DNA of 64,000 bases, taken from positions 1,248,001 through 1,312,000 of the forward strand of contig OY970296.1 of NCBI GenBank assembly GCA_963716175.1. The letters are read 5' to 3'. Below, in pieces: positions 1 to 64,000 of the stretch (position 1 is the stretch's first letter; each line of letters starts with the position of its first letter). The stretch comes from an uncultured Armatimonadetes bacterium (GTDB taxonomy: Bacteria > Armatimonadota > Hebobacteria > Hebobacterales > Hebobacteraceae). The notes beneath the pieces are model-generated. The model searched no databases, was not told where the DNA came from, and worked only from the letters and a program-made list of their open reading frames with translations. The position numbers were made by a program, and so were the translations under genes.

Positions 1-52
1 GCCAGTCATGGGGCGCGACCTGCGCGGGCCCAATTGCGACTGCCGCCGCTCC

Positions 53-81
53 TTGCGGCCCGCCGTCCTGCAGGCTATAAT
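53..81 (+). promoter_or_regulatory. sigma70-type promoter of the TA operon
   Basis: TTGCGG(53-58)-17 bp-TATAAT(76-81); ATG at 91 follows with no SD. Confidence 0.65.
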
Positions 82-90
82 ACCTGCGCC

Positions 91-318
91 ATGGCCACTC
101 GCACAAAGCCGGGGAAGAAGTGCAGGGAGTACTTGGTTGACGAGGAGGGTCGGCGCACGGCGGTGGTGCTGCCCATCGAGGAGTACGAGGAGCTGATCGA
201 AGCGGCGGAGCAGCGTGACGACATCCGCCATCTGGAGAAGGGGAAGAAGGTCCGCGGGAAGCCGGTACCCTGGGAGAAGGTGAGGGACGAGCTGCGGCGC
301 GCGGGCAAGTTGCGCTGA
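91..318 (+). CDS. Type II antitoxin (RelB/Phd-like)
   Basis: 75 aa, motif YLVDEEGRRTAVVLPIEEYEELIE; stop overlaps toxin start (TGATG). Confidence 0.8.
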   Translation: MATRTKPGKKCREYLVDEEGRRTAVVLPIEEYEELIEAAEQRDDIRHLEKGKKVRGKPVPWEKVRDELRRAGKLR

Positions 319-578
319 TGCAGATCGTTGTCTCGCCTGCTGCTCGGCGAGAGCTCCGCCAACTCCCGCGGGACGTGGCCGAGCGCGTAGCGGCTGCCAT
401 CGACGGGTTGGCTCATGTTCCTCGGCCTCCAGGATGCCTCGTCTTGCGCCACTACCTCCCTCTCACCTGGCGCCTCCGAGTGGGCGACTGGCGCGTCCTG
501 TATGAGATAGACGATGACGCCGGAGTCGTCACGATTTCCGGGGTTCGCCATCGCAGCAAAGCCTACCGATCGCGCTGA
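318..578 (+). CDS. RelE/ParE family toxin
   Basis: 86 aa, PRPPG...WRLRVGDWRVLYEIDD...VRHR typical of RelE. Confidence 0.9.
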   Translation: MQIVVSPAARRELRQLPRDVAERVAAAIDGLAHVPRPPGCLVLRHYLPLTWRLRVGDWRVLYEIDDDAGVVTISGVRHRSKAYRSR

Positions 579-580
579 AA

Positions 581-1435
581 GTGCAGACTCCACTATCGCC
601 AGCACTCATCGTCGGCGCCCGCACCATCGCTAACCGCATCTACTGCGCGGACAGCCGCCACCTCGACATGATCGAAGATGAGGTGGTGGACCTGGTGATC
701 TGCTCGCCGCCGTATAACGTGGGGAAGAACTACAAGAACCACAACGACGCCCTGCCGCTGGAGGAATACCTCGCCCTGCTGCGGGATGTGTGGGCGGAGT
801 GCAAGCGGGTGCTGCGGCCGGGCGGGAGGATCTGCGTCAATGTGGCGGGGGTGGATCGGCAACCGTATCTGCCGCTGCAATCCTATATCACGCAGCAGTT
901 GATCGAGCTGGGGCTGCTGATGCGGGGCGAAATCCTGTGGGACAAGGCGGCCTCGGTCGGAGTCTCTACCGCCTGGGGCAGTTGGCAGAGCCCGAGCAAC
1001 CCGACCCTGCGCGATGTGCACGAGTACATCATCGTTTTCTGCAAGGATCAGTTCCGGCTGCCTGCCCCCCGAAGCCCGTCGTCCCGCGTAGCTCTGGCGA
1101 AGCAGGATGGCGAAGGGGGGGCACAGGCCAAGGGCGAAACTGATCTGACCAGCGAGGAGTTTACCGCCCTCACCCGCAGCATCTGGACCTTCCCCACGGA
1201 GTCGGCCAGCAAGGTGGGGCATCCCGCGCCTTTCCCGGTGGAGCTGCCGCGGCGGCTGATCAAGCTCTATTCGTGGAAGGGCGGGCTGGTGCTCGATCCG
1301 TTCTGCGGGTCCGGGTCCACCTGCATGGCCGCCAGCCAGTTGGGGAGGCTGTGGATCGGGGTGGATGTTGATCCCACCTACTGCGAGCTGGCCACAAAGC
1401 GGGTAGCGGAGGAGGGCCGGCCGGCACAGCAGTAG
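581..1435 (+). CDS. DNA methyltransferase (N4-C/N6-A, beta motif order)
   Basis: SPPY catalytic motif precedes HPAPFP and DPFCGSG SAM-binding motif. Confidence 0.9.
   Translation: MQTPLSPALIVGARTIANRIYCADSRHLDMIEDEVVDLVICSPPYNVGKNYKNHNDALPLEEYLALLRDVWAECKRVLRPGGRICVNVAGVDRQPYLPLQSYITQQLIELGLLMRGEILWDKAASVGVSTAWGSWQSPSNPTLRDVHEYIIVFCKDQFRLPAPRSPSSRVALAKQDGEGGAQAKGETDLTSEEFTALTRSIWTFPTESASKVGHPAPFPVELPRRLIKLYSWKGGLVLDPFCGSGSTCMAASQLGRLWIGVDVDPTYCELATKRVAEEGRPAQQ
1063..1123. repeat. Nested palindromic element (CCGAAGCC...GGCGAAGG type) in frame within the MTase
   Basis: outer tgccccccgaagcc...ggcgaagggggggca encloses inner tcccgcgtagctctggcgaagcagga. Confidence 0.6.
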
Positions 1436-1447
1436 GCCCATGGCTGT

Positions 1448-4634
<3,187 letters not shown>

Positions 4635-4666
4635 AGCTTCCTCCGGGCCGGTTCCTTACCAGACCC

Positions 4667-5926
4667 TTACTCACGTTCCTCCTTCACCGCCCCCATCGCC
4701 CACAGCGACGCCGCCAGCGTCAGCGCGCCCGTCCAGACGAATACCCAGCGAATGCCGACGAAGGCGGCGAGGCCGCCGCCGATGAGCGGGCCCACGGAGC
4801 CGGCGAGCGCCCGGGCGCTGGCCAGCACGCCATAAGCGCCGCCATAGCGCTCCGGGGGCATGGTGCGGGTCACCAGGGCGGCGGTGGTGGGGTTGATGCC
4901 AGCGCCGGGCGCGGTGGCGAGCACCCGGAGCACGAAGAACTGGGGATAGGTCTTCACGAAATAGTGCGGGAGCAGGAAGAGGCCACAGGCCGCGCTGGTC
5001 GCCACCAGCACCACCTTCTGCCCGATACGGTCGCCCAGGCGGCCGAAGAAAGGCGCGGCGATAGTCTGGAGCGAGCCGGTCACGAGCATGATGTAGGCGG
5101 CGTAGGCCGCCACCCGGTCCATGGGGATGCCGATATACTGCACGAAGTAGGTGATGATGGGCCACATGGAGGAGAAGCCAAAGATGATCACAAACACCAT
5201 CACCCACAGGGCCTGGAGCTGACGGTGCCCCATGAGAGGCCGGAGATCGCGGGTGAGCGCGGCGACCACGGACACGGGCTCGGTCCGCGCCGGCGGCTCG
5301 AACCTCTCATCCACCATCAGCCAGACCGCCATGGCGCCGATGAACGCGAAGAGGGCCTGCACCAGAAAGGTGTTGCGCGGGCCGATCAAGCTGGCGCACG
5401 CCTGGCCGGCGACCGGTCCCACCAGGAACCCGACAGTCATGGAGGTCTGCAGCGTGCCCATGGCCTCGCCCATCCGCTCCCGCGGCACCTTGGAGGCCAC
5501 GATCGCCTGCCCTGCCACTACCCCGGCGCCCAGGATTCCGGCAGCCACGCCGAGCAGCACCAGGGTGAGGGGGGAATGGGCGAAGGCCCAGAGGGCGCGC
5601 AGCAGTGAGGTGAAGATCACGCTCACGATCACCACCCGCTTGCGGCCGTGGCGGTCGCTGTAGAGACCCCACAGGGGCTGGGAGAAGAACATCGCCATCG
5701 AGGGCAGGGCCATCATCAGGCCCGTCCAATACTCTGCCTGGTGGAACTTCAGGCCGATGTCCTGCTGGAGGAAAACGGGGAGGAAGGTCATGGCGAACGT
5801 CCACTCCAGGAAGACGAAGAATAGGGCCAGCCACATGCTGTAGAGGGTGCCGCGCCAGGGGGCCTGCTGGAGGCCGTGTCCGGGACCTGTGGCGGAGTCT
5901 GGACTGGTGTCTTCTGAGTGGGGCAT
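4667..5926 (-). CDS. MFS transporter (DHA1-like)
   Basis: about 12 TM segments, motif A GLYSDRHGRK and GRLGDRIGQK. Confidence 0.9.
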   Translation of the reverse strand: MPHSEDTSPDSATGPGHGLQQAPWRGTLYSMWLALFFVFLEWTFAMTFLPVFLQQDIGLKFHQAEYWTGLMMALPSMAMFFSQPLWGLYSDRHGRKRVVIVSVIFTSLLRALWAFAHSPLTLVLLGVAAGILGAGVVAGQAIVASKVPRERMGEAMGTLQTSMTVGFLVGPVAGQACASLIGPRNTFLVQALFAFIGAMAVWLMVDERFEPPARTEPVSVVAALTRDLRPLMGHRQLQALWVMVFVIIFGFSSMWPIITYFVQYIGIPMDRVAAYAAYIMLVTGSLQTIAAPFFGRLGDRIGQKVVLVATSAACGLFLLPHYFVKTYPQFFVLRVLATAPGAGINPTTAALVTRTMPPERYGGAYGVLASARALAGSVGPLIGGGLAAFVGIRWVFVWTGALTLAASLWAMGAVKEERE

Positions 5927-5987
5927 TCGGGTTTCCAGGGGCTACGTTCTTCGCTGCGGGCACACGCGCCTGTTCGGGACAGCCCCA

Positions 5988-6013
5988 CCCCTGCTGGACA
6001 GCGCAGGGGCTAC
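5988..6013 (-). repeat. GTAG-REP hairpin
   Basis: revcomp gtagcccctgcgctgtccagcagggg. Confidence 0.55.
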
Positions 6014-6162
6014 GAGCAGACTCGAGCCGACGGCAGTAGGGATGGGATCTGGAGCCGGCAAATGCCGGGGTCCGCCTTCTCGCCGGAGATGGGTGCTGTG
6101 GAATATAGCCAGTAGAGGCGACATTCAGCGCGCGTAAGCCATCAGGCTGTCAGGGGGACAGC

Positions 6163-6603
6163 ATGAGAGCGATGGTGAGAAGGCAACGCAGCGGATTCAC
6201 GCTGATCGAGATGCTGATTGTCATAATCGTGATCGCGACGCTGGCGATCATCGTCATCCCAAGACTGCTGGGCACCGGGCGGAAGGCCAAGGAAGCAGCG
6301 CTGCGGGGCCAGCTCCAGCAGGTCCGCAAGGCGATTGAGCAGTTCGAGGCAGACTGCGGCGACTACCCGTCCGAGCTGCCGCAGTTGATGACTCGTCCGG
6401 CGGATGGCGCTGGCGGCGGGAACGGGATCAGCCTCGATACCTTGGCCTGGGCGGGACCGTATCTCAGGACCACCGACGGCAACCTGCCCGGGGATCCTCT
6501 CACTGGCAGCAACACGACCTGGACCTACACCCCCGCCAGCGGTGGGGTGGCCAGCGGCTCGACCCTCAGTTCGATGTCCGGGGAGCCGTATACGGACTGG
6601 TAG
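6163..6603 (+). CDS. Prepilin-type protein, GspG-like pseudopilin
   Basis: class III signal G|FTLIEMLIV; AIEQFEADCGDYP, W.GPYL and DP motifs. Confidence 0.85.
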   Translation: MRAMVRRQRSGFTLIEMLIVIIVIATLAIIVIPRLLGTGRKAKEAALRGQLQQVRKAIEQFEADCGDYPSELPQLMTRPADGAGGGNGISLDTLAWAGPYLRTTDGNLPGDPLTGSNTTWTYTPASGGVASGSTLSSMSGEPYTDW

Positions 6604-6691
6604 CAGCTAAGCACACCCGATCCCTTCTGTTGCGGCCCTGATCTTCTGTAGGACCAGGGCCGCGCCCGGTAAGTTTTTTCCTCTGACCCAC

Positions 6692-6753
6692 TTGCAGATT
6701 CCCGGATTTGTGGTATCATATCGGTGTACTAGTACGATAGCACGGCAGTACAG
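6692..6753 (+). promoter_or_regulatory. Promoter plus putative YtrA/GntR operator
   Basis: TTGCAG-16-(TGG)TATCAT; downstream TGTACT-N16-AGTACA inverted repeat, GTACTAGTAC palindrome and 8-nt periodic tagtacga/tagcacgg/cagtacag. Confidence 0.6.
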
Positions 6754-6768
6754 AGCCATGGCAAAGCG

Positions 6769-7170
6769 ATGCTAACCTCGATCAATCCCAAGTCGGCGGT
6801 GCCGATCTACCGGCAGATCATGGAGCAAATCCGGCGCGCGGTGGCGGCGGGCGTCCTCGCCCCCGGAGACCAGCTCCCCTCCGTGCGCGAGCTAGCGGCC
6901 CAGCTCCTGATCAACCCCAACACGGCGGCCAGAGTCTACCGGGACCTGGAGCGGGACGGGCTGCTGGAGACGCGCCGGGGACAGGGCACCTTCATTGCAT
7001 CGGACGCATCGGCGCTGGCGGAGTCGGAGCGGACGCGCCTGATCTCGGAGCGGCTGGAGGCGGCGGCGGTGGAGGCGCGGGCATTTGGGTTCTCGGATGA
7101 AGAGATCATCGAACTATTGCGCCAGATCCTCAGTCCCTCAACCGGGAGTGAAAGGACCAGCCATGACTGA
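6769..7170 (+). CDS. GntR family regulator, YtrA subfamily
   Basis: PIYRQI..GDQLPSVRELA..INPNTAARVYRDLE..RGQGTF, short C-terminus, upstream of ABC genes. Confidence 0.9.
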   Translation: MLTSINPKSAVPIYRQIMEQIRRAVAAGVLAPGDQLPSVRELAAQLLINPNTAARVYRDLERDGLLETRRGQGTFIASDASALAESERTRLISERLEAAAVEARAFGFSDEEIIELLRQILSPSTGSERTSHD

Positions 7171-8095
7171 GAGCGGTTATGCCATAGCCACTCAATCTCT
7201 GAGCAAGCGCTTCGGCCGCAAGGTGGCCTTGAACCAGGTTTCAGCCAAGGTGCCGACGGGTTCCATCTATGGCCTGATGGGGCCCAACGGCGCGGGCAAG
7301 ACCACGTTCGTGCGCTGCCTCCTGAATCTGATCAACCCCACAACCGGCTCCGCGATCGTGCTGGGGCATGACGTGGTGCGCGATTCGGTGGCGGTGCGGC
7401 GGCGGGTGGGCCATGTGGCGGCCTTGCAGCCGCTGTGGGAGTGGATGACGGTGCGCGAGTTCGCCGGCTTCATGGCCGGCTGCTATCCGCGGTGGAACCC
7501 CGAACTGGTCGCGGGAGTCCTGTCACGGGTCGCGATCGGCATGGATGACAGAATCCAGACCCTGTCGCGGGGCCAGCGCACGCTCGCCTCGCTGGCGGTG
7601 GCGATCGGCCACGAGCCCGACCTGCTGCTGCTCGACGAGGCCCTCACCGGGCTCGATCCCATCTCCCGGCGGGAGGTGCTGCGGGGGGTGATTGACGTGA
7701 TGCACGCCGAGGGCCGCACGGTGCTGATCACGGGCCAGGATATCGCGGATATGGAGCGGATCTGCGACTACGTGGGGTTCCTGATCAAGGGCAAGCTGTT
7801 CTGGGAGTCCACGCTGGAGGAGCTGAAGGCGCGGGTGAAGCGGGTCCGCGTCGAGCACGTGGACGGATCGCCCCCGCAGGTCCCGGCCGGAGCGCTGCGG
7901 GTGGAGCGCGCGGCGCGGGAGACCCAGTTCACCGTGTCGGACTTCTCACCGGCGCTGCTGGACTCGCTGGACGCCCCGGGCCGGCGGCTGGAGGTGGTTG
8001 ACCTCAGCCTGGAGGACATCTTCGTAGACCTGGCCCAGCCGCAGCTTCAGGCCGGGGCGGAGGCGGTTGCTCTCACTTCACAGGTGCGGGCATGA
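7163..8095 (+). CDS. ABC-2 type ATP-binding protein
   Basis: Walker A GPNGAGKT, signature LSRGQ, Walker B LLLDE. Confidence 0.9.
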   Translation: MTESGYAIATQSLSKRFGRKVALNQVSAKVPTGSIYGLMGPNGAGKTTFVRCLLNLINPTTGSAIVLGHDVVRDSVAVRRRVGHVAALQPLWEWMTVREFAGFMAGCYPRWNPELVAGVLSRVAIGMDDRIQTLSRGQRTLASLAVAIGHEPDLLLLDEALTGLDPISRREVLRGVIDVMHAEGRTVLITGQDIADMERICDYVGFLIKGKLFWESTLEELKARVKRVRVEHVDGSPPQVPAGALRVERAARETQFTVSDFSPALLDSLDAPGRRLEVVDLSLEDIFVDLAQPQLQAGAEAVALTSQVRA

Positions 8096-10082
8096 AGGTC
8101 CTGTTCGTCAAGGAATACCGCCAGAGCTACCTGCTGGCCTGGTTGGGCCTGCTGCTCTCGGCCATGATCGCGGTGCTCTACTGGGCCTGGACGCGCAGCT
8201 ACGTCAAGACCGCCCGCGACCAGGAGGATCTGAACCTGTTCTGCTGCGAGGTGGTGCTGATCGCAGTGGGGGTGATGACCGTGGTGGCGACGGCTGGCCT
8301 GCTCTCCTCGGAGAAGGCGCGAGGCACGCTGCCTTATCTGCTCGCGCTGCCCGTCAGCCGGACCCGCATCTGGCTGGCGAAGGCGCTGGCCGGCCTGGCG
8401 CTGGTGGCCTCGGGGGCGATGCTGCTGATCGTGCCTCTCGGTCTGGTGCTGCCGCAGATCCTGCGCGCCATCAACCCCTGGCTCTATCTGCCGGACATCA
8501 TGATTGGCGTGTTGCTCCTTTTCTGGGTCACGCTCTTCTGCACCACCCTGCTCCAGCGCACCATCAGCGTGCTGCTGATGTCGGTGGTGGTGGCTGCGGC
8601 CTGCTATCTGGGGGCTATCCTGCTCGTGGAGCTGCTGGGCGGCGTGCTGGGATATGACCAGCTATTCGACATCTCTCTGGTGGCGCTGATGATGATCCCA
8701 GCTTTCCTGTTCGCGTCCTGGGTGGCATTCGTCCGAGGCGAGCTGTTCCAGTCGAAGCGAAGCTGGGCGATCGGCCTCGGGACTCTGGGAGCTGGGCTAG
8801 CGATCATCTGCCTGGGGCTCTGGGGCGGCACCAGTTGGGCCTACCGATACCAGCGCGCCGGGGTGAAGGCGATCGAGTCGGCGTCTCTGGCGCCAGGGGG
8901 CGCAGTGGCGCTGGTCAGCGTCGCGGGCTCGCCGGCTCCCTGGAGGCGTGACTCCAGGCAGGGCTGGGTCAGGTCTCGGGAGGACCGCTATCGCGCGCAT
9001 CACGACGTACTCGTGGACCTGAAGACCGGCCGGGAGGCGCTGGTGCTGCCAGGTGGGCAGGAGGAGGCGGTGTCACCGGATGGGCGGTTGCTGGCGTGCG
9101 TCCGGGGGGTCCCCAGTACGCTGCGGGTCTGGGACCTGGCGAAGCACCGACTGCTGCGGAGAGGGCTTCCTGAGAAGGTGGGGAGGCTATGGGTGAGCTC
9201 CCGCGAGGCCTCCTTCCAGTGGTCGCCAAGGGGCAAGTGGCTGTCAGTGGACGCGTGGAGCGGCTTGAGGAGCGAGCTGCTGCTGGTGCGGCCCGAGGGG
9301 CCGGAGGTGGTGGAGATCGTGCTCTGGGGACCGGCGCGCCGCGAATGTCCTCGAAGGAGGCCCTTGCGACTGAACGCCGCCGCATCGTGTCCTGGGCCTG
9401 GTCGCCCGATGAGAGTGCTCTCTGTACTCTCCAATGGGATGGGCGGCTGGCGCGCCGCCGGCTTCCTGGAGGCGAAGAGGAGGCGCTGTGGCAGCCGCCG
9501 GTTCCCGGGGTTCACTTGCCGCCAGGCTACGAATGGCGATTCGGCGGTCTCTCGGCTTCACCGACCGGCCGCTGGCTGGCGGTTCATGGGTGGGGCTACA
9601 CGGCATCCGAGCAGCGGGTGGAGCCTACGCCCTCCGCCAACCTGGTGATCTCTTCCGATGGCGGTCAGGCAACTGTGATCGGCGGCAGCTATGGCGGCCG
9701 ACCGATATGGTCGAGCGATGGGCGCTACCTGTACCTGGTGGGGGCCTACAGCGGCCATCTTGCGATCTGGCGCTGGCAGGAGGGGGAGGCGCAGGCGAGG
9801 CCGCTGCCAGTGCCGGCAGACCTGAGCGTGCAGTGGCTGGAGGCGCTGCCGCGCGGCTCGGGGCTGCTGGTGTGGGGGCAGCATCAGCTCTACACCATGG
9901 GCCCCGAGGGCCGGCTGCATCCGGTCCCGAACCGCGATGTGCGGTCGTTCCTGGCGGGGGGCGCTCACTTCGTCGGGTTGGATTCCGAAGGCCGGATGAT
10001 CGTGCTGAAGTACTATGATGCATTCGGCCGGCTGGAGGCGGTTGATCTCACCACCTGGACCATGAAGGACATCTACCCCTGA
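8092..10082 (+). CDS. ABC-2 permease fused to a TolB/WD40-like beta-propeller (frameshift at about 9320-9340)
   Basis: LFVKEYRQ..EKARGTLPYLLALPVSRTRIWLAK; SPDG/WSP repeats continue in ORF 9189-10082, which ends IYP like its paralog. Confidence 0.75.
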
Positions 10083-10092
10083 GGACCATGCG

Positions 10093-12339
10093 ATGAGAGC
10101 GCTGTTCCTGAAAGAGTTCCGGCAGGGCCGACCCCTGCTGATCTTCAGCCTGGTGATGGCCCTGCTCTGCGCGGCCGCCTACGCCATCTTGGGCCGGGTC
10201 GTGCTCCCCAGCTACGCCTATTTCCCGGACGAGGGGCCCAGTCCGCTCGATGCTGTCGTGGCCCTGGCGATGCTCTTCACGCCGCCGTTCCTGGCGCTGC
10301 TGGCCGGCATCGGGCTGTTCGCGGGCGAGGCGGATCACAGCACCCTGCCGGTGTTGTTCGCCTTGCCCCTCTCCCGCCGCCGCATCTGGCTGGGCAAACT
10401 GCTGGCCGGCCTGGCCCTCACCGGGGTGGGCACGGTGATCTTGCTGGGCGTTGGCCGACTGCTGCTGCCGGCCGCCTATCACAGCCTTCCCGTGACGGCT
10501 TACCTGCCCGATCTTTGCCTGATGCTCTTGTTCGTGTTCGCGGTGGCCGCGTTCGTGTCTGCGCTGACCTCCAATGTGATCGCGGCCCTGGTGGGCGCGC
10601 TGCTGGTGGGCGGGCTGCTGGCCTTGGGCCTGGGCCTGATGTACTTCGAACTCGGGGCCTTGCTGCTGGGATACAACCCCATCCTGGATGTCGGGCTCTG
10701 GGGCTTTCTGGTCACCCCGGCCCTGCTCCTCGCCTCTGCCCTGGCCGTCAGCCGCGGGGAGCTGCTTCAGTCCTGGCGGAAGCATGCCTTCGCGGTTCCC
10801 GCGCTGGTGCTGGGGCTGGTGGTGACGGCGCTGCTGGTGTGCGGCTATACGCGCTGGGCGACGCGCTACTCGCGCGCCGACGTCAGGTCCATCTCGCCGC
10901 TTTCAGCGCTGGCGAACGCACCGGCGGTAGCCCTCATCACAGGGGGTGAGCCTGTTCCGTACGAGCGGTACCAGGCGAAAGCTGCGACGGGGCCGGTTGA
11001 CCTGCTTGGTAACTGGAGCCGGCGCCCGCTCGACTGGGAACCGGGGCAGATGGGCGACCTGTTCGCAGGGCCCCTCTATCGCAGCAGCTACGCAGTGGTG
11101 CTCGACCTTGATACTGGCCGCGAGCTGCTCTCTCTGCGTTGGCCGTATGGCGCTCAAGGAGGGGGAGCGGCGGTGTCGCCAGACGGCCGGCTCGCCGCGG
11201 CCGCGCTCGGGCGCCAAGGCTTGACCTGGGGTACGCAATCCTGGCGGCCCTACGCTCAGGAACTCCGGGTCTTCGATCTGCAAGCTCGCCGGCCTCTCTA
11301 CCGGGGGGTGCCGGGCCCCCTGCGCAAGCGGGTGAACCTGAGCATTACTGAGCTGGAGTGGTCCCACCACGGGGATTACCTCGCCTTCGCTACCGCCTAT
11401 GACTGGAGCTTGCGCGGGACGCAGCAGTCTGCGTCATCTCTCTATGTGATGAGGCGGGATGGCTCAGGTCTGCGGGAGCTGGCGATCAGGCCGGCCACTG
11501 GGGACTGGGCCTGGTCTCCCACGGAAGAGGTCATCTATGCCCTGGATCGGGGCCGACTCTACCGGCTGGAGCCCGATGGGCGCGGCCCCCGGCCGATCTG
11601 GACCGCGAACGCCACCAGCCCGGCCGGCAGGCGCAGGATTGCGGGGCTCTCCCCGGATGGCCGCTGGATCGTGCTCACAGAGTTGGGGGAAGAGGTGAGG
11701 ACGGTAGTGGAAGACGAGGAGGGACGGGGAGTTCCGCCAGCTGACTACCACCAGATCAAAGCGGCCGCAGTGCTCGCGATCAGGAGCGATGGCAGCGAGA
11801 GGCACGTGCTCTGGTCATACTCGGCGCCGGCCGGAGAGGAGAGCGAGGTCAAGACGCGGCCGGGGGAGGCGACGCTGATGCGGGTGGCCTGGTCATCTGA
11901 CAGCCGCACCCTGTTCGCGCTGGTTGGTTTCGAGCCGGCGCGGGTGCCCCGCAAAGGAAGGCCGGCAAAGAGCGTGGGGCCGGCCCCTCATGCCCGGCTG
12001 CTGCGCTGGCATCCCGGCGAGCCGGGACTGGTCCCGATCGGGCCCGATCTACCCTACTGGGCGGCTACTCTGGTCACTCTGCCGAAGAGCGATGAGGCGA
12101 TGATCTGGCCCTACCCGGGATGGCATCAGCGGGCGCGGGAGGGCATCCTGTTGGTGAACAGCAGCGGCCAGACGCGGCCCTTCCCCGACGCTGCGCGCGC
12201 GGTCGAGTTCGCGGATGAGAACCAGTTCGTCTGCTTCGATGATGCGGGGCGGATGATCACGATTGCGGGGAAGCCTGGGCAGGAGAGCCTGCGCGCCACC
12301 GATCTTGCCACCGGGAAGGGCCGGCGGCTCTACCCATAG
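10093..12339 (+). CDS. ABC-2 permease fused to a TolB-like beta-propeller
   Basis: LFLKEFRQ..LPLSRRRIWLGK, about 7 TM segments, then SPDG/WS repeats; paralog of the upstream gene. Confidence 0.8.
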   Translation: MRALFLKEFRQGRPLLIFSLVMALLCAAAYAILGRVVLPSYAYFPDEGPSPLDAVVALAMLFTPPFLALLAGIGLFAGEADHSTLPVLFALPLSRRRIWLGKLLAGLALTGVGTVILLGVGRLLLPAAYHSLPVTAYLPDLCLMLLFVFAVAAFVSALTSNVIAALVGALLVGGLLALGLGLMYFELGALLLGYNPILDVGLWGFLVTPALLLASALAVSRGELLQSWRKHAFAVPALVLGLVVTALLVCGYTRWATRYSRADVRSISPLSALANAPAVALITGGEPVPYERYQAKAATGPVDLLGNWSRRPLDWEPGQMGDLFAGPLYRSSYAVVLDLDTGRELLSLRWPYGAQGGGAAVSPDGRLAAAALGRQGLTWGTQSWRPYAQELRVFDLQARRPLYRGVPGPLRKRVNLSITELEWSHHGDYLAFATAYDWSLRGTQQSASSLYVMRRDGSGLRELAIRPATGDWAWSPTEEVIYALDRGRLYRLEPDGRGPRPIWTANATSPAGRRRIAGLSPDGRWIVLTELGEEVRTVVEDEEGRGVPPADYHQIKAAAVLAIRSDGSERHVLWSYSAPAGEESEVKTRPGEATLMRVAWSSDSRTLFALVGFEPARVPRKGRPAKSVGPAPHARLLRWHPGEPGLVPIGPDLPYWAATLVTLPKSDEAMIWPYPGWHQRAREGILLVNSSGQTRPFPDAARAVEFADENQFVCFDDAGRMITIAGKPGQESLRATDLATGKGRRLYP

Positions 12340-12385
12340 CCGGGCGCAATGCTTGCCCGCCGGCCGTGTGGCGGGAACTGCGCCC

Positions 12386-14344
12386 CTACAGGTGCGGGGG
12401 CTTTGTGCCATCTCGAGAGAAGGTGATGCGGTCCTGGCCGACGGTCACCACTCCCTTCTTCAGCTCCACATCGGGCGCGGTCTCGCCCTGTGCCAGTGGG
12501 ACCAGGACAACCATGAACTCCATCTCCTTCGCCTTCTCCGGCGCGCAGATGCGGAGGGTCAAAGGTGACTCCACATTGATCTTGTCCCCGATGCCAGGCA
12601 GCACGGCGAGGGTCACACCCTTGGGCGAAAGGACCCGCCCCGCGAGCCAGGCGCGCTCTCCCTGGATGATGAAGCGGTCGCCGGTGCATTCGGCGCCGGG
12701 CGAGGCGGCCGCAGGTTGGGAACCTGCGCTACCGGCCGCAGGTTGGGAACCTGCGCTACTGACCTGCACGCTGGCGAAGGTGACGGGGCCGCCCGGCTGG
12801 AGCATGAACTCGAAGCTCTCGGTCTGCTTCACCCGGGCGCGGTCGCGCACGACCACATAGCCCCACTTGCCGGTGCCCTCATGCGGGTGCACCAGGGTCA
12901 GCTCGCGCACCACGGACTCCGCGCCTTCATAGGCCTGAGTCGCGTCAGACCGGAACCAGATCAGGCCGTCTCGCTCTTCCGCGTCGGTGATCACGGCGCC
13001 ACTATCGTTATCCTTGCGCTGGTTCCGACCGCCGATCACCAGGCAGTTGTGGCCGGCGGTGTCGTTACTGAAGTAGTCCACCTCCTTGCCGTAGTAGCCG
13101 GGCCCTACCTCGCCGTAGCCGTAATCGCGCAGCAGCCACTCGCCCCCCGCGTTGAGCAGGAAGTCGTTGACATCGAGGTGGGAGTGGGAGACATCGGCCT
13201 TGCCGCTGCGGAGGTGAAGGGTGAGCGCATCCGCGTTCCAGCTTGTCCGCGCGCCGGCGAAGCCGGTCTGCTCGAAGGCGTGCCACAACGGCAGGCTCTC
13301 AGGCACTTCCGCCTCGAGCGATGGGTCGCGCCAGAGCAGCTCGTATAGGGCCGAGTCCAGATCGCGTTGCCGAGGCAGCGCCGCGCCCAGCCACTGGGCG
13401 AGCGGATTCCGGTACTCCGCCGCCAGCCGGTACATGAGAGGGCCGATCGCGTGCCAGTCGCGGGGTGGGCCGTCGCCGAAGTTGGCGCAGGTGCCCATGT
13501 CGGGGCCGGCCAGGTAGAGCCGGAAGAGATGGGTGTTACGGAGGTAGATGGAGGTGTAGAAATCCTCGGTGAGGTAGGGCCTGGTGGCGGTGATGAACCG
13601 GACCAGGGACTCCATGCCATAGCCCCAATACGGCACGCCCTCCTCATAGGCCCCTTCCTCCGGCAGCTCGGCGACGATGTGGTGGAATCCCCACTCCGCC
13701 TTCGCCAGCCACTCGCCCACCCCCGGCACGTCTCCCGCCAGCGCCACCGCGGTCACGCCCAGCCCGCCGTAGTTGCACCAGGCGTGGTTCTGACGCCAGG
13801 AGGTCTTCCACCAGCCGCGGTTGTTGGCGCCGATGGCGGCCTCGTACATCACCTTGCCGTGCTCGGCGAGGATCCGGCGCAGGCGCTCGCGATCCTCTGG
13901 CGACCAGCGGCCGTAGAGCCAGTCATAGGCGATGGAGATGCCGTAGAGCTCATGCGCGGCGGCCAGGTCAGTGCCCTCGAAGATGCCCGCACCCCAGAGG
14001 GGATACTCGCCGGGCTTGAGCGCCCACTTGCGGGCGGCCTCGAAGTACTTGGGGTCGGGGTCGAGCAAGGCCACCAGCGCCAGCCCGGGGATGCGGTAGC
14101 CGAACACGCGCTGCCACAGCATCTCGTCATTGGGCGTGCCCGGCCGCGTGGGTTCGCTTTCGATGGGCCGGTTCTCGGGCGGGTCGTGGTCGAGGGACTT
14201 ATCCACCGCGGCCTTCAGGCGCTCCCATTCCGCGCGTTTGGTGGTCTTGATCTCCTCTCTCAGCCGCGCCAGGCCGTCGGCCTGGAAGAACAGCCGGGGC
14301 CGGCCTGCGTTCGCGATGCTTGTCTCCAGCTCGGTCGGGTTCAT
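12386..14344 (-). CDS. Heparinase II/III-like polysaccharide lyase (DUF4962-type N-terminus)
   Basis: RPRLFF, QNHAW, EGVPYWGY, NFGDG, HSHLDVN, HNCLVI; SD GAGGTG before ATG 14344. Confidence 0.8.
   Translation of the reverse strand: MNPTELETSIANAGRPRLFFQADGLARLREEIKTTKRAEWERLKAAVDKSLDHDPPENRPIESEPTRPGTPNDEMLWQRVFGYRIPGLALVALLDPDPKYFEAARKWALKPGEYPLWGAGIFEGTDLAAAHELYGISIAYDWLYGRWSPEDRERLRRILAEHGKVMYEAAIGANNRGWWKTSWRQNHAWCNYGGLGVTAVALAGDVPGVGEWLAKAEWGFHHIVAELPEEGAYEEGVPYWGYGMESLVRFITATRPYLTEDFYTSIYLRNTHLFRLYLAGPDMGTCANFGDGPPRDWHAIGPLMYRLAAEYRNPLAQWLGAALPRQRDLDSALYELLWRDPSLEAEVPESLPLWHAFEQTGFAGARTSWNADALTLHLRSGKADVSHSHLDVNDFLLNAGGEWLLRDYGYGEVGPGYYGKEVDYFSNDTAGHNCLVIGGRNQRKDNDSGAVITDAEERDGLIWFRSDATQAYEGAESVVRELTLVHPHEGTGKWGYVVVRDRARVKQTESFEFMLQPGGPVTFASVQVSSAGSQPAAGSAGSQPAAASPGAECTGDRFIIQGERAWLAGRVLSPKGVTLAVLPGIGDKINVESPLTLRICAPEKAKEMEFMVVLVPLAQGETAPDVELKKGVVTVGQDRITFSRDGTKPPHL
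12706..12759 (-). repeat. Tandem 2x27 bp GTAG-REP in frame within the lyase gene
   Basis: two identical GTAGCGCAGGTTCCCAACCTGCGGCCG units. Confidence 0.85.
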
Positions 14345-14430
14345 GCTCACCTCACTCGATTTCCGCGCAGCCGGACAGGCGGCGGTCATCACCAGCCCGA
14401 CAACCACAAGTAGAATGGACGCATTCCTTC

Positions 14431-15297
14431 TCAACGGAGGCGTTTCCTGAAGACCAGGCAGTAATGGTGATGGTAGTTGGGCACGAAGATCTTGGGATAT
14501 CCCCAGATCCCCAGGGGCTTGGTATTCTGGCACCAGATGCGCTCTCCCTGGAACTGCCATCCTTTTCCGATCTGCCGCGCCAGGTCCCAGGCCAGCGGTC
14601 TGATCTCGCCCTCCGGGTCGCGCAGGTTCTGCGCCACCACCACCAGGTATCTGCCGGGCTTCACGCATTTCCTCACTCCGGCGAAGACTTTGCCCAGGGC
14701 GGAGACGAACTCGCGGTAGTCGGCGATGTTGCCCAGATCCTCGCCGCGGTGAGAGTAGACGGTGTCGAGGCCGCTGGCCGCGCGCTGCTTGTGCTTCGAG
14801 AACACCCCTCCGCGGCTGGTGCGCAGCATGCGCCAGTACGGCGGGGAGGTGATCACGAAATCGAACTGAGGGAGGCCGCGGCGGAACGCGATGCCGGCCG
14901 CCTCCAGTTTCACGCGCCGCGGTTGCCAGAAGTCGGCCACTCCAATCGCCCGCGCGTCACCGCGTATCACCGTCTGCGGCGGCTCCGCACCCTTCACCCT
15001 TTGCTCCGCCGTCCGCGCGTATTTCGCGCTCAGCTCCACCCCCGCGCCCACGCGCCCATTCTCCGCGCAGGCCACCAGCGTCGCCCCCGACCCCAGGAAT
15101 GGGTCGAGCACCGCCCCGCCGCGCTTGGTGAAGAAGCGCAGAAACTCCGCCACCATCTCCTCAGGGAAGCGCGCCGGGTGCAGCTCGGTGGGCTTGTTCT
15201 TCCAGTAGCGCGGCGAATCGCACACGAACCAGGTCCGCGTGAACTTGATCCATTCCTTGCCGGTGAGGTCATTGAGATCGTTACGTCGCTTGTTCAT
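14431..15297 (-). CDS. DNA methyltransferase (N4/N6, SAM motif before catalytic motif)
   Basis: HPARFP, DPFLGSG, then TSPPY. Confidence 0.85.
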   Translation of the reverse strand: MNKRRNDLNDLTGKEWIKFTRTWFVCDSPRYWKNKPTELHPARFPEEMVAEFLRFFTKRGGAVLDPFLGSGATLVACAENGRVGAGVELSAKYARTAEQRVKGAEPPQTVIRGDARAIGVADFWQPRRVKLEAAGIAFRRGLPQFDFVITSPPYWRMLRTSRGGVFSKHKQRAASGLDTVYSHRGEDLGNIADYREFVSALGKVFAGVRKCVKPGRYLVVVAQNLRDPEGEIRPLAWDLARQIGKGWQFQGERIWCQNTKPLGIWGYPKIFVPNYHHHYCLVFRKRLR

Positions 15298-15304
15298 CGC
15301 CTCT

Positions 15305-15330
15305 GTAGGGCGGGCATTCCTATGCCCGCC
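15305..15330 (+). repeat. GTAG-REP hairpin
   Basis: gtagggcgggcattcctatgcccgcc. Confidence 0.75.
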
Positions 15331-15396
15331 GGTCTCCGTCCTCGCGCTGCGAAGCAGCGCTCTAATCTGCGCAATCTGCGGATTACGCCGTTCCCT

Positions 15397-17637
15397 TCAC
15401 TCCGCCAGCAACGGCCTCAGCCGCGTATACCTCCGCGCCTGCTTGTTATTGCGCACCGCGGTCCAGATGGCAGGCCGGTTGCCGACGAAGACGCATTTGC
15501 GCTGGGCGCGGGTGAGGCCGGTGTAGAGCAGATTGCGCTGGAGCATGATGTACTGGCTGGTGTGGCAGATCAGCACCACCGCCGGGTATTCGCTGCCCTG
15601 GGCCTTGTGCACGGTCATGGCATAGGCCAGCTCCAGCTCGTCCAGCTCGTCATAGCCGTACCACCCGGTGGCGTCGAGGAACTGCACCGTCACCTTGCGG
15701 TCGGCCGGATTGATCGCCAGCACGGTGCCGACGTCGCCGTTGAACACTTCCTTGGCGTAGTTATTGATGGTCTGCAACACCCGGTCGCCCTCGCGGATCA
15801 CCTTCTCTCCGCGCCGCACCTCGGCCCGGCCCGCAGCGGCGGGGTTGAGCGCCTGCTGCAGCACCCCGTTCAGCAGCACCGTGCCCAGGTTGCGCTTGTT
15901 CATGGGGGTGAGCACCTGGATGTCGGAGGCCTGGAAGCCCTCCCGCGGCAGCTCCTCCCCCACCAGGGCCGCCACCCGCCGCACGATCGCCTCCGGGTCG
16001 GCCTCGCTCACCAGAGTGCAGTCGTCCTCTGGCCGCGGCGGGGTGCGGAACTCGGGCAGCCGGCCCTCGTTCACCCGGTAGGCGTTCATCACGATCTGGC
16101 TCTCCCGATCCTGCCGGAAGATCTCGCTCAGCCGCGCCACCGGCACCGCCTTGGATTCGATCAGGTCGCGCAGCACCAGCCCCGGCCCCACCGATGGCAA
16201 CTGATCCACATCCCCCACCAGCACCAGCCGCGCCCGATCCGGCAGCGCCCGCACCAGCGACCAGGTCAGCTCGATATCGAGCATGGAGGCCTCGTCCACG
16301 ATCACCACATCCCCGTCCAGCGGCCGCTCTTCGTTGCGCCGGAAGACCCATTCGCGCGGGTCTATCTCCAGCAGGCGGTGGATGGTCTTGGCAGGCCGAC
16401 CGGTGACCTCGGAGAGCTTCTTGGCGGCGCGGCCGGTCGGGCTGGCCAACAGCACCTCGCATCCCGAGTCCTCGAACACGTCAACGATGGCCCGGGTCAC
16501 GGTAGTCTTCCCTACGCCCGGGCCGCCGGTGAGCACCAGCACTTTCTCGGTGAGGGCGAGCCGGACCGCCTCCGCCTGCTGCTGGGAGAGCGCGGCCTCC
16601 CCCACCCGCCGGTCTCCGGTCAGCCAGGCCTGGAGGGAATCGCCGGTGGCCTTGGCCTCCGGGGCGGCGCGGCGGAGGCGGCGCAGGTGGGCCGCCACCT
16701 CGTGCTCGGCCCGCAGCAACCGCGGCAGATAGACGGCCTGGGTGCGGCCCGGCGGCGCTTCGCCAGCGGCGGGGCGCAGCTCCGGCGCCTCCTCCACCAG
16801 CACCCACTCGCCGGCGACCAGGGATTCGTAGGCGGCCGCCAGCGCCTCCTCCTCCTCGGCCTCCAGCAGCCGGCCGGCATACTCGAGCAGGCGATCTTTT
16901 GGCAGGAAGCAATGCCCTTGCCGGGTCGCCTCCTGCAGGGCGTGGGCGAGGCCGGCCTGGAGGCGGAAAGGCGAGGAAAGCGGGACGCCCAGCTCCCGGG
17001 CGATGCGGTCCGCGGTCTTGAACCCGATGCCCTCCACCTCCATCGCCAGCTGATAGGGATTGCGCTCGACCACGGCCACCGATTCATCGCCGTAGTGCTT
17101 GTGGATGCGAATGGCGTGGGCGGCGCTGATGCCCAGGCCCTGCAGCCGCATCAGGGTGGCCTGGCTGTCCGATTGCTTCTGCCGCCGCCAGTCCTCGGCG
17201 ATGGCCTGGGCCCGCTTGCGGCCGATGCCCGGGATCTCGCGCAGCCGCTCCGGATCCTCCAGGGCCTCCAGGGTCTGGTCGCCGAACCGCGCCACCAGCA
17301 GCTCCGCCGTCTTGGGCCCGATGCCCCTGATCGCGCCGCCCGCGAGAAACCGCTTGACCGCCCCCGCGGTGAGCGGGCTGGCCACCTGGTAGCGGACGAA
17401 GCGGAACTGCTCCCCGTACTGGGGGTGGGTGATCCACTGCCCCCAGAGCTTGACCTCCATCCCCTCTCGCGCCTGGGCGAGGTTGCCCACGACGCTGACC
17501 ACCTCTCCCGCGCCGCTGCCCTCCGAGACGCGCAAGCGCGCCACCGTCCAGCCGTCGTCGGGGTTGTGGTGGCGCACCGCCTCGATGGCGCCAGTCAACT
17601 CGCGGTGCTCCTCGCGCTCAGAGCGGTCGTCAAACAC
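15397..17637 (-). CDS. recD2: ATP-dependent RecD2 helicase
   Basis: HPQYGEQF, HhH repeats, GGPGVGKT, DEASM, GDVDQLPSVG, AMTVHKAQGSEY. Confidence 0.95.
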   Translation of the reverse strand: MFDDRSEREEHRELTGAIEAVRHHNPDDGWTVARLRVSEGSGAGEVVSVVGNLAQAREGMEVKLWGQWITHPQYGEQFRFVRYQVASPLTAGAVKRFLAGGAIRGIGPKTAELLVARFGDQTLEALEDPERLREIPGIGRKRAQAIAEDWRRQKQSDSQATLMRLQGLGISAAHAIRIHKHYGDESVAVVERNPYQLAMEVEGIGFKTADRIARELGVPLSSPFRLQAGLAHALQEATRQGHCFLPKDRLLEYAGRLLEAEEEEALAAAYESLVAGEWVLVEEAPELRPAAGEAPPGRTQAVYLPRLLRAEHEVAAHLRRLRRAAPEAKATGDSLQAWLTGDRRVGEAALSQQQAEAVRLALTEKVLVLTGGPGVGKTTVTRAIVDVFEDSGCEVLLASPTGRAAKKLSEVTGRPAKTIHRLLEIDPREWVFRRNEERPLDGDVVIVDEASMLDIELTWSLVRALPDRARLVLVGDVDQLPSVGPGLVLRDLIESKAVPVARLSEIFRQDRESQIVMNAYRVNEGRLPEFRTPPRPEDDCTLVSEADPEAIVRRVAALVGEELPREGFQASDIQVLTPMNKRNLGTVLLNGVLQQALNPAAAGRAEVRRGEKVIREGDRVLQTINNYAKEVFNGDVGTVLAINPADRKVTVQFLDATGWYGYDELDELELAYAMTVHKAQGSEYPAVVLICHTSQYIMLQRNLLYTGLTRAQRKCVFVGNRPAIWTAVRNNKQARRYTRLRPLLAE

Positions 17638-17717
17638 GAGGAGGGTGGTTCGACCAGGGGCCGAGCGCGCCCTGCCGCGCAGCGGCTCCGCGTTCCTGGT
17701 GCGCGTCGCACAGTCGG

Positions 17718-17741
17718 CTAGGGGCGCAATTCATTGCGCCC
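17718..17741 (+). repeat. REP-like hairpin (CTAG variant)
   Basis: ctaggggcgcaattcattgcgccc. Confidence 0.6.
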
Positions 17742-17923
17742 AGAAGGCCCCCCGGCGTGATGTGGCTAGGTTGCCCAGATGCTACGGCCACACGCTGGGC
17801 CTGGTCACTCTTGACGCTGGCAGCATGGTATGATAGAGTGACAGGCGGGTTGAGCCAGGCGGAAGGTGCCCGTGCCGCTGGCTCGGTTTTTCTTGGCCCA
17901 GAGGTTGGAAGGGAGCGTCGGCC

Positions 17924-18115
17924 TTGCCGCGGCAAAGCCGGATTCACGATCGGGGCTTCTGGTGGGCGTGCACTGAGTGCCGCAGCCGGAACTATACCAG
18001 TTACAAGAACAAGCGCAACGACCCGGACCGCATGAAGCTGCGGAAGTACTGCCCGGAGTGCCGCAAGCACACCGAGCACCGGGAGACAGGGCTTACCGCG
18101 CGGGCGGGCCGCTAG
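17924..18115 (+). CDS. rpmG: 50S ribosomal protein L33 (Zn-binding form)
   Basis: [37 protein letters not shown]; canonical position before tRNA-Trp and secE. Confidence 0.92.
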
Positions 18116-18151
18116 TCCGCCGGCGGGCTTGTCGGGCAGGGCGCGGAATGC

Positions 18152-18228
18152 AGGCCCGTAGCTCTAATTGGTAGAGCGCCGGTCTCCAAAACCGGTGGTT
18201 GTCGGTTCGAATCCGGCCGGGCCTGCCA
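18152..18228 (+). tRNA. tRNA-Trp(CCA)
   Basis: acceptor aggcccg/cgggcct, anticodon loop ctccaaa, T loop ttcgaat, encoded CCA end. Confidence 0.97.
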
Positions 18229-18295
18229 TTGCATTTGTGGGCCGGCGAGACGGTGGGCAGGGGAGGCCGCGGGCGAGGGGGGCAGGGACCAGAAG

Positions 18296-18532
18296 ATGAG
18301 AGCAATCGCAGAAGAGCGACGTGTCGGTGCCAGCCGGTCGGGCCGCGGGGCCCGCGTCAAGGGCTTCTTCCGAGACGCCTGGCTGGAGCTGCAGAAGGTG
18401 ATCTGGCCCGGCCGCGAGGATGTGGTGAAGATGACCGGGCTGGTGGTGGCGGTGGTGATGATCGTGGGCCTGTTCATCTACCTCTGGGACCAGGTCTTGG
18501 TGCAGATCACCAGGCCCCTGTTCCCGACCTAG
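18296..18532 (+). CDS. secE: Preprotein translocase SecE
   Basis: ELQKVIWP motif plus one TM segment. Confidence 0.95.
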   Translation: MRAIAEERRVGASRSGRGARVKGFFRDAWLELQKVIWPGREDVVKMTGLVVAVVMIVGLFIYLWDQVLVQITRPLFPT

Positions 18533-18628
18533 CAGCATGCGGGCAAGTAGGCGGTCTGGCCGCCGCCCGGGAGGCCTGGCAGGTGCTGACGCCGGCTGGG
18601 CGCCGGTCCCACCGAGGTTGAAGAGCGA

Positions 18629-19159
18629 ATGGCGAAACAGTGGTACGTGGTGCATACCTTCACCGGGCATGAGGACAAGGTGAAGGTGAGTATCGAGAGG
18701 CGGGCCACCTCCATGGGGCTGGGTGATCGGGTGGGTCGCATCCTGGTGCCCACGGAGGAGGAGCTGCGAGGCACGCGGCGCGGCCGGCGCCAGGTGAGCA
18801 AGCATAAGATCTTCCCGGGCTATGTGATCGTGGAGATGGAGCTGGACGATCAGACCCGGCACCTGGTGCGGGACACCGCGGGTGTCACCGGGTTCGTGGG
18901 GCCCGACCGGCAGCCGGTTGCGCTGCGGCCGGATGAGGTGGACCGGCTGCTGACCACGGTGAGCGAGGAAGCGCCTCCGCTGCGGGCGGCCTGGAATGTG
19001 GGAGAGACGGTGCGCATCACCTCGGAGCCCTTCGATGGCATTCACGGCAAGGTGGTGGATGTGGATCTGAGGCGGGAGAAGCTGCGGGTGCTGGTCTCCA
19101 TCTTTGGGCGGGAGACGCCGGTGGAGGTGGACTTCGCAGATGTCGAGAAGCTGGACTGA
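18629..19159 (+). CDS. nusG: Transcription factor NusG
   Basis: WYVVHT, IFPGYV, VTGFVG, SIFGRETPVE. Confidence 0.97.
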   Translation: MAKQWYVVHTFTGHEDKVKVSIERRATSMGLGDRVGRILVPTEEELRGTRRGRRQVSKHKIFPGYVIVEMELDDQTRHLVRDTAGVTGFVGPDRQPVALRPDEVDRLLTTVSEEAPPLRAAWNVGETVRITSEPFDGIHGKVVDVDLRREKLRVLVSIFGRETPVEVDFADVEKLD

Positions 19160-19220
19160 GGTGACGCAGCAAGCGGGCGCGGAGGCCGCGGTCTGAGCAG
19201 GCCGAGCGAGGGAGTGGGCG

Positions 19221-19646
19221 ATGGCGAAGAAGGTGCGGACCATAGTGAAGCTTCAGATCGAGGCGGGCAAGGCGACCACCGGGCCCCCGGTGGGTCCCTC
19301 GCTGGCGCCGCACGGCATCAACCTGATGGAGCTGATTAAGGCCTACAACGCCGCCACCGCGTCTCAGGTGGGCACCATCGTGCCGGTGGAGGTGACCATC
19401 TACGAAGATCGGTCCTACAGCTTCGAGCTGAAGACCCCTCCGGCCTCGCAGCTCTTGCGCAAGGCGGCGGGAGTGGAGAAGGGCTCGGGAGAAACCGGGC
19501 GGGCGGTGGCGGGGAAAGTAACCATGGCCCAGGTGCGGGAGATCGCCCAGATCAAGATGCGAGACCTGAACGCCAACGACATCGACGCGGCGGCGAAGAT
19601 CATCGCGGGCACGGCCCGCAGCATGGGCCTGCAGGTCGAGGGGTAG
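19221..19646 (+). CDS. rplK: 50S ribosomal protein L11
   Basis: PPVGPSL, KTPPAS, GTARSMG. Confidence 0.98.
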
Positions 19647-19650
19647 AGAG

Positions 19651-20352
19651 ATGAAGCACGGCAAGCGATATCGCACGGCGCTGGGAACCGTGGATCGGGA
19701 GCAGGTGTACTCCCCGGAGGAGGCGCTGCAGCGGATCAAGGAGACGGCCTCGGCGAAGTTCGACGAGACCGTGGACCTGGCGATCAAGCTGGGGGTGGAT
19801 GCCAAATCCGGCGAGCAGGTGGTGCGAGGAGTCGTCAGTCTCCCCCATGGACCGGGCAAGTCGCCGCGGGTGGTGGTGTTCGCGCGGGGGGAGGCGGCGA
19901 GCCAAGCGCAGGCGGCGGGGGCAGATGAGGTGGGCGCCGAGGAACTGGTAGCGAAGATCGAGGGGGGCTGGAAAGACTTCGACGTGCTGGTGGCGACCCG
20001 GGATATGATGCGGGTGGTGGGACGCCTGGGCAAGCGGCTGGGGCCCAGGATGCCGAACCCCAGGGCGGGGACGGTGGGCGAGGATGTGGCGGTGATCGTG
20101 AAGGACCTGAAGAGCGGCCGGGTGCAGTTCCGCATGGACCGCGGGGGTGTGCTGCAGGTGCCCATCGGGCGCGCCTCCTACCAGGTGGAGCAGTTGCGGG
20201 AGAACCTGGCGGCGCTGCTCGGCGCGGTGATGCGGGCGCGGCCCGCCAGCGCCAAGGGGCAGTACTTGCGCAAGATCTCGATCAGCGCTACCATGGGGCC
20301 GTCCCTGCTGATAGACACCAACCAGGCGCAGGCGATGGCGGAGGCGATGTAA
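19651..20352 (+). CDS. rplA: 50S ribosomal protein L1
   Basis: AKFDETVD, LPHGPGK, MPNPRAGTV, ATMGP. Confidence 0.98.
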   Translation: MKHGKRYRTALGTVDREQVYSPEEALQRIKETASAKFDETVDLAIKLGVDAKSGEQVVRGVVSLPHGPGKSPRVVVFARGEAASQAQAAGADEVGAEELVAKIEGGWKDFDVLVATRDMMRVVGRLGKRLGPRMPNPRAGTVGEDVAVIVKDLKSGRVQFRMDRGGVLQVPIGRASYQVEQLRENLAALLGAVMRARPASAKGQYLRKISISATMGPSLLIDTNQAQAMAEAM

Positions 20353-20365
20353 GGCCGGTTGCAGC

Positions 20366-20400
20366 GGCGGGCATCCGTCAGTGCCGGATACCCGCCCTAC
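20366..20400 (-). repeat. GTAG-REP hairpin (long loop)
   Basis: ggcgggcatccg...cggatacccgccctac. Confidence 0.65.
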
Positions 20401-20412
20401 AGAAAAACAAGC

Positions 20413-20545
20413 TGCCGGAGACAGCAGGCGTGAGAGCATAAGTCCCCTCGCGGGGACGCCTGCCGAGGCAGGGAGAAGACGACATCGGGCCAGGCCCGGA
20501 TGCTATGCTTCCCCCGCTTCGGCGGGGGAAGTCTCTTTGTGGACA
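20413..20545 (+). promoter_or_regulatory. L10 leader (r-protein autoregulatory RNA)
   Basis: GAGACAGCAGG...CCTGCCGAGG core upstream of rplJ, then hairpin cttcccccgc-ttcg-gcgggggaag. Confidence 0.85.
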
Positions 20546-20556
20546 GGAGGTGAGGA

Positions 20557-21096
20557 TTGCGAAAGGCTGAGAAGGGCCAACTGGTGGCGGCGCTGCAGGA
20601 GGCGCTGCAGGAGCAGCCGCATCTCATCGTCACCGGCTATCGCGGCCTGACGATGAAGGAGATGACGGAGCTGCGCCGGGCGCTGGCCAAGCTCGGGGGC
20701 CGGCTGCAGGTAGTGAAGAAGACCCTATTCCGGCGCGCCCTGGGTGAGGAGGCCCGTGCCCGCCTCGCCGATTTTCTGGAGGGGCCGGTGGCGGTGACAT
20801 TCGTATCGGGGGACGCGGTGAGCGTGCTCAAGGAGATGAGCGCCTTCGCCCGGACGCACGACGAGCTGGACTTCAAGGGGGGTTGGGTGGAGAGTCACCT
20901 CTTCGACGGCCAGCAGCTCGCGGAGCTGGCCTCGCTGCCGCCGCGGGAGGTGCTGCTGGGGCGATTGGCTGGGGTGCTGTTGGCTCCGCTGAGCCAGCTG
21001 GTCGGCACCCTGCAGGCGGTGCCGCGCGATCTGGTGCTGACCCTGCAGGCGATCGTCAGGCAGCGGGAGGAGGCGGGCGCGGCCGCGAGCGCATAG
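20557..21096 (+). CDS. rplJ: 50S ribosomal protein L10
   Basis: YRGLT..LRR..VVKKTL..GPVA..LASLP; SD GGAGGTG. Confidence 0.95.
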
Positions 21097-21117
21097 CTGG
21101 GCGGACACCGGCGATAC

Positions 21118-21142
21118 GGGGCAGGTCGCGGACCTGCCCTAC
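21118..21142 (-). repeat. GTAG-REP hairpin
   Basis: gggcaggtcgcggacctgccctac, identical to 33830-33853. Confidence 0.8.
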
Positions 21143-21161
21143 GAGATCATGGAGGAGAGCG

Positions 21162-21539
21162 ATGGCGAAGTTGAGCAGTGAGGAATTCATCACGGCGATC
21201 GAGCAGATGAACGTGCTGGAGCTGAACGAGCTGGTGAAGGCGATCCAGGAGCGGTTCGGGGTGAGCGCGATGGCGATGGCGGCCCCGGCGGCTGCGGCCG
21301 CGGCGCCCGCGGAAGAAGTGGAGGAGAAGACCCAGTTCGACGTCGTCCTCACCAGCTTCGGCGAGAAGAAGATCCAGGTGATCAAGGCGGTGCGAGAGCT
21401 GACCAGCCTGGGTCTGAGAGAGGCCAAGGAGCTGGTGGAGGGCGTGCCCAAGGTGGTGAAAGAGGCGCTCAGCAAGGACGATGCCGCCGCCGCCAAGAAG
21501 GTGCTGGAGGACGCCGGCGGCACGGCCGAGGTCAAGTAG
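21162..21539 (+). CDS. rplL: 50S ribosomal protein L7/L12
   Basis: [33 protein letters not shown]. Confidence 0.98.
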
Positions 21540-21562
21540 CTCCTGTAGGGCGGCCATGCGCC

Positions 21563-21670
21563 CTAATGAATGTCGCCCAAAGAAGTAATGGGCGACATTC
21601 ATGAAAAAGCCAGGAAATGCCTGGGGAAAGACGTTCGCGCAATGTTACTTCATTGCGCGAACGTCAGTAG
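21563..21670. repeat. Inverted pair of CTA-led hairpins with GAAGTAA loop
   Basis: 14-bp stem 21566-21602 and 15-bp stem 21630-21665; related pair at 52762-52865. Confidence 0.75.
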
Positions 21671-21818
21671 GGCGACAGCGCAGGGGGGCATAGCCGCCGC
21701 ACGCTGTTAGGTGTTTCGGGACTTCGGTCCCGAGACTGACGCGACCAAGATCCCTCGCTTCGGCTTGGGATGACGAGCTGTCGGGCGGGGCCTCGCGGCC
21801 CCGCCCGATTCCTCTGGC

Positions 21819-23789
21819 CTAGTCGAACGGTATGAATGGCGCGGGGATGTGCAGCAGCGCGTCCACCAGAGTGAGCACGACGGCGATGGTCATCTCCCCG
21901 AAGATCAACCCCAGGAAGAAGGGCCGGGCGCGGGCATAGCCGGAGAGGCCTCCATAGCGCACGATGATGGTCTTCACCAGCCAGGCCACCAGGATGGCGA
22001 ACCAGTAGACCACCAGAGACCAGGACCCCACCATCACGAATCCCAGCGGATGTAGGGGCCACCACCAGAACTGCCGGCGCATGAAGGCCAGGAACAGGGT
22101 GAAGCCAGCACCCAGCAAGAAGCAGATGGGGGTGGCCGGGTTGAAGCGCTCCTCGCCGCCGAGGAAGGCGGCGTGCTCCTGCCAGAAGACGCCGGCCAGC
22201 CAGGCGTAGTGGTCGTTGAGCGCCATCGCGCCCCGCCGGTAGTTCAGCCAGAGCAGGATGACGAAGCCGCAGGCGAGGGAGGCGAGGATGCCGATCCAGA
22301 GCGCGGCATGGAGTGAGCGGCGGCGCAGCCCCACGGCCTCCGCGATCTTCTGGGTGTCCATCATCCCCTGCAGGGCGAGGCCTCGCATATCCCCCGCGAA
22401 GGGCACGGTGGCGAAGATGATGGAGGTGAGATTGCCGGAGCCGAGGAGCTGGCGGCGGCCGAACATGCCGTAGACATCGAGCGGGGTGAAGATGATCTCG
22501 GTCATGAGCAGGCCGCCCTCGGCGGTGGCGCGGGTCATCACCAGAGAGATCACGAGCACGTAGATCACGACTTCCATCAGGGCCAGCCAGAAGGAGAGGC
22601 CGATGGAGGTGAACCAGAGCACGGCGGCGATCATGGTCAGGGCCAGGCCCAGGAGCGCGGCGCGGTAAGACAGCATCTCGTTGGCGCCGGCCAGCACGCG
22701 GCCCCGGCGCCGCCAGCCTTGCAGGGCGGCGACCAGCGTGGGCTTGGTGAGGTAGAGCAGGTAGCCGGCGAGCACGAAGAAGCCGCCGGCCTCGGCGCTG
22801 GCGAGATAGAGGCTGGTGTCGGCATGGGAGGGTTGGTCCAGGGTCTGGCCCAGGGTGAGCAGGAGTGCCTCGTGGCCCTTGCCCAGGAATAGGTAGAAGA
22901 ACCAGAAGCTGAACAGCAGCTCGCTGGGGAGGAGGAAGAAGAAGCCGATGGCGGCCAGGGGGAAGTAGATGTAGAAGGAGGTCATGCGGTTCAGCGGCGG
23001 GCCCACGAACAGGGAATCGTGCAAGTCCCAGCGGAGCGGGATCTGGGGCAGATTGGGGTTGATGCTGTGGGCGAGGTTGATCAGGTGGAGGATGACTGGC
23101 AGGGCGGCGCCGAGATAGAGCAGCCGATTGCGGTAGAAGGGCTCGCCGGTCTCCGCGCGCAGCATCTCGATGGGGAGCTGGGCGAGCGGGAAGCTGAGCC
23201 GCTCGTAGTCTGACCACTGCTGGCGCAGCAGAGCCGCCAGGCAGATGAAGGCGGCGAACATGAGCAGGATGATCACCAGCCAGTGGGTGAGCGGGGCCAC
23301 CCAGGGCTGCCAGGGGATGGGCTCGCCGTAGTGCAGCCCCTCGTAGAAGGCGAGGACGATGGTCTGCCTGGGCTCGCCACCGGTGTTCCAGGGGATGAGC
23401 TGCTGAGGCAGATTGGGGAAGAAGGTGGTCTGCCACTTGTTCGAGGGGTCGGCGTAGTAGTTGATGCTGGTGAGCAGGGGGAGCAGGCGCGCCGGGCCGC
23501 CCCGGGAGGAGGTCCAGGCGCTGAGCAGCATCATGGCGTAGATCACCAGCAGCTCGGGTGGGCGCAGCGCCCACCGGGGCCGGCGCCAGCGCAGCAGCCG
23601 GTTCCCCGCGATGAGGAAGACGAAGACGCCAAAGGCCACCGGGGGGAAGGTGAGGATGCCGATGGTGATGCGCTTGATCACCTGCTCGGCCCAGAGGGTG
23701 ACGAAGGAAACCAGGGCCACGCAGGCAACTCCGACTGCCACCGCCCGCGGGGTGAGTCCTCCTGATTCAGTTGATCCGTTGTGAGCCAT
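21819..23789 (-). CDS. Large polytopic membrane protein (DUF6785/DUF6784-like putative transporter)
   Basis: ELLVIY, RQQWSDYERLSFPL, WWPLHPLGF, FFLGLIFGE; many TM segments. Confidence 0.75.
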   Translation of the reverse strand: MAHNGSTESGGLTPRAVAVGVACVALVSFVTLWAEQVIKRITIGILTFPPVAFGVFVFLIAGNRLLRWRRPRWALRPPELLVIYAMMLLSAWTSSRGGPARLLPLLTSINYYADPSNKWQTTFFPNLPQQLIPWNTGGEPRQTIVLAFYEGLHYGEPIPWQPWVAPLTHWLVIILLMFAAFICLAALLRQQWSDYERLSFPLAQLPIEMLRAETGEPFYRNRLLYLGAALPVILHLINLAHSINPNLPQIPLRWDLHDSLFVGPPLNRMTSFYIYFPLAAIGFFFLLPSELLFSFWFFYLFLGKGHEALLLTLGQTLDQPSHADTSLYLASAEAGGFFVLAGYLLYLTKPTLVAALQGWRRRGRVLAGANEMLSYRAALLGLALTMIAAVLWFTSIGLSFWLALMEVVIYVLVISLVMTRATAEGGLLMTEIIFTPLDVYGMFGRRQLLGSGNLTSIIFATVPFAGDMRGLALQGMMDTQKIAEAVGLRRRSLHAALWIGILASLACGFVILLWLNYRRGAMALNDHYAWLAGVFWQEHAAFLGGEERFNPATPICFLLGAGFTLFLAFMRRQFWWWPLHPLGFVMVGSWSLVVYWFAILVAWLVKTIIVRYGGLSGYARARPFFLGLIFGEMTIAVVLTLVDALLHIPAPFIPFD

Positions 23790-24003
23790 AGGCCGCGACG
23801 CGGGAGCAGCCTCGCCCGCGCTCCCTGCTGCAACAGCAGACCTGGTTGCTCGGCCAGCTTCGCCGCGGGAGGAATGACTGCCTCTGAGCGGCGGAGGAGG
23901 AAAGGGCGCAGGCGCCGTGAGTGATGCTTGTGCGATGAGGCGGCCGCGCGCGAGCGGCCTGGTGACAGGTTTGAGACAGGGGAGAGGGGAAGAGTACCAC
24001 AGA

Positions 24004-24029
24004 GGCGGGCATGGCTATGCCCGCCCTAC
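24004..24029 (-). repeat. GTAG-REP hairpin
   Basis: ggcgggcatggctatgcccgccctac. Confidence 0.75.
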
Positions 24030-24057
24030 AGTCGAAGCGTCCGATCTGGAGGTGGTG

Positions 24058-25173
24058 ATGCAGTACCGGGTGCTGGGCAGAACAGGGTTCAAGGTCTCGG
24101 CCTTGGGGTTCGGGACCATGAGATTCAAGATGGTGGATGATCAGGTTGACCAGGAGTTGGCGATCGCAGCGCTGCACCGGGCTATGGATCTGGGGGTGAA
24201 CTATTTCGACTCCGCCGTAGGCTACTGCGGGGCGCAAAGCGAGCAGGTGCTGGGCAGAGCGCTGAAGGGCCGGCGCCGAGGGCAGGTGATCTCGACCAAG
24301 TACCCGACCTGGGACCCATATACCAAGAAGGCCGATGATTGTCGGCGCATTATCGAGCAATCGCTATCTCGTCTCGAGCTGGATTTCATTGACGTCTACC
24401 ACATGCACTCCCTGGACTGGGAAAGCGCACAGGCGGTGCTGGCGAAAGGCGGCGCGGTGGAGGCGGCGCGGCGGGCGAAGGAGGAGGGGCTGGTCAAGCA
24501 CCTGGGCTTCTCCTTCCACGACGACCCGAAGCGCATGATTGACATCATCGAGGCCGCGCCGGATTTCGAGGTGGTGACCTGCCAGTATAACCTGCTGGAC
24601 CGGGCCAACGAGGAGAGCATGGCCTATGCCCACGACCACGGGCTGGGGGTGGTGGTGATGGGCCCGGTGGCCGGGGGACGGCTCGGGTTCCCGTCGGAGC
24701 AGATCATGCGACTGGTCCCCGGCGGCACCCAGAGCAGCCCCGAGGTGGCGCTCCGGTTCGTGCTCTCCAACCCGAACGTGAGTGTCGCGATCTCGGGCAT
24801 GAACACGGTCGAGATGGTGGAGGAGAACGCAGCCACCGCCAGCCGGGAAGAGCCGCTGAGCGCAGACGAGCGCCAGCGAGTGCTGGCGATGCTGGAGGAG
24901 AACCGGCGGCTGTCCGAGCTCTACTGCACCGGCTGCGGCTACTGCATGCCCTGCCCCAATGGCGTCAACATCTCGGAGTGCTTCCGGCTGATGAACCTGC
25001 ACCGGGTCTACGGCCTCACCGAGCCCGCGCGCCGGCGCTACCGCCGGTTCGGGGAGGAGGGAAACCTGAACGCCGGGGCCTGCGTGGAGTGCGGGCAGTG
25101 CGAGCCGAAGTGCCCCCAGAAGATCCCCATCATCGAGCAGTTGAAGGAGACGCAGCGGGCGCTGGGTGAATGA
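24058..25173 (+). CDS. Aldo/keto reductase with C-terminal 4Fe-4S domain
   Basis: YRVLGRTG.KVSALGFG, FDSA..Y, CTGCGYCMPCP, CVECGQCEPKCP. Confidence 0.92.
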   Translation: MQYRVLGRTGFKVSALGFGTMRFKMVDDQVDQELAIAALHRAMDLGVNYFDSAVGYCGAQSEQVLGRALKGRRRGQVISTKYPTWDPYTKKADDCRRIIEQSLSRLELDFIDVYHMHSLDWESAQAVLAKGGAVEAARRAKEEGLVKHLGFSFHDDPKRMIDIIEAAPDFEVVTCQYNLLDRANEESMAYAHDHGLGVVVMGPVAGGRLGFPSEQIMRLVPGGTQSSPEVALRFVLSNPNVSVAISGMNTVEMVEENAATASREEPLSADERQRVLAMLEENRRLSELYCTGCGYCMPCPNGVNISECFRLMNLHRVYGLTEPARRRYRRFGEEGNLNAGACVECGQCEPKCPQKIPIIEQLKETQRALGE

Positions 25174-25870
25174 CCACCGGGGGTCCGCAGATGGCGCGGA
25201 TAGGGCAGAGAAGGCCTTGAACGCGAGCACACCACCGGCGCCAGGAGAGCGCGCGGCGCGAGCGCCCCGTTCTCTCTGGCTGTGGCTGGCGGCGGCCTGC
25301 GGACTGGCCGTCGCCTTTGCCATGGACGGGCCGGTGATGAGTCTCGTCCAGCCGCTGCGCGACTCCTCTCTTTCCCACGTGCTGCTGCACACGGTGCGGT
25401 GGCTGGGCATCGGGTATGTGCAGGCCGGAGTGCTGCTGCTCGTCATCGCGCTGGGAGCAGTGCTGCGACATCGCGCGGCGGCCGCGGGGGCCTGGGCGCT
25501 GCTGGCGCTGGCCATCTCGGGCTTGGCGGCCAACGTGCTGAAGGTGTTGATCCATCGCCCTCGGCCCTGGGTGTTGGTGCCGCCGCCCGAGAGCTGGGCT
25601 GGCTATCTGCGCCTGCACCAGCTCCAGTCCTTCCCCTCTGGGGAGGCCACCACCTCGTTCGCCATCGCCTTCGTGCTGGGGAGCGAGTTCGCGACGCTGC
25701 GAGCACCTCTGCTCCTGGCCGCCTGTGCGGTGGCGGCGGCGCGGGTAGTGGTGGGGAACCACTACCCCTCCGACGTGTGGGGCGGCGCCATGCTGGGGAC
25801 GGCGCTGGCGCAATGGCTATCACACCTGGCGCGGAGTCGCGCTCGCCGAGGGACCGGGGCCGGCGCGTAG
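25166..25870 (+). CDS. PAP2 family membrane phosphatase
   Basis: K.LIHRPRP, SFPSG, ARVVVGNHYPSDV. Confidence 0.85.
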   Translation: MNDHRGSADGADRAEKALNASTPPAPGERAARAPRSLWLWLAAACGLAVAFAMDGPVMSLVQPLRDSSLSHVLLHTVRWLGIGYVQAGVLLLVIALGAVLRHRAAAAGAWALLALAISGLAANVLKVLIHRPRPWVLVPPPESWAGYLRLHQLQSFPSGEATTSFAIAFVLGSEFATLRAPLLLAACAVAAARVVVGNHYPSDVWGGAMLGTALAQWLSHLARSRARRGTGAGA

Positions 25871-25883
25871 AAGGAAGCACGGC

Positions 25884-27581
25884 GTGATAGCAAGTGGACT
25901 GCGCCGGGCGCTCCCATTCCTGCTGCTGACCGCGGGCACGGCTGCCCTGTTCCTCGGGGGGCTGGGCCGGCTTCCCCTCTTCGGGCGGGACGAGGCCCTC
26001 TACGCCGAGGCGGGGCGGGAGATGCTCGCCACCGGAGATTGGGTTACACCCCGGGTCAACGGCGGCCCCTTCTTCGAGAAGCCCCCGCTCTACTACTGGG
26101 CAGCCGCGGCCAGCTACCGCGCCTCCGGGGTGTCTCCGCTTTCCGCTCGTCTTCCCTCCGCGTTGATGGCGATAGCGACGGTGCTGTTGACCGCCCGCAT
26201 CGGGGCCCGGGTGTGGGGAAGGCGAGCCGGCCTGCTGGCCGGGATCGCGCTGGCAACCTCGCTGCAATTCGCGTTGATCGGCCGCCTGGGGATCATGGAT
26301 GCGCCTCTGACCTGCCTGACCGTGCTGGCGCTGCTGGCCTATGAGCGCTGGCAGCGGATGGGCGGATGGGGCGCGCTGGCTGGATTCGGCGTCACGGTCG
26401 GGCTTGCGATCTTGCTGAAAGGGGCGGCCGGGCTCATCCCCTGGGGTGTGGCCGTGGTGGATGCGCTGATCAGGATGGCGCGGCGAGAGCGCATCGGCCA
26501 CACGCCGCTGGCGCTGGTCGGGTCGGCCGTCATCGCGGGCCTGGCCTCGGCCGCGGTGGCCGCGCCCTGGTTTCTGGCGATGACCGCGCGCCATGGCTCG
26601 GCCTTCGGTGCGACATTCTTCGTGCACGAGCACCTGAGGCGAGTTGCCCAGGCCATGCAGGGGCACGGTGGGCCATTCTGGATCTACTTGCCGATGATCG
26701 CCCTCGGCTTCTTCCCCTGGGTGATCTTCCTGCCGGCCGGCCTGCTCCGCCCGCCCCGGGCAGAGGCGGCCGCGTGCTGGCGCGTGCTCTGCCTGGTCTG
26801 GATCGCCTGCGTCCTGGTGGTCTTCTCGGCCGTCCGCACCAAGCTGCCAGGGTACATCACGCCGCTCTTTCCGCCCACGGCGCTGCTGGTCGGGGCTGAA
26901 CTGGACCGGCGCCTGGCCCAGCCGGGCCGGGGGCCTTGGGTCGCGCTGATCCTGGGCGCGGCCCTGCTTGGCGCGCTGGTGACCAGGTTGCCGGTGGCAG
27001 CTTCGCGGCTGGGCGAGAGGGTCGGTGCCGCGCAGCAGGGGGCGCTGTTGTTCTGGCCGGTGTTCATCTGGGTGGCGGGTTATGTCATCATCGCGGTGGG
27101 AGCATGGGCGGCACTGCGGGGCCGGCCGGGGCGCGGACTGCCCGTGATAATGGCAGGCCAGGCCGCGACGCTGGGCGCGGTGCTGATCGGTATACTGCCA
27201 TTGCTGTCGCCCTATCTCGGCGGAGGGAGCGCGCGGCTGGCCTCGCTGGCAGCGCGAGAGCTACCCCGGAGCGCCCTCGTGCTCTATGAGACTCGCCCCG
27301 AGACGGTGAACTTCGCACTCCAGCGAACCGTGCCCACCTTCGATCGCCATCAACAGGAAGCGCTGGCGGCTGCTCTGCGCGCCGGCCCTACCGCGCTGAT
27401 CGCGCCGGCGAAAGAGGCGGCGTTCTGGAAGGCCCTGCCAATTCGCCGCAGGTGGCAGGTCGGAGATCGGGTGCTGCTGGATATCCCCCCACAGGTAGGG
27501 CTGGTCCCCCTAGGCCGCTTGCAGCGGCCGGGGTGGCGGCCCCCAGGCAGGCCTGGCCACGCGACCGGCCCCAAAAGCTGA
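25884..27581 (+). CDS. ArnT/PMT-like membrane glycosyltransferase (GT-C)
   Basis: RDEALYAEAGREM..GDWVTP..FEKPPL; RTKLPGY. Confidence 0.9.
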   Translation: MIASGLRRALPFLLLTAGTAALFLGGLGRLPLFGRDEALYAEAGREMLATGDWVTPRVNGGPFFEKPPLYYWAAAASYRASGVSPLSARLPSALMAIATVLLTARIGARVWGRRAGLLAGIALATSLQFALIGRLGIMDAPLTCLTVLALLAYERWQRMGGWGALAGFGVTVGLAILLKGAAGLIPWGVAVVDALIRMARRERIGHTPLALVGSAVIAGLASAAVAAPWFLAMTARHGSAFGATFFVHEHLRRVAQAMQGHGGPFWIYLPMIALGFFPWVIFLPAGLLRPPRAEAAACWRVLCLVWIACVLVVFSAVRTKLPGYITPLFPPTALLVGAELDRRLAQPGRGPWVALILGAALLGALVTRLPVAASRLGERVGAAQQGALLFWPVFIWVAGYVIIAVGAWAALRGRPGRGLPVIMAGQAATLGAVLIGILPLLSPYLGGGSARLASLAARELPRSALVLYETRPETVNFALQRTVPTFDRHQQEALAAALRAGPTALIAPAKEAAFWKALPIRRRWQVGDRVLLDIPPQVGLVPLGRLQRPGWRPPGRPGHATGPKS

Positions 27582-27602
27582 CAAACCACAGGAGGCGAGA
27601 CC

Positions 27603-28361
27603 ATGATCTGGCACGAGTCGAGCGGTCCGGAGGTGGCGGAGTTTGCGAAGAGGTGCGAGGTGGCGCTGTTGCCGGTGGGATGCGTGGAGATGCACGGCCC
27701 CCACAACCCGACCGGTTGCGACACCTTTCGGGCGGACCGGGTGTGCCGGCTGGCCGCGGAGCTGGAGCCGTGCATGGTGCTGCCCCCGATCTTCTACAAC
27801 ATCAATGATCAGATGAAGTGCTACCCGGGCACCATCTCGATTCCGGGCAGGATGGTGACGGAGATGCACCGGGCGATCTTCGCCGAGTGCGCGCGCAATG
27901 GGTTCAAGCGCATCGTGGTGTACGTCGCCCACGGCGGAGGTGACGAGGCGGTCGTCGCCGCGCAGGCCGAGATGCTGGAGGAGGCGACCTCCGGGGCGCG
28001 GATAGACTATCAGGTCTTCCGGGTGGATTCCTGGGCGCTGCCCGGTCTGGACGAGCCGGAGGAGACGCGCCGGGTGATGGGGGGACATGGCGGCGCGAAT
28101 GAGACTTCGGAGGTATGGGAAGCGGCTCCAGGCATGGTACATGTGTCGCGGGTGGAGGGCGAAGAAGGACCCTACCTGCGGCCTGTGGCCAGCCCGGCCA
28201 GCTATCGGGTGGACTGGATCAGGAATGTGCCGAAGGGCTTTCAGGGCCGGCCGGAGCTGGCCAGCCGGGAGCGGGGTGAGAAGCTTAATCGCCGACGAGC
28301 CGAGCAGCTGGCGGAGGTGATCCGGAAGATCAAGGCCTACGATCTGAGCAGCGACCCATAG
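27603..28361 (+). CDS. Creatininase family amidohydrolase
   Basis: PVGCVEMHGPH.P.G.D, YPGTIS, HGG, HGGANETS. Confidence 0.88.
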   Translation: MIWHESSGPEVAEFAKRCEVALLPVGCVEMHGPHNPTGCDTFRADRVCRLAAELEPCMVLPPIFYNINDQMKCYPGTISIPGRMVTEMHRAIFAECARNGFKRIVVYVAHGGGDEAVVAAQAEMLEEATSGARIDYQVFRVDSWALPGLDEPEETRRVMGGHGGANETSEVWEAAPGMVHVSRVEGEEGPYLRPVASPASYRVDWIRNVPKGFQGRPELASRERGEKLNRRRAEQLAEVIRKIKAYDLSSDP

Positions 28362-28388
28362 CGGATATCGCAGACCGCTGGAACCGAG

Positions 28389-29610
28389 GTGGCGAGAGTG
28401 CACAGCGTTGATTTCGAGCAAGTGAAGGCCTGCATAGACGTGCCCAGTGAGGCCGAGCGGTTGCTCGCAAAGAGCGAGAAGGAGATCAGCTTCAGCCTCA
28501 ACCTGATCCTCTATCCCGAGGGGCTAGTGGAGACTGATGCCTATGTCGTCTATCACAACACCGCGCGGACCGGCCAAGGGGGGAGTGCGGATCTGGCCCA
28601 CGGTCACCCTAGAACACACCCGGGAGCTGGCCGAGCTGATGACCTACAAGACGGCGCTGGTGGGAGTGCCGTTCGGGGGCGGGAAGTCGGGGATCCGGCT
28701 GGATCCCGACGAGTTCCCGGTCGCAAATAAGACTGCGCTGATCAAAGAATACGTGCACATGATCAAGGAGGAGCTGATGTCCGGTGCCTATGTCCCGGCC
28801 CCGGACCTGGGCAGCACGCCCTCGGATATGGCCGTGATCTACGGGGAGACGCATATCCCCGAGTCGGTCACCGGCAAACCTCCCCGGGTGGGCGGCCTGC
28901 CCGGCCGGCGCGAGTCAACCGGGTACGGGGTGACCCACATCGCGGCTCTCTCCTGCCAGGCTTTTCTCGGGGGAGCGATCGAGGGCAAGCGGGTGGCGGT
29001 GCAGGGATTCGGCAATGTGGGGGAATGGACGTGCCGTTTCCTGCGGGACCGGGGGGCGAAGGTCGTGGCGGTATCCGACATCACCGGCGGGGTCTACTGC
29101 GACACGGGCATACCCATCGATGCGGTGTGCGAGCACGTGCGGCAGGAGGGCGGCGTGGCCGGCTGCCAGGGAGAGGCGATCACGAATGAGCAACTGCTGG
29201 CCCTGCCGGTGGACATCCTGGTGCCGGCGGCGATCGAAGGTGTGATCCACCAGGGGAATGCGCAGGCGGTGTCCGCCCGGCTGATCGTGGAAGCGGCGAA
29301 CGGACCGATCACGCCGGAGGGCGACCGGATTCTCGATGCTCGCGGCATTCCCGTCGTGCCCGACATCCTCGCCAACAGCGGCGGGGTGACCGCCTCCTAT
29401 GTGGAGTGGCGCTCGGCGAAATCGGGGGTAATGACGAAGGCGGAGGAGACCTACGCCACAGTGGCGGAGCAGCTAGAGGCGGCCTTCCACCGGGTGCGGG
29501 AGATGGCGGAAACGCGCCACGTAAGAGACCGGACGGCGGCGCAGGCGGTGGCGGTGGAGGAGCTTATCGCCACCATGCGAGATCGGGGCTGGCTTCCGGC
29601 TGAGGGGTGA
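28389..29610 (+). CDS. Glu/Leu/Phe/Val dehydrogenase (frameshift at about 28565)
   Basis: HNTA|RGPAKGGVR, MTYK, GGGKSG, PAPD, VQGFGNVG, EAANGP, PDILANSGGV. Confidence 0.9.
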
Positions 29611-30973
29611 AGCTGAAGGTGCGGTCCGGCTGCTGGGCGGCCGCCGCCAGCACTTCCACCAGTTCGGGGTCGAAGCGGGAGCCGGCGGCCTGGCGCAGCC
29701 GGGAGAGCGCCTGGGGGGAGCCAGCTAGCTCCAGGTAGGCGTCGGCTAGAGCCAGCAGCCTCGCCCCCAGCGGAATCTGGTGCTGGCGTAGCCCCTCCGG
29801 GTAGCCCAGCCCATCCCAGCGCTCGTGGTGAGCCCCCACCATCTGGGCGGCTGGCCTCAGAAAGCGAACCGGCGCCAGGATCTGAGCCCCCAGCTGGGGG
29901 TGGAGCCGCAGGGGCTCCAGCTCCCCCGAGAACAGGTCCTGGTCCCCGGGCAACAGCTCCCCGGGCACCCCCACTTTGCCAATGTCGTGCAGGTAGCCGG
30001 CATAGCGAATCTGCTCCACCTGGTCGGGGGCCAGGTCCAACACCTGCGCCATCGCCGCCGCCACCGCCGCCACCCGCTCCCCATGGCTGGCCTCCAGCGA
30101 GCGACCCTCCAGCTTCGCCTCCATCACCGCCCCCAGGGTGCGCAGGCTCTGGGCGTAGACCTGCCGCAGATGCCCCTGCAGCCGGTAGCCATAGTAGAGC
30201 AGCCCGGAAGGAATCAGCGTCACCACCCCCAGCAACAAAGCCCCCCGGGAGCTGGAAGCCCCCACCGCCTCCCCGGTCAACTGCCACCGGCTCTGATAGA
30301 GCAGAGCCAGCAGCAGCCCCACCGAAGCCAACGCCCCATCCAGAGCCAGCATGGGCCCCAGGCTGGCCCGCAGCCGCCGCCAGGTCAAAGGCCACAGCCC
30401 CGCCCCCGCCCGCCGGGGCCGCTCCAGAGCCACCGCCACCGATACCCAGCCGGTCTCCAACAGCCACAGACACACCACCGCCCCCACCACCGCCACCACA
30501 TGCACCCCCAGCTCCACCCGCCCCGGCACCCCGCCCAACTCCTGGTACACCCACCCCGCAGCCAGCAGCGACAGCACACTGTGGGCGGCATTGAAGCTGG
30601 AGCGCACCACCGGGCTCCGCCGCACCATCCCCTCCGACCACACCGCCGCCAACGCCGCCACACAGGCCGTGGGCCCCGCCCCCAGCACCAACAGCCCCGC
30701 AAAGAACACCGCAAAGCTGGCCGCCGCTCCCCCTCCCCCAGCCAGCGGCACCACCATCAGGTCCAGCACCCCAGCCAACCCAATGAACAATGCCAGCTCC
30801 CAGATCCCCAGATCCACCGCCTGCCACCGGCTCGCCGCCCACACCAGCCCCACCGCCCCCAACCCAATCACCCCCACCACGTATCCCTCCAACCACCCCC
30901 ACCCCCGCCCCACCCGCGCAGCGGCAGCCGACGGAGGTGCGAGGACGGCCTTCGACTCCCTCGGGATCATCAC
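29564..30973 (-). CDS. Membrane-anchored HD-GYP domain protein (C-terminal motifs degenerate)
   Basis: multi-TM N-terminus, LHDIGK, HHERWDGLGYP. Confidence 0.85.
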   Translation of the reverse strand: MMIPRESKAVLAPPSAAAARVGRGWGWLEGYVVGVIGLGAVGLVWAASRWQAVDLGIWELALFIGLAGVLDLMVVPLAGGGGAAASFAVFFAGLLVLGAGPTACVAALAAVWSEGMVRRSPVVRSSFNAAHSVLSLLAAGWVYQELGGVPGRVELGVHVVAVVGAVVCLWLLETGWVSVAVALERPRRAGAGLWPLTWRRLRASLGPMLALDGALASVGLLLALLYQSRWQLTGEAVGASSSRGALLLGVVTLIPSGLLYYGYRLQGHLRQVYAQSLRTLGAVMEAKLEGRSLEASHGERVAAVAAAMAQVLDLAPDQVEQIRYAGYLHDIGKVGVPGELLPGDQDLFSGELEPLRLHPQLGAQILAPVRFLRPAAQMVGAHHERWDGLGYPEGLRQHQIPLGARLLALADAYLELAGSPQALSRLRQAAGSRFDPELVEVLAAAAQQPDRTFSFTPQPEASPDLAWWR

Positions 30974-32325
30974 ACACCTTCCCGCGTCTGGAGGGCGGCA
31001 GGAATGGGAGCGAGCTCCTCTGGCTCTTCCATCTCCAGTTCGCCTCGCGCCCAGAGCGCCGCCAGGGCCGCCACCACCTGTGGGTAGAACTGGGTGCCGG
31101 CGCAGCGCTCCAGTTCGGTGATGGCCTCCTCCGGGCTGCGCCGACGGTGGTAGGCGCGCTGCGCGGTCATGGCCTCGAAGGCGTCAGCCACACCCAGGAT
31201 CCGGGCCTCCAGAGGGATGGTGTCCCCGTGCTTGCCATTGGGATAGCCCTTGCCGTCCATCCGCTCGTGGTGGGCGCGAACGATGGCCGCCACCCGCCCT
31301 GGAGTATGGGGCAGGAACTCCATCTTCTCCGCCAGCAGGCCGCCCTCCACGGGGTGCTGGCGGATCACCTCCCATTCCTGCTCGGTGGGCTTGCCGGGCT
31401 TGCGCAGAATGGGCTCCCAGTCGCGGCGGACTTTGCCGATGTCGTGGAGCCGCCCGGCCCATTCCAGGATCTCCAAGCGAGGGGCGGAAAGGCCCAGCTC
31501 CCGGCCCAGCAGCACCGCATAGTGCGTCACTCGCTCGGAGTGCCTGCGGGTGTACTCATCATAGGCCTCCAGCGCCTCGGATAGCGCGTAGACTGTCTCG
31601 CGATGCACCTCCAGCATCTCCATCGCCCCCTGAAAGGCGTAGCGGGCCCCCAGCAGGGGAGCCACGAACAGAGCTACCGCGAAGACGCCAAGTCCCTTGG
31701 TCTGGTAGACCATGGCCATCAGCAGGCCGAAGGGGGCCAGCGCCAGGTAACGGGGGGCCAGCCAGCGGAAGCTCACCGCCCAGATGCCGAAGACGGGGCG
31801 GCGCTCCCAGGAGGCCATCCCGATGGCGATCAGCCAGGTGGAGATGACGAAGTAAGCGAGTGCACAGCAGAGCAGCGCCGGCCCGATCTCACCGAACCTC
31901 ACCGGGTGGGTGAGCGAGACATAGGCTCCACCCAGGGCCTGGTAGATCCAGCCGGCGCCAGCGAAGGAGAGCACCACCTGCCCCTGGTTGAACAACTGCC
32001 GCAGGCGCGGGCTCCGCCGGAACTCGATGGCGGCGCTGATCACCCCCACCCAGGCCGCCACTGCAGGCCCGAAGATCAGAAGACAAGCGTAGTCCACGGC
32101 AAAGCCGACCGTCGTGGTGGCCCCGCCGCGCCCTGGCAGGCGCACCGGGTACAGGACCATGAGCACGGTGAGGGCCAAGAAGAAACCGGCCTCCCAGGAC
32201 ACGGAGACCGGCGGATGGGGACTCCAGCCTCGCCACCAGGCTAGGCTCAGCCACGCCAGAAGAACATAGCCTGAGACTCCGACCACGACCATGAACGGCG
32301 AGTGTAGCTTCGATGGCTGCTGCAT
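30970..32325 (-). CDS. Membrane-anchored HD-GYP phosphodiesterase
   Basis: about 7 TM segments, DEYTRRHSERV, LHDIGK, HHERMDGKGYP, VADAFEAM. Confidence 0.9.
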   Translation of the reverse strand: MQQPSKLHSPFMVVVGVSGYVLLAWLSLAWWRGWSPHPPVSVSWEAGFFLALTVLMVLYPVRLPGRGGATTTVGFAVDYACLLIFGPAVAAWVGVISAAIEFRRSPRLRQLFNQGQVVLSFAGAGWIYQALGGAYVSLTHPVRFGEIGPALLCCALAYFVISTWLIAIGMASWERRPVFGIWAVSFRWLAPRYLALAPFGLLMAMVYQTKGLGVFAVALFVAPLLGARYAFQGAMEMLEVHRETVYALSEALEAYDEYTRRHSERVTHYAVLLGRELGLSAPRLEILEWAGRLHDIGKVRRDWEPILRKPGKPTEQEWEVIRQHPVEGGLLAEKMEFLPHTPGRVAAIVRAHHERMDGKGYPNGKHGDTIPLEARILGVADAFEAMTAQRAYHRRRSPEEAITELERCAGTQFYPQVVAALAALWARGELEMEEPEELAPIPAALQTREGV

Positions 32326-32404
32326 GGCTGCGACCTCTGCTCTGACGGTTGCCCAGATTAAGCGAGCCGAGGCCGTGTGCTAACAGCTCACGTCATGCGC
32401 TAGC

Positions 32405-32482
32405 TTACGGCCAACCAACACGAGCGCCGCCCGCCAACACGAGCGAGAGCAGCGCCAGCACAACCGAGATCCACTTGCCCAC
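32405..32482 (-). CDS. Small 25-aa peptide MGKWISVVLALLSLVLAGGARVGWP (putative signalling-peptide precursor)
   Basis: SD GGAGGTG 5 nt before GTG, TAA stop; n/h-region plus short tail; below the ORF track cutoff. Confidence 0.75.
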   Translation of the reverse strand: MGKWISVVLALLSLVLAGGARVGWP

Positions 32483-32654
32483 AGGAACACCTCCAGGAGC
32501 TAAAGCTCTGTCCGCCTTCCGCTACTTGGCAGACAGGCAACCGCTCCGCTGGGTGCTCACATCTTCCGTGGCCCCGGCTCGCGTCCGCTCAGTTGTCACA
32601 CCCGATTGCTCTCCGTCTTCTCCTTTGACCGGAAGCGCCCGGCGCGCGCCGGAT

Positions 32655-33323
32655 CTAGGCAGAGAGCGCCGGCAGGCGTCGGTTCAGCGCGTCCAGCACG
32701 GCCAGCGCCGCCGCCCTCCAGGGATCATCTCGCACTAGCGCCGACCCCAGCAACTCCTCTTCCTGCCTGCGCCCCAGCACGCGCACGGTGGCCATGACAC
32801 AGGGCCGGCCGTTCACCTGGGATCGGGTGAAGTCGCGCAGCTCCAGGCCGGGGATGGCATCGAGGCTGGTGGCGCGCAAGAACTCCTCCACCGCCGCCAG
32901 GCTGGCCCGGGCAACTAGCTGCTCCTGGTCGAGCTGGGAGCCGACGGGCATGGAGGCGGCGCCGGTGTAGCTGTCATCACCGCGGCCCACCGAGACTCGC
33001 GCCCGCGCGGTGGTGCGGTCAATGGAGTAATCAATGCTTAGGAACTTGAGACGAGCTTCCACCACCGGTTCGGCTGGGTTTGAGCCCCGGACCTGGGCGA
33101 TGCTGATCTTGCGGTGGTCTACCCGGGTCCCGAGGTCGGAGAAGAGAGCGGATTCGATATCACGTCCCAACTGCTTGGGATGCCGACTCTGGTCGGCGAC
33201 CACGTGGATCTCGATGATATCACCGCGGTTATCGGTCACCACCCGCGCCGACAGCACGCCCCGCAGGCGTGTGATGGTAGCCTCCGCATCCGCAACGGCA
33301 GCCCGATTCTGCAGGTCACCCAT
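32655..33323 (-). CDS. Hypothetical protein with LeuA allosteric-domain-like C-terminus
   Basis: GVLSARVV..EIHVVA..PKQLGRDIESAL; C-terminal DPWRAAALAVLDALNR; SD GGAGG. Confidence 0.7.
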   Translation of the reverse strand: MGDLQNRAAVADAEATITRLRGVLSARVVTDNRGDIIEIHVVADQSRHPKQLGRDIESALFSDLGTRVDHRKISIAQVRGSNPAEPVVEARLKFLSIDYSIDRTTARARVSVGRGDDSYTGAASMPVGSQLDQEQLVARASLAAVEEFLRATSLDAIPGLELRDFTRSQVNGRPCVMATVRVLGRRQEEELLGSALVRDDPWRAAALAVLDALNRRLPALSA

Positions 33324-33454
33324 GTGGCCAAGCCCTCCCTTAGCCGCGAGTCTGGGCCTACCCGACGCGAAACCGGATGCGTCCCGCAGGGGGCGACGGG
33401 CGTCATCACAGCTCAAGCTAGCAGCACGCAGGCTTTCCAGCCCGACCAACCGCG

Positions 33455-33483
33455 ATGATAGCAGGGACCGGGACGGGTGTCAA
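33455..33483 (-). promoter_or_regulatory. sigma70 promoter of the peptide/HD-GYP operon
   Basis: minus strand TTGACA-17 bp-(TGC)TATCAT. Confidence 0.75.
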
Positions 33484-33612
33484 GGACCGCTTGACCCCGC
33501 TGGCGGACAGCAAGGGTTTGGTGGGGCGCTGACCAGGCGGCTTGGGGCAAGCAGATCACGGGGGCGGGAAGAGGCCGGGCGCCGAGCCGTCAGGCCGGGT
33601 CGGCAGCCAGCC

Positions 33613-33641
33613 TTGACAGTCACCTGGCCGAATGCTATCCT
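33613..33641 (+). promoter_or_regulatory. Divergent sigma70 promoter
   Basis: TTGACA-17 bp-(TGC)TATCCT. Confidence 0.7.
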
Positions 33642-33659
33642 CCGCCCCACCATGAGTGC

Positions 33660-33748
33660 GATCAGCAGGCACCAGTTTGGTCTGACAGTCAGGGCCCGAC
33701 TCATGTCCGGGTGCGAACTCGCGTGCCCGCAACTGGTGCCTGCTGATC
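33660..33748. repeat. Perfect 18-bp inverted repeat enclosing 53 nt
   Basis: gatcagcaggcaccagtt / aactggtgcctgctgatc. Confidence 0.85.
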
Positions 33749-33829
33749 CGCCACCATAGTTTCCCAGCCTAGAGAGCCGATCAGGCGAGACCGCAGGCAG
33801 CTTTGGCAGGCCTGCGGTCTCTGGTTTCT

Positions 33830-33853
33830 GGGCAGGTCGCGGACCTGCCCTAC
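33830..33853 (-). repeat. GTAG-REP hairpin
   Basis: gggcaggtcgcggacctgccctac. Confidence 0.8.
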
Positions 33854-33871
33854 TGGGAAGGAGGAAAGCTG

Positions 33872-34879
33872 ATGAGCGAGGCGCGAGTGCGGTTGAGGCC
33901 GATCACGGAGGCCGATCTGCCGGACTACGTGGTGTGGCTGAACGACCCGGAGGTGACGCAGTTCATGGCCGCGGAGGCTGGGAACTACACGCTCGAGAGA
34001 GAGCGGGAGTGGCTCGCGCGCATCTCTGACCCCGAGTGCCGTGAGCGCCACTGGGCTATCGAACTGGATGGGCGGCATATCGGCAACTGCGCGCTGATGC
34101 CTGACTCGGCCGGGCAGACCGCCGGGTTCGGGATCATGATCGGTGATAAGAGGGCCTGGAACAAGGGCTACGGCACGGCGGCCCTGCAGCAGGTGCTGCG
34201 GATCGGGTTCCAGGAGATGGGGCTGCACCGGATTCACCTGGAGGCCTTCAGCGGCAACGCCCGCGGCATCCGCTGCTATCAGAAGTGCGGATTCCGGCAT
34301 GAGGGAGTGGCGCGCAAAGCGCGGCTCAAGCGGGGCGAGTGGGTGAATGTGGTGAGGATGGCGATGCTGCGCGAGGAATGGGAGGCCTGTAGGGCGGGCG
34401 TTCCCACGCCCGCCGGGGCGGGGTTCGGTGACCCCGCCCTACAGCAGATCGCAATCCGCAGCTACCGCGGGGCTGACTATGAGCAGGCAATCGCTTTGTG
34501 GGAGGCGGTAGGCTTCAACGTGAGAGGGAGGGGCGATAGCAGAGAGGCGATTCAGTACAAGCTGGCCAACGACCGCGGGCCGTTTCTGGTGGCCGAGATG
34601 AGCGGACACGTGGTAGGCACGGCGATGGCAAGCTGGGACGGGCGGTGGGCCTGGGTGTATCGGCTAGCGATAGACTCGGATCACCGGTGCAGAGGGATCG
34701 GTCGCCGGTTGATGGTGGAGGTGGAGCGCCGACTGGCCGCACTCGGCACGCAGCGCATCCACCTGGTCACGGGAGAGGAGAACGGTGTCGCCAGGGCGTT
34801 CTATGAGAGTCTGGGCTATCAGCCGGGGGACGACCTGGTGGTGATGCGGAAGACCCTGCCTGTGGGCGCAAGCAGGTAG
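33872..34879 (+). CDS. Tandem GNAT acetyltransferase (RimJ/RimL-like + RimI-like)
   Basis: WNKGYG..N.RGIRCYQKCGF and HRCRGIG..N.VARAFYESLGY; SD AAGGAGG. Confidence 0.9.
   Translation: MSEARVRLRPITEADLPDYVVWLNDPEVTQFMAAEAGNYTLEREREWLARISDPECRERHWAIELDGRHIGNCALMPDSAGQTAGFGIMIGDKRAWNKGYGTAALQQVLRIGFQEMGLHRIHLEAFSGNARGIRCYQKCGFRHEGVARKARLKRGEWVNVVRMAMLREEWEACRAGVPTPAGAGFGDPALQQIAIRSYRGADYEQAIALWEAVGFNVRGRGDSREAIQYKLANDRGPFLVAEMSGHVVGTAMASWDGRWAWVYRLAIDSDHRCRGIGRRLMVEVERRLAALGTQRIHLVTGEENGVARAFYESLGYQPGDDLVVMRKTLPVGASR
34389..34442. repeat. Inverted GTAG-REP doublet (54 bp) in frame in the GNAT linker
   Basis: gtagggcgggcgttcccacgcccgcc + ggggcggggttcggtgaccccgccctac. Confidence 0.85.
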
Positions 34880-36513
34880 AACGCGGTGTCGCCGGCGCGG
34901 GCGGGCTGCCACCGGGATCGGTAGATGTGCCAAAGGTCGGAGACGGCAGCGATCTGCTGGCCGTAGCGCTGCAGGGTGATGGGGTCGAACTGGACCGCCT
35001 CCTGGAGGATGAAGACGCGGGCTTTCTGGGCGAGGGTGCGATCAATGGCCTGGCGCACCCGCTGCACGTAAGCCTGAGGATTGCCGGCCTCGCCATAGGC
35101 AGCAGTGAGGCTCAACACCCTGGCCCTGGTGAACCGCCTGACATACCCCGCCAGGATCCACTCGCGATCTATGATGATCAGGTCCCTGGGCCCGGCCAAG
35201 GCGGCGAGGGGCTCGACCTTGTGATAGTAGTAGTCGGTCTGCGGCGTCACCAGGAAGGTGATGCTGCCCAGGAGGTTCACCAGGAAGAGCAGCGCGGCCG
35301 GAACTGAGAGCGCGAGCAGAGTGCGCGTCCGCGACTGCTCTCCAGCGGTCACAAGCGCAATGAAGAGCAACCAGCAGCAGACAGACTGGGGGATCCAGAA
35401 CTCCAGGTTGGAGGGCTCCCAGAAGAAAAAGAAGGCGCTGTAGATCGCCAGCCAGGCGAGGGTGAGGGGCACCAGGCCGTGGGGCTCTCGCCAGAGCAGT
35501 CGCAGGTTGCGCAGTCGGGAGGCGAAGAGCCAGACCAGAATGACCCCCAGGAGGAGCGAGAGCGCGAGCAGGGCCAAGGCCGTCCTCGCCGAGAGGGAGT
35601 GTGTGACGAAGGCATCGTCCATCAGCCAGTGGCCGGCCAGCACCCGCTCCAGCGACGCTTTCGCCACCGGAATCGCCCACATGAAATGGAAACCGATGAT
35701 AGCGTGGCCGACACCGATCAGAGCCTTCACCAGGGTGGAGAGGGCAAGCCGCTGCCAGAGATCGGATTGGTGGGCATAGAGCGTGAGCCAGTACCAGGCC
35801 TGTGCCGAGGTGCGGAGATGTAAGACGACAAGCATGACCAGAGTGTAGGGCAGTACTACCAGGGGCAGGAAGACCAGGGCATAGGCGGCCCCTGCCCGCC
35901 AGGGCGAGGGCACCTGGCGGCGCCGAATCAGCAGGGCGAGCAGCACCACCGGGAGGAAGAGCAGGTGGGCCTGATGGAAGAGCACGGCCAGGCCCGTGGT
36001 GAGGCCCACCGCGGCGCATCGCCTGCTATCGAGGCGGTCGCCCGTGAGCAGATAGAGCGAGAGCAGGAGGAAGAAGAGGGGGATGACGTAAACCTCAACG
36101 CAGTCGCTGTAGAACCAGAGGCCGAACGAGAACGCGGGCAGGGCAGTGGCGAGTAGGGAGGCGCTGATGTTCAGCCGCAGGCGCGCCCGGAGCAGCAGGT
36201 AGAAGACGCAAAGGGTGAGCGCGCCGAACACGGAGTTGAGGAGAGAGACGATCACCGCGCTGTCCGCTCTGACGCCGAGAGCGCGCCAGAGGTCCAGCCA
36301 GATTGCAGCAGAGGCGTTGTAGAGCAGGTGGTGGGGGTGGAAGAGGTCGACGCGAGCGTCAATGGCGTTGATGTAGGCGATGCTGTCATGGGAGGCCGAG
36401 AGGTTGCGCGAGACGGTGGAGGCGTACAAGGCGAGTGACAGGAAGAACGGGAGCAACAGCTCGCGAATCGTAGGCAGCGGGGCTCTCGCGGAGGATGTAG
36501 CTTGCGCCTGCAT
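34819..36513 (-). CDS. Polytopic membrane protein, GT-C/DUF2723-like glycosyltransferase
   Basis: HDSIAY..HPHHLLY, VEVY, GLAVLFHQ; many TM segments. Confidence 0.65.
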   Translation of the reverse strand: MQAQATSSARAPLPTIRELLLPFFLSLALYASTVSRNLSASHDSIAYINAIDARVDLFHPHHLLYNASAAIWLDLWRALGVRADSAVIVSLLNSVFGALTLCVFYLLLRARLRLNISASLLATALPAFSFGLWFYSDCVEVYVIPLFFLLLSLYLLTGDRLDSRRCAAVGLTTGLAVLFHQAHLLFLPVVLLALLIRRRQVPSPWRAGAAYALVFLPLVVLPYTLVMLVVLHLRTSAQAWYWLTLYAHQSDLWQRLALSTLVKALIGVGHAIIGFHFMWAIPVAKASLERVLAGHWLMDDAFVTHSLSARTALALLALSLLLGVILVWLFASRLRNLRLLWREPHGLVPLTLAWLAIYSAFFFFWEPSNLEFWIPQSVCCWLLFIALVTAGEQSRTRTLLALSVPAALLFLVNLLGSITFLVTPQTDYYYHKVEPLAALAGPRDLIIIDREWILAGYVRRFTRARVLSLTAAYGEAGNPQAYVQRVRQAIDRTLAQKARVFILQEAVQFDPITLQRYGQQIAAVSDLWHIYRSRWQPARAGDTAFYLLAPTGRVFRITTRSSPG

Positions 36514-36639
36514 GGTGCGATGTGGGGCGCGGCCCGGCCGTCTGCGACAGCCACCAGCGGGCTTGCTCCGAACCCCGGCCCCTTAGGAGTAGTTCGGCGG
36601 TGGGCGCGCCTCCCCTGCTGGGTCGGCGCGCAGCGGTGC

Positions 36640-36665
36640 GGGCAGGAGCCAAGCTCCTGCCCAAC
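36640..36665 (-). repeat. GTTG-REP hairpin
   Basis: gggcaggagccaagctcctgcccaac; relatives at 1448, 49713 and 50626. Confidence 0.75.
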
Positions 36666-36706
36666 AAGCAGGTCAAGGTGTACGATGCGAAAGGTGAGAA
36701 GCGCCG

Positions 36707-37498
36707 ATGAGGCCCGACCTCACGCGTTACGAGGACCCCTGGACGGCCGAGGTTTATGACTACGAGGTAGGAGCATCCTGGGGCGAGCGGGATGTTGAGT
36801 TCTACCTGGGCCTGGGGCAGCAGAGCGCCGGGCCTGTGCTCGAGCTGGCCTGCGGGACCGGCCGGGTGGCGCTGCCTCTGGCCCGGGCTGGGGTGAAGAC
36901 AACCGGCCTGGATATCTCGCCGCACATGCTGGCGGCAGCGGAGCGCAAGGCGGCAGCGGAGGAGCCCGACGTTCGGGGCCGCCTTCGGCTGGTTCAGGGG
37001 GATATGAGCGCATTCGAATTGGGCCGGCGCTTCGGCCTCATCATCGTCCCCTTTCGCGCGTTCCAGGCATTGCTGGAGCGGGAGCAGCAGCGGGGGTGCT
37101 TGGTGTGCTGCGCGCGCCATCTGCATCCAGACGGGAGGCTGGTGATCAACGTGTTCAACCCGCTGCTGAGCCGCCTGGCGACGAAGGGCGAAGTGGAGGA
37201 GGAGCCGGATGAGTTTCCGGGGCCGGAGGGGGTGATGGTGCGCTGGAGCGCGCACACCAGCTACGACACGGCCGGGCAGAGACTGATCTCGCGCCAGCGC
37301 TACCAGTGCGCGGCGGCCGACGGCCAGGTCCAGGTGCGCGAGCACGTGCTGGAGCTGCGCTACATATTCCGGTTCGAGATGGAGTGGATGCTGGAGGCCT
37401 GCGGGTTCGCGGTGGAGGATCTCTATGGCAACTTCGATCGCAGCGCGTTCGCAGCCGACAGCCCAGAGATGATCTTCGTGGCGAGGAAGATGAGGTGA
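36707..37498 (+). CDS. Class I SAM-dependent methyltransferase
   Basis: VLELACGTGR, GLDISPHML, QGDM. Confidence 0.92.
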   Translation: MRPDLTRYEDPWTAEVYDYEVGASWGERDVEFYLGLGQQSAGPVLELACGTGRVALPLARAGVKTTGLDISPHMLAAAERKAAAEEPDVRGRLRLVQGDMSAFELGRRFGLIIVPFRAFQALLEREQQRGCLVCCARHLHPDGRLVINVFNPLLSRLATKGEVEEEPDEFPGPEGVMVRWSAHTSYDTAGQRLISRQRYQCAAADGQVQVREHVLELRYIFRFEMEWMLEACGFAVEDLYGNFDRSAFAADSPEMIFVARKMR

Positions 37499-38925
37499 GG
37501 GGGCAGCGCGCCTGCGCTGACCCCGATGGGGCGAAGAGGGACAGCGGGCCGCCATCACCGAAGCAAAACAGCGCCATTCTCATCGCTCTCGCGCTCGTCC
37601 TCTGGGCGCTGTTCTGGCTGTTTGCCCACACTGACCGCTCGCTGGGCATGCGTGGGCGGCAGATGCTGCTGTTCTTCGCCGCGTTCACAGTATTTCTGGT
37701 CGCCGTCCGCATCATCTGGCGAGTGGGAGCCGGGGCATCGGCGCGGCTGGTCTGGTTCATTATTATGGCCGGCATCGTCTTCCGGCTGAGCGTGGCGCCC
37801 GCGCTGCCGGTCACGAGCTCGGATATCTATCGCTATCTCTGGGAAGGACGCGTGGTGCGCGCTGGGTTCAACCCCTTTAGCGACGCACCCGACTCGGAGC
37901 GGCTGGCTCGCCTGCGGAGCTGGCCCTGGGAGTGGGTGGACTTCAAGCAAGTGCCGGCCGCGTACCCTCCCGTGGCGCAGTACGTGTTTGCCGTCAGCGA
38001 CTGGATCTCGGGCGCATTCCCGCCCGCCGGCCGGGTGGTGGCGCTCAAGCTGATGCTGGCCGCCTTCGATATCGGGACCGTGCTGCTGCTCCCGGGACTG
38101 CTGGTGCGGCTGGGCCGGCCTCCGGCCTGGGCGCTGCTCTATGCCTGGCACCCCCTGGTGGTGGGCGACGTGGTCGCGCGCGGGCACCTCGATAGCATCG
38201 GGATCTTCTTCCTGGTGCTGGCGGCGCGCTTGCTGCTGCTCGGCTCCCCGGCCGGCCGTGGTCTGGCGGGCGCGGCGCTGGGCGCGAGCGTGCTGGCCAA
38301 GGGCTACGCGCTGTTAGCGCTGCCGTTCCTGCTGCTGGCAGCGCGGCCGCATCGCGTGAGCTTCGCGGCCGGCCTGCTCGCGCTGACGGCGGCCGCCTAT
38401 CTGCCATTCGCTCGCGCCGGAGCAGCGGTCCTGGGCGGCATCGGCCTCTATAGCCGGTACTGGCAGGGGAACTCCAGTGTCTACTCGGTGGTGCGTCTGG
38501 CTCTCGCCCCCTTGGCGCGGGACCCCGCCCTGGTGGCGCGGTGGATCTGCGTGGCTGGTCTGCTGGCCTGGGTGCTCTTATTGCTGGTACGCTCGACAAG
38601 AGGCGGGGAGGAGCTGGACGCTCTCGATCTCTGCTTTCTTTCGCTTGCCGGGTTCTTCTTGCTGAGCCCCGCGGCCTACCCCTGGTACCTGGCGTGGACT
38701 GTGCCTTTCCTCTGCCTGCGGCCTCGCCCGGCCTGGCTGCTGCTGACCGGGACCATCTTCGGGTTCTACGGCCACGACCTCGCCGGGCACCGGGTCGAGA
38801 TCTGGTGGGTGACTGTTCTCGAGTATTTGATGCCACTGCTGGCGGGTGCCGCCCTGGCGCTCAGCGCCTCCCGCGGCTCGTCGCCGGCCAAGAATTCTCC
38901 CCATTCCGGGCGGTTTATCTGTTGA
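37495..38925 (+). CDS. GT87/DUF2029-like membrane glycosyltransferase
   Basis: SSDIYRYLWEG..G.NPF, YPP.AQ, YAWHPL, GHLD, YPWY. Confidence 0.8.
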   Translation: MRGQRACADPDGAKRDSGPPSPKQNSAILIALALVLWALFWLFAHTDRSLGMRGRQMLLFFAAFTVFLVAVRIIWRVGAGASARLVWFIIMAGIVFRLSVAPALPVTSSDIYRYLWEGRVVRAGFNPFSDAPDSERLARLRSWPWEWVDFKQVPAAYPPVAQYVFAVSDWISGAFPPAGRVVALKLMLAAFDIGTVLLLPGLLVRLGRPPAWALLYAWHPLVVGDVVARGHLDSIGIFFLVLAARLLLLGSPAGRGLAGAALGASVLAKGYALLALPFLLLAARPHRVSFAAGLLALTAAAYLPFARAGAAVLGGIGLYSRYWQGNSSVYSVVRLALAPLARDPALVARWICVAGLLAWVLLLLVRSTRGGEELDALDLCFLSLAGFFLLSPAAYPWYLAWTVPFLCLRPRPAWLLLTGTIFGFYGHDLAGHRVEIWWVTVLEYLMPLLAGAALALSASRGSSPAKNSPHSGRFIC

Positions 38926-38950
38926 CACCGCTTTGATCGAGTGCTATATT
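38922..38950 (+). promoter_or_regulatory. sigma70 promoter overlapping the upstream stop codon
   Basis: TTGACA-17 bp-(TGC)TATATT. Confidence 0.75.
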
Positions 38951-39746
38951 GCCAGGTAACCGGGCGGGGGGGATCGCTGAGCCCATCCGAGAGTCCTGCT
39001 GAGTTCCTGTTACCGCCGGCAAATAGATGCGCGAGGCGGGGATAGTACGGCCGGCTTCGGGCGGGGACCCTCGTTGTTCTCTGCCGCCGTTCTCCCTGGT
39101 AAGACACGAGTGCTGTAGTCATTGAGTACCCGCGCGGCTCCTGGCCTGCAGCAGAGCGTGCTACGCCTGGCCTCGCACTGAGGAAGGTCTGAGTCCGGGT
39201 TTTCGTCACGACAGCAGGCAGCCGCCTTCGGCGGCAGGTAGTCCTCTAGCAGCCACGCAGATTGCACCCATTGCAGCCCCCGGTGATGTGAAAGTCGTTT
39301 GCGGCCCTGGCGGTCGCGTGAGTGAGCGCGAGTCGGGCCAGGGGGGCCGGCCCGAGGGGTTACTGGAAGAGTCACCCACTAGACCAGCCGGCTCCCCGGC
39401 TCGGCTGAACCGGAGGGAGTGACGTCGGGTGCAGTGCACCCGTAAGGGCTGATGACGTACCAGGCCGAGAGGCGACACCGGCGCTGGAGCAGCGGCGCTG
39501 CGTCGGACCTGAGACCCAGCAGAGGAGGTGATGCAGTTGGGATTGGTGGCAGCGAAGGACCGAGGAGCCAGGACGAGCACTTGGAAGGGCCGTCACTGGG
39601 CACCCCCCGGTCCAGCTCTAGTATTGCCACATCTCTCCCCCTAAGTAAACCCCTGTGTGGTTCCACCCAACCCGCGCGTGGTGGCGCGGGGGCACACCCG
39701 GAGGCCTGGAGTCCGGGCAGACGGAGATGAAAAGGAGAGGTAGACA
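38951..39746 (+). other. Long structured 5' leader or ncRNA candidate
   Basis: about 800 nt without a credible long CDS, many hairpins. Confidence 0.5.
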
Positions 39747-40448
39747 ATGCGTAAGGTGATGCTTCTTGCCCTCGTGGCCGCATTCGCGCTGAGCGCGGCG
39801 GCGGCCTTTGCCAATCCCGCCATCAACGATGGGCTGATCCCGGAGATTAATCCGGGTCACCTCGGAGGCGCGTCCGACAACTTCGTCGAGTTGTCTGGCG
39901 GCGGCTGGTGGGACGGCGTCTACGACTACGATGGGCCCAACCCCTGGATCAACATCGGCGGCAGCCTCGCGACCGAAGACATGAACGTGACCTGTGATGT
40001 CGAGCTGTACTGCTACGAGTCGCTGTCCGCGAACAACGTCTACTTCCACTTCAAGGGCGATTCGTATGCCCCGATGTCGGCCGTCATTGACGGTCTGATC
40101 AAGTCCAATAACGGCGAGTCCGTGGGGGTTGAACTACCCATAGGCAAGACTCTGCTCCAACTCGTCGGGACTACGGATGGCTGGGGCCGCGATGTGACTG
40201 CAGCCCCCGGCTACGATCCCATCCCGGTCACCTGGGAGCTGAGTGAAGACGGCGGCGCCAACTGGCGCACGGCCGACGACACTGGCATGGGGGCCAACGA
40301 GACTGTCTACGCCATGTGGTGGCTACTGGCGGCGGGCGACCCGTGCGACCATGCCTTCAAGTACCGGATCACGGTCTCACCCAAGTACCACCAGCCTGAT
40401 GGACATTACGTGCTGGATCCCAGGGTGGTTGTGGACCCGGTTCTGTAG
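39747..40448 (+). CDS. Secreted acidic beta-rich protein, putative major fibre/surface subunit
   Basis: Sec signal MRKVMLLALVAAFALSAAAAFA, SD AAGGAG, C-terminal strand YVLDPRVVVDPVL. Confidence 0.7.
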   Translation: MRKVMLLALVAAFALSAAAAFANPAINDGLIPEINPGHLGGASDNFVELSGGGWWDGVYDYDGPNPWINIGGSLATEDMNVTCDVELYCYESLSANNVYFHFKGDSYAPMSAVIDGLIKSNNGESVGVELPIGKTLLQLVGTTDGWGRDVTAAPGYDPIPVTWELSEDGGANWRTADDTGMGANETVYAMWWLLAAGDPCDHAFKYRITVSPKYHQPDGHYVLDPRVVVDPVL

Positions 40449-40502
40449 CGGAGCCAGAACCTTCCCTGGCTAGGGGCTCACTCAGAGCCCACGGACTAGC
40501 GG

Positions 40503-40535
40503 CGGGGCGCGGGCTGCGCCGCAGCCCGCGCCCCG
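40503..40535 (+). terminator. 15-bp GC hairpin after the subunit gene (stabiliser or attenuator)
   Basis: cggggcgcgggctgc-gcc-gcagcccgcgccccg; no long U tract. Confidence 0.6.
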
Positions 40536-40555
40536 GATTCCCTGGAGCAGCAAGG

Positions 40556-42211
40556 TTGCGGGCTACTCCTCCCTACAAGCGTGATCGGAACCTGATCGCC
40601 GGGCTAGCGGCGGCCTGTTTGCTGCTGGCGATTCGCCCGGCGCTGGCCCAGCTCACTCTGGTGCCGCCCATCCGGGAAGTGTCGCTGCGTCCTGGTGCCT
40701 CGGTTGTGTTCCCGGTGCAGATTTCGAACGCCGGGAAGGAGGCACTGACCTGTGACATGAGCGGAGAAGACATGGAGCTGAGCGCGGTTGGGCGGCCCCA
40801 GACCGCTACGGAGGGGTACACGCGGGGCTGCGGAGGGTGGGTGAGCTTCAAGCCGGCGCGGTTCGAGCTTGGGGCCGGTCAGTCACAGAAAGTCGCGTGC
40901 ACCTTGCGCGCACCGCGCGGTACCAGCGGCGGCTACTACGCTCGGCTTCGCTGCTTGGCTAGGCCGGGCCGAGGCGCTGATCCCATACGTGGCGGCGCCA
41001 TCACCTTCGAGTACCAGATGAGCTGTGCCCTGCTGGCCATTGTCACCTCCGGGCGGCTTCACAGCAACATCTCGGCGAAGTCCATCCAGCTCTCGACCAA
41101 CCCCGGGCGAGCGCGAGCAAGCGGCTCTCCGGCCTGGGCGGCGCGTGTCGCGGTGCGGAACACGGGGAATGTTCACGCCATGCTCGAGGGCAGAGTGAGT
41201 ATACTGGACGAGCATGGTCGGGCGATGGCCCGCGCACCACTCCTGGGGGGGCGCGGCTATGTCCTGGCCGGGGGTGAGCGGGTCTTCCAGAGCTCCGGAT
41301 CGGAGCATCTGCCTGACGGGGTATACGCGCTCGCGGCGTCACTCCATCTCGCCGGCCGCAGGTCTGCACCCACCATCGCCAGCGTCTCCTTCACCATCCT
41401 GAACGGCGAAGTCCACCAAGGTGAGCCGAGCCCGGAGTCCCGGGCCCTCCTTGCCAGCCTGAACCCGGGATTCTACCTGGAACGGCCCACGGTCGAATTC
41501 GCCCTCAGCCCTGGAGGTAAGCGGCGTCAACTCGTGCCTATCGTCAACCGCACCGATCAGCCGATCGAACTTGCCGCGGAGCTTCGAGAGTGGGAGCTTG
41601 ATGCCCAAGGCGAGCTGACCTTTCCCCCCGGGCGGCCGGGGCACGGTCGAAGCTGCGCCGGCTGGCTGAGGGTCGAACCACCCGCCGTCACGTTACCTCC
41701 GCGAGGTCGCGCGCGCGTCGCGCTGCAGATCACGATGCCAAAGCAAGCGCACGGGGAGTACTATGCCGCGGTCGGGTTCAAGCGGCCAGACCAGACGAAG
41801 TCGTCGGACTCCGCGGCGCTGATCGCCGGCAGCGTGCTGGTGACCGCACGCGCCCGCCGCACGGAGAAGCCTGAGATCCAGGTGGCAAGCTTCGCGTTGT
41901 CAAAGCAGACACCTCGAAGCACCACCTTCCGACTGAGCGTGCGGAATTGCGGCAATGTCGAGTGCTTTGCCGAGGGTCGGGTGGCTGTCCTGGATAGCCG
42001 ACGACGCGTGGTGGTGGAGAACCTCCAGTTTGGCAGTGAGCAGCAGACACTCCTGCCAAAGGGTGTCCGCACGTTCGAGATCACGTGGCCTGGAGCGCTA
42101 TCCCCGGGGCCTCACACCGCGGTGATCGCGTTGAACTACTATCGCGGCACCACGGCACTTGCTAAGGAGGTGAGCTTTGCAGTGCCAGCTTCTCCCAAGA
42201 GGCGGAGCTAG
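40556..42211 (+). CDS. Secreted tandem Ig-fold protein (PapD/DUF916-like pilus chaperone module x2)
   Basis: signal peptide; duplicated module L.PG..N..C.GW..P..L....V....P...G.YYA followed by VRN.GNV...GRV..LD. Confidence 0.65.
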   Translation: MRATPPYKRDRNLIAGLAAACLLLAIRPALAQLTLVPPIREVSLRPGASVVFPVQISNAGKEALTCDMSGEDMELSAVGRPQTATEGYTRGCGGWVSFKPARFELGAGQSQKVACTLRAPRGTSGGYYARLRCLARPGRGADPIRGGAITFEYQMSCALLAIVTSGRLHSNISAKSIQLSTNPGRARASGSPAWAARVAVRNTGNVHAMLEGRVSILDEHGRAMARAPLLGGRGYVLAGGERVFQSSGSEHLPDGVYALAASLHLAGRRSAPTIASVSFTILNGEVHQGEPSPESRALLASLNPGFYLERPTVEFALSPGGKRRQLVPIVNRTDQPIELAAELREWELDAQGELTFPPGRPGHGRSCAGWLRVEPPAVTLPPRGRARVALQITMPKQAHGEYYAAVGFKRPDQTKSSDSAALIAGSVLVTARARRTEKPEIQVASFALSKQTPRSTTFRLSVRNCGNVECFAEGRVAVLDSRRRVVVENLQFGSEQQTLLPKGVRTFEITWPGALSPGPHTAVIALNYYRGTTALAKEVSFAVPASPKRRS

Positions 42212-42269
42212 CAGCTTGCCGCGTCGGCGACAGAACATGGCTGGCAATCGCTTTCCGGGAGGAAGTTGC

Positions 42270-43763
42270 ATGCGCAAGAGTGTTCTCGCGCTCGTACTGC
42301 TCTGCCTCCTTCTCGTCGGCAGCCCCGCATCCCGCCTGACCGCTGCCAGGGGGGCTGGCGATGAGGAAGCTCCGAAAGCCACCGAGGAGCAGGCGGCGCC
42401 CACTCCTCTGGCCGCGCCCTCCGTCTCGGCCGGGAGCGGCGAAATCCGCCGCAACGAGGCCGGCACTCCCCTCATCACCAACGTCTTCGCCGATACCGAC
42501 CTCCGCCAGGCGCTCTCCGATGTCGCGGCCCAGGCCGGGGTGGTGATCATCCCCGACGCCACGGTCCAGGGCACGGTCAGCGCCGACCTGAAAGATGTCC
42601 CACTCGAAAGCGCGCTGAGGATGCTGCTCATCTCGGGCGGCTATGCATTCAAGAAGATGGATGGCTACTACCTGGTCGGCGCTCCCGATCCCGCGAACCC
42701 CAATTTCTACCTGTTCAGCGAGACCGAAGTGGTGGAGCTCAATTATCTGGACGGCAATGCCGTCACCGCTTACCTGGTGGGCCCCTATGGCAAGTACGTC
42801 ACCGTGGAAGGAGCGCCGGCCCCGGAGCCAGAGCGGCAACAGGAGCGGCCGGCTCGCGCCGGCTACCAGCGTCCAGCGGCGGGCGGGCGCGCGACGATAG
42901 GAGGCACGCGACTCTTCATCACCGCGCCTCGCGAGATCATCGAGCGCATCAAGGCCGACCTGGCGCTGATTGACCGCCCGCGCACCCAGGTGATGCTGGA
43001 GGCAGTGGTGCTGGAGGTGACCGAGGATGCGCTGAAGGAGATCGGGGTGGATTGGGCCACCCGCTGGATTCGTTTCGCCTCCCAGGTAGGTAGCGTGCCG
43101 ATCGGCGCCCAGGGCTTCCAGGCGACTACCGGCCAGCCCACACTGACGTTGCCCGCGGGTTCATTCACCTATTCGGACCTCTCCTTCACGGAGATGGCCC
43201 AGTTGACTGCTCTCGTGGAGAAGGGCAAAGCCCGCCTGCGAGCCAACCCCCGGGTGGCGACCATCGAGGGCCAGACGGCCGAGATTGAGGTGGGCCAGGA
43301 GAAGTATTTCGCCATCGTCACCGGTCCGGTGACGTACCCCTACACGACCCTGCAACAGATTCCCTCGGGCATCACCCTCCGGATCACGCCGAGCGTGGTC
43401 GAGCAAACCAGGGAGGTGGTGGCGCGGGTGGAGCCGGAGGTGCGGGATGTCACAGGGAAGGGACCCAACGACCTGCCGGAGATAACCTATCGGCGGGCAG
43501 TTACGAACGTGCGGGTCAAGGACGGCCAGAGCATAGTGATCGGCGGACTGGCCAGTGAGTTCACCACCCGCACCACGGCCAGCTTTCCGCTGCTAGGGAA
43601 CCTGCCCCTGATTGGCAATCTCTTCCGACGGACGACCTCTCGTCAGACCAAGACGGAGGTGATCATCGTCATCACTCCCCATATCCTGGATGAGGCCGGA
43701 ACATACCCCGGTCGGCCAGAAGTCATCGGTCCAGATCGGAGCCCTAAGCCGGGCCAGCCCTGA
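42270..43763 (+). CDS. Secretin (GspD/PilQ family)
   Basis: N0/STN-like FADTDLRQAL, IDRPRTQVMLEA, ANPRVAT..GQTA.I.VG, G.TLRITP, VKDGQSIVIGGL, P.LG.LPLIG.LF. Confidence 0.92.
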   Translation: MRKSVLALVLLCLLLVGSPASRLTAARGAGDEEAPKATEEQAAPTPLAAPSVSAGSGEIRRNEAGTPLITNVFADTDLRQALSDVAAQAGVVIIPDATVQGTVSADLKDVPLESALRMLLISGGYAFKKMDGYYLVGAPDPANPNFYLFSETEVVELNYLDGNAVTAYLVGPYGKYVTVEGAPAPEPERQQERPARAGYQRPAAGGRATIGGTRLFITAPREIIERIKADLALIDRPRTQVMLEAVVLEVTEDALKEIGVDWATRWIRFASQVGSVPIGAQGFQATTGQPTLTLPAGSFTYSDLSFTEMAQLTALVEKGKARLRANPRVATIEGQTAEIEVGQEKYFAIVTGPVTYPYTTLQQIPSGITLRITPSVVEQTREVVARVEPEVRDVTGKGPNDLPEITYRRAVTNVRVKDGQSIVIGGLASEFTTRTTASFPLLGNLPLIGNLFRRTTSRQTKTEVIIVITPHILDEAGTYPGRPEVIGPDRSPKPGQP

Positions 43764-43765
43764 CT

Positions 43766-46700
43766 TCAGAACTTGATGCTGAGGGTGCGGCGGCGGGTCA
43801 TCTGCTGCTGGTCGGCGGTGACCTCGGCCTGGTCGAGGCCAGCTTCGGGGGCCAGGCCAAAGACGGCGGCCGCCAGCAGGTTATCCCCGCCCTGCTCCAG
43901 GGGTGGAGCGGGAAGAGGCAGGCGATAGGCGCCATCGCCCTGGCAGTCCGCGAAACGGGTGCCGTTGAGGTAGAGCAGCGCGCTGCCGTGCAGGCCCAAG
44001 TCCAGGTAGTAAGGGATGCGCCAGGTCCCCGCCCGAGGCAGTCCGAAGGCCACCCGATACCAGCCCACGCCCCACATCTCGGCCAGCTCGCGCCCCTGTG
44101 CGCGCCACGCGCCCAGGCGAAGCAGATGCCACTGGCTGGCGTCAAGATCCAGCTTGGCCCAGCCGGCCGCCTCCCCAGCCGGGCCGGAGCAGACCTCCCA
44201 GTTGCCGATGGGGACGCTGCCCTGGGCGCCAACCAGGGAGACCTCCGGAACACGCTTCGCCTCCCATAGCCCCGCGAATCCATCCTTGCGGGGCATGATG
44301 TCGAGAATGATCTCGATCTGATTGGGGCCTGCGGTCAGCAGCGCGGCAACATCGGCCTCGCGTTCGGGCGCGCTGCCGGAGAGTTCCAGCGCCGGCTTGC
44401 CGTTGATGAGAACGAGCGCGGGGTCGGTGGAGCCGGAGATCCGCAGGCGAGTTGACGCGCCGGACTCAAAGCTGGCGCGCAGGCGAGCGAAGCTACCGGC
44501 CCTCAGGTCCAAGGCCTCGGGTGCGAGCCCGAGACTGGGAACGGAGTGGCACACGCCCGCGGGAGCGGCGTCATCGGGCAGGAACCCGGCGCGATCGAAG
44601 CGCGCGGCGAGCTTGGGGGGCCCGCCCAGGAGGGCGTGACCCAAGCGCTGCAATCCGGTGGCGCGGCGCTCCTCCGCGAAGGGCTCGGTGGCGATGAAGC
44701 AGGTGAGCACCCGAGAGGGAGTGGCGAAGGAGAACTCCAGCGGTGCGCCGTCCAGGGTCACGGCGGAGGGCGGCGCCGGCAACGCAGCCGAGACCTGGAG
44801 ACTTCCTGCCTGGCAATCGAGCGCCACTTCGGCCAAGGATGGCGTGATGGAACCGCCCACAATGGCAGCGCCGGCGCTCAGGGCCAAGCCACCCGAGGGC
44901 CCGGCGATGTCGCCGACCCAGGCCGCGCGCTGGTGGGAGAGGATGGCGATTTCGAGGTCGTCAACCAGCAGATACTGATCCTGCCGGGAGTGGAAGTAGT
45001 CCAGGATGAGCGTGCTCTTCTCGGGGTCCCAGCGCTGCCGCTTGACCTCACCCGAGACCAGGGGCGGGCCCGGCCAGCCGAGGGCGACCTCGCCCGGAGT
45101 GTCCACATCCCCATAGAGCACCAGCAGCGTACGCTCTCCCACCTGTTGGAGGCCGGCGATCTCGGAAGTGGAGTAGTGCAGGAGGCCGCGCCCCACCGGA
45201 ACGCCCAGAGGCAGAATCTTGGCAGAGCCAGCGGGCAGGGTGATGCTGCCGGCCTCGGGGATGCTCACGGCGGCGGCGGTGCCAGGCGGGGTGTAGGTCA
45301 GCCGCACCTGGTGAGCCGCGCTTTTCTCGTCCCACAGGAAGAGGAAGCCGGCCTTTTCCCCCAGGCGGGCCGCGATCTGGACCCCGGGGTCGTCGGCTTT
45401 GGCGATCCCCTCGGCGGCCACGGCCCCGGTCAGCTCCGGGCCGAAGAGGCGCACGAAGCTCCCGATCAGCCGTACCTCTGGGTAGCCTGGGGTGCGGGCG
45501 CCGGCCAGGTCAATGATGCCGGCCGCGGGCTGGCCTGGCAGATAGGGCCCGGTTGCCTCCAGGCCCGGGGCGAAGTCCGAGAGCAGGATAGCGGTAGCTC
45601 CAAGACCGAGTGCGGCCTTGGCTGTGGAGGCGCTGCGGCGAGCGGCCTGCGGGCTGTCGCAGCTGCCGGGAAGGCTGGAGAGAACCGCGGGCCCGTTCTC
45701 CTCGCTGACCAGGGCCCGCAAGCTGGCGAGGACATCCGGCAAGCTCGCGGCTCCGTAGAAGGCCAGGGTGTCGAGCACGTTGGCGAGGCTCTGCCTGCTA
45801 TTGCCGCGGGCGGCCGGCGCGTTGGCGGTGAGCACCGGCACCTGGATGCCGGCCCCTCGTACCAGTTCGAGGAGGGCCTGAAGGGCGCCCGCGTCTACGC
45901 GGCCGCTCCGGTCGGGAAGGGGCCGGATGAGGACGTCCGCAATGGGGCCCCGGTTGGTCAACTGATAGCGCTTCACCATAGGAAGGAGGGCGCGATACCA
46001 GTCCGCGACGGCGCCCTGAAGGTTCTCCCCCGAGGCGCGGCCCAGCGCCCACCCCGGCACCCCGCCGGCCTCCCAGTCATCACCAGCATAGGGCCCGAGA
46101 TCGAGCTGCACCCAGAGCCCAGCTTCCTGGCAGAGGTCCAGGAACGCTTTCAGATCGGAGAGGTCGAGCTGGTCCGGCGTGGGCTGATGGTGGGCCCACG
46201 GAACCGTGACGGCCACCGTGTTCATCCCGGCGGCCTTGAGCAAGGACAGCCGGTCGGCCCAGACTGCTTTCGGGAGGCGAGCGTAGTCAATGCCGCCGCC
46301 GAAGACGACAACCGGCTGGTTGGCGAAGGCGAAGGCGCGGCGATCGAAGCGCGCCATCTCCGGCTTGGGAAATGACGGCCGCAGCGAGGCCGGCCTGGCG
46401 GCGGCGACCACCAGCCCGGCGGTGTCGGGCGCGAGCACCACCGCGACGGTCCGCTCCAGGCAGCCCTTGATGCCGGCGCCGTCATCATCGCAGGCGGAGA
46501 CGCTGAGATTGAGAGGCTGACCTGGGATGGGGCGAAGCGGGGCGAGCTCGGACCAGGGGAGGGCCAGCTCATAGCTCACGCGCCAGCCATGGTCCTCCGG
46601 CCGCGCCCAGATGCCCCGGCCCACGTTCCTGAGCTCGCCGGCGCGGGCCGCCGGCTGAGCGCGCCAGACCAGGGAGGCTCCTCTCAGCAGGGCCACCACG

Positions 46701-47101
46701 AACTGGTTCGCGGGCTCGGGGCCTTCGCCGGTGAGGGCGAGGACGATGCTGTCACCCCGATCGACCTCGGAGGGCGAGTGGACGCGAACCAGCACATCAT
46801 CGCGAACATCAATGGCCAGATAGAGCGCGCGGTTATCCCAGACCAGCCGGATTTCCGCGGAGATATCCTGCGGGCCGCCGTAGACCGCGAACTGAGGGGC
46901 GGCGGGATGCCAGTCCTCGGCGCTGGCCATCACCACCTGCGGGAGCGGGGACCAATCATCCAGCCGCCCGTCCAGGACGGGACCAGTGACGACGCGGGGG
47001 CAGATGATCGGTGAGCTGGTCGGGTGAGGAGGCTGCGCCCAGGCCGGGCCAAGCACAAGCAGGAGCAGCGGTCCGAACCAGAGGGAGCAGGTGCGTGTCA
47101 T
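43766..47101 (-). CDS. Secreted CBM9-like + GH35 beta-galactosidase-like protein
   Basis: PVLDGRLDDW..WD..ALYLA (CBM9-like); GGIDYARLP..W.DRL..KAAGMNTV..VPW.HH..GPY..WEAGGVP.W (GH35). Confidence 0.75.
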   Translation of the reverse strand: MTRTCSLWFGPLLLLVLGPAWAQPPHPTSSPIICPRVVTGPVLDGRLDDWSPLPQVVMASAEDWHPAAPQFAVYGGPQDISAEIRLVWDNRALYLAIDVRDDVLVRVHSPSEVDRGDSIVLALTGEGPEPANQFVVALLRGASLVWRAQPAARAGELRNVGRGIWARPEDHGWRVSYELALPWSELAPLRPIPGQPLNLSVSACDDDGAGIKGCLERTVAVVLAPDTAGLVVAAARPASLRPSFPKPEMARFDRRAFAFANQPVVVFGGGIDYARLPKAVWADRLSLLKAAGMNTVAVTVPWAHHQPTPDQLDLSDLKAFLDLCQEAGLWVQLDLGPYAGDDWEAGGVPGWALGRASGENLQGAVADWYRALLPMVKRYQLTNRGPIADVLIRPLPDRSGRVDAGALQALLELVRGAGIQVPVLTANAPAARGNSRQSLANVLDTLAFYGAASLPDVLASLRALVSEENGPAVLSSLPGSCDSPQAARRSASTAKAALGLGATAILLSDFAPGLEATGPYLPGQPAAGIIDLAGARTPGYPEVRLIGSFVRLFGPELTGAVAAEGIAKADDPGVQIAARLGEKAGFLFLWDEKSAAHQVRLTYTPPGTAAAVSIPEAGSITLPAGSAKILPLGVPVGRGLLHYSTSEIAGLQQVGERTLLVLYGDVDTPGEVALGWPGPPLVSGEVKRQRWDPEKSTLILDYFHSRQDQYLLVDDLEIAILSHQRAAWVGDIAGPSGGLALSAGAAIVGGSITPSLAEVALDCQAGSLQVSAALPAPPSAVTLDGAPLEFSFATPSRVLTCFIATEPFAEERRATGLQRLGHALLGGPPKLAARFDRAGFLPDDAAPAGVCHSVPSLGLAPEALDLRAGSFARLRASFESGASTRLRISGSTDPALVLINGKPALELSGSAPEREADVAALLTAGPNQIEIILDIMPRKDGFAGLWEAKRVPEVSLVGAQGSVPIGNWEVCSGPAGEAAGWAKLDLDASQWHLLRLGAWRAQGRELAEMWGVGWYRVAFGLPRAGTWRIPYYLDLGLHGSALLYLNGTRFADCQGDGAYRLPLPAPPLEQGGDNLLAAAVFGLAPEAGLDQAEVTADQQQMTRRRTLSIKF

Positions 47102-47200
47102 GCCACAGAGCTCCTTGTGAGTGACATCGGACGCGAACGTTTGGCGAACAGCAAGCATCTAATGTGCATTGACACTTGTGGAGCGGCCGAGTTCGCCCGG

Positions 47201-47435
47201 TGAGACAAGCTCTCGCCAGGCCCGGTGGCCTCCTCCGCAGGTGGGGATGATAGCCGATGACGGCTTGAGTGAGCTTCGACACAGCAGTGGCGGTTCCTAG
47301 CACATAGCAAGAACGTGCGAGAGGGAGTACCCAGGAGCAAGGCGAACCGAGAATGGCGTTTGCGTGACCGTGGCGCGGGGTAACCGTACGGGTAACCGGA
47401 AGGTTCGGTTTCCAGTACAAGGACGGCTTGTCTCG
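47201..47435 (+). ncRNA. Candidate structured ncRNA (about 235 nt)
   Basis: closing stem gagacaagc/gcttgtctc, nested stems, downstream terminator. Confidence 0.55.
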
Positions 47436-47469
47436 AGCCAGCCGGCAGGCAGTTTGGGGCTGGCTTTTT
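47436..47469 (+). terminator. Intrinsic terminator
   Basis: agccagcc/ggctggct followed by a T5 tract. Confidence 0.65.
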
Positions 47470-47654
47470 CGCGGCCATCGCACGCCGCCGTGGAACAACC
47501 CTGGATAGGGAAGAGCTTGCCGATGGCCGCAGCCTCGCTGTCGGCAGGTGCGCCGGAACTGGAATGGATGAGCTTCTTGAACGGCTTGTGCAGCAACAGC
47601 TACCGCTGTGATGCCAGAAGCTCTTCAGTAAATGCTTTGGGAGGCCTGTAGGAG

Positions 47655-47975
47655 ATGGCGACTTGTCCGAAGTGCAACACCATCAATGAGGAGGGGATGA
47701 CCCGCTGTGCTGCCTGCAAGTCAATCCTGCCGGTGAAGATCGGGAGCAAATCGGCCACCCGATGGGAACGAGTACGGCGCCTGCCGGACCTGGTGGGCAC
47801 CAAGTGCCCGAGCTGCGGCGCGCCCAATGCCTATACGCGCCTGCGGTGCCAGGCCTGCAACAGCTCCCTCACCAGAGCCGAGAGCAGGTCTCACCTGGGT
47901 AAGCTCTGGATCTATGCCGGCATTGGCGTGGTGATTCTGGCTACCATTCTGACGTTCGTGCTGCGGCACGCCTAG
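47655..47975 (+). CDS. Double zinc-ribbon protein with C-terminal TM anchor
   Basis: four CxxC pairs, C-terminal hydrophobic helix. Confidence 0.8.
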   Translation: MATCPKCNTINEEGMTRCAACKSILPVKIGSKSATRWERVRRLPDLVGTKCPSCGAPNAYTRLRCQACNSSLTRAESRSHLGKLWIYAGIGVVILATILTFVLRHA

Positions 47976-48321
47976 CGAAAAGGGCGGCGGCTAACCTCCG
48001 CCCCAGGCGGACTTCCCACAGCCGCCCCCCAGCGCGATCCTGTCTTTCCTCCCTCTGTGGTCGGGGCGGCCGGGACTGGTGTGGCCGCGCCCCCGACCTG
48101 CCGCGGAGGCTTCCATCTCCCGTAGAGGCCGCCACCGTTGCTACAGCAGGGGCGATCTCTCACCCTGGCGAAGCTGCTGCCGATTCCACTGCGCCGGCCG
48201 CTCGACGGGTCGGTCCTCTAACGGCGAAGTGATCCGCGGATTGCGCAGATTAGGGAAGTCAGAGAAGCGGGGCGGCCAAGCCGCCCCGCAGCAGCGATCG
48301 GCGACAGAGAGGAGCGGAGTG

Positions 48322-48756
48322 ATGGAGCTATTCCCCGGTGGGCAGATCGGGGAGGTAGTGGCGCTGCGCTTGGACCAAGGCGAGGATGTGCTGGATGCCA
48401 TCACCGGGGCGGCGAAGCAGCTCGACCTCCACACCGGCGTCGTAGTCTCTGGCATCGGCACCCTGGACCGCGCGCGACTGCATCATATCACCCACACCGG
48501 CTATCCGCCCAAGAACCAGTTCGTCGAGTACGAGGGACCGATAGAGCTGCTCAGCATTCACGGGCTGATCGCAGATCACGCGCCTCATCTCCACACCTGC
48601 ATCTCGATCAAGGAAACCACCTACATGGGGCACCTAGAGCCCGGCTGCCGGGTGCTCTATCTCGCGGAAATCGCCATCGTCCGGCTGGAGGGGGTGCGGC
48701 TCTGCCGGCGGATGAACCCGGCCACCAGGGTAAGCCAGCTTCAGCGTGCGGACTGA
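48322..48756 (+). CDS. PPC domain (DUF296) protein
   Basis: RLDQGED, GIGTL, ELLSIHG, HLH, GHL..GC. Confidence 0.88.
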   Translation: MELFPGGQIGEVVALRLDQGEDVLDAITGAAKQLDLHTGVVVSGIGTLDRARLHHITHTGYPPKNQFVEYEGPIELLSIHGLIADHAPHLHTCISIKETTYMGHLEPGCRVLYLAEIAIVRLEGVRLCRRMNPATRVSQLQRAD

Positions 48757-48774
48757 CATTTGCAGCGCGCTCCC

Positions 48775-49701
48775 ATGAAGCGCTTTCTTGCCGCGGCCGG
48801 ACTGCTGATCGCGCTCCCGCTCCTCCTCGCCTACGGGGCGGCGACGGCCGGCGGCCGTGGGCAGCCCCGCCCTGCCAGGCCCTTCGGTTCGGAGCGCGCT
48901 TACCACGACCTGGTGCGGCAGTGCGAGTTCGGCCCCCGCGTGCCTGGCACGAAAGCCCACCATAAGTGTGCGCAATGGCTGCTGGACCAGCTCAGAGGCT
49001 GCGCGCAGGAAGTGAGCCAGCAGAGCTTCACCCAGCAGGTAGGCGGCGCGGAAATCCGCCTGACCAACCTGGTGGCAATCTTCAACCCGCAGGGCAAAGG
49101 CCATGTCCTGCTCTGCGCCCATTGGGACAGCCGACCGATGGCGGACCGAGATCCAGACCCCGCGCGGCGCGCAGAGCCCGTACCCGGCGCGAACGACGGG
49201 GCCTCGGGAGTGGCGGTGCTGCTGGAGATGGCGCGGGCCCTGAAGCGGCAGCCGCCCAAGGCGCGGGTGACCATGGTGCTGTTCGATGGCGAGGACTACG
49301 GCACGAGCGAGGCCAGCATGCTCCTGGGCTCGCGGCACTTCGCCAAGAGCTACGCGGGGCCGCCAGTAGACTGGGCCGTGCTGCTGGATATGGTGGGGGA
49401 TCGGAATCTGCGGCTGCCGCCGGAGCAGACCTCCTGGCAGCAGGCGAGGCGAGTGGTGGAGCGAGTCTGGGGCGCGGCGGCGCGGGCGGGCAGCAAGGCC
49501 TTCGTGCGCGAGGCCGGCCCGGAGGTGATGGATGACCACGTCCCTCTACTGGAGCGGGGGATACCGTGCATTGACGTGATTGACTTCGACTACCCCTACT
49601 GGCACACCACGGCCGACACGCCGGACAAGTGCTCGGCCGCGTCGCTGGGGCAGGTGGGGAGGGCGGTGCTGGAGGCGATCGGGGAGTATGGAGAGGAGTA
49701 G
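48775..49701 (+). CDS. M28 family peptidase / glutaminyl cyclase-like, secreted
   Basis: GPRVPGT, AHWDSR, GANDGASG, FDGEDYG, LDMVG, DDH, WHT..D. Confidence 0.9.
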   Translation: MKRFLAAAGLLIALPLLLAYGAATAGGRGQPRPARPFGSERAYHDLVRQCEFGPRVPGTKAHHKCAQWLLDQLRGCAQEVSQQSFTQQVGGAEIRLTNLVAIFNPQGKGHVLLCAHWDSRPMADRDPDPARRAEPVPGANDGASGVAVLLEMARALKRQPPKARVTMVLFDGEDYGTSEASMLLGSRHFAKSYAGPPVDWAVLLDMVGDRNLRLPPEQTSWQQARRVVERVWGAAARAGSKAFVREAGPEVMDDHVPLLERGIPCIDVIDFDYPYWHTTADTPDKCSAASLGQVGRAVLEAIGEYGEE

Positions 49702-49712
49702 GCTGCGCTGCT

Positions 49713-49738
49713 GGCAGGAGCTACCGCTCCTGCCCAAC
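49713..49738 (-). repeat. GTTG-REP hairpin
   Basis: ggcaggagctaccgctcctgcccaac, between convergent genes. Confidence 0.7.
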
Positions 49739-49740
49739 AG

Positions 49741-50601
49741 TCAGAACGGCCAGTGATCCTGAAGCGCGCTCCGCGGGATCACGGCGCGGCAGGTCTTCTT
49801 CGGGTTGACGATCTGGGAGATGAGGAGGTCGCCCGCGGTGGAGAGCAGGCGGCGGGCCTCCACGTCGGAGATGCCAAGCAGCCGTGTCAGCAGCTTCGCC
49901 ATCTCGCCCACCGCTTGCCAGGCGGCCTCGTCCAGGGTATCCGCGGAGGCGAGCAGCATCAGCTGATCATCGCGTACCAGGTAGGGCGAAGTGGAGAGGG
50001 GGTTGGCTACCCGGCGGACGGAGAGCGTGACCTCGGCCGCGCACTCGATCCCAGTGCCGCCGCACTCGCCATCCCCCTGCAGGGCGTGCACATCCCCGAG
50101 CGCGAGCAGCGCGCCGGAGACCGCGACCGGGAGGAAGAGGGTGGCGCCGGCGCGCACGTCAATGGTGTCCAGGTTGCCGCCATGCTCGCCGGGGGTGGTG
50201 GTGGGCACCGGGTCGCCGGCCGGAGCCAGGCCGATCACCCCGATCACCGGCTCCACCGGCAGCCGCAGTCCCCAGGGATAGATCGCGACGCCATCCTTGA
50301 GTTCGACGACGGTGAAGCGCTCGCTATCACCCCCTCCGCCGATGAAGCCCCAGTCGGCCGGCCGCACCTCGTGGATGGTGATGGCCAGCGCCTCACCGGG
50401 CTGACTGCCCTTAACCTCAATGGGACCGGTGGCGGGATTGGCATAGGCGCGGGTGCCGCGGAGGGCGCCATCCCGGCCCACCAAACCTCCGTGGCAATCC
50501 AGAGTCTCGACCAGAACGGCCTCGCCTTCGTCAATCTGGTACACCGGCGGATGGTGTCGGCTCAACTCGCCGATGAAGTGGTCACTGGTTAGTCGTTGCA
50601 T
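49741..50601 (-). CDS. Acetamidase/formamidase family protein
   Basis: NPATGPI, P.IGVIG.AP, HGGNLD, GDVHALQGDGE. Confidence 0.9.
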   Translation of the reverse strand: MQRLTSDHFIGELSRHHPPVYQIDEGEAVLVETLDCHGGLVGRDGALRGTRAYANPATGPIEVKGSQPGEALAITIHEVRPADWGFIGGGGDSERFTVVELKDGVAIYPWGLRLPVEPVIGVIGLAPAGDPVPTTTPGEHGGNLDTIDVRAGATLFLPVAVSGALLALGDVHALQGDGECGGTGIECAAEVTLSVRRVANPLSTSPYLVRDDQLMLLASADTLDEAAWQAVGEMAKLLTRLLGISDVEARRLLSTAGDLLISQIVNPKKTCRAVIPRSALQDHWPF

Positions 50602-50625
50602 GAGGACTGCCTCCCTAGTTGCACG

Positions 50626-50673
50626 GGGCAGGAGGCAAGCTCCTGCCCAACGCAGCAGGCCGGTCCGCCCTAC
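50626..50673 (-). repeat. REP pair (GTTG hairpin plus partial GTAG REP)
   Basis: gggcaggaggcaagctcctgcccaac; ccgccctac overlaps the upstream gene's stop. Confidence 0.65.
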
Positions 50674-52586
50674 TCCCACGTGGGCACGGAAATCTCGGCC
50701 CGGTAATCGCTCATGTTGTAGTGAGGCTGACGGCGAGGGCGGTAGAGGCGGCCCTCGGGCGGCGGCGTGTCCTGGGTGTAGATCCAGATGCGATCCAGGT
50801 CCCAGAGCAGGACCTCATCCCGCGGATCGCCGGTGAGATCGAGCGCCTCGGCGCAAAGGGTGGGGTGCCCATCGTCGGGGAAGGCGACCGCCCGGCGGAG
50901 GTGACCGTCCAGCATCCCGCCCAGTCGCAGGCTGCCTGAGGCCAGCAGGAGCTCCAGGCCATCGCCGCGCCAGTTGACCGGAGAGAGCACCGCGCCCCCA
51001 CCGGAGAGCTCGATAGAGTCGAGCATGTGGCCCTTGGCGTCATAGACGCAGATGATGTCCGGATTTCCCCAGAAGGTCTTGGTGATCACCTGGAGGCCGG
51101 GCACATCGTCTCTCACCCGGGCTGCGGTGAGGCGCTGCACGTGGCCGGTGCGATCGCGCCAACGGATGCGGCCCTGCGGATCGCAGGCCACCGTGCCTCC
51201 ATCGCCACAGGCGAGGGCGATCGAGGGCTCGGCGTCATCCAGGTCCAGAGGCGCGATGGCAATCGCGTCCTGGTGATCCTCCACCTCGATGCGCCAGAGC
51301 ACCGTGCCGTCATGGTCTACCAGGGCATACCCAATCATGACCTCATCCCGGCCATCCCCGTCGAGGTCGGCCACTGCGGGGAAGTGGCCGGTGTTGCCGT
51401 GGAACCGCCAGAGGGGCTGGAGGCGATCATCGTAGGCCCAGAGATTGCTGTAGCGATCCTTGATCAGCAGGTCGCGTCGGGCGCCCAGGCCCCTGAGGTC
51501 GGCGAAGCAGATGCAATCTCCGGGGATGCGAAAGAGGTCATCCTCGCGCAGCCAGGTGGCCATCGGGCCGGGCTCGGGGGTGGGCGCGGCGTACTTGAGC
51601 CGGCCGGTGTTCCCCTCCAGCACACAGATCTCGAAGTTGCGGCAGCAGATCACCTCGGCCTGGCCGTCACCGTCGAAGTCGTGAATCTGGAAGCAGAGGT
51701 CCGCGGGGATGATGCCATGAGCGCGGTTGGGCTCACCCCATTGCCAGAGTACCTGCCCGTCGAGGTCAATGGCGGTGAGGCAGCTCAAGCAAGCGAAATC
51801 GCCGCCGCCGAGCATGTCCGTGTATTGGGCGAGCACAATCTCCAGGCGTCCGTCGCCATTCACGTCGCCGAAGCGGAGATGGCGCCCGGTGCCGAACTCG
51901 GGGGTTTCGATCTGGCGCCAGAGGCGAGGTCGGGGCTGCCCGGGCAGGTCTTGGGGCAGGCCGGCGGCCTGCCCTGCCGCGTCAGCCTCCGCTTCGACGC
52001 GGGCGAAGCGCGCCGGGCCGGTGGCGAGCAGGCCAATCCGTCCCCGACTGAGGGCGTGATCCTCGACCGCGAAGAGCGCGCTGCCATCGAGGGAGGCGCG
52101 CAGGCGGCCGCCCTGGGCCTCCAGCCTCAGGAGATGGTAGCGGCCGCAATCAGGCTGCCATTGGGCCTGGGCGAGGACCGCCCTGTCTTCATGCTGGCGG
52201 CGCACCAGGCGCACCAGGCCATCACCGCCGATGCGAAGCGAGTAGTGGGTGCGGTTGTTCCGGTAGCGAAGCGCGATCCCGGCCTCGCTGTGGCGAGAGA
52301 GCAGGCGCACTTCGGCCTCCAGGGCCAGGTCGCGCCACCCGGAATCCCCCGCGGCCAACATCGGCATGCCCTCCCGGCGCAGGCGGGCTTGCTGCATCAC
52401 CCGGCGGCCGCCATCCTCCACCACCTGCCAGTTGCCGAGGTGCCCCCAGCTGGTGTGATTCGTGGTCTCCACCCATCCGCCTGGCAGCTCCGGCAGATCC
52501 AGACAGTGGTACTCGCCCACCGCGCTGTAGTCGTAGGGCAGATCGCCAAGCTTGAACTGCTGGAAGTGATCATGGAAAACCCTCAT
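50670..52586 (-). CDS. DUF1080-like domain + FG-GAP beta-propeller (PL11 rhamnogalacturonan-lyase-like)
   Basis: repeated D.[ND]GDG..E Ca-binding loops, GNTGH, DHQD; start could be 52649. Confidence 0.7.
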   Translation of the reverse strand: MRVFHDHFQQFKLGDLPYDYSAVGEYHCLDLPELPGGWVETTNHTSWGHLGNWQVVEDGGRRVMQQARLRREGMPMLAAGDSGWRDLALEAEVRLLSRHSEAGIALRYRNNRTHYSLRIGGDGLVRLVRRQHEDRAVLAQAQWQPDCGRYHLLRLEAQGGRLRASLDGSALFAVEDHALSRGRIGLLATGPARFARVEAEADAAGQAAGLPQDLPGQPRPRLWRQIETPEFGTGRHLRFGDVNGDGRLEIVLAQYTDMLGGGDFACLSCLTAIDLDGQVLWQWGEPNRAHGIIPADLCFQIHDFDGDGQAEVICCRNFEICVLEGNTGRLKYAAPTPEPGPMATWLREDDLFRIPGDCICFADLRGLGARRDLLIKDRYSNLWAYDDRLQPLWRFHGNTGHFPAVADLDGDGRDEVMIGYALVDHDGTVLWRIEVEDHQDAIAIAPLDLDDAEPSIALACGDGGTVACDPQGRIRWRDRTGHVQRLTAARVRDDVPGLQVITKTFWGNPDIICVYDAKGHMLDSIELSGGGAVLSPVNWRGDGLELLLASGSLRLGGMLDGHLRRAVAFPDDGHPTLCAEALDLTGDPRDEVLLWDLDRIWIYTQDTPPPEGRLYRPRRQPHYNMSDYRAEISVPTWE

Positions 52587-52634
52587 CGGCGCGGTCCTAT
52601 TCAGCCATTCATCAGGCCCTACCCCGGCACGGGC

Positions 52635-52764
52635 TAGAGCGCATTTCATAACCTACCGGCTGGCTGGCCGCACCACGCCCTCGCATGAAATGCGCCGGCC
52701 ACGGCCTGACGTTGCGCAGTGCTGTTTCATAACCTCCCCTGGGAAGGTTATGAAACAGCTTCTA
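52635..52764. mobile_element. MITE-like element with imperfect 20-bp terminal inverted repeats
   Basis: TAGAGCGCATTTCATAACCT vs revcomp TAGAAGCTGTTTCATAACCT (15/20); internal 15-bp hairpin 52721-52759. Confidence 0.5.
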
Positions 52765-52865
52765 ACGAGCTTCGCCGAATGAAGTAACACGGCGAAGCTC
52801 AAGAGGCGGCCCAGACGGGCACAGGGCGATGTTCGCACATTACTTCGTTGTGCGAACATCATTAG
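52762..52865. repeat. Inverted pair of CTAA-led hairpins with GAAGTAA loop
   Basis: stems 52767-52800 and 52828-52860. Confidence 0.75.
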
Positions 52866-54386
52866 TCAGGCCACATCCTCGAGTCGCCGCAAGGCCTCCT
52901 GGGCCTCCTCGAAGCCCGGGGACAATTGGAGGGCGCGGGCAAAGCTGGCGCGGGCAGAGGCGAGGTCGCGGCGCGACTCCTGGATCAGGCCCAGGTTGTA
53001 GCGGAATTCGGCGGCCTCGGGGAGCAAGCGCACCGCCTGCTGGGCCGGCCCCAGGGCGGCGTCATAGTCGCCGCCCGAGTAGAGGGCCATGGCGAGAGCG
53101 TCGTGGGCCTCTGCATTTTCCGGGTCGAGGCCACAGGCGCGCCGAGCCGCCCGCGCCGCACCTGCGAGGTCGCGGCCCTGGGAAGTCAGGGCGCGCGAGA
53201 GACCCAGGCAGAGCTCGCAGTCCTGCTGACCCAGCTCCCAGGCGTCGGCCATGGCGTGCTCGGCCTCCACCGGCTGGCCGGCTGCCTCCAGCGCCAGGCC
53301 CAAGTTGTAATGGACCCAGGGATCACCGGGAGCAAGCCGGGCTCCGCTGCGATAGTGCTCGGCCGAGGTCTCATAGAGGCCGAGCCCATAGTAGGCGAGG
53401 CCCAGCCCGCTGCAGGCCTCGGCGCTGTCCGGGCAGATGCGCTGCGCCGTCTGGTAGGCCTCGAGGGCTTCGTGGTGACGGCCCAGCTCGAGACAGGCGC
53501 GGCCGCGCTCGACCCAGATGTCGGAGTCGCTCGGGTCGAGCTGACCGGCCACTTCAAAGGCTGCGATCGCGGCCTCGTGATCGCCCAGCTCTCCGTAGGC
53601 CAGCCCGAGGTTGAAGCGAGCCACGGGATGGGTGGGGTCGAGAGAAAGCGCGTGCCGGTAGGAGCGGATGGCCTCAGGCACTTCGCCCAGCCCGCGGAGG
53701 GCGTTGCCCAGCTCGCAGGCGGCGGCGGCCCGGCCCTCCTCGTCCTCCTCCGGGTAGTGTTGCAGCGCTCGCTCCAGGTAGTGGCGCGCTCGCCGGCAAT
53801 CACCCTGGGCGCTGTGGATTTGCCCGGCGGCGTAAAGCGCCTCATGCCACTCCGGCGCCAGCTCGCAGGCGCGCTCGAACTCGTGCCGGGCGCGGCCGCG
53901 ATCGCTGAGCTGCTGGCTGGCCCAGCCCAGCCAGAGGCGGCAGTAAGCTTCGTCGCTACCCAAGGCCAGAGCGCGCTGGTACGCCTCCGCCGCCTGCTGG
54001 AACTCGCCTATCATGTAGTAAGCATCCCCGAGGTCGCGGTGCAAGCATGCGCTTAGCAGGACAGAGCCGCCCTGATTCTCTCTCACCCCCACCTGATAGT
54101 GGCCAATCGCCTCCTGGTATTGGCCCTGCAGGAACAGGACTTCGCCGAGCACGCGCCGGACCGCCGGGTCGGCAGCGGAGATCTCGACCGCCCGCTGCGC
54201 TAACCTCGTGGCCTCCTCCGTGGGCCCTTGCTGTGCCAGGGCCCAGGCCAGGGAAGTGAGCGCTTCCACGGAATCGGGGGCGAAGGCGAGAGCCTGGCGC
54301 CAGGCGAGCATGGCCTGCTCGCGCTGGCCGCTCTCCCACAGCGTCTTGCCGCGCTGATTGTCGCGATCGGCGTCAAGGGACTTCAT
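52866..54386 (-). CDS. Tetratricopeptide repeat protein
   Basis: many TPR repeats (A...Y..AL.L.P, NLG). Confidence 0.9.
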   Translation of the reverse strand: MKSLDADRDNQRGKTLWESGQREQAMLAWRQALAFAPDSVEALTSLAWALAQQGPTEEATRLAQRAVEISAADPAVRRVLGEVLFLQGQYQEAIGHYQVGVRENQGGSVLLSACLHRDLGDAYYMIGEFQQAAEAYQRALALGSDEAYCRLWLGWASQQLSDRGRARHEFERACELAPEWHEALYAAGQIHSAQGDCRRARHYLERALQHYPEEDEEGRAAAACELGNALRGLGEVPEAIRSYRHALSLDPTHPVARFNLGLAYGELGDHEAAIAAFEVAGQLDPSDSDIWVERGRACLELGRHHEALEAYQTAQRICPDSAEACSGLGLAYYGLGLYETSAEHYRSGARLAPGDPWVHYNLGLALEAAGQPVEAEHAMADAWELGQQDCELCLGLSRALTSQGRDLAGAARAARRACGLDPENAEAHDALAMALYSGGDYDAALGPAQQAVRLLPEAAEFRYNLGLIQESRRDLASARASFARALQLSPGFEEAQEALRRLEDVA

Positions 54387-54499
54387 AGCAGATCAAGTCG
54401 CCCGGCATTAGGCTTCGCCCCCACGATTCAGCAGTCCTCTCCGCGCGGCGGGGCATCTGGCAGGAGCAAGCGCGACGGCGGCGGAACTACGCCAGCACC

Positions 54500-55339
54500 A
54501 TGCTGGAGGGTCACCTTTCCCTGGCGGAGATCGAGCGCCTCCGCGGCTGTCTCTGGCGGACCGATCCGGATCGCCAGATCCGGGACGAGCAAGGCGCCCT
54601 GCGCTTGATCCGCGAGCTCGGGTTCCTGCTGCTGATGCCCATCGCGGGGGCGGAGTTGCCCAGCATCCATCGGGCGACGCGGGACGATTGGTCATGGTGG
54701 GACTGGAAGCAGACTCTGCCCGGCCGCAAAGCCTGCTACTACGCCAAAGTGCTGCGCCACCGCGGCACCTTCATCTCATGGCCCTGGTTCTCTCGGTTTC
54801 GAGCTGCGCTGGGAGACCGCCGCTCCTATCACCAGCTCTACCGGGAGGGCCTGCTCGACCGCGCCGAGAAGCAGCTCCTGGACCTGCTGGCCGAGCACGG
54901 GCCCATGATGACGGGCGAGCTCCGCCTCGCCTTCGGCCCCCGCAGCAAACAGAACACGCGGCGGGTCAAGAGCATACTCGTAAGCCTCCAGAGGCGGTTC
55001 CTGATCACCACGGCAGGGGGCGACACCGAGGGCTGGAGCCATCACCGCTGGGATCTGGTGGAGCGGTGGGTGCGGGCCAATCTGCTGGCCGAGGCGGACC
55101 GCATCGCGCGCTCCACGGCGCGGGAGCAACTGCTGGTCAAGTGCGTCCAGAACGTGGTAGCCACGACGCCGGCGGACGTCGCCTGGCTGTTTGGATGGGA
55201 GCGCCCAGAGGTAGAGGCGATGGTGGGGAAGCTGACGGCCGCGGGCAAGCTGGGGAGGGCGGTGGCCCCGGAGCTGGAGGGGGAGGTGATCGTGCCTAAC
55301 CCCTGGCCAGGGAAAGGGCGGGGACGCAGGGCGCGATGA
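54500..55339 (+). CDS. AlkZ/YcaQ-related winged-helix protein
   Basis: W.WK..LP....YYAK...RGTFIS; LQRRFLI; W.LVE.W. Confidence 0.6.
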   Translation: MLEGHLSLAEIERLRGCLWRTDPDRQIRDEQGALRLIRELGFLLLMPIAGAELPSIHRATRDDWSWWDWKQTLPGRKACYYAKVLRHRGTFISWPWFSRFRAALGDRRSYHQLYREGLLDRAEKQLLDLLAEHGPMMTGELRLAFGPRSKQNTRRVKSILVSLQRRFLITTAGGDTEGWSHHRWDLVERWVRANLLAEADRIARSTAREQLLVKCVQNVVATTPADVAWLFGWERPEVEAMVGKLTAAGKLGRAVAPELEGEVIVPNPWPGKGRGRRAR

Positions 55340-56172
55340 GTGAAGACAGCCACACGGGCGCGAGGCCGCTGAGTCCTCTGGGACTCGCCGTCAGGTTCTA
55401 CCTCGGACTGGGTGCGCCCGCGAAGCGGGGGAGCTTCGCGAGGTGCCTCCTCCGCGCGGCGCCGGCCTATCCGTTGGAACTGGTGCAGGCGCTGGTGTCA
55501 CGTTACCGCGGGGCCAGCGATGCGCCTGAAGGTGCGGTCCAGGTCATCAACTTCCGCTGCGCCCGGATCAGGCCTGCCGGGTGCGATGGGGCCTTCTTCG
55601 TCAAGGAGTTCCCTAGGCACCACGCCCTGCATGATGTGGAGCGGTGGCTGCGCTGTTCTCGCGTGGACCGCGCCTGGCGCGCCGGGCACCTGCTGCCCAG
55701 GCTGGGAGTGCTGACGCCGCGGCCGGTGGGAACGGCACAGGCGCGCCTCGAGACGAGGGCCGTGGCCGAGTATCTGATCACCGAGTGGCTGGAGGGCGCG
55801 GCTCCGTTCCCGCAGTTGCTGAAGGGGGCAGGGGCCGAGCGGCGCGCGGTGCTGCTACAGGAGTTCGCGCGAGAGATGGCGCGCTGGCATAGCTGCGGCA
55901 TCTACCTCCGCGACCTGGTGAAGAATGTGCTGGTGACGGAGGCGGAGGAGGGAAGAGGTTACTGGCTGACCGATCTCGACGGTCTGCATCCACTCCGCCG
56001 CGTGACGCGCCGGCGGGTGCTACAGCAGATGCGCCAGCTCGGACACTGGGCGAAGCCCCTGCGGCGGGAGGAGGCGAAGATGACCGCCGAGACCTATCTC
56101 GGCGAGGCGCACGGAGACGGAGCAGAGGAGATCGTGCAGGCGCTGCTGTTGCCGTCCGCGGCAGCGGATTGA
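55336..56172 (+). CDS. LPS kinase (Kdo/WaaP/InaA)-like protein
   Basis: FFVK, GVLTPRP, LITE, H..GIY.RDL..NVL, LTDLD. Confidence 0.7.
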   Translation: MSEDSHTGARPLSPLGLAVRFYLGLGAPAKRGSFARCLLRAAPAYPLELVQALVSRYRGASDAPEGAVQVINFRCARIRPAGCDGAFFVKEFPRHHALHDVERWLRCSRVDRAWRAGHLLPRLGVLTPRPVGTAQARLETRAVAEYLITEWLEGAAPFPQLLKGAGAERRAVLLQEFAREMARWHSCGIYLRDLVKNVLVTEAEEGRGYWLTDLDGLHPLRRVTRRRVLQQMRQLGHWAKPLRREEAKMTAETYLGEAHGDGAEEIVQALLLPSAAAD

Positions 56173-56226
56173 CCTGGTTCCCGGCGCCTGCTACCATACC
56201 GAACCAACCGCGGCAGGGAGGTAGTG

Positions 56227-57159
56227 ATGCAAGACCCAATCGAGGCGTACTGCCACGTGGGTATCGTGCACCCGATGGCATTCCCCGAGGTGGCGGCAGG
56301 CGAGGGGCCCATCCTTGACACTCTCACCCAGATCGCGACCGACCCGTTCTTCTCGGCCGTCGAGGTGACCGCGATGAAGGACCGCAAGCTGCGCGCAGAG
56401 GCCGCCAGCTTGCTGGCCACCGCGGGCCTGGACGTAGTCTTTGCGGCGCAGCCGCCCCTGCTGCGGGAGCGGCTCAGCCTGTGCGATGCGAGCGCGGCCG
56501 CCCGCGAGAAGGCGGTTGCCCGCGGCAAGGAGCTGATTGACCAGGCCTACGAGCTGGGCGCCACCATCCTGGCCGTGGTCAGCGGACCTGATCCGGGTGA
56601 ACCCGGCCGGGCGAAAGCGACCGAGGCCTTGATCGCATCTCTGAAAGCGCTGTGCGCGGACGCGCAGCAGAAGGCCGGCGAGAGTATGCTGTCCATCTCT
56701 CTGGAGAACTTCGACCGCGGCATTGACAAGAAGGCGCTGATCGGCCCCACCAAGGAGGCGGCCCAGGTGGCGGAGGCGGTATACTCGGAGTACAGCAACT
56801 TCGGCCTCACCATTGACCTCAGCCATCAACCGCTGCTGCGCGAGAGCGCGCACGACATGGTGCTGGCCGCGGTGGACCACCTGATTCACGTGCACGTGGG
56901 CAACTGCGTGGTCGCGGACAGCAAGCACCCGGCCTATGGTGATAAGCACCCCCGCTTCGGCGTGCCCGGCGGGGTGAATGGAGTGGAGGAGCTGAAGCGT
57001 TTCCTGGAGGCGTTGATCTACGCCGGCTACTTCAAGCGCAACACCCCGACCACGATGCCGGTGGTGAGCTTCGAGGTTCAGCCCCTGCCCGGCGAAAGCT
57101 CTGCGCTGGTGATCGCCAATGCCAAGCGGACGCTGATGCAGGCCTGGGCGCGAATGTAG
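56227..57159 (+). CDS. Sugar phosphate isomerase/epimerase (TIM barrel)
   Basis: LENFD, DLSH, HVHVGN, YGDKHPRFG, VSFEV. Confidence 0.85.
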   Translation: MQDPIEAYCHVGIVHPMAFPEVAAGEGPILDTLTQIATDPFFSAVEVTAMKDRKLRAEAASLLATAGLDVVFAAQPPLLRERLSLCDASAAAREKAVARGKELIDQAYELGATILAVVSGPDPGEPGRAKATEALIASLKALCADAQQKAGESMLSISLENFDRGIDKKALIGPTKEAAQVAEAVYSEYSNFGLTIDLSHQPLLRESAHDMVLAAVDHLIHVHVGNCVVADSKHPAYGDKHPRFGVPGGVNGVEELKRFLEALIYAGYFKRNTPTTMPVVSFEVQPLPGESSALVIANAKRTLMQAWARM

Positions 57160-57187
57160 CTAGTGGAAGGCGGTGGGTCCGGTGAAT

Positions 57188-57219
57188 TCGAGGGGGGAGG
57201 GAGGACCCTCCCCCCTCGA
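57188..57219. repeat. GC-rich hairpin in an intergenic region
   Basis: tcgaggggggaggg...ccctccccccctcga. Confidence 0.55.
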
Positions 57220-57412
57220 TTCTTCCCCTCCCCCTCGGTCGGGCGGTGGAATGAGACGAGGCCGACGAGGATTTCGGGTGGCCTCGCCGAACACCGTGTA
57301 GGCGTTCTCTGTGGGGTTCCCAGGCTCGCGGCCGTTTCCGCTGGCAGGTATGCCTCCCCCCCGGCAGTCTCGTGAGGGCTTGTCCGCCGGCCGTGTGGAG
57401 GATTGACTATTG

Positions 57413-58393
57413 ATGAGCAAGGTCTACATCACACGCCCTCTGGCGGAAGAGGCGATGGCGATGGTGCGCGCGGCCGCCGAAGTGCGGATGTGGCCGGAGC
57501 CGGAGGCCCCGCCGCCGCGGGAGGTGATCTTGCGGGAGGTGCAGGAAGCAGATGGGCTGCTCTGTCTGCTCACGGACCAGATAGACGCGGCGGTGATGGA
57601 GGCGGGGAAGAAGCTGCGCGTGATCAGCAACTGCGCGGTGGGGTACGACAATATTGATGTGACGGCGGCCACCGCCCGCCGCATCCTGGTGTGCAATACG
57701 CCCGGCGTGCTGACCGAGACCACGGCCGACCTGGCCTGGGCCCTGATCATGGCCGTGGCGCGGCGGATCGCGGAGGCCGATCGCTACCTGCGGGCGGGGA
57801 GATGGCGGAGCTGGTCGCCGCAACTGCTGCTGGGCCAGGATGTCTGGGGGGCGACGCTCGGGATCATCGGGCTGGGGCGAATCGGGCAGGCGGTGGCGCG
57901 GCGGGCGAGGGGCTTCGAGATGCGAGTGCTGTACACCGATGTGACGCGTCGCACGCAGGCCGAGCAAGAGCTGGGCGCTGCGTTCGTTCCGCTGCCGGAA
58001 CTGCTGCGGCAGTCCGATTTCGTCTCGGTCCATACTCCGCTCACGGCGGAGACGCACCATCTGATCGGAGCGGCCGAGCTGGCGATGATGAAGCCGAGCG
58101 CGGTGCTGGTCAATACCTCGCGGGGGCCGGTGGTGGATGAGCGGGCGCTGGCGGAGGCGCTGGGCGAGGGCCGCATCTTCTCCGCGGGCCTGGATGTGTT
58201 CGAGGAGGAGCCGCTGCCCAAAGAGAGCCCGCTGCTCGGGATCGAGCGGGTCGTGCTGCTGCCGCACGTTGGCTCGGCCAGCGTCGCCACGCGCACCCGC
58301 ATGGCGCGCATGGCCGCGGAGAACCTGGTGGCCGGCCTGGCGGGCCGGCGACCACCCTATCTGGTGAATACGGAGGTGCTGCCATCATGTTGA
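57413..58393 (+). CDS. D-2-hydroxyacid dehydrogenase (glyoxylate reductase/D-glycerate dehydrogenase-like)
   Basis: [44 protein letters not shown]. Confidence 0.92.
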
Positions 58394-59436
58394 TCTCTTA
58401 TGACCTGGGGAACTATGTGTTCGATCTGGGAGCCTTCCTCCCGATGGCGATCTTCGATCGCATCACTGAGGTGCGAGTGCGCCGGCCCCAGTTGATCCTG
58501 CAGGAGGCGGAGCGGCGCAAGCGCCGCAGCGACCTGGCGCCGGACGGGAGGCTGGTGCTGCTGGCCGCCGACCATCCGGCGCGCATGCTCACCGCGGTGG
58601 GCGAGAATCCCATCGCCATGGGTGACCGCTATCAGTATCTGGGGCGCATCCTGCGCATCATGAGCGTCCCGGGGGTGGATGGGGTGATCGCCACCACGGA
58701 TGTGATCGAAGACCTGCTGATCCTGCAGGCCCTGGTGCGCGAGGCGGGCGGGCCCAGCTTCCTGGACCAGCGCGTGCTGCTGGGCTCGATGAACCGCTCG
58801 GGGCTGGCGGGCTCGGCCTGGGAGACGGATGATCGGCTCACCTGCTTCACCGCGGACTCGCTGGAGGACCTCAACCTGGACGGCGGCAAAGTGGTGGTGC
58901 GCATCTGCCTGGAGGAGCCGGAGCTGACCAATCGCACCCTCTCCTATTGCGCCACCGCGATCTCGGGATGCAACGAGCGGGGCCTGCCGGTGTTCATCGA
59001 ACCCGTCCCGGTGAGCAAAGCCAGCGGCCATCTGCGGGTGAAGCGCACCGTGGTTGATATCGTGAAGATGATAGGGGTGGCCTCCGCCCTGGGTGATTCC
59101 TCCCGGGGTCTATGGCTGGAGATCCCCTATTGCGAGGGCTTCGACCGCGTCGCCCGGAGCACCGCGCTGCCCATCGTGGTAGTGGCCGGAGGCACTACCG
59201 ATGACCCCACCGCCATGCTCACCCAGTTCAGCGACGCGGTACGCGCGCGCCCCAATGTCCGGGGCGCGCTGGTGGGGCGGAGCGTGCTATTCCCGGGCGA
59301 CGATGACCCCATGTCCCTGGGGCTGGCGGTGAACGCGGTGTTCCGCGAGGGCCGGGATGTGGAGGGGGCGATTGATCGGTTGATGGCGAGCCGCAATCAG
59401 AGCTTCGACGCCATCACCAGATGGGTGACGAGATAG
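58387..59436 (+). CDS. Cgl0159-like class I aldolase-fold protein
   Basis: AADHPAR, GVDG..AT.D..EDL, GSMNR.GL.G..WE.DD, RGALVGR. Confidence 0.8.
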
Positions 59437-59474
59437 CGCGTCGGGACAGAAACGTCCCTGCTAGGGAGGGGCAG

Positions 59475-60692
59475 ATGGCATTGGCCGGAAACCTGCTGGT
59501 TGGCCAATCAGGTGGTCCCACCGCGGTGATCAACGCCAGCCTGGCGGGGGTGATCGAGGAGGCGAAGCGGCATGCCGAGATCGCCGCTATCTATGGGGCG
59601 GCGAATGGGGTGGAGGGCCTGCTGAAGGAAGACCTGGTGGATCTGCGAGCAGAGTCGGCCGAGGCGCTGGCCCTGCTGGCGGCCACCCCCTCGGCCGCGC
59701 TGGGCTCCTGCCGCAAGAAGCTCAGCGCCGCCGACTACCAGCGCCTGGTGGCGATCTTCCAGGCTCACAATGTCCGCTACTTTCTCTACATCGGCGGCAA
59801 CGACTCGGCCGACACCAGCCACCGGGTGGGCCAGGCGGCAAAGGAGGCGGGGTGGGAGCTGCGGGTGATGGGTGTGCCCAAGACCATTGACAACGATCTT
59901 GCCTACACCGACCACTGCCCCGGCTACGGGAGCGTCGCCCGCTTCAACGCGATGGCCGTGCGCGACGCCGGGCTTGACACGGCGGCGATGTACAGCGTGG
60001 ACACGGTGAAGATCATCGAGACCATGGGCCGGAACGCGGGCTGGATCACGGCCTCCTCGGCGCTGGCGCGGGAGCGGCCCGGCGACTCTCCGCACCTCAT
60101 CTACCTGCCGGAGCGGCCCTTCGACCGGGAGCGATTCCTGGCTGATATCAAGCGGGAGGTGGCGAAGGGACGGGGCTGCGTGGTGGTGGCGTGTGAGGGG
60201 CTGCGGGATGCGGAGGGGAAGGTGCTGGTATCGTTCCAGCACGCGGTGGGGACCGACTCCTTCGGGCACAGCCAACTGGGCGGCGTCGCGGACTATCTGG
60301 TGAACCTGATCGCGGAGGAGCTGGGGATCAAGGCCCGCTTCGACAAGGCCGGCACCATCCAGCGCGTCTTCGGCCTGGCGCAATCCGAGGTGGATGTGGC
60401 GGAGGCGAGGATGGTGGGCGCGGCGGCGGTGGCGCAGGCCTGCCAGGGCGTGAGCGACCACATGGTCACCCTGGAGCGGGTGAGCCAGCAGCCCTACCGC
60501 TGCGAGACCTCCCTGGCGCGGCTGGAGGCAGTGGCGAACGCCGAGCGACCCATGCCGAACGAGTTCATCAGCGAAGCCAGCAACGATGTCACCCCGGCCT
60601 TCATCGCCTGGGCGCGGCCCCTGATCGGCGGCGAGCTGCCGCCCTATGCCAGGCTGAAGATGACCCCAGTGCCCAAGAAGACCGGGGGTTAG
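59475..60692 (+). CDS. Phosphofructokinase, probably PPi-dependent
   Basis: QSGGPT, GGNDS (Asp at the donor-specificity site), PKTIDND, ETMGR. Confidence 0.9.
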
Positions 60693-60702
60693 GAGCGAAG
60701 CC

Positions 60703-61425
60703 ATGCCCAGAGCCGATGGGCGGGGCCACCAGGAGTTGCGCCTGGTGAGCATGGCCACCGGCTACAATAAGTACGCGGAGGGCTCGTGCCTGATCGAGCT
60801 AGGCGACACGGTGGTGATCTGCACCGCCTCCGTGCTCCCTGAGGTGCCCCGGTTCATGGCCGGCGCACAGCGGGGGTGGGTGACCGCGGAGTACGGGATG
60901 CTGCCTCGCGCCGGCTCCGAGCGCACCCCGCGTGCCCGCATCCAGAGCAGCGGCCGCACCTACGAGATCCAGCGCATGGTGGGGCGAGCGCTGCGGGCGA
61001 TAGTTGACCTGGACGCGCTGGGGGAGCGCACCATCACCCTGGACTGCGATGTGCTGCAGGCCGACGGCGGCACCAGGACGGCGGCGGTGACGGGGTCCTA
61101 CGTGGCGCTGATGGAGGCGCTGAAGCGGCTGCAGTCGGACGGCGTCTTCGCCAAGATCCCGGCCTTCGAGGCCCTGGCCGCGGTGAGTGTGGGAGTGGTC
61201 TCCGGCGAGGTGGTGCTCGACCTGAACTACGCCGAGGACAGCATGGCCTCCGTGGACATGAATGTGGTGATGACCGGCGGGGGGAAGTTCGTGGAGGTGC
61301 AGGGGACGGCGGAGGGGATGCCGTTCTCGCGGGAGCGCCTGGAGGAAATGCTGGCGCTTGCCGGTTCCGGTATCAAGCAGTTATTAGCTCTGCAGAGAAA
61401 GGCGCTGGAGGAAGGTTCGGCGTGA
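60703..61425 (+). CDS. rph: Ribonuclease PH
   Basis: [38 protein letters not shown]. Confidence 0.97.
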
Positions 61426-62042
61426 GCCGGCCGCAGCGCGTCGTGGTGGCCAGCCGCAACCGCGCCAAGGCTGCGGAGATCGCTCAGATTCTGGCCGACG
61501 CGGGGTTGGGCCTGGAGGTGGTGAGCCTCGCGGACTTCCCTCACGTCATGCTGCCCGCTGAGACGGACGCCAGCTTCGCCGCCAATGCCGCCGCCAAGGC
61601 CCGGCAGGCCGCGGACGCCACTGGCCTGCCCGCCATTGCCGATGACTCCGGGCTGGAAGTGGACGCGCTCGGCGGGGAGCCGGGCGTGCGCTCCGCCCGC
61701 TACGCCGGGGAAGGGGCGAGCGATGAGGCGCGCTATCGCAAGGTGTTGGCCTTGCTGGCCGGGGTGCCGGACGAACAGCGGGGAGCGCGATTCCGCTGCG
61801 CCGCGGCCTATGCCGAGCCCGACGGTGAGGTGATGCTGGCCGAAGGGACTTGCCCGGGCCGGATCGCGCGGGAGCCGGCCGGGTCGGGGGGATTCGGCTA
61901 TGATCCCATCTTCATCCCAGAGGGCTACCAGATCACCATGGCCCAGCTCACCCCGGCCCAGAAGCACGCGATCAGCCACCGGGGCCGCGCCTTCCGGCTG
62001 CTGGCGAAGGTGTTGCGGGGCCGCCCAAGCGCCGCGGATTGA
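61422..62042 (+). CDS. rdgB: XTP/dITP pyrophosphatase (HAM1 family)
   Basis: [32 protein letters not shown]. Confidence 0.95.
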
Positions 62043-62068
62043 CGCCTGGTGTGGCCCGCGAGTATACT
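62039..62068 (+). promoter_or_regulatory. sigma70 promoter for tRNA-Pro
   Basis: TTGACG-18 bp-TATACT overlapping the rdgB stop. Confidence 0.7.
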
Positions 62069-62078
62069 CGCGGGCAGC

Positions 62079-62104
62079 GGGCGACCGCAGGGGGTCGCCC
62101 CTAC
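62079..62104 (-). repeat. GTAG-REP hairpin
   Basis: gggcgaccgcagggggtcgcccctac. Confidence 0.7.
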
Positions 62105-62123
62105 GAGCGAATGTCGGCATCAT

Positions 62124-62197
62124 CGGGGCGTAGCGCAGCTTGGTAGCGCGCCTGCCTTGGGCGCAGGAGGTCGCGTGTTCAAATCACGCCGCCCCGA
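62124..62197 (+). tRNA. tRNA-Pro(TGG)
   Basis: acceptor cggggcg/cgccccg, anticodon arm cctgc-cttgggc-gcagg, T loop ttcaaat; CCA not encoded. Confidence 0.95.
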
Positions 62198-62580
62198 CTA
62201 GTGCCAGCAGCTCCCCACCTGCTGACGGCGGTGCCACCGAGAGGTCCCATGGCCAAGAGGAGGGCCGCCGGGCTGCTCTGTCGGCGAAGAGGCCCACAGC
62301 AGGGCCTCAGGCAGCAGGAACCAAGCCCTGTTTCCGGGAAACGCTGTGTCGTGGGCGCCTCCTCTCTGAGTTACCCCTAGGCAATCCCGCTTTCGCGCGT
62401 CTCCGTGGCCCGCACCCATAGCACCCCACCATCGAGGTGGGTCACAGAGACGGGCCGGCTGCTTCGGGCACCGGCCCGGCGGCGAGCCGCGGGCTGGGCA
62501 AGATGGGAGGATGTGAGGGCATGACGAGGACTGCGTTGCAGGAGTCGGCAGGAAGTGGCAAGGCCGGTAGGACGGGTAGG

Positions 62581-63387
62581 ATGGCGACTGTGCAGTCGGC
62601 CGCGCGAACGGTCGGCATCATCAAGGCGCTGCTGCACTCTCCCAAGGGGGCGAGCCTGACCGAGCTGAGTGACGGCCTCTCGCTGCACAAGACGACTGTG
62701 CTGCGCTTGCTGCGGACACTGGAGGCGGAAGCCGTGCTCGAGCGAGACCGCGACTCGGGGCGCTACCGGCCGACCTCTCGATTCTGGCTCACCATCGCGA
62801 TGGCGTTCGGCGACGTGCAATCCATCAAGGACGGTGTCCGGGAGCTGCTGGCAGGGCTGGCGGAGAGGACGGGAGCAACCGCAGTGCTGGCGCTCCCGGA
62901 TGAGGACCAACGGAGAATGGTAGTGGTGATGTACGCGCTGGCCAGTCAGCCGCTGCTGGTGGATCCGGGGCGAGTGCGAGTGGGGCCCATGCACGCGGCC
63001 TCCGGGGGCAAGTGCTATCTCGCCAGCCTCCCCGAAGCCGAGCTGCAGGCATGGGTGAGGTGTGGCCTGCCCAAGGTGACGCGTAACACCACCACCTCGC
63101 GCCAGAAGCTGCTGCAGGAGATTGGCGCGGTGCGCCGGCGAGGATATGCCTTCAGCCGCGAGGAGCTGGTTCCGGGCTGCTCCGGTTTGGCAGTGTCGCT
63201 GCGGGACGACCGGAGCCAGGTGATCGGATCGCTGGAACTGGTGGTGCCAGCGCCCCGGCTGACACAGAGGAATGTGCAGCGCTGGCTGCCGGCGCTGCGA
63301 GAGACCGCGGAGAGGCTCTCCGCTCTGGTGCGCCACGCTTCGCTGGGACGAGACGAGGGCGCCCAGGGTAGCGCTCCGATGCTCTGA
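62581..63387 (+). CDS. IclR family transcriptional regulator
   Basis: SLTELS..L.LHKTT.LRLL.TL, PMHAASGGK.YLA, VRRRGYAFS.EE. Confidence 0.9.
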   Translation: MATVQSAARTVGIIKALLHSPKGASLTELSDGLSLHKTTVLRLLRTLEAEAVLERDRDSGRYRPTSRFWLTIAMAFGDVQSIKDGVRELLAGLAERTGATAVLALPDEDQRRMVVVMYALASQPLLVDPGRVRVGPMHAASGGKCYLASLPEAELQAWVRCGLPKVTRNTTTSRQKLLQEIGAVRRRGYAFSREELVPGCSGLAVSLRDDRSQVIGSLELVVPAPRLTQRNVQRWLPALRETAERLSALVRHASLGRDEGAQGSAPML

Positions 63388-63508
63388 CACGACCGGGTAT
63401 CGGGCGGGACCGAAGCCGACCCGGCCCACCCAAGATAGGGCTCTGTAGCTCTTATAATGTGTTCTGGCGAATCCACCCCCTCCCCCTCTTGCACATAGCG
63501 GAATGGGG

Positions 63509-63538
63509 TTGCATTTTCGCCCCCACCTGTGGTATCAT
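63509..63538 (+). promoter_or_regulatory. sigma70 promoter (extended -10)
   Basis: TTGCAT-18 bp-(TGG)TATCAT. Confidence 0.55.
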
Positions 63539-63859
63539 AGGCGAACAGGCGACGTGCAGGTGGGGTGAGCGCGGTGAGACTCACTCCTCTGCTGTCGGTT
63601 TCCGGCCCCGGCAGCGCGTTTCGTGCTCCGTATCCCCCTCACGTTGAGCACACGCCGGGGCCGGATTTCTAATCTCCTTGTTGCACACCCGTGGTTTGCC
63701 TCTTCCCGCCCTCAGACAGCCGGTGTCGGTGACAAGGGCGGATCTCGGCCGCGCTGCCTGCTCTCCCCCAGCAGCCATCACGTCGCGACTGGGCGGCGGG
63801 CTGTGGCAATTCCCCTGAGAGGGCCCGATCAAAACTAGCTCCAGGTGGAGGCAGTTGCG

Positions 63860-64000
63860 ATGTGGACAGCGGGAAGCGCTTGGCTTGCGGCGCTGGTGGC
63901 GGGCGTCATCGTCGGCGTCGTCATTCACTACTTGATCGCGGCGCGTCGCCGAAGCCCGTGGTGGACTTCGGCACTGGCCGGCCTGGTGGGGGCTGTGCTG
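63860..64000 (+). CDS. Membrane protein, N-terminal fragment truncated by the window end
   Basis: SD GGAGG, MWTAGSAWLAALVAGVIVGVVIHYLIAARRR... Confidence 0.55.
   Translation, partial: MWTAGSAWLAALVAGVIVGVVIHYLIAARRRSPWWTSALAGLVGAVL

Follow-up and report, generated by a model that had tools for sequence, protein, structure and literature searches.

A conserved micropeptide gene within a structured leader RNA, and its candidate action on membrane HD-GYP proteins of Armatimonadota

The window, by which we mean the whole 64,000-nt stretch of DNA that was analysed, carries on its minus strand a unit consisting of a promoter, the gene P0001, a micropeptide gene lying inside a structured RNA, and two HD-GYP genes (Table 1). 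The promoter scan returned 2 sites versus 0.2 expected from shuffles. One is the promoter of the unit, present as the preliminary description had given it. A site on the opposite strand, at 33613, faces a GNAT gene.

Table 1 Features of the locus. Positions are those of the window.
Feature	Position	Strand	Description
Sigma-70-like promoter of the unit	33455..33483	-	TTGACA-17-TATCAT; 11/12 matches; TG before -10
P0001 gene	32655..33323	-	222 aa; predicted N-terminal ferredoxin-like domain and LeuA/CimA-type regulatory domain
Structured RNA enclosing the micropeptide ORF	32362..32582	-	Covariation, helix statistics
Helix P1	5' arm 32582-32570 : 3' arm 32374-32362	-	GCGAGCCGGGGCC : GGCCTCGGCTCGC; long-range pairing
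Helix P3	32487..32556	-	GCACC 32556-32552 : GGTGT 32491-32487
Single-stranded segment	32541..32550	-	AGCGGAGCGG; invariant columns; one AGCGR repeat of the 3-6 in the leader
Hairpin P2	32508..32536	-	CTGTCTGC / GCGGACAG; loop UAGCGGA
Shine-Dalgarno (SD) sequence	32494-32488	-	GGAGGTG; 5 nt from the GTG
Micropeptide gene	32405..32482	-	GTG start; 25 aa; MGKWISVVLALLSLVLAGGARVGWP
HD-GYP 1	30970..32325	-	Seven-helix MASE9-like membrane domain and HD-GYP domain
HD-GYP 2	29564..30973	-	HD_5; multi-helix N-terminal region; start overlaps HD-GYP 1 stop (GTGA)

No Pfam family at E<=0.01 and no NCBIfam family matched P0001; a LeuA_dimer match was weak (E 0.07). In the structure model (pLDDT 91), residues 90-218 aligned with 3f6g_B (Z 9.1, rmsd 3.3, 109 residues aligned) and with 3fig_A (Z 7.3), and Foldseek returned the LiCMS/LeuA regulatory domain with E values of 8e-5 to 5e-4. 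The model thus suggests that these residues share the fold of the LeuA and LiCMS allosteric domain, in line with the earlier reading of the gene as LeuA-regulatory-like. Unlike in those enzymes, the domain in P0001 is free-standing: a catalytic TIM barrel is missing, and the ferredoxin-like N-terminal domain is fused to it instead. It has 927 relatives, and all named ones among the 120 listed are called 'hypothetical'; P0001 belongs to an unnamed family of ~220 aa with, as far as the model goes, a LeuA/CimA-type regulatory fold. In the same genomes, paralogous matches lie at the C-terminal ends of longer open frames (~550-630 aa, with one truncated to 214 aa).

The 78-bp micropeptide ORF had been proposed as a gene missed by the ORF list. 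By itself it is not above chance, as the 9.5 kb around it already hold 115 overlapping ORFs with a length of 20 aa or more, and we take it as real because of its conservation. Frame, SD and length are kept in 15 of the 31 genomes of its own class. A pattern search found it in 14 of them, one copy each, with 0 control hits, and the fifteenth, G015, carries a variant (W4->L) outside the pattern search. In metagenomes the ORF was present in 55 of the 57 loci with at least 330 nt past the P0001 stop, and the scan upstream of HD-GYP 1 relatives that the preliminary description had suggested found ORF and SD kept in 8 of 10 regions. Variable columns fell on codon positions 1/2/3 as 17/7/21, which is coding-type substitution; Arg21 is encoded by AGA, AGG, CGT and CGC, and Leu16 and Ala17 each by four codons across the relatives. 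The whole genome has 1304 GGAGG-led ORFs of 18-45 aa. Six of them combine hydrophobicity with a K/R near the N-terminus, and among these 6 the micropeptide alone has the C-terminal pattern of the family. None of the 9 looked-up 25-aa forms was present in the public protein collection. Judging from this comparative evidence, the ORF is a real, unannotated gene with selection at the protein level.

DNA carry-over is possible in RNA-library contigs, and relatives map best at the most conserved DNA. One such contig of 165 nt corresponds to window positions 32387-32551 with 2 mismatches, and the flanking genes were covered by 0 RNA-library contigs of the same strain; the contig is a weak hint of expression of the micropeptide region.

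Absent from the preliminary description is a conserved RNA structure that surrounds the ORF. This leader, upstream of the HD-GYP genes, has covarying helices and invariant unpaired purines, and its closing helix encloses the peptide ORF. When 66 unique loci were compared, the longest helix between the 5' and 3' sides (P1) had a median of 13 bp versus 8 in shuffles, 0.5% of which reached 13 bp. Its arms come in 40 distinct pairs that differ by compensatory changes, and they enclose a median of 235 nt. The 66 leaders contained 4.0 AGCGR repeats each versus 0.5 in shuffles. In P2, both-side changes occurred at 8 of the 8 pairs and 92.5% of cells were paired. Taken together, P2 and P3 had 86.5% of cells paired versus 35-50% with the 3' partners slid. 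The GGTGT strand of P3 is the 3' portion of the micropeptide SD; 77% of its cells were paired, with both-side changes at 2 of 5 pairs, and it takes the forms ACACC/GGTGT, TCAACCC/GGGTTGA, ACCTTC/GAAGGT and CCTCT/AGAGG by clade. Its alignment-free mean of 5.1 bp, versus 4.1-4.3 in controls, makes the support for P3 moderate. As covariation and helix statistics indicate, P1 and P2 are genuine. In Rfam 15, 0 families matched the leader of the window or of five diverse loci. Our leader model gave one match per genome, at the micropeptide locus only, in 15 of the 31 class genomes. Genome G027 has a further weak match elsewhere (E 0.0076).

The mRNAs of hok/sok, aapA1/isoA1 and tisB encode a small hydrophobic peptide, hide its SD and form a long-distance 5'-3' helix. 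The present element shares these traits, with a closing helix, a sequestered SD and a peptide in the 25-30 aa range of the hok and aapA1 mRNAs, and the short RNA-library contig covers this element alone. It could be a type I toxin-like or dual-function RNA, that is, a stable and tightly folded mRNA, locked by its 5'-3' helix, with a hidden SD and a membrane-damaging hydrophobic peptide, controlled by an antisense RNA or a processing event. We regard this as very improbable. Unlike type I toxins, the micropeptide is single-copy, strictly syntenic and kept in sequence with its neighbours across two phyla. Moreover, no antisense gene was seen, and the opposite strand between 29000 and 34500 has no promoter-like site other than that at 33613.

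The two overlapping HD-GYP genes with multi-helix regions were confirmed; HD_5 was matched in both, in HD-GYP 1 with 3.7e-33. The HD, HHE, GYP and D motifs are invariant in HD-GYP 1 and its relatives, and the tandem pair is kept in relatives. For MASE9, HD-GYP 1 scores just under the Pfam cut-off (23.0 versus 24.3 bits); several of its relatives exceed it, with scores of 26-42 bits. HD-GYP 1 and its relatives resemble TM1467 of Thermotoga maritima and HdgA of Streptomyces venezuelae in combining MASE9 with HD-GYP. In the model of HD-GYP 1 (pLDDT 85.7), short helices 74-85 and 87-101 stand among long ones, which fits the description by the definers of MASE9, who argue that a ligand binds inside the membrane (bioRxiv 10.1101/2021.11.05.467447). 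In the main text of that preprint, 'small ORF', 'peptide' and 'DUF5317' have 0 mentions each.

From gene order and domain content, a four-part cassette of P0001, RNA with micropeptide, MASE9-type HD-GYP, and second HD-GYP or DUF5317 is conserved, and it occurs in Armatimonadota and some Clostridia. An HD/HD_5 domain is encoded by the gene after the micropeptide in 29 of the 34 loci tested, and a second HD_5 gene comes next in 14 of 18. The micropeptide gene has kept its place ahead of multi-TM HD-GYP genes across large evolutionary distances. Domain searches of the neighbours found no kinase, AgrB, RRNPP, ABC exporter or processing gene in the unit or cassette, in agreement with the earlier remark that the unit holds neither kinase nor AgrB. 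The tightest linkage of the micropeptide, stricter than that with HD-GYP, is with P0001, which lies upstream in all 15 class genomes that have the micropeptide, and likewise in 55 of the 57 metagenome loci. The G006 and G015 lineages keep P0001 and the micropeptide and have no adjacent HD-GYP. In G006 a convergent dehydrogenase gene follows the intact micropeptide gene and the HD-GYP pair has been relocated elsewhere in the genome (related metagenome contigs exist); in G015 a DUF5317 gene follows. The proposed pairing of peptide and HD-GYP is borne out by the linkage of both HD genes but loosened by these two lineages and by the tighter tie to P0001.

Since P0001 and the peptide form the invariant core and what lies downstream differs between loci (a membrane or a soluble HD-GYP, DUF5317, or none of these), peptide and RNA might instead serve P0001, with the HD-GYP genes as one output among several. 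P0001 would bind the AGCGR repeats or P1 under control of a ligand, as TRAP and HutP do with their RNAs; alternatively, the peptide would tether or regulate P0001. The repetition of AGCGR is suggestive of sites for an oligomeric binder, the regulatory domain is of an amino-acid-binding type, and Foldseek matched P0001 to dsRBD proteins with probability 0.95-0.98. However, the corresponding TM-scores are low (0.14-0.23), family searches matched 0 nucleic-acid-binding families to P0001, the cytoplasmic part of the peptide has just 3-6 residues, too few for an obvious contact, and an HD-GYP gene does come next in most loci. We consider this unlikely.

We then turn to the peptide itself, for which 51 distinct sequences were compared. 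In all 51 a K/R falls within residues 1-7, and in 47 a W falls within the last 8; 46 show an n-h-c layout with small residues at -3 and -1. The LAGGA/xGA motif is invariant and lies inside the hydrophobic stretch, and conservation is highest in the core of this stretch (LLALLSL, LAGGA). Aromatic residues and Pro are frequent in the tails, which vary at two positions within the class. In one common set of 17 loci, the micropeptide has a mean pairwise identity of 60.6%, versus 33.3% for the membrane domain and 49.5% for the catalytic domain of HD-GYP 1.

The preliminary description had read the peptide as a signal peptide with the processed tail RVGWP. On this reading, a secreted pheromone arises as a signal peptide, the first 20 residues, is cut after G-G-A. 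The HD-GYP membrane domains would sense the released W/P-rich tail of 5-9 residues from outside the cell, which would place c-di-GMP under quorum-type control. The n-h-c layout, the tails with their variable positions and the linkage to membrane sensor genes are consistent with it. Precursors of the ComS/SHP type are 17-25 aa long, start with basic residues, continue with a hydrophobic body and end in an active part that is aromatic; their presumed receptor gene is adjacent. The micropeptide resembles these streptococcal precursors in size and shape, in its basic N-terminus, hydrophobic body and aromatic C-terminus, and in the adjacency of a presumed receptor gene. However, a Pro right behind the cleavage site blocks signal peptidase I, and six to seven of the 51 peptides, in a list read by eye, have Pro immediately past the small-G-A site (PFKVPPG, PWSIWPPK, PGRFWPPP, PWRWPWPDG and PFKWPP, and also AGL-PFRIPPPTSP), which speaks against this reading. 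Unlike in ComS/SHP, the core is conserved above the tail. The tail is almost the same between genera rather than diverging for specificity, and neither a generic signal peptide nor a pheromone that evolves fast would be expected to show an identity of 60.6% with a best-conserved core. In addition, the outside loops of MASE9 are very short (bioRxiv 10.1101/2021.11.05.467447; HD-GYP 1 model), and, unlike the ComS/SHP-Rgg/ComR, Agr and Phr systems, the cassette lacks an RRNPP/TPR receptor, AgrB, ABC exporter, kinase and processing gene. A pheromone is partly supported and, in our estimate, quite unlikely.

The peptide ends deserve separate attention: 41 of the 51 have Pro as final residue, in W-P-stop or WPP-stop, and near the end WP occurs in 43 and PP in 17. 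As sequences, these ends resemble ribosome-arrest motifs. Arrest peptides such as TnaC, SecM and MifM are short ORFs before regulated genes, with Trp and Pro-stop or PP and a structured mRNA, all of which recur here. As a cis-acting leader peptide, the nascent chain would stall the ribosome on reaching W-P(-P)-stop, possibly helped by a small ligand as in TnaC. The stalled ribosome would remodel P1-P3 and thereby control expression of the downstream HD-GYP genes, and the peptide would have no role once released. The conserved mRNA fold encloses the ORF, and a nascent chain of 25-33 aa fits entirely within the exit tunnel at termination. In the relative L136, the peptide is far less hydrophobic and keeps an FFPPD end, which speaks more for a role of the nascent chain than for one in the membrane. 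Against this, and unlike in TnaC, SecM and MifM, conservation covers the helix-like hydrophobic N-terminal two thirds, beyond the last residues, and the gene stays intact in G006 and G015 with no HD-GYP following. The 3' arm of P1 also begins a median of 36 nt past the stop codon, within reach of the terminating ribosome in just 1 of 63 loci. We hold this to be unlikely.

Our best guess, put forward tentatively and at less than even confidence, follows the other variant of the preliminary description, in which the membrane-inserted peptide is the ligand of the HD-GYP membrane domains. In our version the micropeptide would stay uncleaved, its translation would be gated by the leader RNA, and the MASE9 domain is its candidate target. 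The 25-aa peptide would be single-pass with its basic N-terminus in the cytoplasm, and a helix of ~20 residues between Trp4 and Trp24 may present the invariant small residues of LAGGA on one face; the peptide finishes in a short end with aromatic residues and proline. P1 closes the ~235-nt element, and its conserved core consists of P2 together with the 3-6 AGCGR repeats. By masking part of the SD, P3 may hold translation low until a signal opens the fold; candidate signals are P0001 with a ligand or an RNA-binding small molecule. The released peptide would then insert uncleaved into the membrane and act on the MASE9-type domain of the co-encoded HD-GYP protein or proteins, so that c-di-GMP breakdown is tuned much as PhoQ is by MgrB. 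Action in trans is suggested by the G006 lineage, which keeps an intact peptide gene although its HD-GYP pair has moved elsewhere.

MgrB, SafA, PmrR and AcrZ are small membrane proteins that modulate sensors or transporters, as MgrB does PhoQ. AcrZ acts on AcrB (PMC7267776). The micropeptide is like these in being a single-pass peptide of less than 50 aa, encoded with or near its proposed polytopic target, and in its proposed helix-to-helix action within the membrane. Unlike them, its proposed target is neither a kinase nor a pump but a phosphodiesterase for c-di-GMP, its gene lies within a conserved folded RNA and is paired with a LeuA-domain protein, and the sequences are unrelated. The micropeptide could be the first clue to the signal sensed by these membrane HD-GYP proteins.

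The window holds on its minus strand a unit of genes behind a promoter-like site. The promoter, the gene of P0001 (the LeuA-regulatory-like protein), the small ORF with its SD and the two overlapping HD_5 genes were all found where the preliminary description had placed them. On one side of the unit lies a GNAT gene that diverges from it, on the other a Glu/Leu/Phe/Val dehydrogenase gene that converges on it; a dehydrogenase gene of this kind also converges on the cassette at a related locus (L045). That a leucine-type dehydrogenase adjoins a protein with a LeuA regulatory domain may or may not be chance. Terminator-like sites number four in the region where 1.8 are expected. The idea that the peptide has a sigma-70 promoter of its own was rejected: TTGACA was seen before the helix P1 in three relatives, but by eye without a -10 hexamer. 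The coordinates of all features are collected in the table below.

Coordinates of the features in the window and at related loci (L-numbers); empty cells where no value is given.
Feature	Sequence	Coordinates	Strand	Remarks
Promoter-like site TTGACA-17-TATCAT	window	33483-33455	-	11/12 positions match, with TG; 2 sites found vs 0.2 expected
P0001 gene, 222 aa	window	32655-33323	-	first of four genes behind the promoter-like site
P1 arms	window	32582-32570 and 32374-32362	-	long-range helix around the peptide ORF
Peptide ORF, 25 codons	window	32405-32482	-	GTG start; GGAGGTG ends 5 nt upstream of the start
HD-GYP 1, HD_5 gene, 451 aa	window	30970-32325	-	third gene of the unit
HD-GYP 2, HD_5 gene, 469 aa	window	29564-30973	-	its GTG overlaps the TGA of HD-GYP 1
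Terminator-like hairpin and T-run	window	32185-32212	-	about 115 nt into the HD-GYP 1 coding region
Double GNAT acetyltransferase gene	window	33803-34879	+	divergent
TTGACA-17-TATCCT site	window	33613-33641	+	the GNAT gene's own site
199-aa ORF	window	33701-34300	-	overlaps the GNAT gene; no family match; probably not a gene
Glu/Leu/Phe/Val dehydrogenase gene	window	28537-29610	+	converges on the cassette
Glu/Leu/Phe/Val dehydrogenase gene	L045	1969-3177		converges on the cassette
Site of G006 where the relocated HD-GYP pair follows a GGDEF-type gene	L007 (contig C372)	1-634		without peptide or leader
DUF5317 gene	L057	594-1208	-
DUF5317 gene	L106	5753-6313
DUF5317 gene	L137	5728-6270
Single open frame after the peptide	L062	4453-7197		two HD_5 stretches
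Single open frame after the peptide	L083	1610-4234		one HD_5 stretch, near the C-terminus
cspA thermoregulator match	L106	2124-2499	+	upstream of the cassette; 50.7 bits, below gathering score 78

A lone ORF of 25 aa means little here, because the DNA is 66% G+C and a stretch of 9.5 kb is overlapped by 115 ORFs of 20 aa or longer. HD-GYP 1 was searched in 41 related genomes, and for the ten best relatives the region upstream was inspected. The same SD-led ORF precedes eight of these ten, seven times as a peptide of 25 aa (MGKW..LAGGA.xxWP) and once of 31 aa; one of the other two has a GGDEF gene upstream and one has nothing. A back-translated pattern specific to the class's form of the peptide occurs in one copy each in 14 of the 31 genomes of the class Hebobacteria and is absent from 370 other genomes sampled from the phylum, and a reversed control pattern gave no matches. 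A fifteenth carrier genome, G015, has the peptide with Leu in place of W4. Across 185,579 species genomes the pattern returned 11 MAG records, Armatimonadota or unclassified (three of them titled Candidatus Hebobacteria or Hebobacterum), and in all 11 the peptide has an SD and lies downstream of a P0001 homologue. Three further matches, in an Actinomycetes MAG, a Woeseiaceae MAG and Streptomyces, were rejected as chance since they lack an SD, are not hydrophobic and lie within longer ORFs (34 to >60 aa). In the whole genome 1304 ORFs of 18-45 aa are GGAGG-led. A hydrophobic sequence combined with an N-terminal K/R is limited to six of them, and among these six the family's C-terminal pattern is found in this ORF only.

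The ORF is intact in frame, start and stop in all carriers. In 14 sequences the variable columns are distributed 17/7/21 by codon position and the codon differences are 730 synonymous against 458 non-synonymous; Arg21 is written AGA, AGG, CGT or CGC, that is with both codon families, and Leu16 and Ala17 use four codons each. Compared pairwise over 17 diverse loci, the peptide has a mean identity of 60.6%, the membrane domain of the neighbouring HD-GYP protein one of 33.3% and its catalytic domain one of 49.5%. From this pattern of conservation the ORF is a protein-coding gene, rather than a chance ORF or a stretch conserved purely as RNA, and the earlier suggestion of a hidden gene is borne out by the conserved frame, start and stop, the synonymous bias and the recurrence of the same ORF upstream in relatives. 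All nine 25-aa versions of the peptide are absent from a collection of about 15 billion predicted proteins, in which the 31-aa version is present, unnamed.

A scan of metagenome contigs with P0001 gave 80 loci of 30-82% identity. Of these, 57 extend for 330 nt or more beyond the P0001 stop, and 55 of the 57 have a hydrophobic ORF of 25-33 aa there, nearly always SD-led. An HD/HD_5 domain is encoded by the gene 3' of the peptide at 29 of 34 loci; the remaining five are two of the G006 type, one with DUF5317 and two cut by contig ends. Of 18 loci, 14 have another HD_5 gene following the first HD-GYP and two have DUF5317 there, and the second HD_5 protein is a membrane form in the clade of the window and a soluble protein of about 230 aa elsewhere. 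The names on relatives place the family in Armatimonadota and Bacillota/Clostridia; P0001 relatives are named in the cultured Clostridia Caldicoprobacter guelmensis and Alkalibaculum sp., and the whole cassette (P0001 gene, RNA with peptide ORF, membrane HD-GYP gene and a further HD-GYP or DUF5317 gene) is present at a locus of Clostridia type, L137.

Several variants of this arrangement were observed. DUF5317 membrane proteins, a term not found in the literature searched, are part of the cassette in some lineages, their gene standing after the HD-GYP gene or, in G015, directly after the peptide. At L062 and L083 a single open frame of 875-915 aa follows the peptide, and at L062 its two HD_5 stretches make the two HD-GYP genes appear fused. 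A rubredoxin-like segment (RUBY_RBDX) follows the HD domain of the membrane HD-GYP in the MSRLFK-type clade (L104, L112, L118, L126). A sub-threshold cspA thermoregulator match lies upstream of the cassette on one metagenome contig, L106. In all three genomes of one genus (G010, G013, G014; L027-L029) the contigs end 200-340 nt after the peptide start, which suggests that the tandem HD-GYP genes begin in a repeat or were poorly assembled there. In the related genome G006, the dehydrogenase gene comes directly after the peptide gene, and this junction is the site from which the HD-GYP pair was lost; the pair is now behind a GGDEF-type gene (AGDEF motif).

The peptides themselves have a common design. 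All 51 distinct peptides have K/R among the first seven residues, the two Trp (W4...W24) or an aromatic equivalent are spaced by about 20 residues, the mean hydropathy is 1.0-1.4, a small-residue stretch (LAGGA, SSGA, TAGA) is invariant, and the end is short and aromatic-proline, with P as last residue in 41 of the 51. Distant forms include MSRLFKVLLALAALAATAGAPFKVPPG, MKTLVKVLLALASLVLTSGAFGRFWPPP and MKKIVGFIVALISLILAGGAGFIWY. A much less hydrophobic variant, MNTVSKMIKTLSSAINGCALAHFFPPD, lies about 190-270 nt after the P0001 stop at L136 and keeps the FFPP end. A lipoprotein signal was considered and dismissed, Cys being found in the xGA box of only a few members.

The preliminary description had proposed a peptide-sensing HD-GYP system in which the processed tail, or else the membrane-inserted peptide, is the ligand of the HD-GYP membrane domains. 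The linkage to an HD/HD_5 gene across the loci favours the part of this proposal that joins peptide and enzyme. Release of the tail as a pheromone by cleavage after xGA is unlikely as a family trait, because Pro directly follows the small-G-A site in several peptides, and the core is better conserved than the tail; Pro right after the cleavage site disfavours signal-peptide cleavage. The Pfam scans of neighbours in the window and in the sets of 34 and 18 loci returned only HD/HD_5, MASE9, DUF5317 and rubredoxin-like domains, in agreement with the earlier remark that the locus has no kinase. They likewise gave no dedicated processing or export gene and no RRNPP receptor gene, as would be looked for in a pheromone system of the Agr, Com or RRNPP/Rgg type. 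We read the peptide as an uncleaved single-pass helix whose small face would pack against another membrane helix.

Coding does not account for the way in which the intergenic DNA is conserved. The 5' arm of P1 is located 3' of the P0001 stop and 5' of the conserved core, the 3' arm starts a median of 36 nt after the peptide stop, and the span that they enclose is 217-301 nt. An alignment-free helix test took the longest contiguous 5'/3' helix at each of 66 unique loci; its median length is 13 bp, compared to 8 in shuffles, only 0.5% of which reach 13. There are 40 distinct arm pairs, for example GCGAGCCGGGGCC/GGCCCCGGCTCGC, GAGCCAACGACG/CGTCGTTGGCTC, GGGCCGACGGC/GCCGTCGGCCC and AATAGGCCAAACCC/GGGTTTGGCCTATT. 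The helices P2 and P3 were assessed on a leader-only alignment. The P2 hairpin, with loop NAGCGR, has all 8 of its 8 pairs changed on both sides and 92.5% of cells paired. P3 is formed between the 5-7 nt that precede the core and the 3' part of the peptide SD (ACACC/GGUGU, UCAACCC/GGGUUGA, ACCUUC/GAAGGU, CCUCU/AGAGG); 77% of its cells are paired in one register, and the alignment-free excess is moderate only. Together P2 and P3 have 86.5% of cells paired, versus 35-50% with slid partners. The core AGCGRAGCGG is invariant, and each leader has 3-6 AGCGR units (mean 4.0 versus 0.5 in shuffles).

A plain MAFFT alignment of eight whole elements gave RNAalifold a covariation term near zero, with P1 misaligned in two rows, the most distant ones. 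Folded as a single sequence, the window element has z = -1.4, a value that is uninformative in 66% GC DNA, and the RNAduplex energies over long flanks, -64.9 for real and -55.4 for cross-locus pairs, are diluted by spurious pairing. A leader covariance model (R1) has one match per genome, only at the peptide locus, in 15 of the 31 class genomes; a further weak match elsewhere in G027 (E 0.0076) was taken as noise. Rfam 15 has no match at the element in the window (29000-34500, E<=1) or at five diverse loci (E<=0.5), and an sR39 match inside HD-GYP 1 (E 0.048) was likewise set aside. The covarying helices and conserved unpaired nucleotides mark the element as a predicted structured cis-regulatory RNA, either riboswitch-like or a protein-binding leader.

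Among public runs only two contain any of the stretch, in small shares of 0.10 and 0.04, and as contigs they give neither transcript ends nor strand. In a wetland RNA library, a contig of 165 nt is identical to window 32387-32551 but for 2 mismatches, and eight contigs from relatives likewise fall on ORF and leader; the strain of the 165-nt contig has no contig on the flanking genes. For a discrete, abundant RNA this is a weak hint only.

A small hydrophobic peptide inside a structured RNA recalls the layout of type I toxin mRNAs. Type I toxin-antitoxin systems have an antisense RNA gene and toxicity and are usually multi-copy and poorly conserved, whereas this element is single-copy, syntenic and conserved across phyla, and 29000-34500 has no antisense promoter-like site apart from the GNAT-facing one at 33613. 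The W-P(-P)-stop ends, the frequent final P and the one hydrophilic variant suggest another possibility, an arrest peptide whose nascent chain stalls at that end. Stalling would, however, leave unexplained both the conserved helix and the case of G006. There the peptide gene is intact and the HD-GYP pair is on another contig, which argues for action in trans rather than a pure leader function.

In each of the 15 class genomes with the peptide, the gene immediately 5' of it encodes P0001. This protein has no Pfam or NCBIfam family match; the LeuA allosteric (dimerisation) domain PF08502 scores 13.5 bits on it versus a cut-off of 24.9, and one relative (P0230) has a precomputed PF08502 match. 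Its model (pLDDT 91) has a generic ferredoxin-like N-domain and a C-domain of LeuA/citramalate-synthase type, which matches 3f6g_B (Z 9.1 over 109 residues) and LeuA (Foldseek E about 1e-4), so that the label LeuA-regulatory-like is retained. The family has 927 relatives (E<=0.001) in a big protein collection, and among the 120 listed those with names are all 'hypothetical'. With P0001 and the peptide forming the invariant core of the cassette, the peptide might serve P0001 rather than the HD-GYP protein.

By their HD_5 matches (3.7e-33 and 1.1e-29) and the motifs HDIGK, HHERMDGKGYP and HHERWDGLGYP, with the HD, HHE, D and GYP columns invariant in relatives, both downstream proteins are members of the HD-GYP c-di-GMP phosphodiesterase family (Pfam HD_5). 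The model of HD-GYP 1 has seven membrane helices, two of them short, in a MASE9-type domain; MASE9 (PF20972) scores 23.0 bits on it, under the gathering cut-off of 24.3, and 26.2-42.1 bits, above the cut-off, on several relatives from the cassette. To our knowledge, most HD-GYP and GGDEF/EAL enzymes have membrane 'MASE' domains with unknown signals. Prediction of a complex between the membrane domain of G017 (residues 1-295) and the 31-aa peptide of that genome, with a 17-row alignment for each partner, scored 0.10 and 0.16 versus a mark of 0.32 and speaks neither for nor against binding. In the text of their preprint, the definers of MASE9 propose that a ligand binds within the membrane and leave the ligand itself unnamed (bioRxiv 10.1101/2021.11.05.467447).

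The mechanism that we propose is as follows. The peptide would insert uncleaved as a single-pass helix with its small face packed against another membrane helix, and its partner in the membrane would be the co-encoded HD-GYP with the seven-helix MASE9-type domain. The fold with its covered SD suggests gated translation of the peptide, which might be controlled by P0001 together with an amino-acid-like ligand or by a small molecule that acts on the AGCGR core. In its full form, a peptide-coding riboregulator would sense a metabolite through that core or P0001 and release a micropeptide that is the intramembrane ligand or subunit of MASE9, passing metabolic state to c-di-GMP hydrolysis without a kinase. 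We put this forward tentatively, as a rather doubtful reading. If true, the cassette would be a signalling system of a new kind, its c-di-GMP enzyme the first under micropeptide control, and it would give a first clue to the signals sensed by any MASE domain.

Neither peptide, RNA nor cassette is described in the literature searched or in the main text of the MASE9 preprint (bioRxiv 10.1101/2021.11.05.467447). We regard the cassette as a variation on familiar themes, that of small membrane-protein modulators and that of structured leaders, with a fair chance that it is something more. It adds three unnamed families with no Pfam, NCBIfam or Rfam match: the 25-33 aa peptide, the 220-aa LeuA-domain protein and the ~235-nt structured RNA, which is predicted to enclose a translated ORF. 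Bench tests may be possible in the cultured Clostridia with P0001 relatives, provided that the cassette is first confirmed in those genomes. A conserved micropeptide gene directly before MASE9-type HD-GYP genes offers a concrete, testable candidate partner for a MASE domain.

Follow-up and report, generated by a model that had tools for sequence, protein, structure and literature searches.

Donor-strand fibres of Proteobacteria-type cells need both a chaperone and an usher, whereas every secretin known to us forms the outer ring of a machine driven by ATP. Donor-strand fibres have been known from monoderm cells since 2026, and there they depend on a membrane-anchored WxLIP-type chaperone and on no outer pore. 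In the Elr/WxL pilus, which occurs in Enterococcus faecalis and further Bacillota, ElrC and ElrD are WxL pilins and ElrE, a DUF916-DUF3324 chaperone homologous to WxLIP, is the donor-strand chaperone that nucleates the DSE pilus (bioRxiv 10.64898/2026.10.17.759780); WxLIP itself has been described separately (Protein Sci 2023, PMC10599100). According to the Elr report, in which the words "secretin" and "diderm" do not occur, a membrane anchor is present on 96.7% of WxL chaperones and the WxL system is confined to Bacillota (bioRxiv 10.64898/2026.10.17.759780).

Two further systems are close to the locus described here. Pam pili of CPR bacteria have been reported in abstract to comprise the pilins PamA and PamB and the putative chaperones PamC and PamD (bioRxiv 10.64898/2026.03.03.709456). 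In the pond fibril TLP-1, the N-terminus is reported to be unmodelled in the monomer and to become the donor strand (PMC11494351). Among the literature matches listed, whose coverage excludes subscription-only papers, we found no paper joining a secretin with a WxLIP/DUF916-like chaperone.

Here, we analyze a three-gene locus from an uncultured Armatimonadetes bacterium of soil or sediment, located in a window of 64,000 nucleotides (the whole stretch of DNA that was analyzed). With a probability of roughly 0.55, it encodes an usher-less and ATPase-less pathway for a donor-strand fibre or surface protein, which leaves the cell via a dedicated secretin.

Layout of the locus

An earlier sequence-only reading had proposed three genes at 39747-43763, and the corresponding open reading frames were located at these positions. 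The locus has the following parts:

38926..39746, + strand: 821-nt non-coding stretch upstream of gene A, presumed promoter or leader
39732..39740, + strand: Shine-Dalgarno-like AAGGAGAGG preceding gene A, read directly in the sequence
39747..40448, + strand: gene A, predicted 233-aa secreted pilin-like subunit, ATG at 39747
40503..40535, + strand: GC-rich hairpin in the A-B spacer, without U-tract, possibly an attenuator or RNA stabiliser
40556..42211, + strand: gene B, predicted 551-aa periplasmic tandem chaperone-like protein, TTG start
42270..43763, + strand: gene C, short secretin with putative N0/STN domain, Pro/Arg-rich linker, N3-like domain and secretin domain
Protein A: residues 1-22 signal-like; ~23-84 conserved N-terminal extension, unmodelled; 85-233 beta-sandwich
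Protein B: module 1, residues ~32-290; module 2, residues ~303-547; two beta-sandwich domains each

The stretch 38926..39746 contains no open reading frame of coding-like GC3, and no Rfam family was matched at the gathering score in this leader or in the A-B spacer. A 15-nt inverted repeat had been noticed after A and was found in the spacer at 40503-40535. The spacer (40449-40560, 112 nt) folds with -67.5 kcal/mol (z -4.38), and none of 200 shuffled sequences was as stable. Lacking a subsequent U-run, the hairpin does not qualify as a canonical intrinsic terminator; one could guess that it makes A the most abundant product of the locus.

Genes A and B are present in one copy each in the genome (tblastn). 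The operon had been described as free of usher, ATPase, prepilin and platform genes, and none was detected in a Pfam scan of 27 window ORFs (23.9-60.7 kb). The locus is flanked by a GH35-like gene (43766-47158) and a rhamnogalacturonan-lyase-like gene (50670-52649). All sequencing runs listed (n=18) are labelled as metagenome DNA.

Compared to chaperone-usher pili, above all those of the archaic (Csu, CupE) and alternate (CFA/I, CS1, CS17) classes, the outer-membrane component of this locus is a secretin and the chaperone is duplicated within one chain. Neither Pfam Usher nor PapD_N is matched in the genome, and no sequence similarity to chaperone-usher proteins was detected. The locus differs from the Elr/WxL pilus in having a dedicated secretin and a host that, judging from its gene content (one Omp85/BamA match and nine secretin matches), has an outer membrane. 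Pam pili, compared by description only, are similar in their predicted donor-strand Ig-like pilins, chaperone-like operon partners and the lack of a classical usher, but belong to monoderm CPR hosts, have no secretin in their abstract, and have pilins reported there to be CPR-specific (bioRxiv 10.64898/2026.03.03.709456).

Conservation of the gene order

The B-secretin pair is conserved across phyla. A C-like secretin adjoins B in 7 of the first 8 loci and in 24 of 30 phylum loci. In 38 secretin-seeded loci, which were collected from the secretin alignment and cover about ten phyla by record titles, B is located directly upstream of the secretin in 27 and anywhere in the locus in 33, with no B in the remaining five. 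One carrier of the module is a record titled Abditibacterium sp., a genus that includes a cultured species. The relative G001 has a secretin gene after B that is reduced to the N0 part.

The A family has a narrower distribution, with representatives in 4 of 41 related genomes, 6 of the 30 phylum loci and 4 of the 38 secretin-seeded loci. Upstream of B, each of the 24 loci examined has one or more same-strand ORFs that encode 150-390 aa and begin in a signal-like manner (by eye), and many of these ORFs finish in a G-x-Y-x-G-x-h-x-F-like last strand, also recognized by eye. These subunit-like genes represent several sequence types with no detectable mutual relation. An hhalign comparison of the A family with the "W-DRPG-Y-G" type (A2 against A6) gave a probability of 3.6%. 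The latter type produced a single chance match in the PDB (0.046) and no Pfam family in eight of eight members (E ≤ 1), the "CNSACEY" type had 0 PDB matches at E ≤ 10, and neither this type nor the A family matched TLP-1 in PDB sequence searches. These comparisons thus revealed no sequence link of the subunit types to each other, to WxL or to TLP-1. With A being just one subunit type among several, what is conserved of the trio is its architecture, not a set of three orthologues; the gene order proposed earlier was thus confirmed for the B-secretin core, but not for A.

Predicted folds of B and A

Protein B has a signal-like N-terminus, and its suggested composition of two copies of one module is borne out by the alignment of its halves (BLASTP E 2e-12, 26% identity). 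Pfam models produced only weak matches, including DUF4232 (4.5e-6), fn3_5 (1e-5) and WxLIP_PGBD/DUF916 (PF06030; E 0.017, 15.6 bits, below the cut-off of 27.3), with sub-threshold WxLIP_PGBD matches in four of the eight B-type proteins scanned. Against PDB sequences, the B family profile matched E. faecium WxLIP1 (E 1.1e-7), and the predicted structure revealed a two-domain PapD-like chaperone fold in both modules, while the PapD family is absent from the Pfam list of B. B appears to be homologous to DUF916/WxLIP, and its PapD likeness is found at the fold level only. In the original description of B as "PapD/DUF916-like", the chaperone fold and the WxLIP relationship stood, whereas PapD likeness by sequence did not.

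The model of B contains a long hairpin (strands 125-137 and 153-163) with a low-confidence tip (pLDDT <50 at 145-147), which is located where the WxLIP donor hairpin aligns, and an alternating-hydrophobic strand is conserved at this hairpin throughout the B family. In contrast to the chaperone of the Elr/WxL pilus, B appears to be soluble, has two modules in tandem and scores below the Pfam DUF916 cut-off; a hydrophobic C-terminal segment or membrane helix is absent in B and nine aligned relatives. Assignment of B as a lipoprotein was rejected, as the Cys of the signal region is not conserved among relatives, and so was a generic Ig array, since the Foldseek rows for hydin and complement (TM ≤ 0.27) are domain-repeat matches. 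The B family comprises 20,303 representative clusters at E ≤ 1e-3, 9,689 at ≤ 1e-10 and 782 at ≤ 1e-30. A pattern search from a three-row B alignment gave 19 matches and confirmed no relative.

Protein A had been described as a Sec-exported, beta-rich protein of 233 aa with a strong Shine-Dalgarno sequence, in agreement with its N-terminus, which was judged by eye to be signal-like (MRKVMLLALVAAFALSAAAAFA/NPA). A structural comparison identified polymerising pilins as the best matches of A, and the folded part of the model resembles a chaperone-usher pilin, so that A is predicted to have a pilin-like fold. The N-terminal ~60 residues are conserved, yet left unfolded in the monomer model. This is also reported for TLP-1 (PMC11494351), and the TLP-1a/b pond-water fibrils (CryoSeek; PDB 9ikj, 9ikk) gave a weak match to be taken as a lead only. 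The closest named ESM clusters, SCPU (0.91), WxL (0.89) and DUF4402 (0.89), are likewise leads only. A matches no Pfam family at E ≤ 0.1, and its best match to PDB sequences (a BamA segment, E 0.035) is not significant. Unlike the Elr/WxL pilins, the subunits found here have no WxL (PF13731) match, and no LPxTG motif that would suggest sortase anchoring, as in that system, is visible at the C-terminus of A. An annotation of A as ExtJ (NCBIfam E 0.048) was discarded because the match spans only residues 1-24, which correspond to the signal peptide.

These data can also be accommodated by chaperone-assisted export without a polymer, in which B keeps A, and in relatives the other small proteins, folding-competent and passes them to the secretin. 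As a monomer or oligomer, A would then stay at the surface, form an S-layer-like coat or be released. Such a pathway fits the linkage and fold data equally well, and the high sequence diversity of the subunit genes is expected of cargo. Type II secretins let folded proteins through, and the genes and models analyzed here provide no evidence of polymerisation. However, the best structural matches of A are polymerising proteins, its unfolded N-terminal extension is conserved, the homologous chaperone of E. faecalis nucleates a polymer, and export without ATP or polymerisation would have no obvious driving force. We consider export without a polymer unlikely and favour the donor-strand pathway.

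The secretin and its separation from ATPases

The ORF of gene C opens at 42177 with TTG, overlaps the end of B and encodes 528 aa, with the ATG at 42270 probably being the true start. The Pfam Secretin domain (PF00263) was identified at residues 345-504 of the 528-aa ORF (134.8 bits, cut-off 27.5, E 2.8e-39), and an STN/N0 match was found at residues 123-169 (25.6 bits, cut-off 28.4, E 1e-5). The N0 model also matches the L031 orthologue (1.2e-3), and the domains were additionally examined in an alignment of C with five orthologues. C was correctly recognized from its sequence as a short secretin, and its secretin domain, N3-like domain and putative N0 domain are shared with the GspD, PilQ, RcpA (Tad) and SctC machines. 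In contrast to the type II, type IV pilus, Tad and type III secretins, C has no N1/N2-type rings and no ATPase, platform or pilin genes of such machines nearby, and it scores below every NCBIfam secretin cut-off, including GspD (169 against 351), PilQ (149 against 284), SctC (127 against 238) and MshL (123 against 250). The B-linked secretins (34 loci and C) form one clade (support 96/87) that does not include any of the eight further secretins of the genome. The possibility that C is a standard T2SS or T4P secretin had been raised, but its position in this clade separates it from the ATPase-adjacent secretins.

The genome is a 4.56-Mb single contig (90.85% complete by marker genes), in which searches found 0 candidates for Pfam Usher (PF00577), with E. 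coli giving a positive signal as control, and 0 matches to PapD_N (PF00345) at E ≤ 0.1. A separate usher-like cluster with its own chaperone-like gene and subunits is present 1.23 Mb from the locus. Thus, the expected absence of a cognate usher elsewhere holds with respect to Pfam Usher and PapD_N and is qualified by this cluster. The nearest strong match to a T2SSE-family ATPase lies ~340 kb from the locus, and no T2SSE or PilT-type ATPase was detected in 46 loci (444,595 bases), with the genome itself as positive control. At least three other secretins of the genome are located beside or within ~10 kb of ATPase genes, whereas C is not.

The presence of 21 T2SSE-family and nine secretin matches in the genome makes detached machine parts conceivable. 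B might accordingly be a periplasmic secretin partner (an adaptor, gate-keeper or pilotin-like stabiliser), C might serve a machine of the type IV pilus or type II kind whose genes lie at another site, and A might be unrelated cargo or a neighbour. Periplasmic multi-Ig proteins are often scaffolds, and the top Foldseek rows of B are generic Ig arrays. This arrangement is improbable given that both modules of B are specifically WxLIP/PapD-like, that B-linked secretins have their own clade across phyla, that other secretins of this genome, but not C, are near ATPase genes, that an ATPase gene is absent from all 46 loci, and that secreted pilin-like genes precede B in each of the 24 loci examined. 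An inward-working module, with the secretin as an uptake pore (as in competence) and A and B as periplasmic or surface substrate-binding proteins, is very improbable, because the flanking genes differ between loci, the window showed neither transporter nor competence genes and we know of no uptake role for chaperone and pilin folds, although some bacteria take up DNA through secretins, the HofQ and PilQ models match C weakly, and the flanking GH35-like and rhamnogalacturonan-lyase-like genes are carbohydrate-active.

Proposed mechanism

In the donor-strand pathway that we favour, A, B and C would act as one machine placing a protein fibre or a strand-complemented surface protein outside a cell with two membranes, and would need neither an usher nor ATP. 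Following export of A and B by Sec, each of the two WxLIP/PapD-like modules would cap the incomplete beta-sandwich of a periplasmic subunit with a strand donated from the long hairpin (donor-strand complementation). The candidate donor strands of B are at about residues 146-163 and 417-431, and the last strand of A is at 226-231. Having two modules on one chain, B would be able to hold two subunits, and these would be held side by side. Released folding energy would power growth, as in chaperone-usher pili, and the product would exit via C, the short secretin, with its N0 domain serving as docking site for B. To our knowledge, no donor-strand polymer is known to pass through a secretin. We infer that A binds to B and polymerises, that the tandem arrangement has a catalytic role and that the product passes through the secretin. 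The sequence-only reading had suggested a chaperone-assisted fibre or surface layer exported through a dedicated secretin, and the predicted folds, B-secretin linkage, usher search and secretin clade support this proposal.

A broader interpretation, which we offer tentatively and at somewhat less than even odds, is that these loci represent an undescribed third way of making donor-strand pili, which may be called a "chaperone-secretin pathway" and is found in ten or more diderm phyla and thousands of chaperone clusters. In this route, a soluble tandem WxLIP-type chaperone would cap subunits, hold two at once and replace the catalytic platform of the usher, whereas a minimal dedicated secretin would replace the usher pore. 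It would link the Gram-positive WxL/Elr and CPR Pam systems to diderms, and orphan donor-strand fibrils from the environment, TLP-1 among them, could originate from it.

If true, such a conserved partnership of WxLIP/PapD-like chaperone and secretin would represent a new use of secretins and a new way of crossing the outer membrane that needs no energy input. The family of WxL chaperones, which has been reported from Bacillota only, would then extend to many little-studied diderm phyla, including Armatimonadota, Planctomycetota, Zixibacteria, Ignavibacteria, Eisenbacteria and Omnitrophota. Recurring in many phyla without a motor or an usher, the three-gene set may assemble surface fibres in a manner not described before.

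The A-B-C operon and its surroundings

The operon formed by the pilin-like subunit gene A, the tandem chaperone-like protein gene B and the short secretin gene C represents a conserved unit, in which small secreted beta proteins are followed by a WxLIP/PapD-like periplasmic chaperone, usually tandem, and then by a dedicated short secretin, with neither an usher nor an ATPase. The window (G000:C1:1248001-1312000, C1 being the contig of the source genome G000) belongs to a single-contig genome of 4.56 Mb with ~67% G+C. The three co-directional ORFs of the sequence-only reading were confirmed at these positions:

39747-40448 (+): gene A, 233 aa, preceded by AAGGAGAGG; signal-like start ending AFA/NPA (read by eye)
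40503-40535: hairpin (15-nt inverted repeat) in the 107-nt A-B spacer
40556-42211 (+): gene B, 551 aa, signal-like start
42177-43763 (+): ORF of gene C; the start is probably ATG 42270, since the orthologue alignment begins there

The A-B spacer has a predicted fold of -67.5 kcal/mol (z -4.38), and a canonical terminator was ruled out because no U-run follows the repeat. Ahead of A lies an 821-nt gap (38926-39746) with no coding-like ORF and no Rfam match; a promoter or leader is seldom this long. The only three Rfam matches in the window are a ribosomal L10 leader (20397-20546) and tRNA genes at 18152-18225 and 62124-62197.

Genes 5' of the operon encode membrane glycosyltransferase-like proteins and a methyltransferase, and the gene 3' of C is convergent:

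25884-27581 (+), 34819-36513 (-), 37306-38925 (+): large membrane proteins resembling glycosyltransferases (PMT/TMEM260-like or GT87-like matches)
43766-47158 (-): GH35 beta-galactosidase-like protein, 1130 aa, with a CBM9-like segment
50670-52649 (-): rhamnogalacturonan-lyase-like FG-GAP protein, beyond the GH35-like gene

The neighbourhood looks like a plant-polysaccharide degradation region, and the three glycosyltransferase-like genes are not kept beside the module in other loci.

The tandem protein B

The two halves of B match one another (E 2e-12, 26% identity). Pfam gave weak Ig-type matches only, including WxLIP_PGBD (DUF916) at 0.017, which recurs below threshold in three of seven scanned relatives, and a ten-member B-family profile matches the solved E. 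faecium WxLIP1 (E 1.1e-7, profile positions 44-163). The AF2 model (mean pLDDT 82.8) has four beta-sandwich domains and a long hairpin formed by strands 125-137 and 153-163, whose tip is of low confidence; an alternating-hydrophobic strand is kept across the family at this site. Long Ig arrays, the top Foldseek rows for B, were set aside (TM<=0.27). Judged by sequence and model, each half is a two-domain chaperone-type module, WxLIP-like by sequence and by fold PapD-resembling as well. No C-terminal hydrophobic helix was found in B. Representative clusters matched by the B profile number 20,303 at E<=1e-3, 9,689 at <=1e-10 and 782 at <=1e-30; among the best 150, full-length tandem forms of 500-600 aa predominate.

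Subunit A and the genes ahead of B

Protein A has no Pfam family and nine relatives with 46-100% identity. In its AF2 model (12-row alignment) residues 85-233 form a confident beta-sandwich, and residues 20-83, with pLDDT <50, nevertheless hold invariant G29, P36, G51, D60, D62, W67 and G72. Foldseek returned no match to the model at E<=0.001; its top rows were TLP-1a (1.5e-3), CfaB, SafA, PsaA, AggA and FimG. The named ESM-Atlas neighbours SCPU (0.91), WxL (0.89) and DUF4402 (0.89) are leads only.

In a by-eye survey of 24 loci using a crude pattern, all 24 carried one to three same-strand ORFs of ~150-390 aa with a signal-like start upstream of B. The following subunit types were seen, and no sequence link was found between them or to solved structures:

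A-like, ending ...Y-x-L-D-P-x-V-V-x-P-x-L
ending W-x-D-R-P-G-x-Y-x-G-x-I-x-F-T-x-L-x-x-P
with C-N-S-A-C-E-Y...Q-K-P-W-I-D
ending ...D-x-Y-x-T-x-L-x-V-x-F-T-S-P

Some loci carry an additional half-size, single-module B. Larger module versions occur in fetched loci L028 (5133-6216), L029 (5723-6773), L077 and L093, where two extra small subunits of the W-x-D-R-P-G-x-Y-x-G-x-I-x-F-T-x-L-x-x-P type and an extra half-size chaperone precede the A-like gene and the tandem chaperone, which suggests multi-subunit fibres.

Conservation of the module and its secretin

A and B are each single-copy in the genome. Of 41 related genomes, 4 carry a match to A and 12 a match to B, with the source genome counted in both figures. 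A C-like secretin follows B in seven of eight fetched loci, the eighth being a contig end with a half-size B and an A. Across the phylum the B profile matched 94 of 401 genomes; of the best 30 loci, which include the window's own and seven seen before, 24 have a C-like secretin adjoining B and six a detectable A-like gene. At L031 (relative genome, G001:C1:1650000-1668000) the gene after B (9842-10552) encodes only a 236-aa N0/STN secretin fragment and is followed by a DUF2334 gene; this copy looks like a decayed or rearranged module.

A secretin-seeded search found 38 loci. In 27 of them the ORF immediately upstream, on the same strand, is B-like, and 33 have a B-like ORF at some position; of the five loci lacking B, one has just 180 bases upstream. 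Groups named in the record titles of the 38 include Armatimonadota, Abditibacterium, Planctomycetia, Omnitrophota, Eisenbacteria, Latescibacterota, WOR-3, Ignavibacteria, Zixibacteria and Atribacter; the Solibacteraceae and Desulfuromonadales labels may be a binning effect. Using two own-genome ATPases as tblastn queries, which recovered their paralogues in their own genome, no ATPase gene was found in 46 loci (444,595 bases).

C matches the Pfam families Secretin (E 2.8e-39) and STN/N0 (1e-5), and its scores against the curated secretin subtypes all lie far under their cut-offs. A tree built on the final 330 residues, omitting four loci whose best secretin ORF was <400 aa, places C and the secretins of 34 loci in one clade (support 96/87) and the other eight secretins of the genome outside it. 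Three tandem secretin genes (526, 589 and 606 aa) lie outside the window at G000:C1:1423178-1428265 (+), and the ~8 kb on either side holds no pilin, chaperone or ATPase gene; the three group at 100/99 among themselves as the sister of the B-linked clade.

Comparison with known systems and proposed mechanism

The module works most like the chaperone-usher and Elr/WxL systems and shares ancestry with the latter through B. It is set apart from the chaperone-usher pathway, whose sequence families PapD_N and Usher were both searched for and not found in the genome. A preprint from October 2026 (10.64898/2026.10.17.759780) describes ElrE of E. faecalis (DUF916-DUF3324) as a membrane-anchored chaperone on the basis of cryo-EM and pull-downs, with Foldseek matches to CsuC, CfaA, Caf1M and EcpB; it places the Elr/WxL system in Bacillota only (48/4,698 genera) and a membrane helix in 96.7% of WxL chaperones. 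The words 'secretin' and 'diderm' do not occur in that text. The present module differs in having no membrane anchor, no WxL domain and a diderm host; the cell has an outer membrane, since one Omp85/BamA match is present. A long WxLIP hairpin, unstructured in the free model, is predicted in PMC10599100 to insert into WxL, and the long hairpin of B is of this kind. The module belongs to none of the curated secretin systems. Pam pili of CPR bacteria are reported as a further usher-less donor-strand system.

A second, secretin-less cluster lies outside the window at G000:C1:2513665-2517952 (-) (loci L111 and L114). It encodes a pair of small secreted proteins with the ending ...Y-S/T-Q-x-V/L-V-Y-T-L, followed by a WxLIP-like protein of 325 aa with a single module (PF06030, 0.042) and last by a secreted protein of 741 aa, which has CarboxypepD_reg/SdrD_B domains and a faint match to CooC_C (CS1 usher C-terminus, 0.041). 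This may be an usher-like system with the same chaperone superfamily.

On sequence and models, the most economical reading is that the chaperone would cap the subunits, and that these would assemble by donor-strand exchange into a polymer that exits via the secretin. Folding energy, the established driving force of the chaperone-usher pathway, would drive the process as it does in chaperone-usher pili. By bringing two capped subunits side by side, the tandem chaperone could take over the catalytic role of the usher. In the main rival reading the cargo is exported but does not polymerise. The A model is weakly similar to TLP-1a/b, a lead only; PMC11494351 describes these pond-water fibrils as donor-strand polymers built from a secreted protomer of 236 residues, with machinery not yet known.

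It is less likely that B is accessory to a pilus machine encoded elsewhere. The genome holds 9 secretin matches and 21 T2SSE-family ATPase matches, and several other secretins have an ATPase gene adjacent or close by (21,139 with 18,696; 3,276,407 with 3,274,486; 3,246,293 with 3,256,526); the strong ATPase match nearest to C is at 1,630,310, ~340 kb distant. None of 27 window ORFs scanned (23.9-60.7 kb) matched secretion or pilus families. A role in uptake is also less likely for this unit of secreted subunits, chaperone and secretin.

The proposal of a chaperone-assisted fibre or surface layer exported through a dedicated secretin is supported to the extent of sequence and predicted structure. 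No publication on a WxLIP/DUF916-like chaperone paired with a secretin was found in full-text searches, and this pairing, conserved over many phyla, is apparently not in print. The module combines two known kinds of system, donor-strand chaperone systems and secretins.
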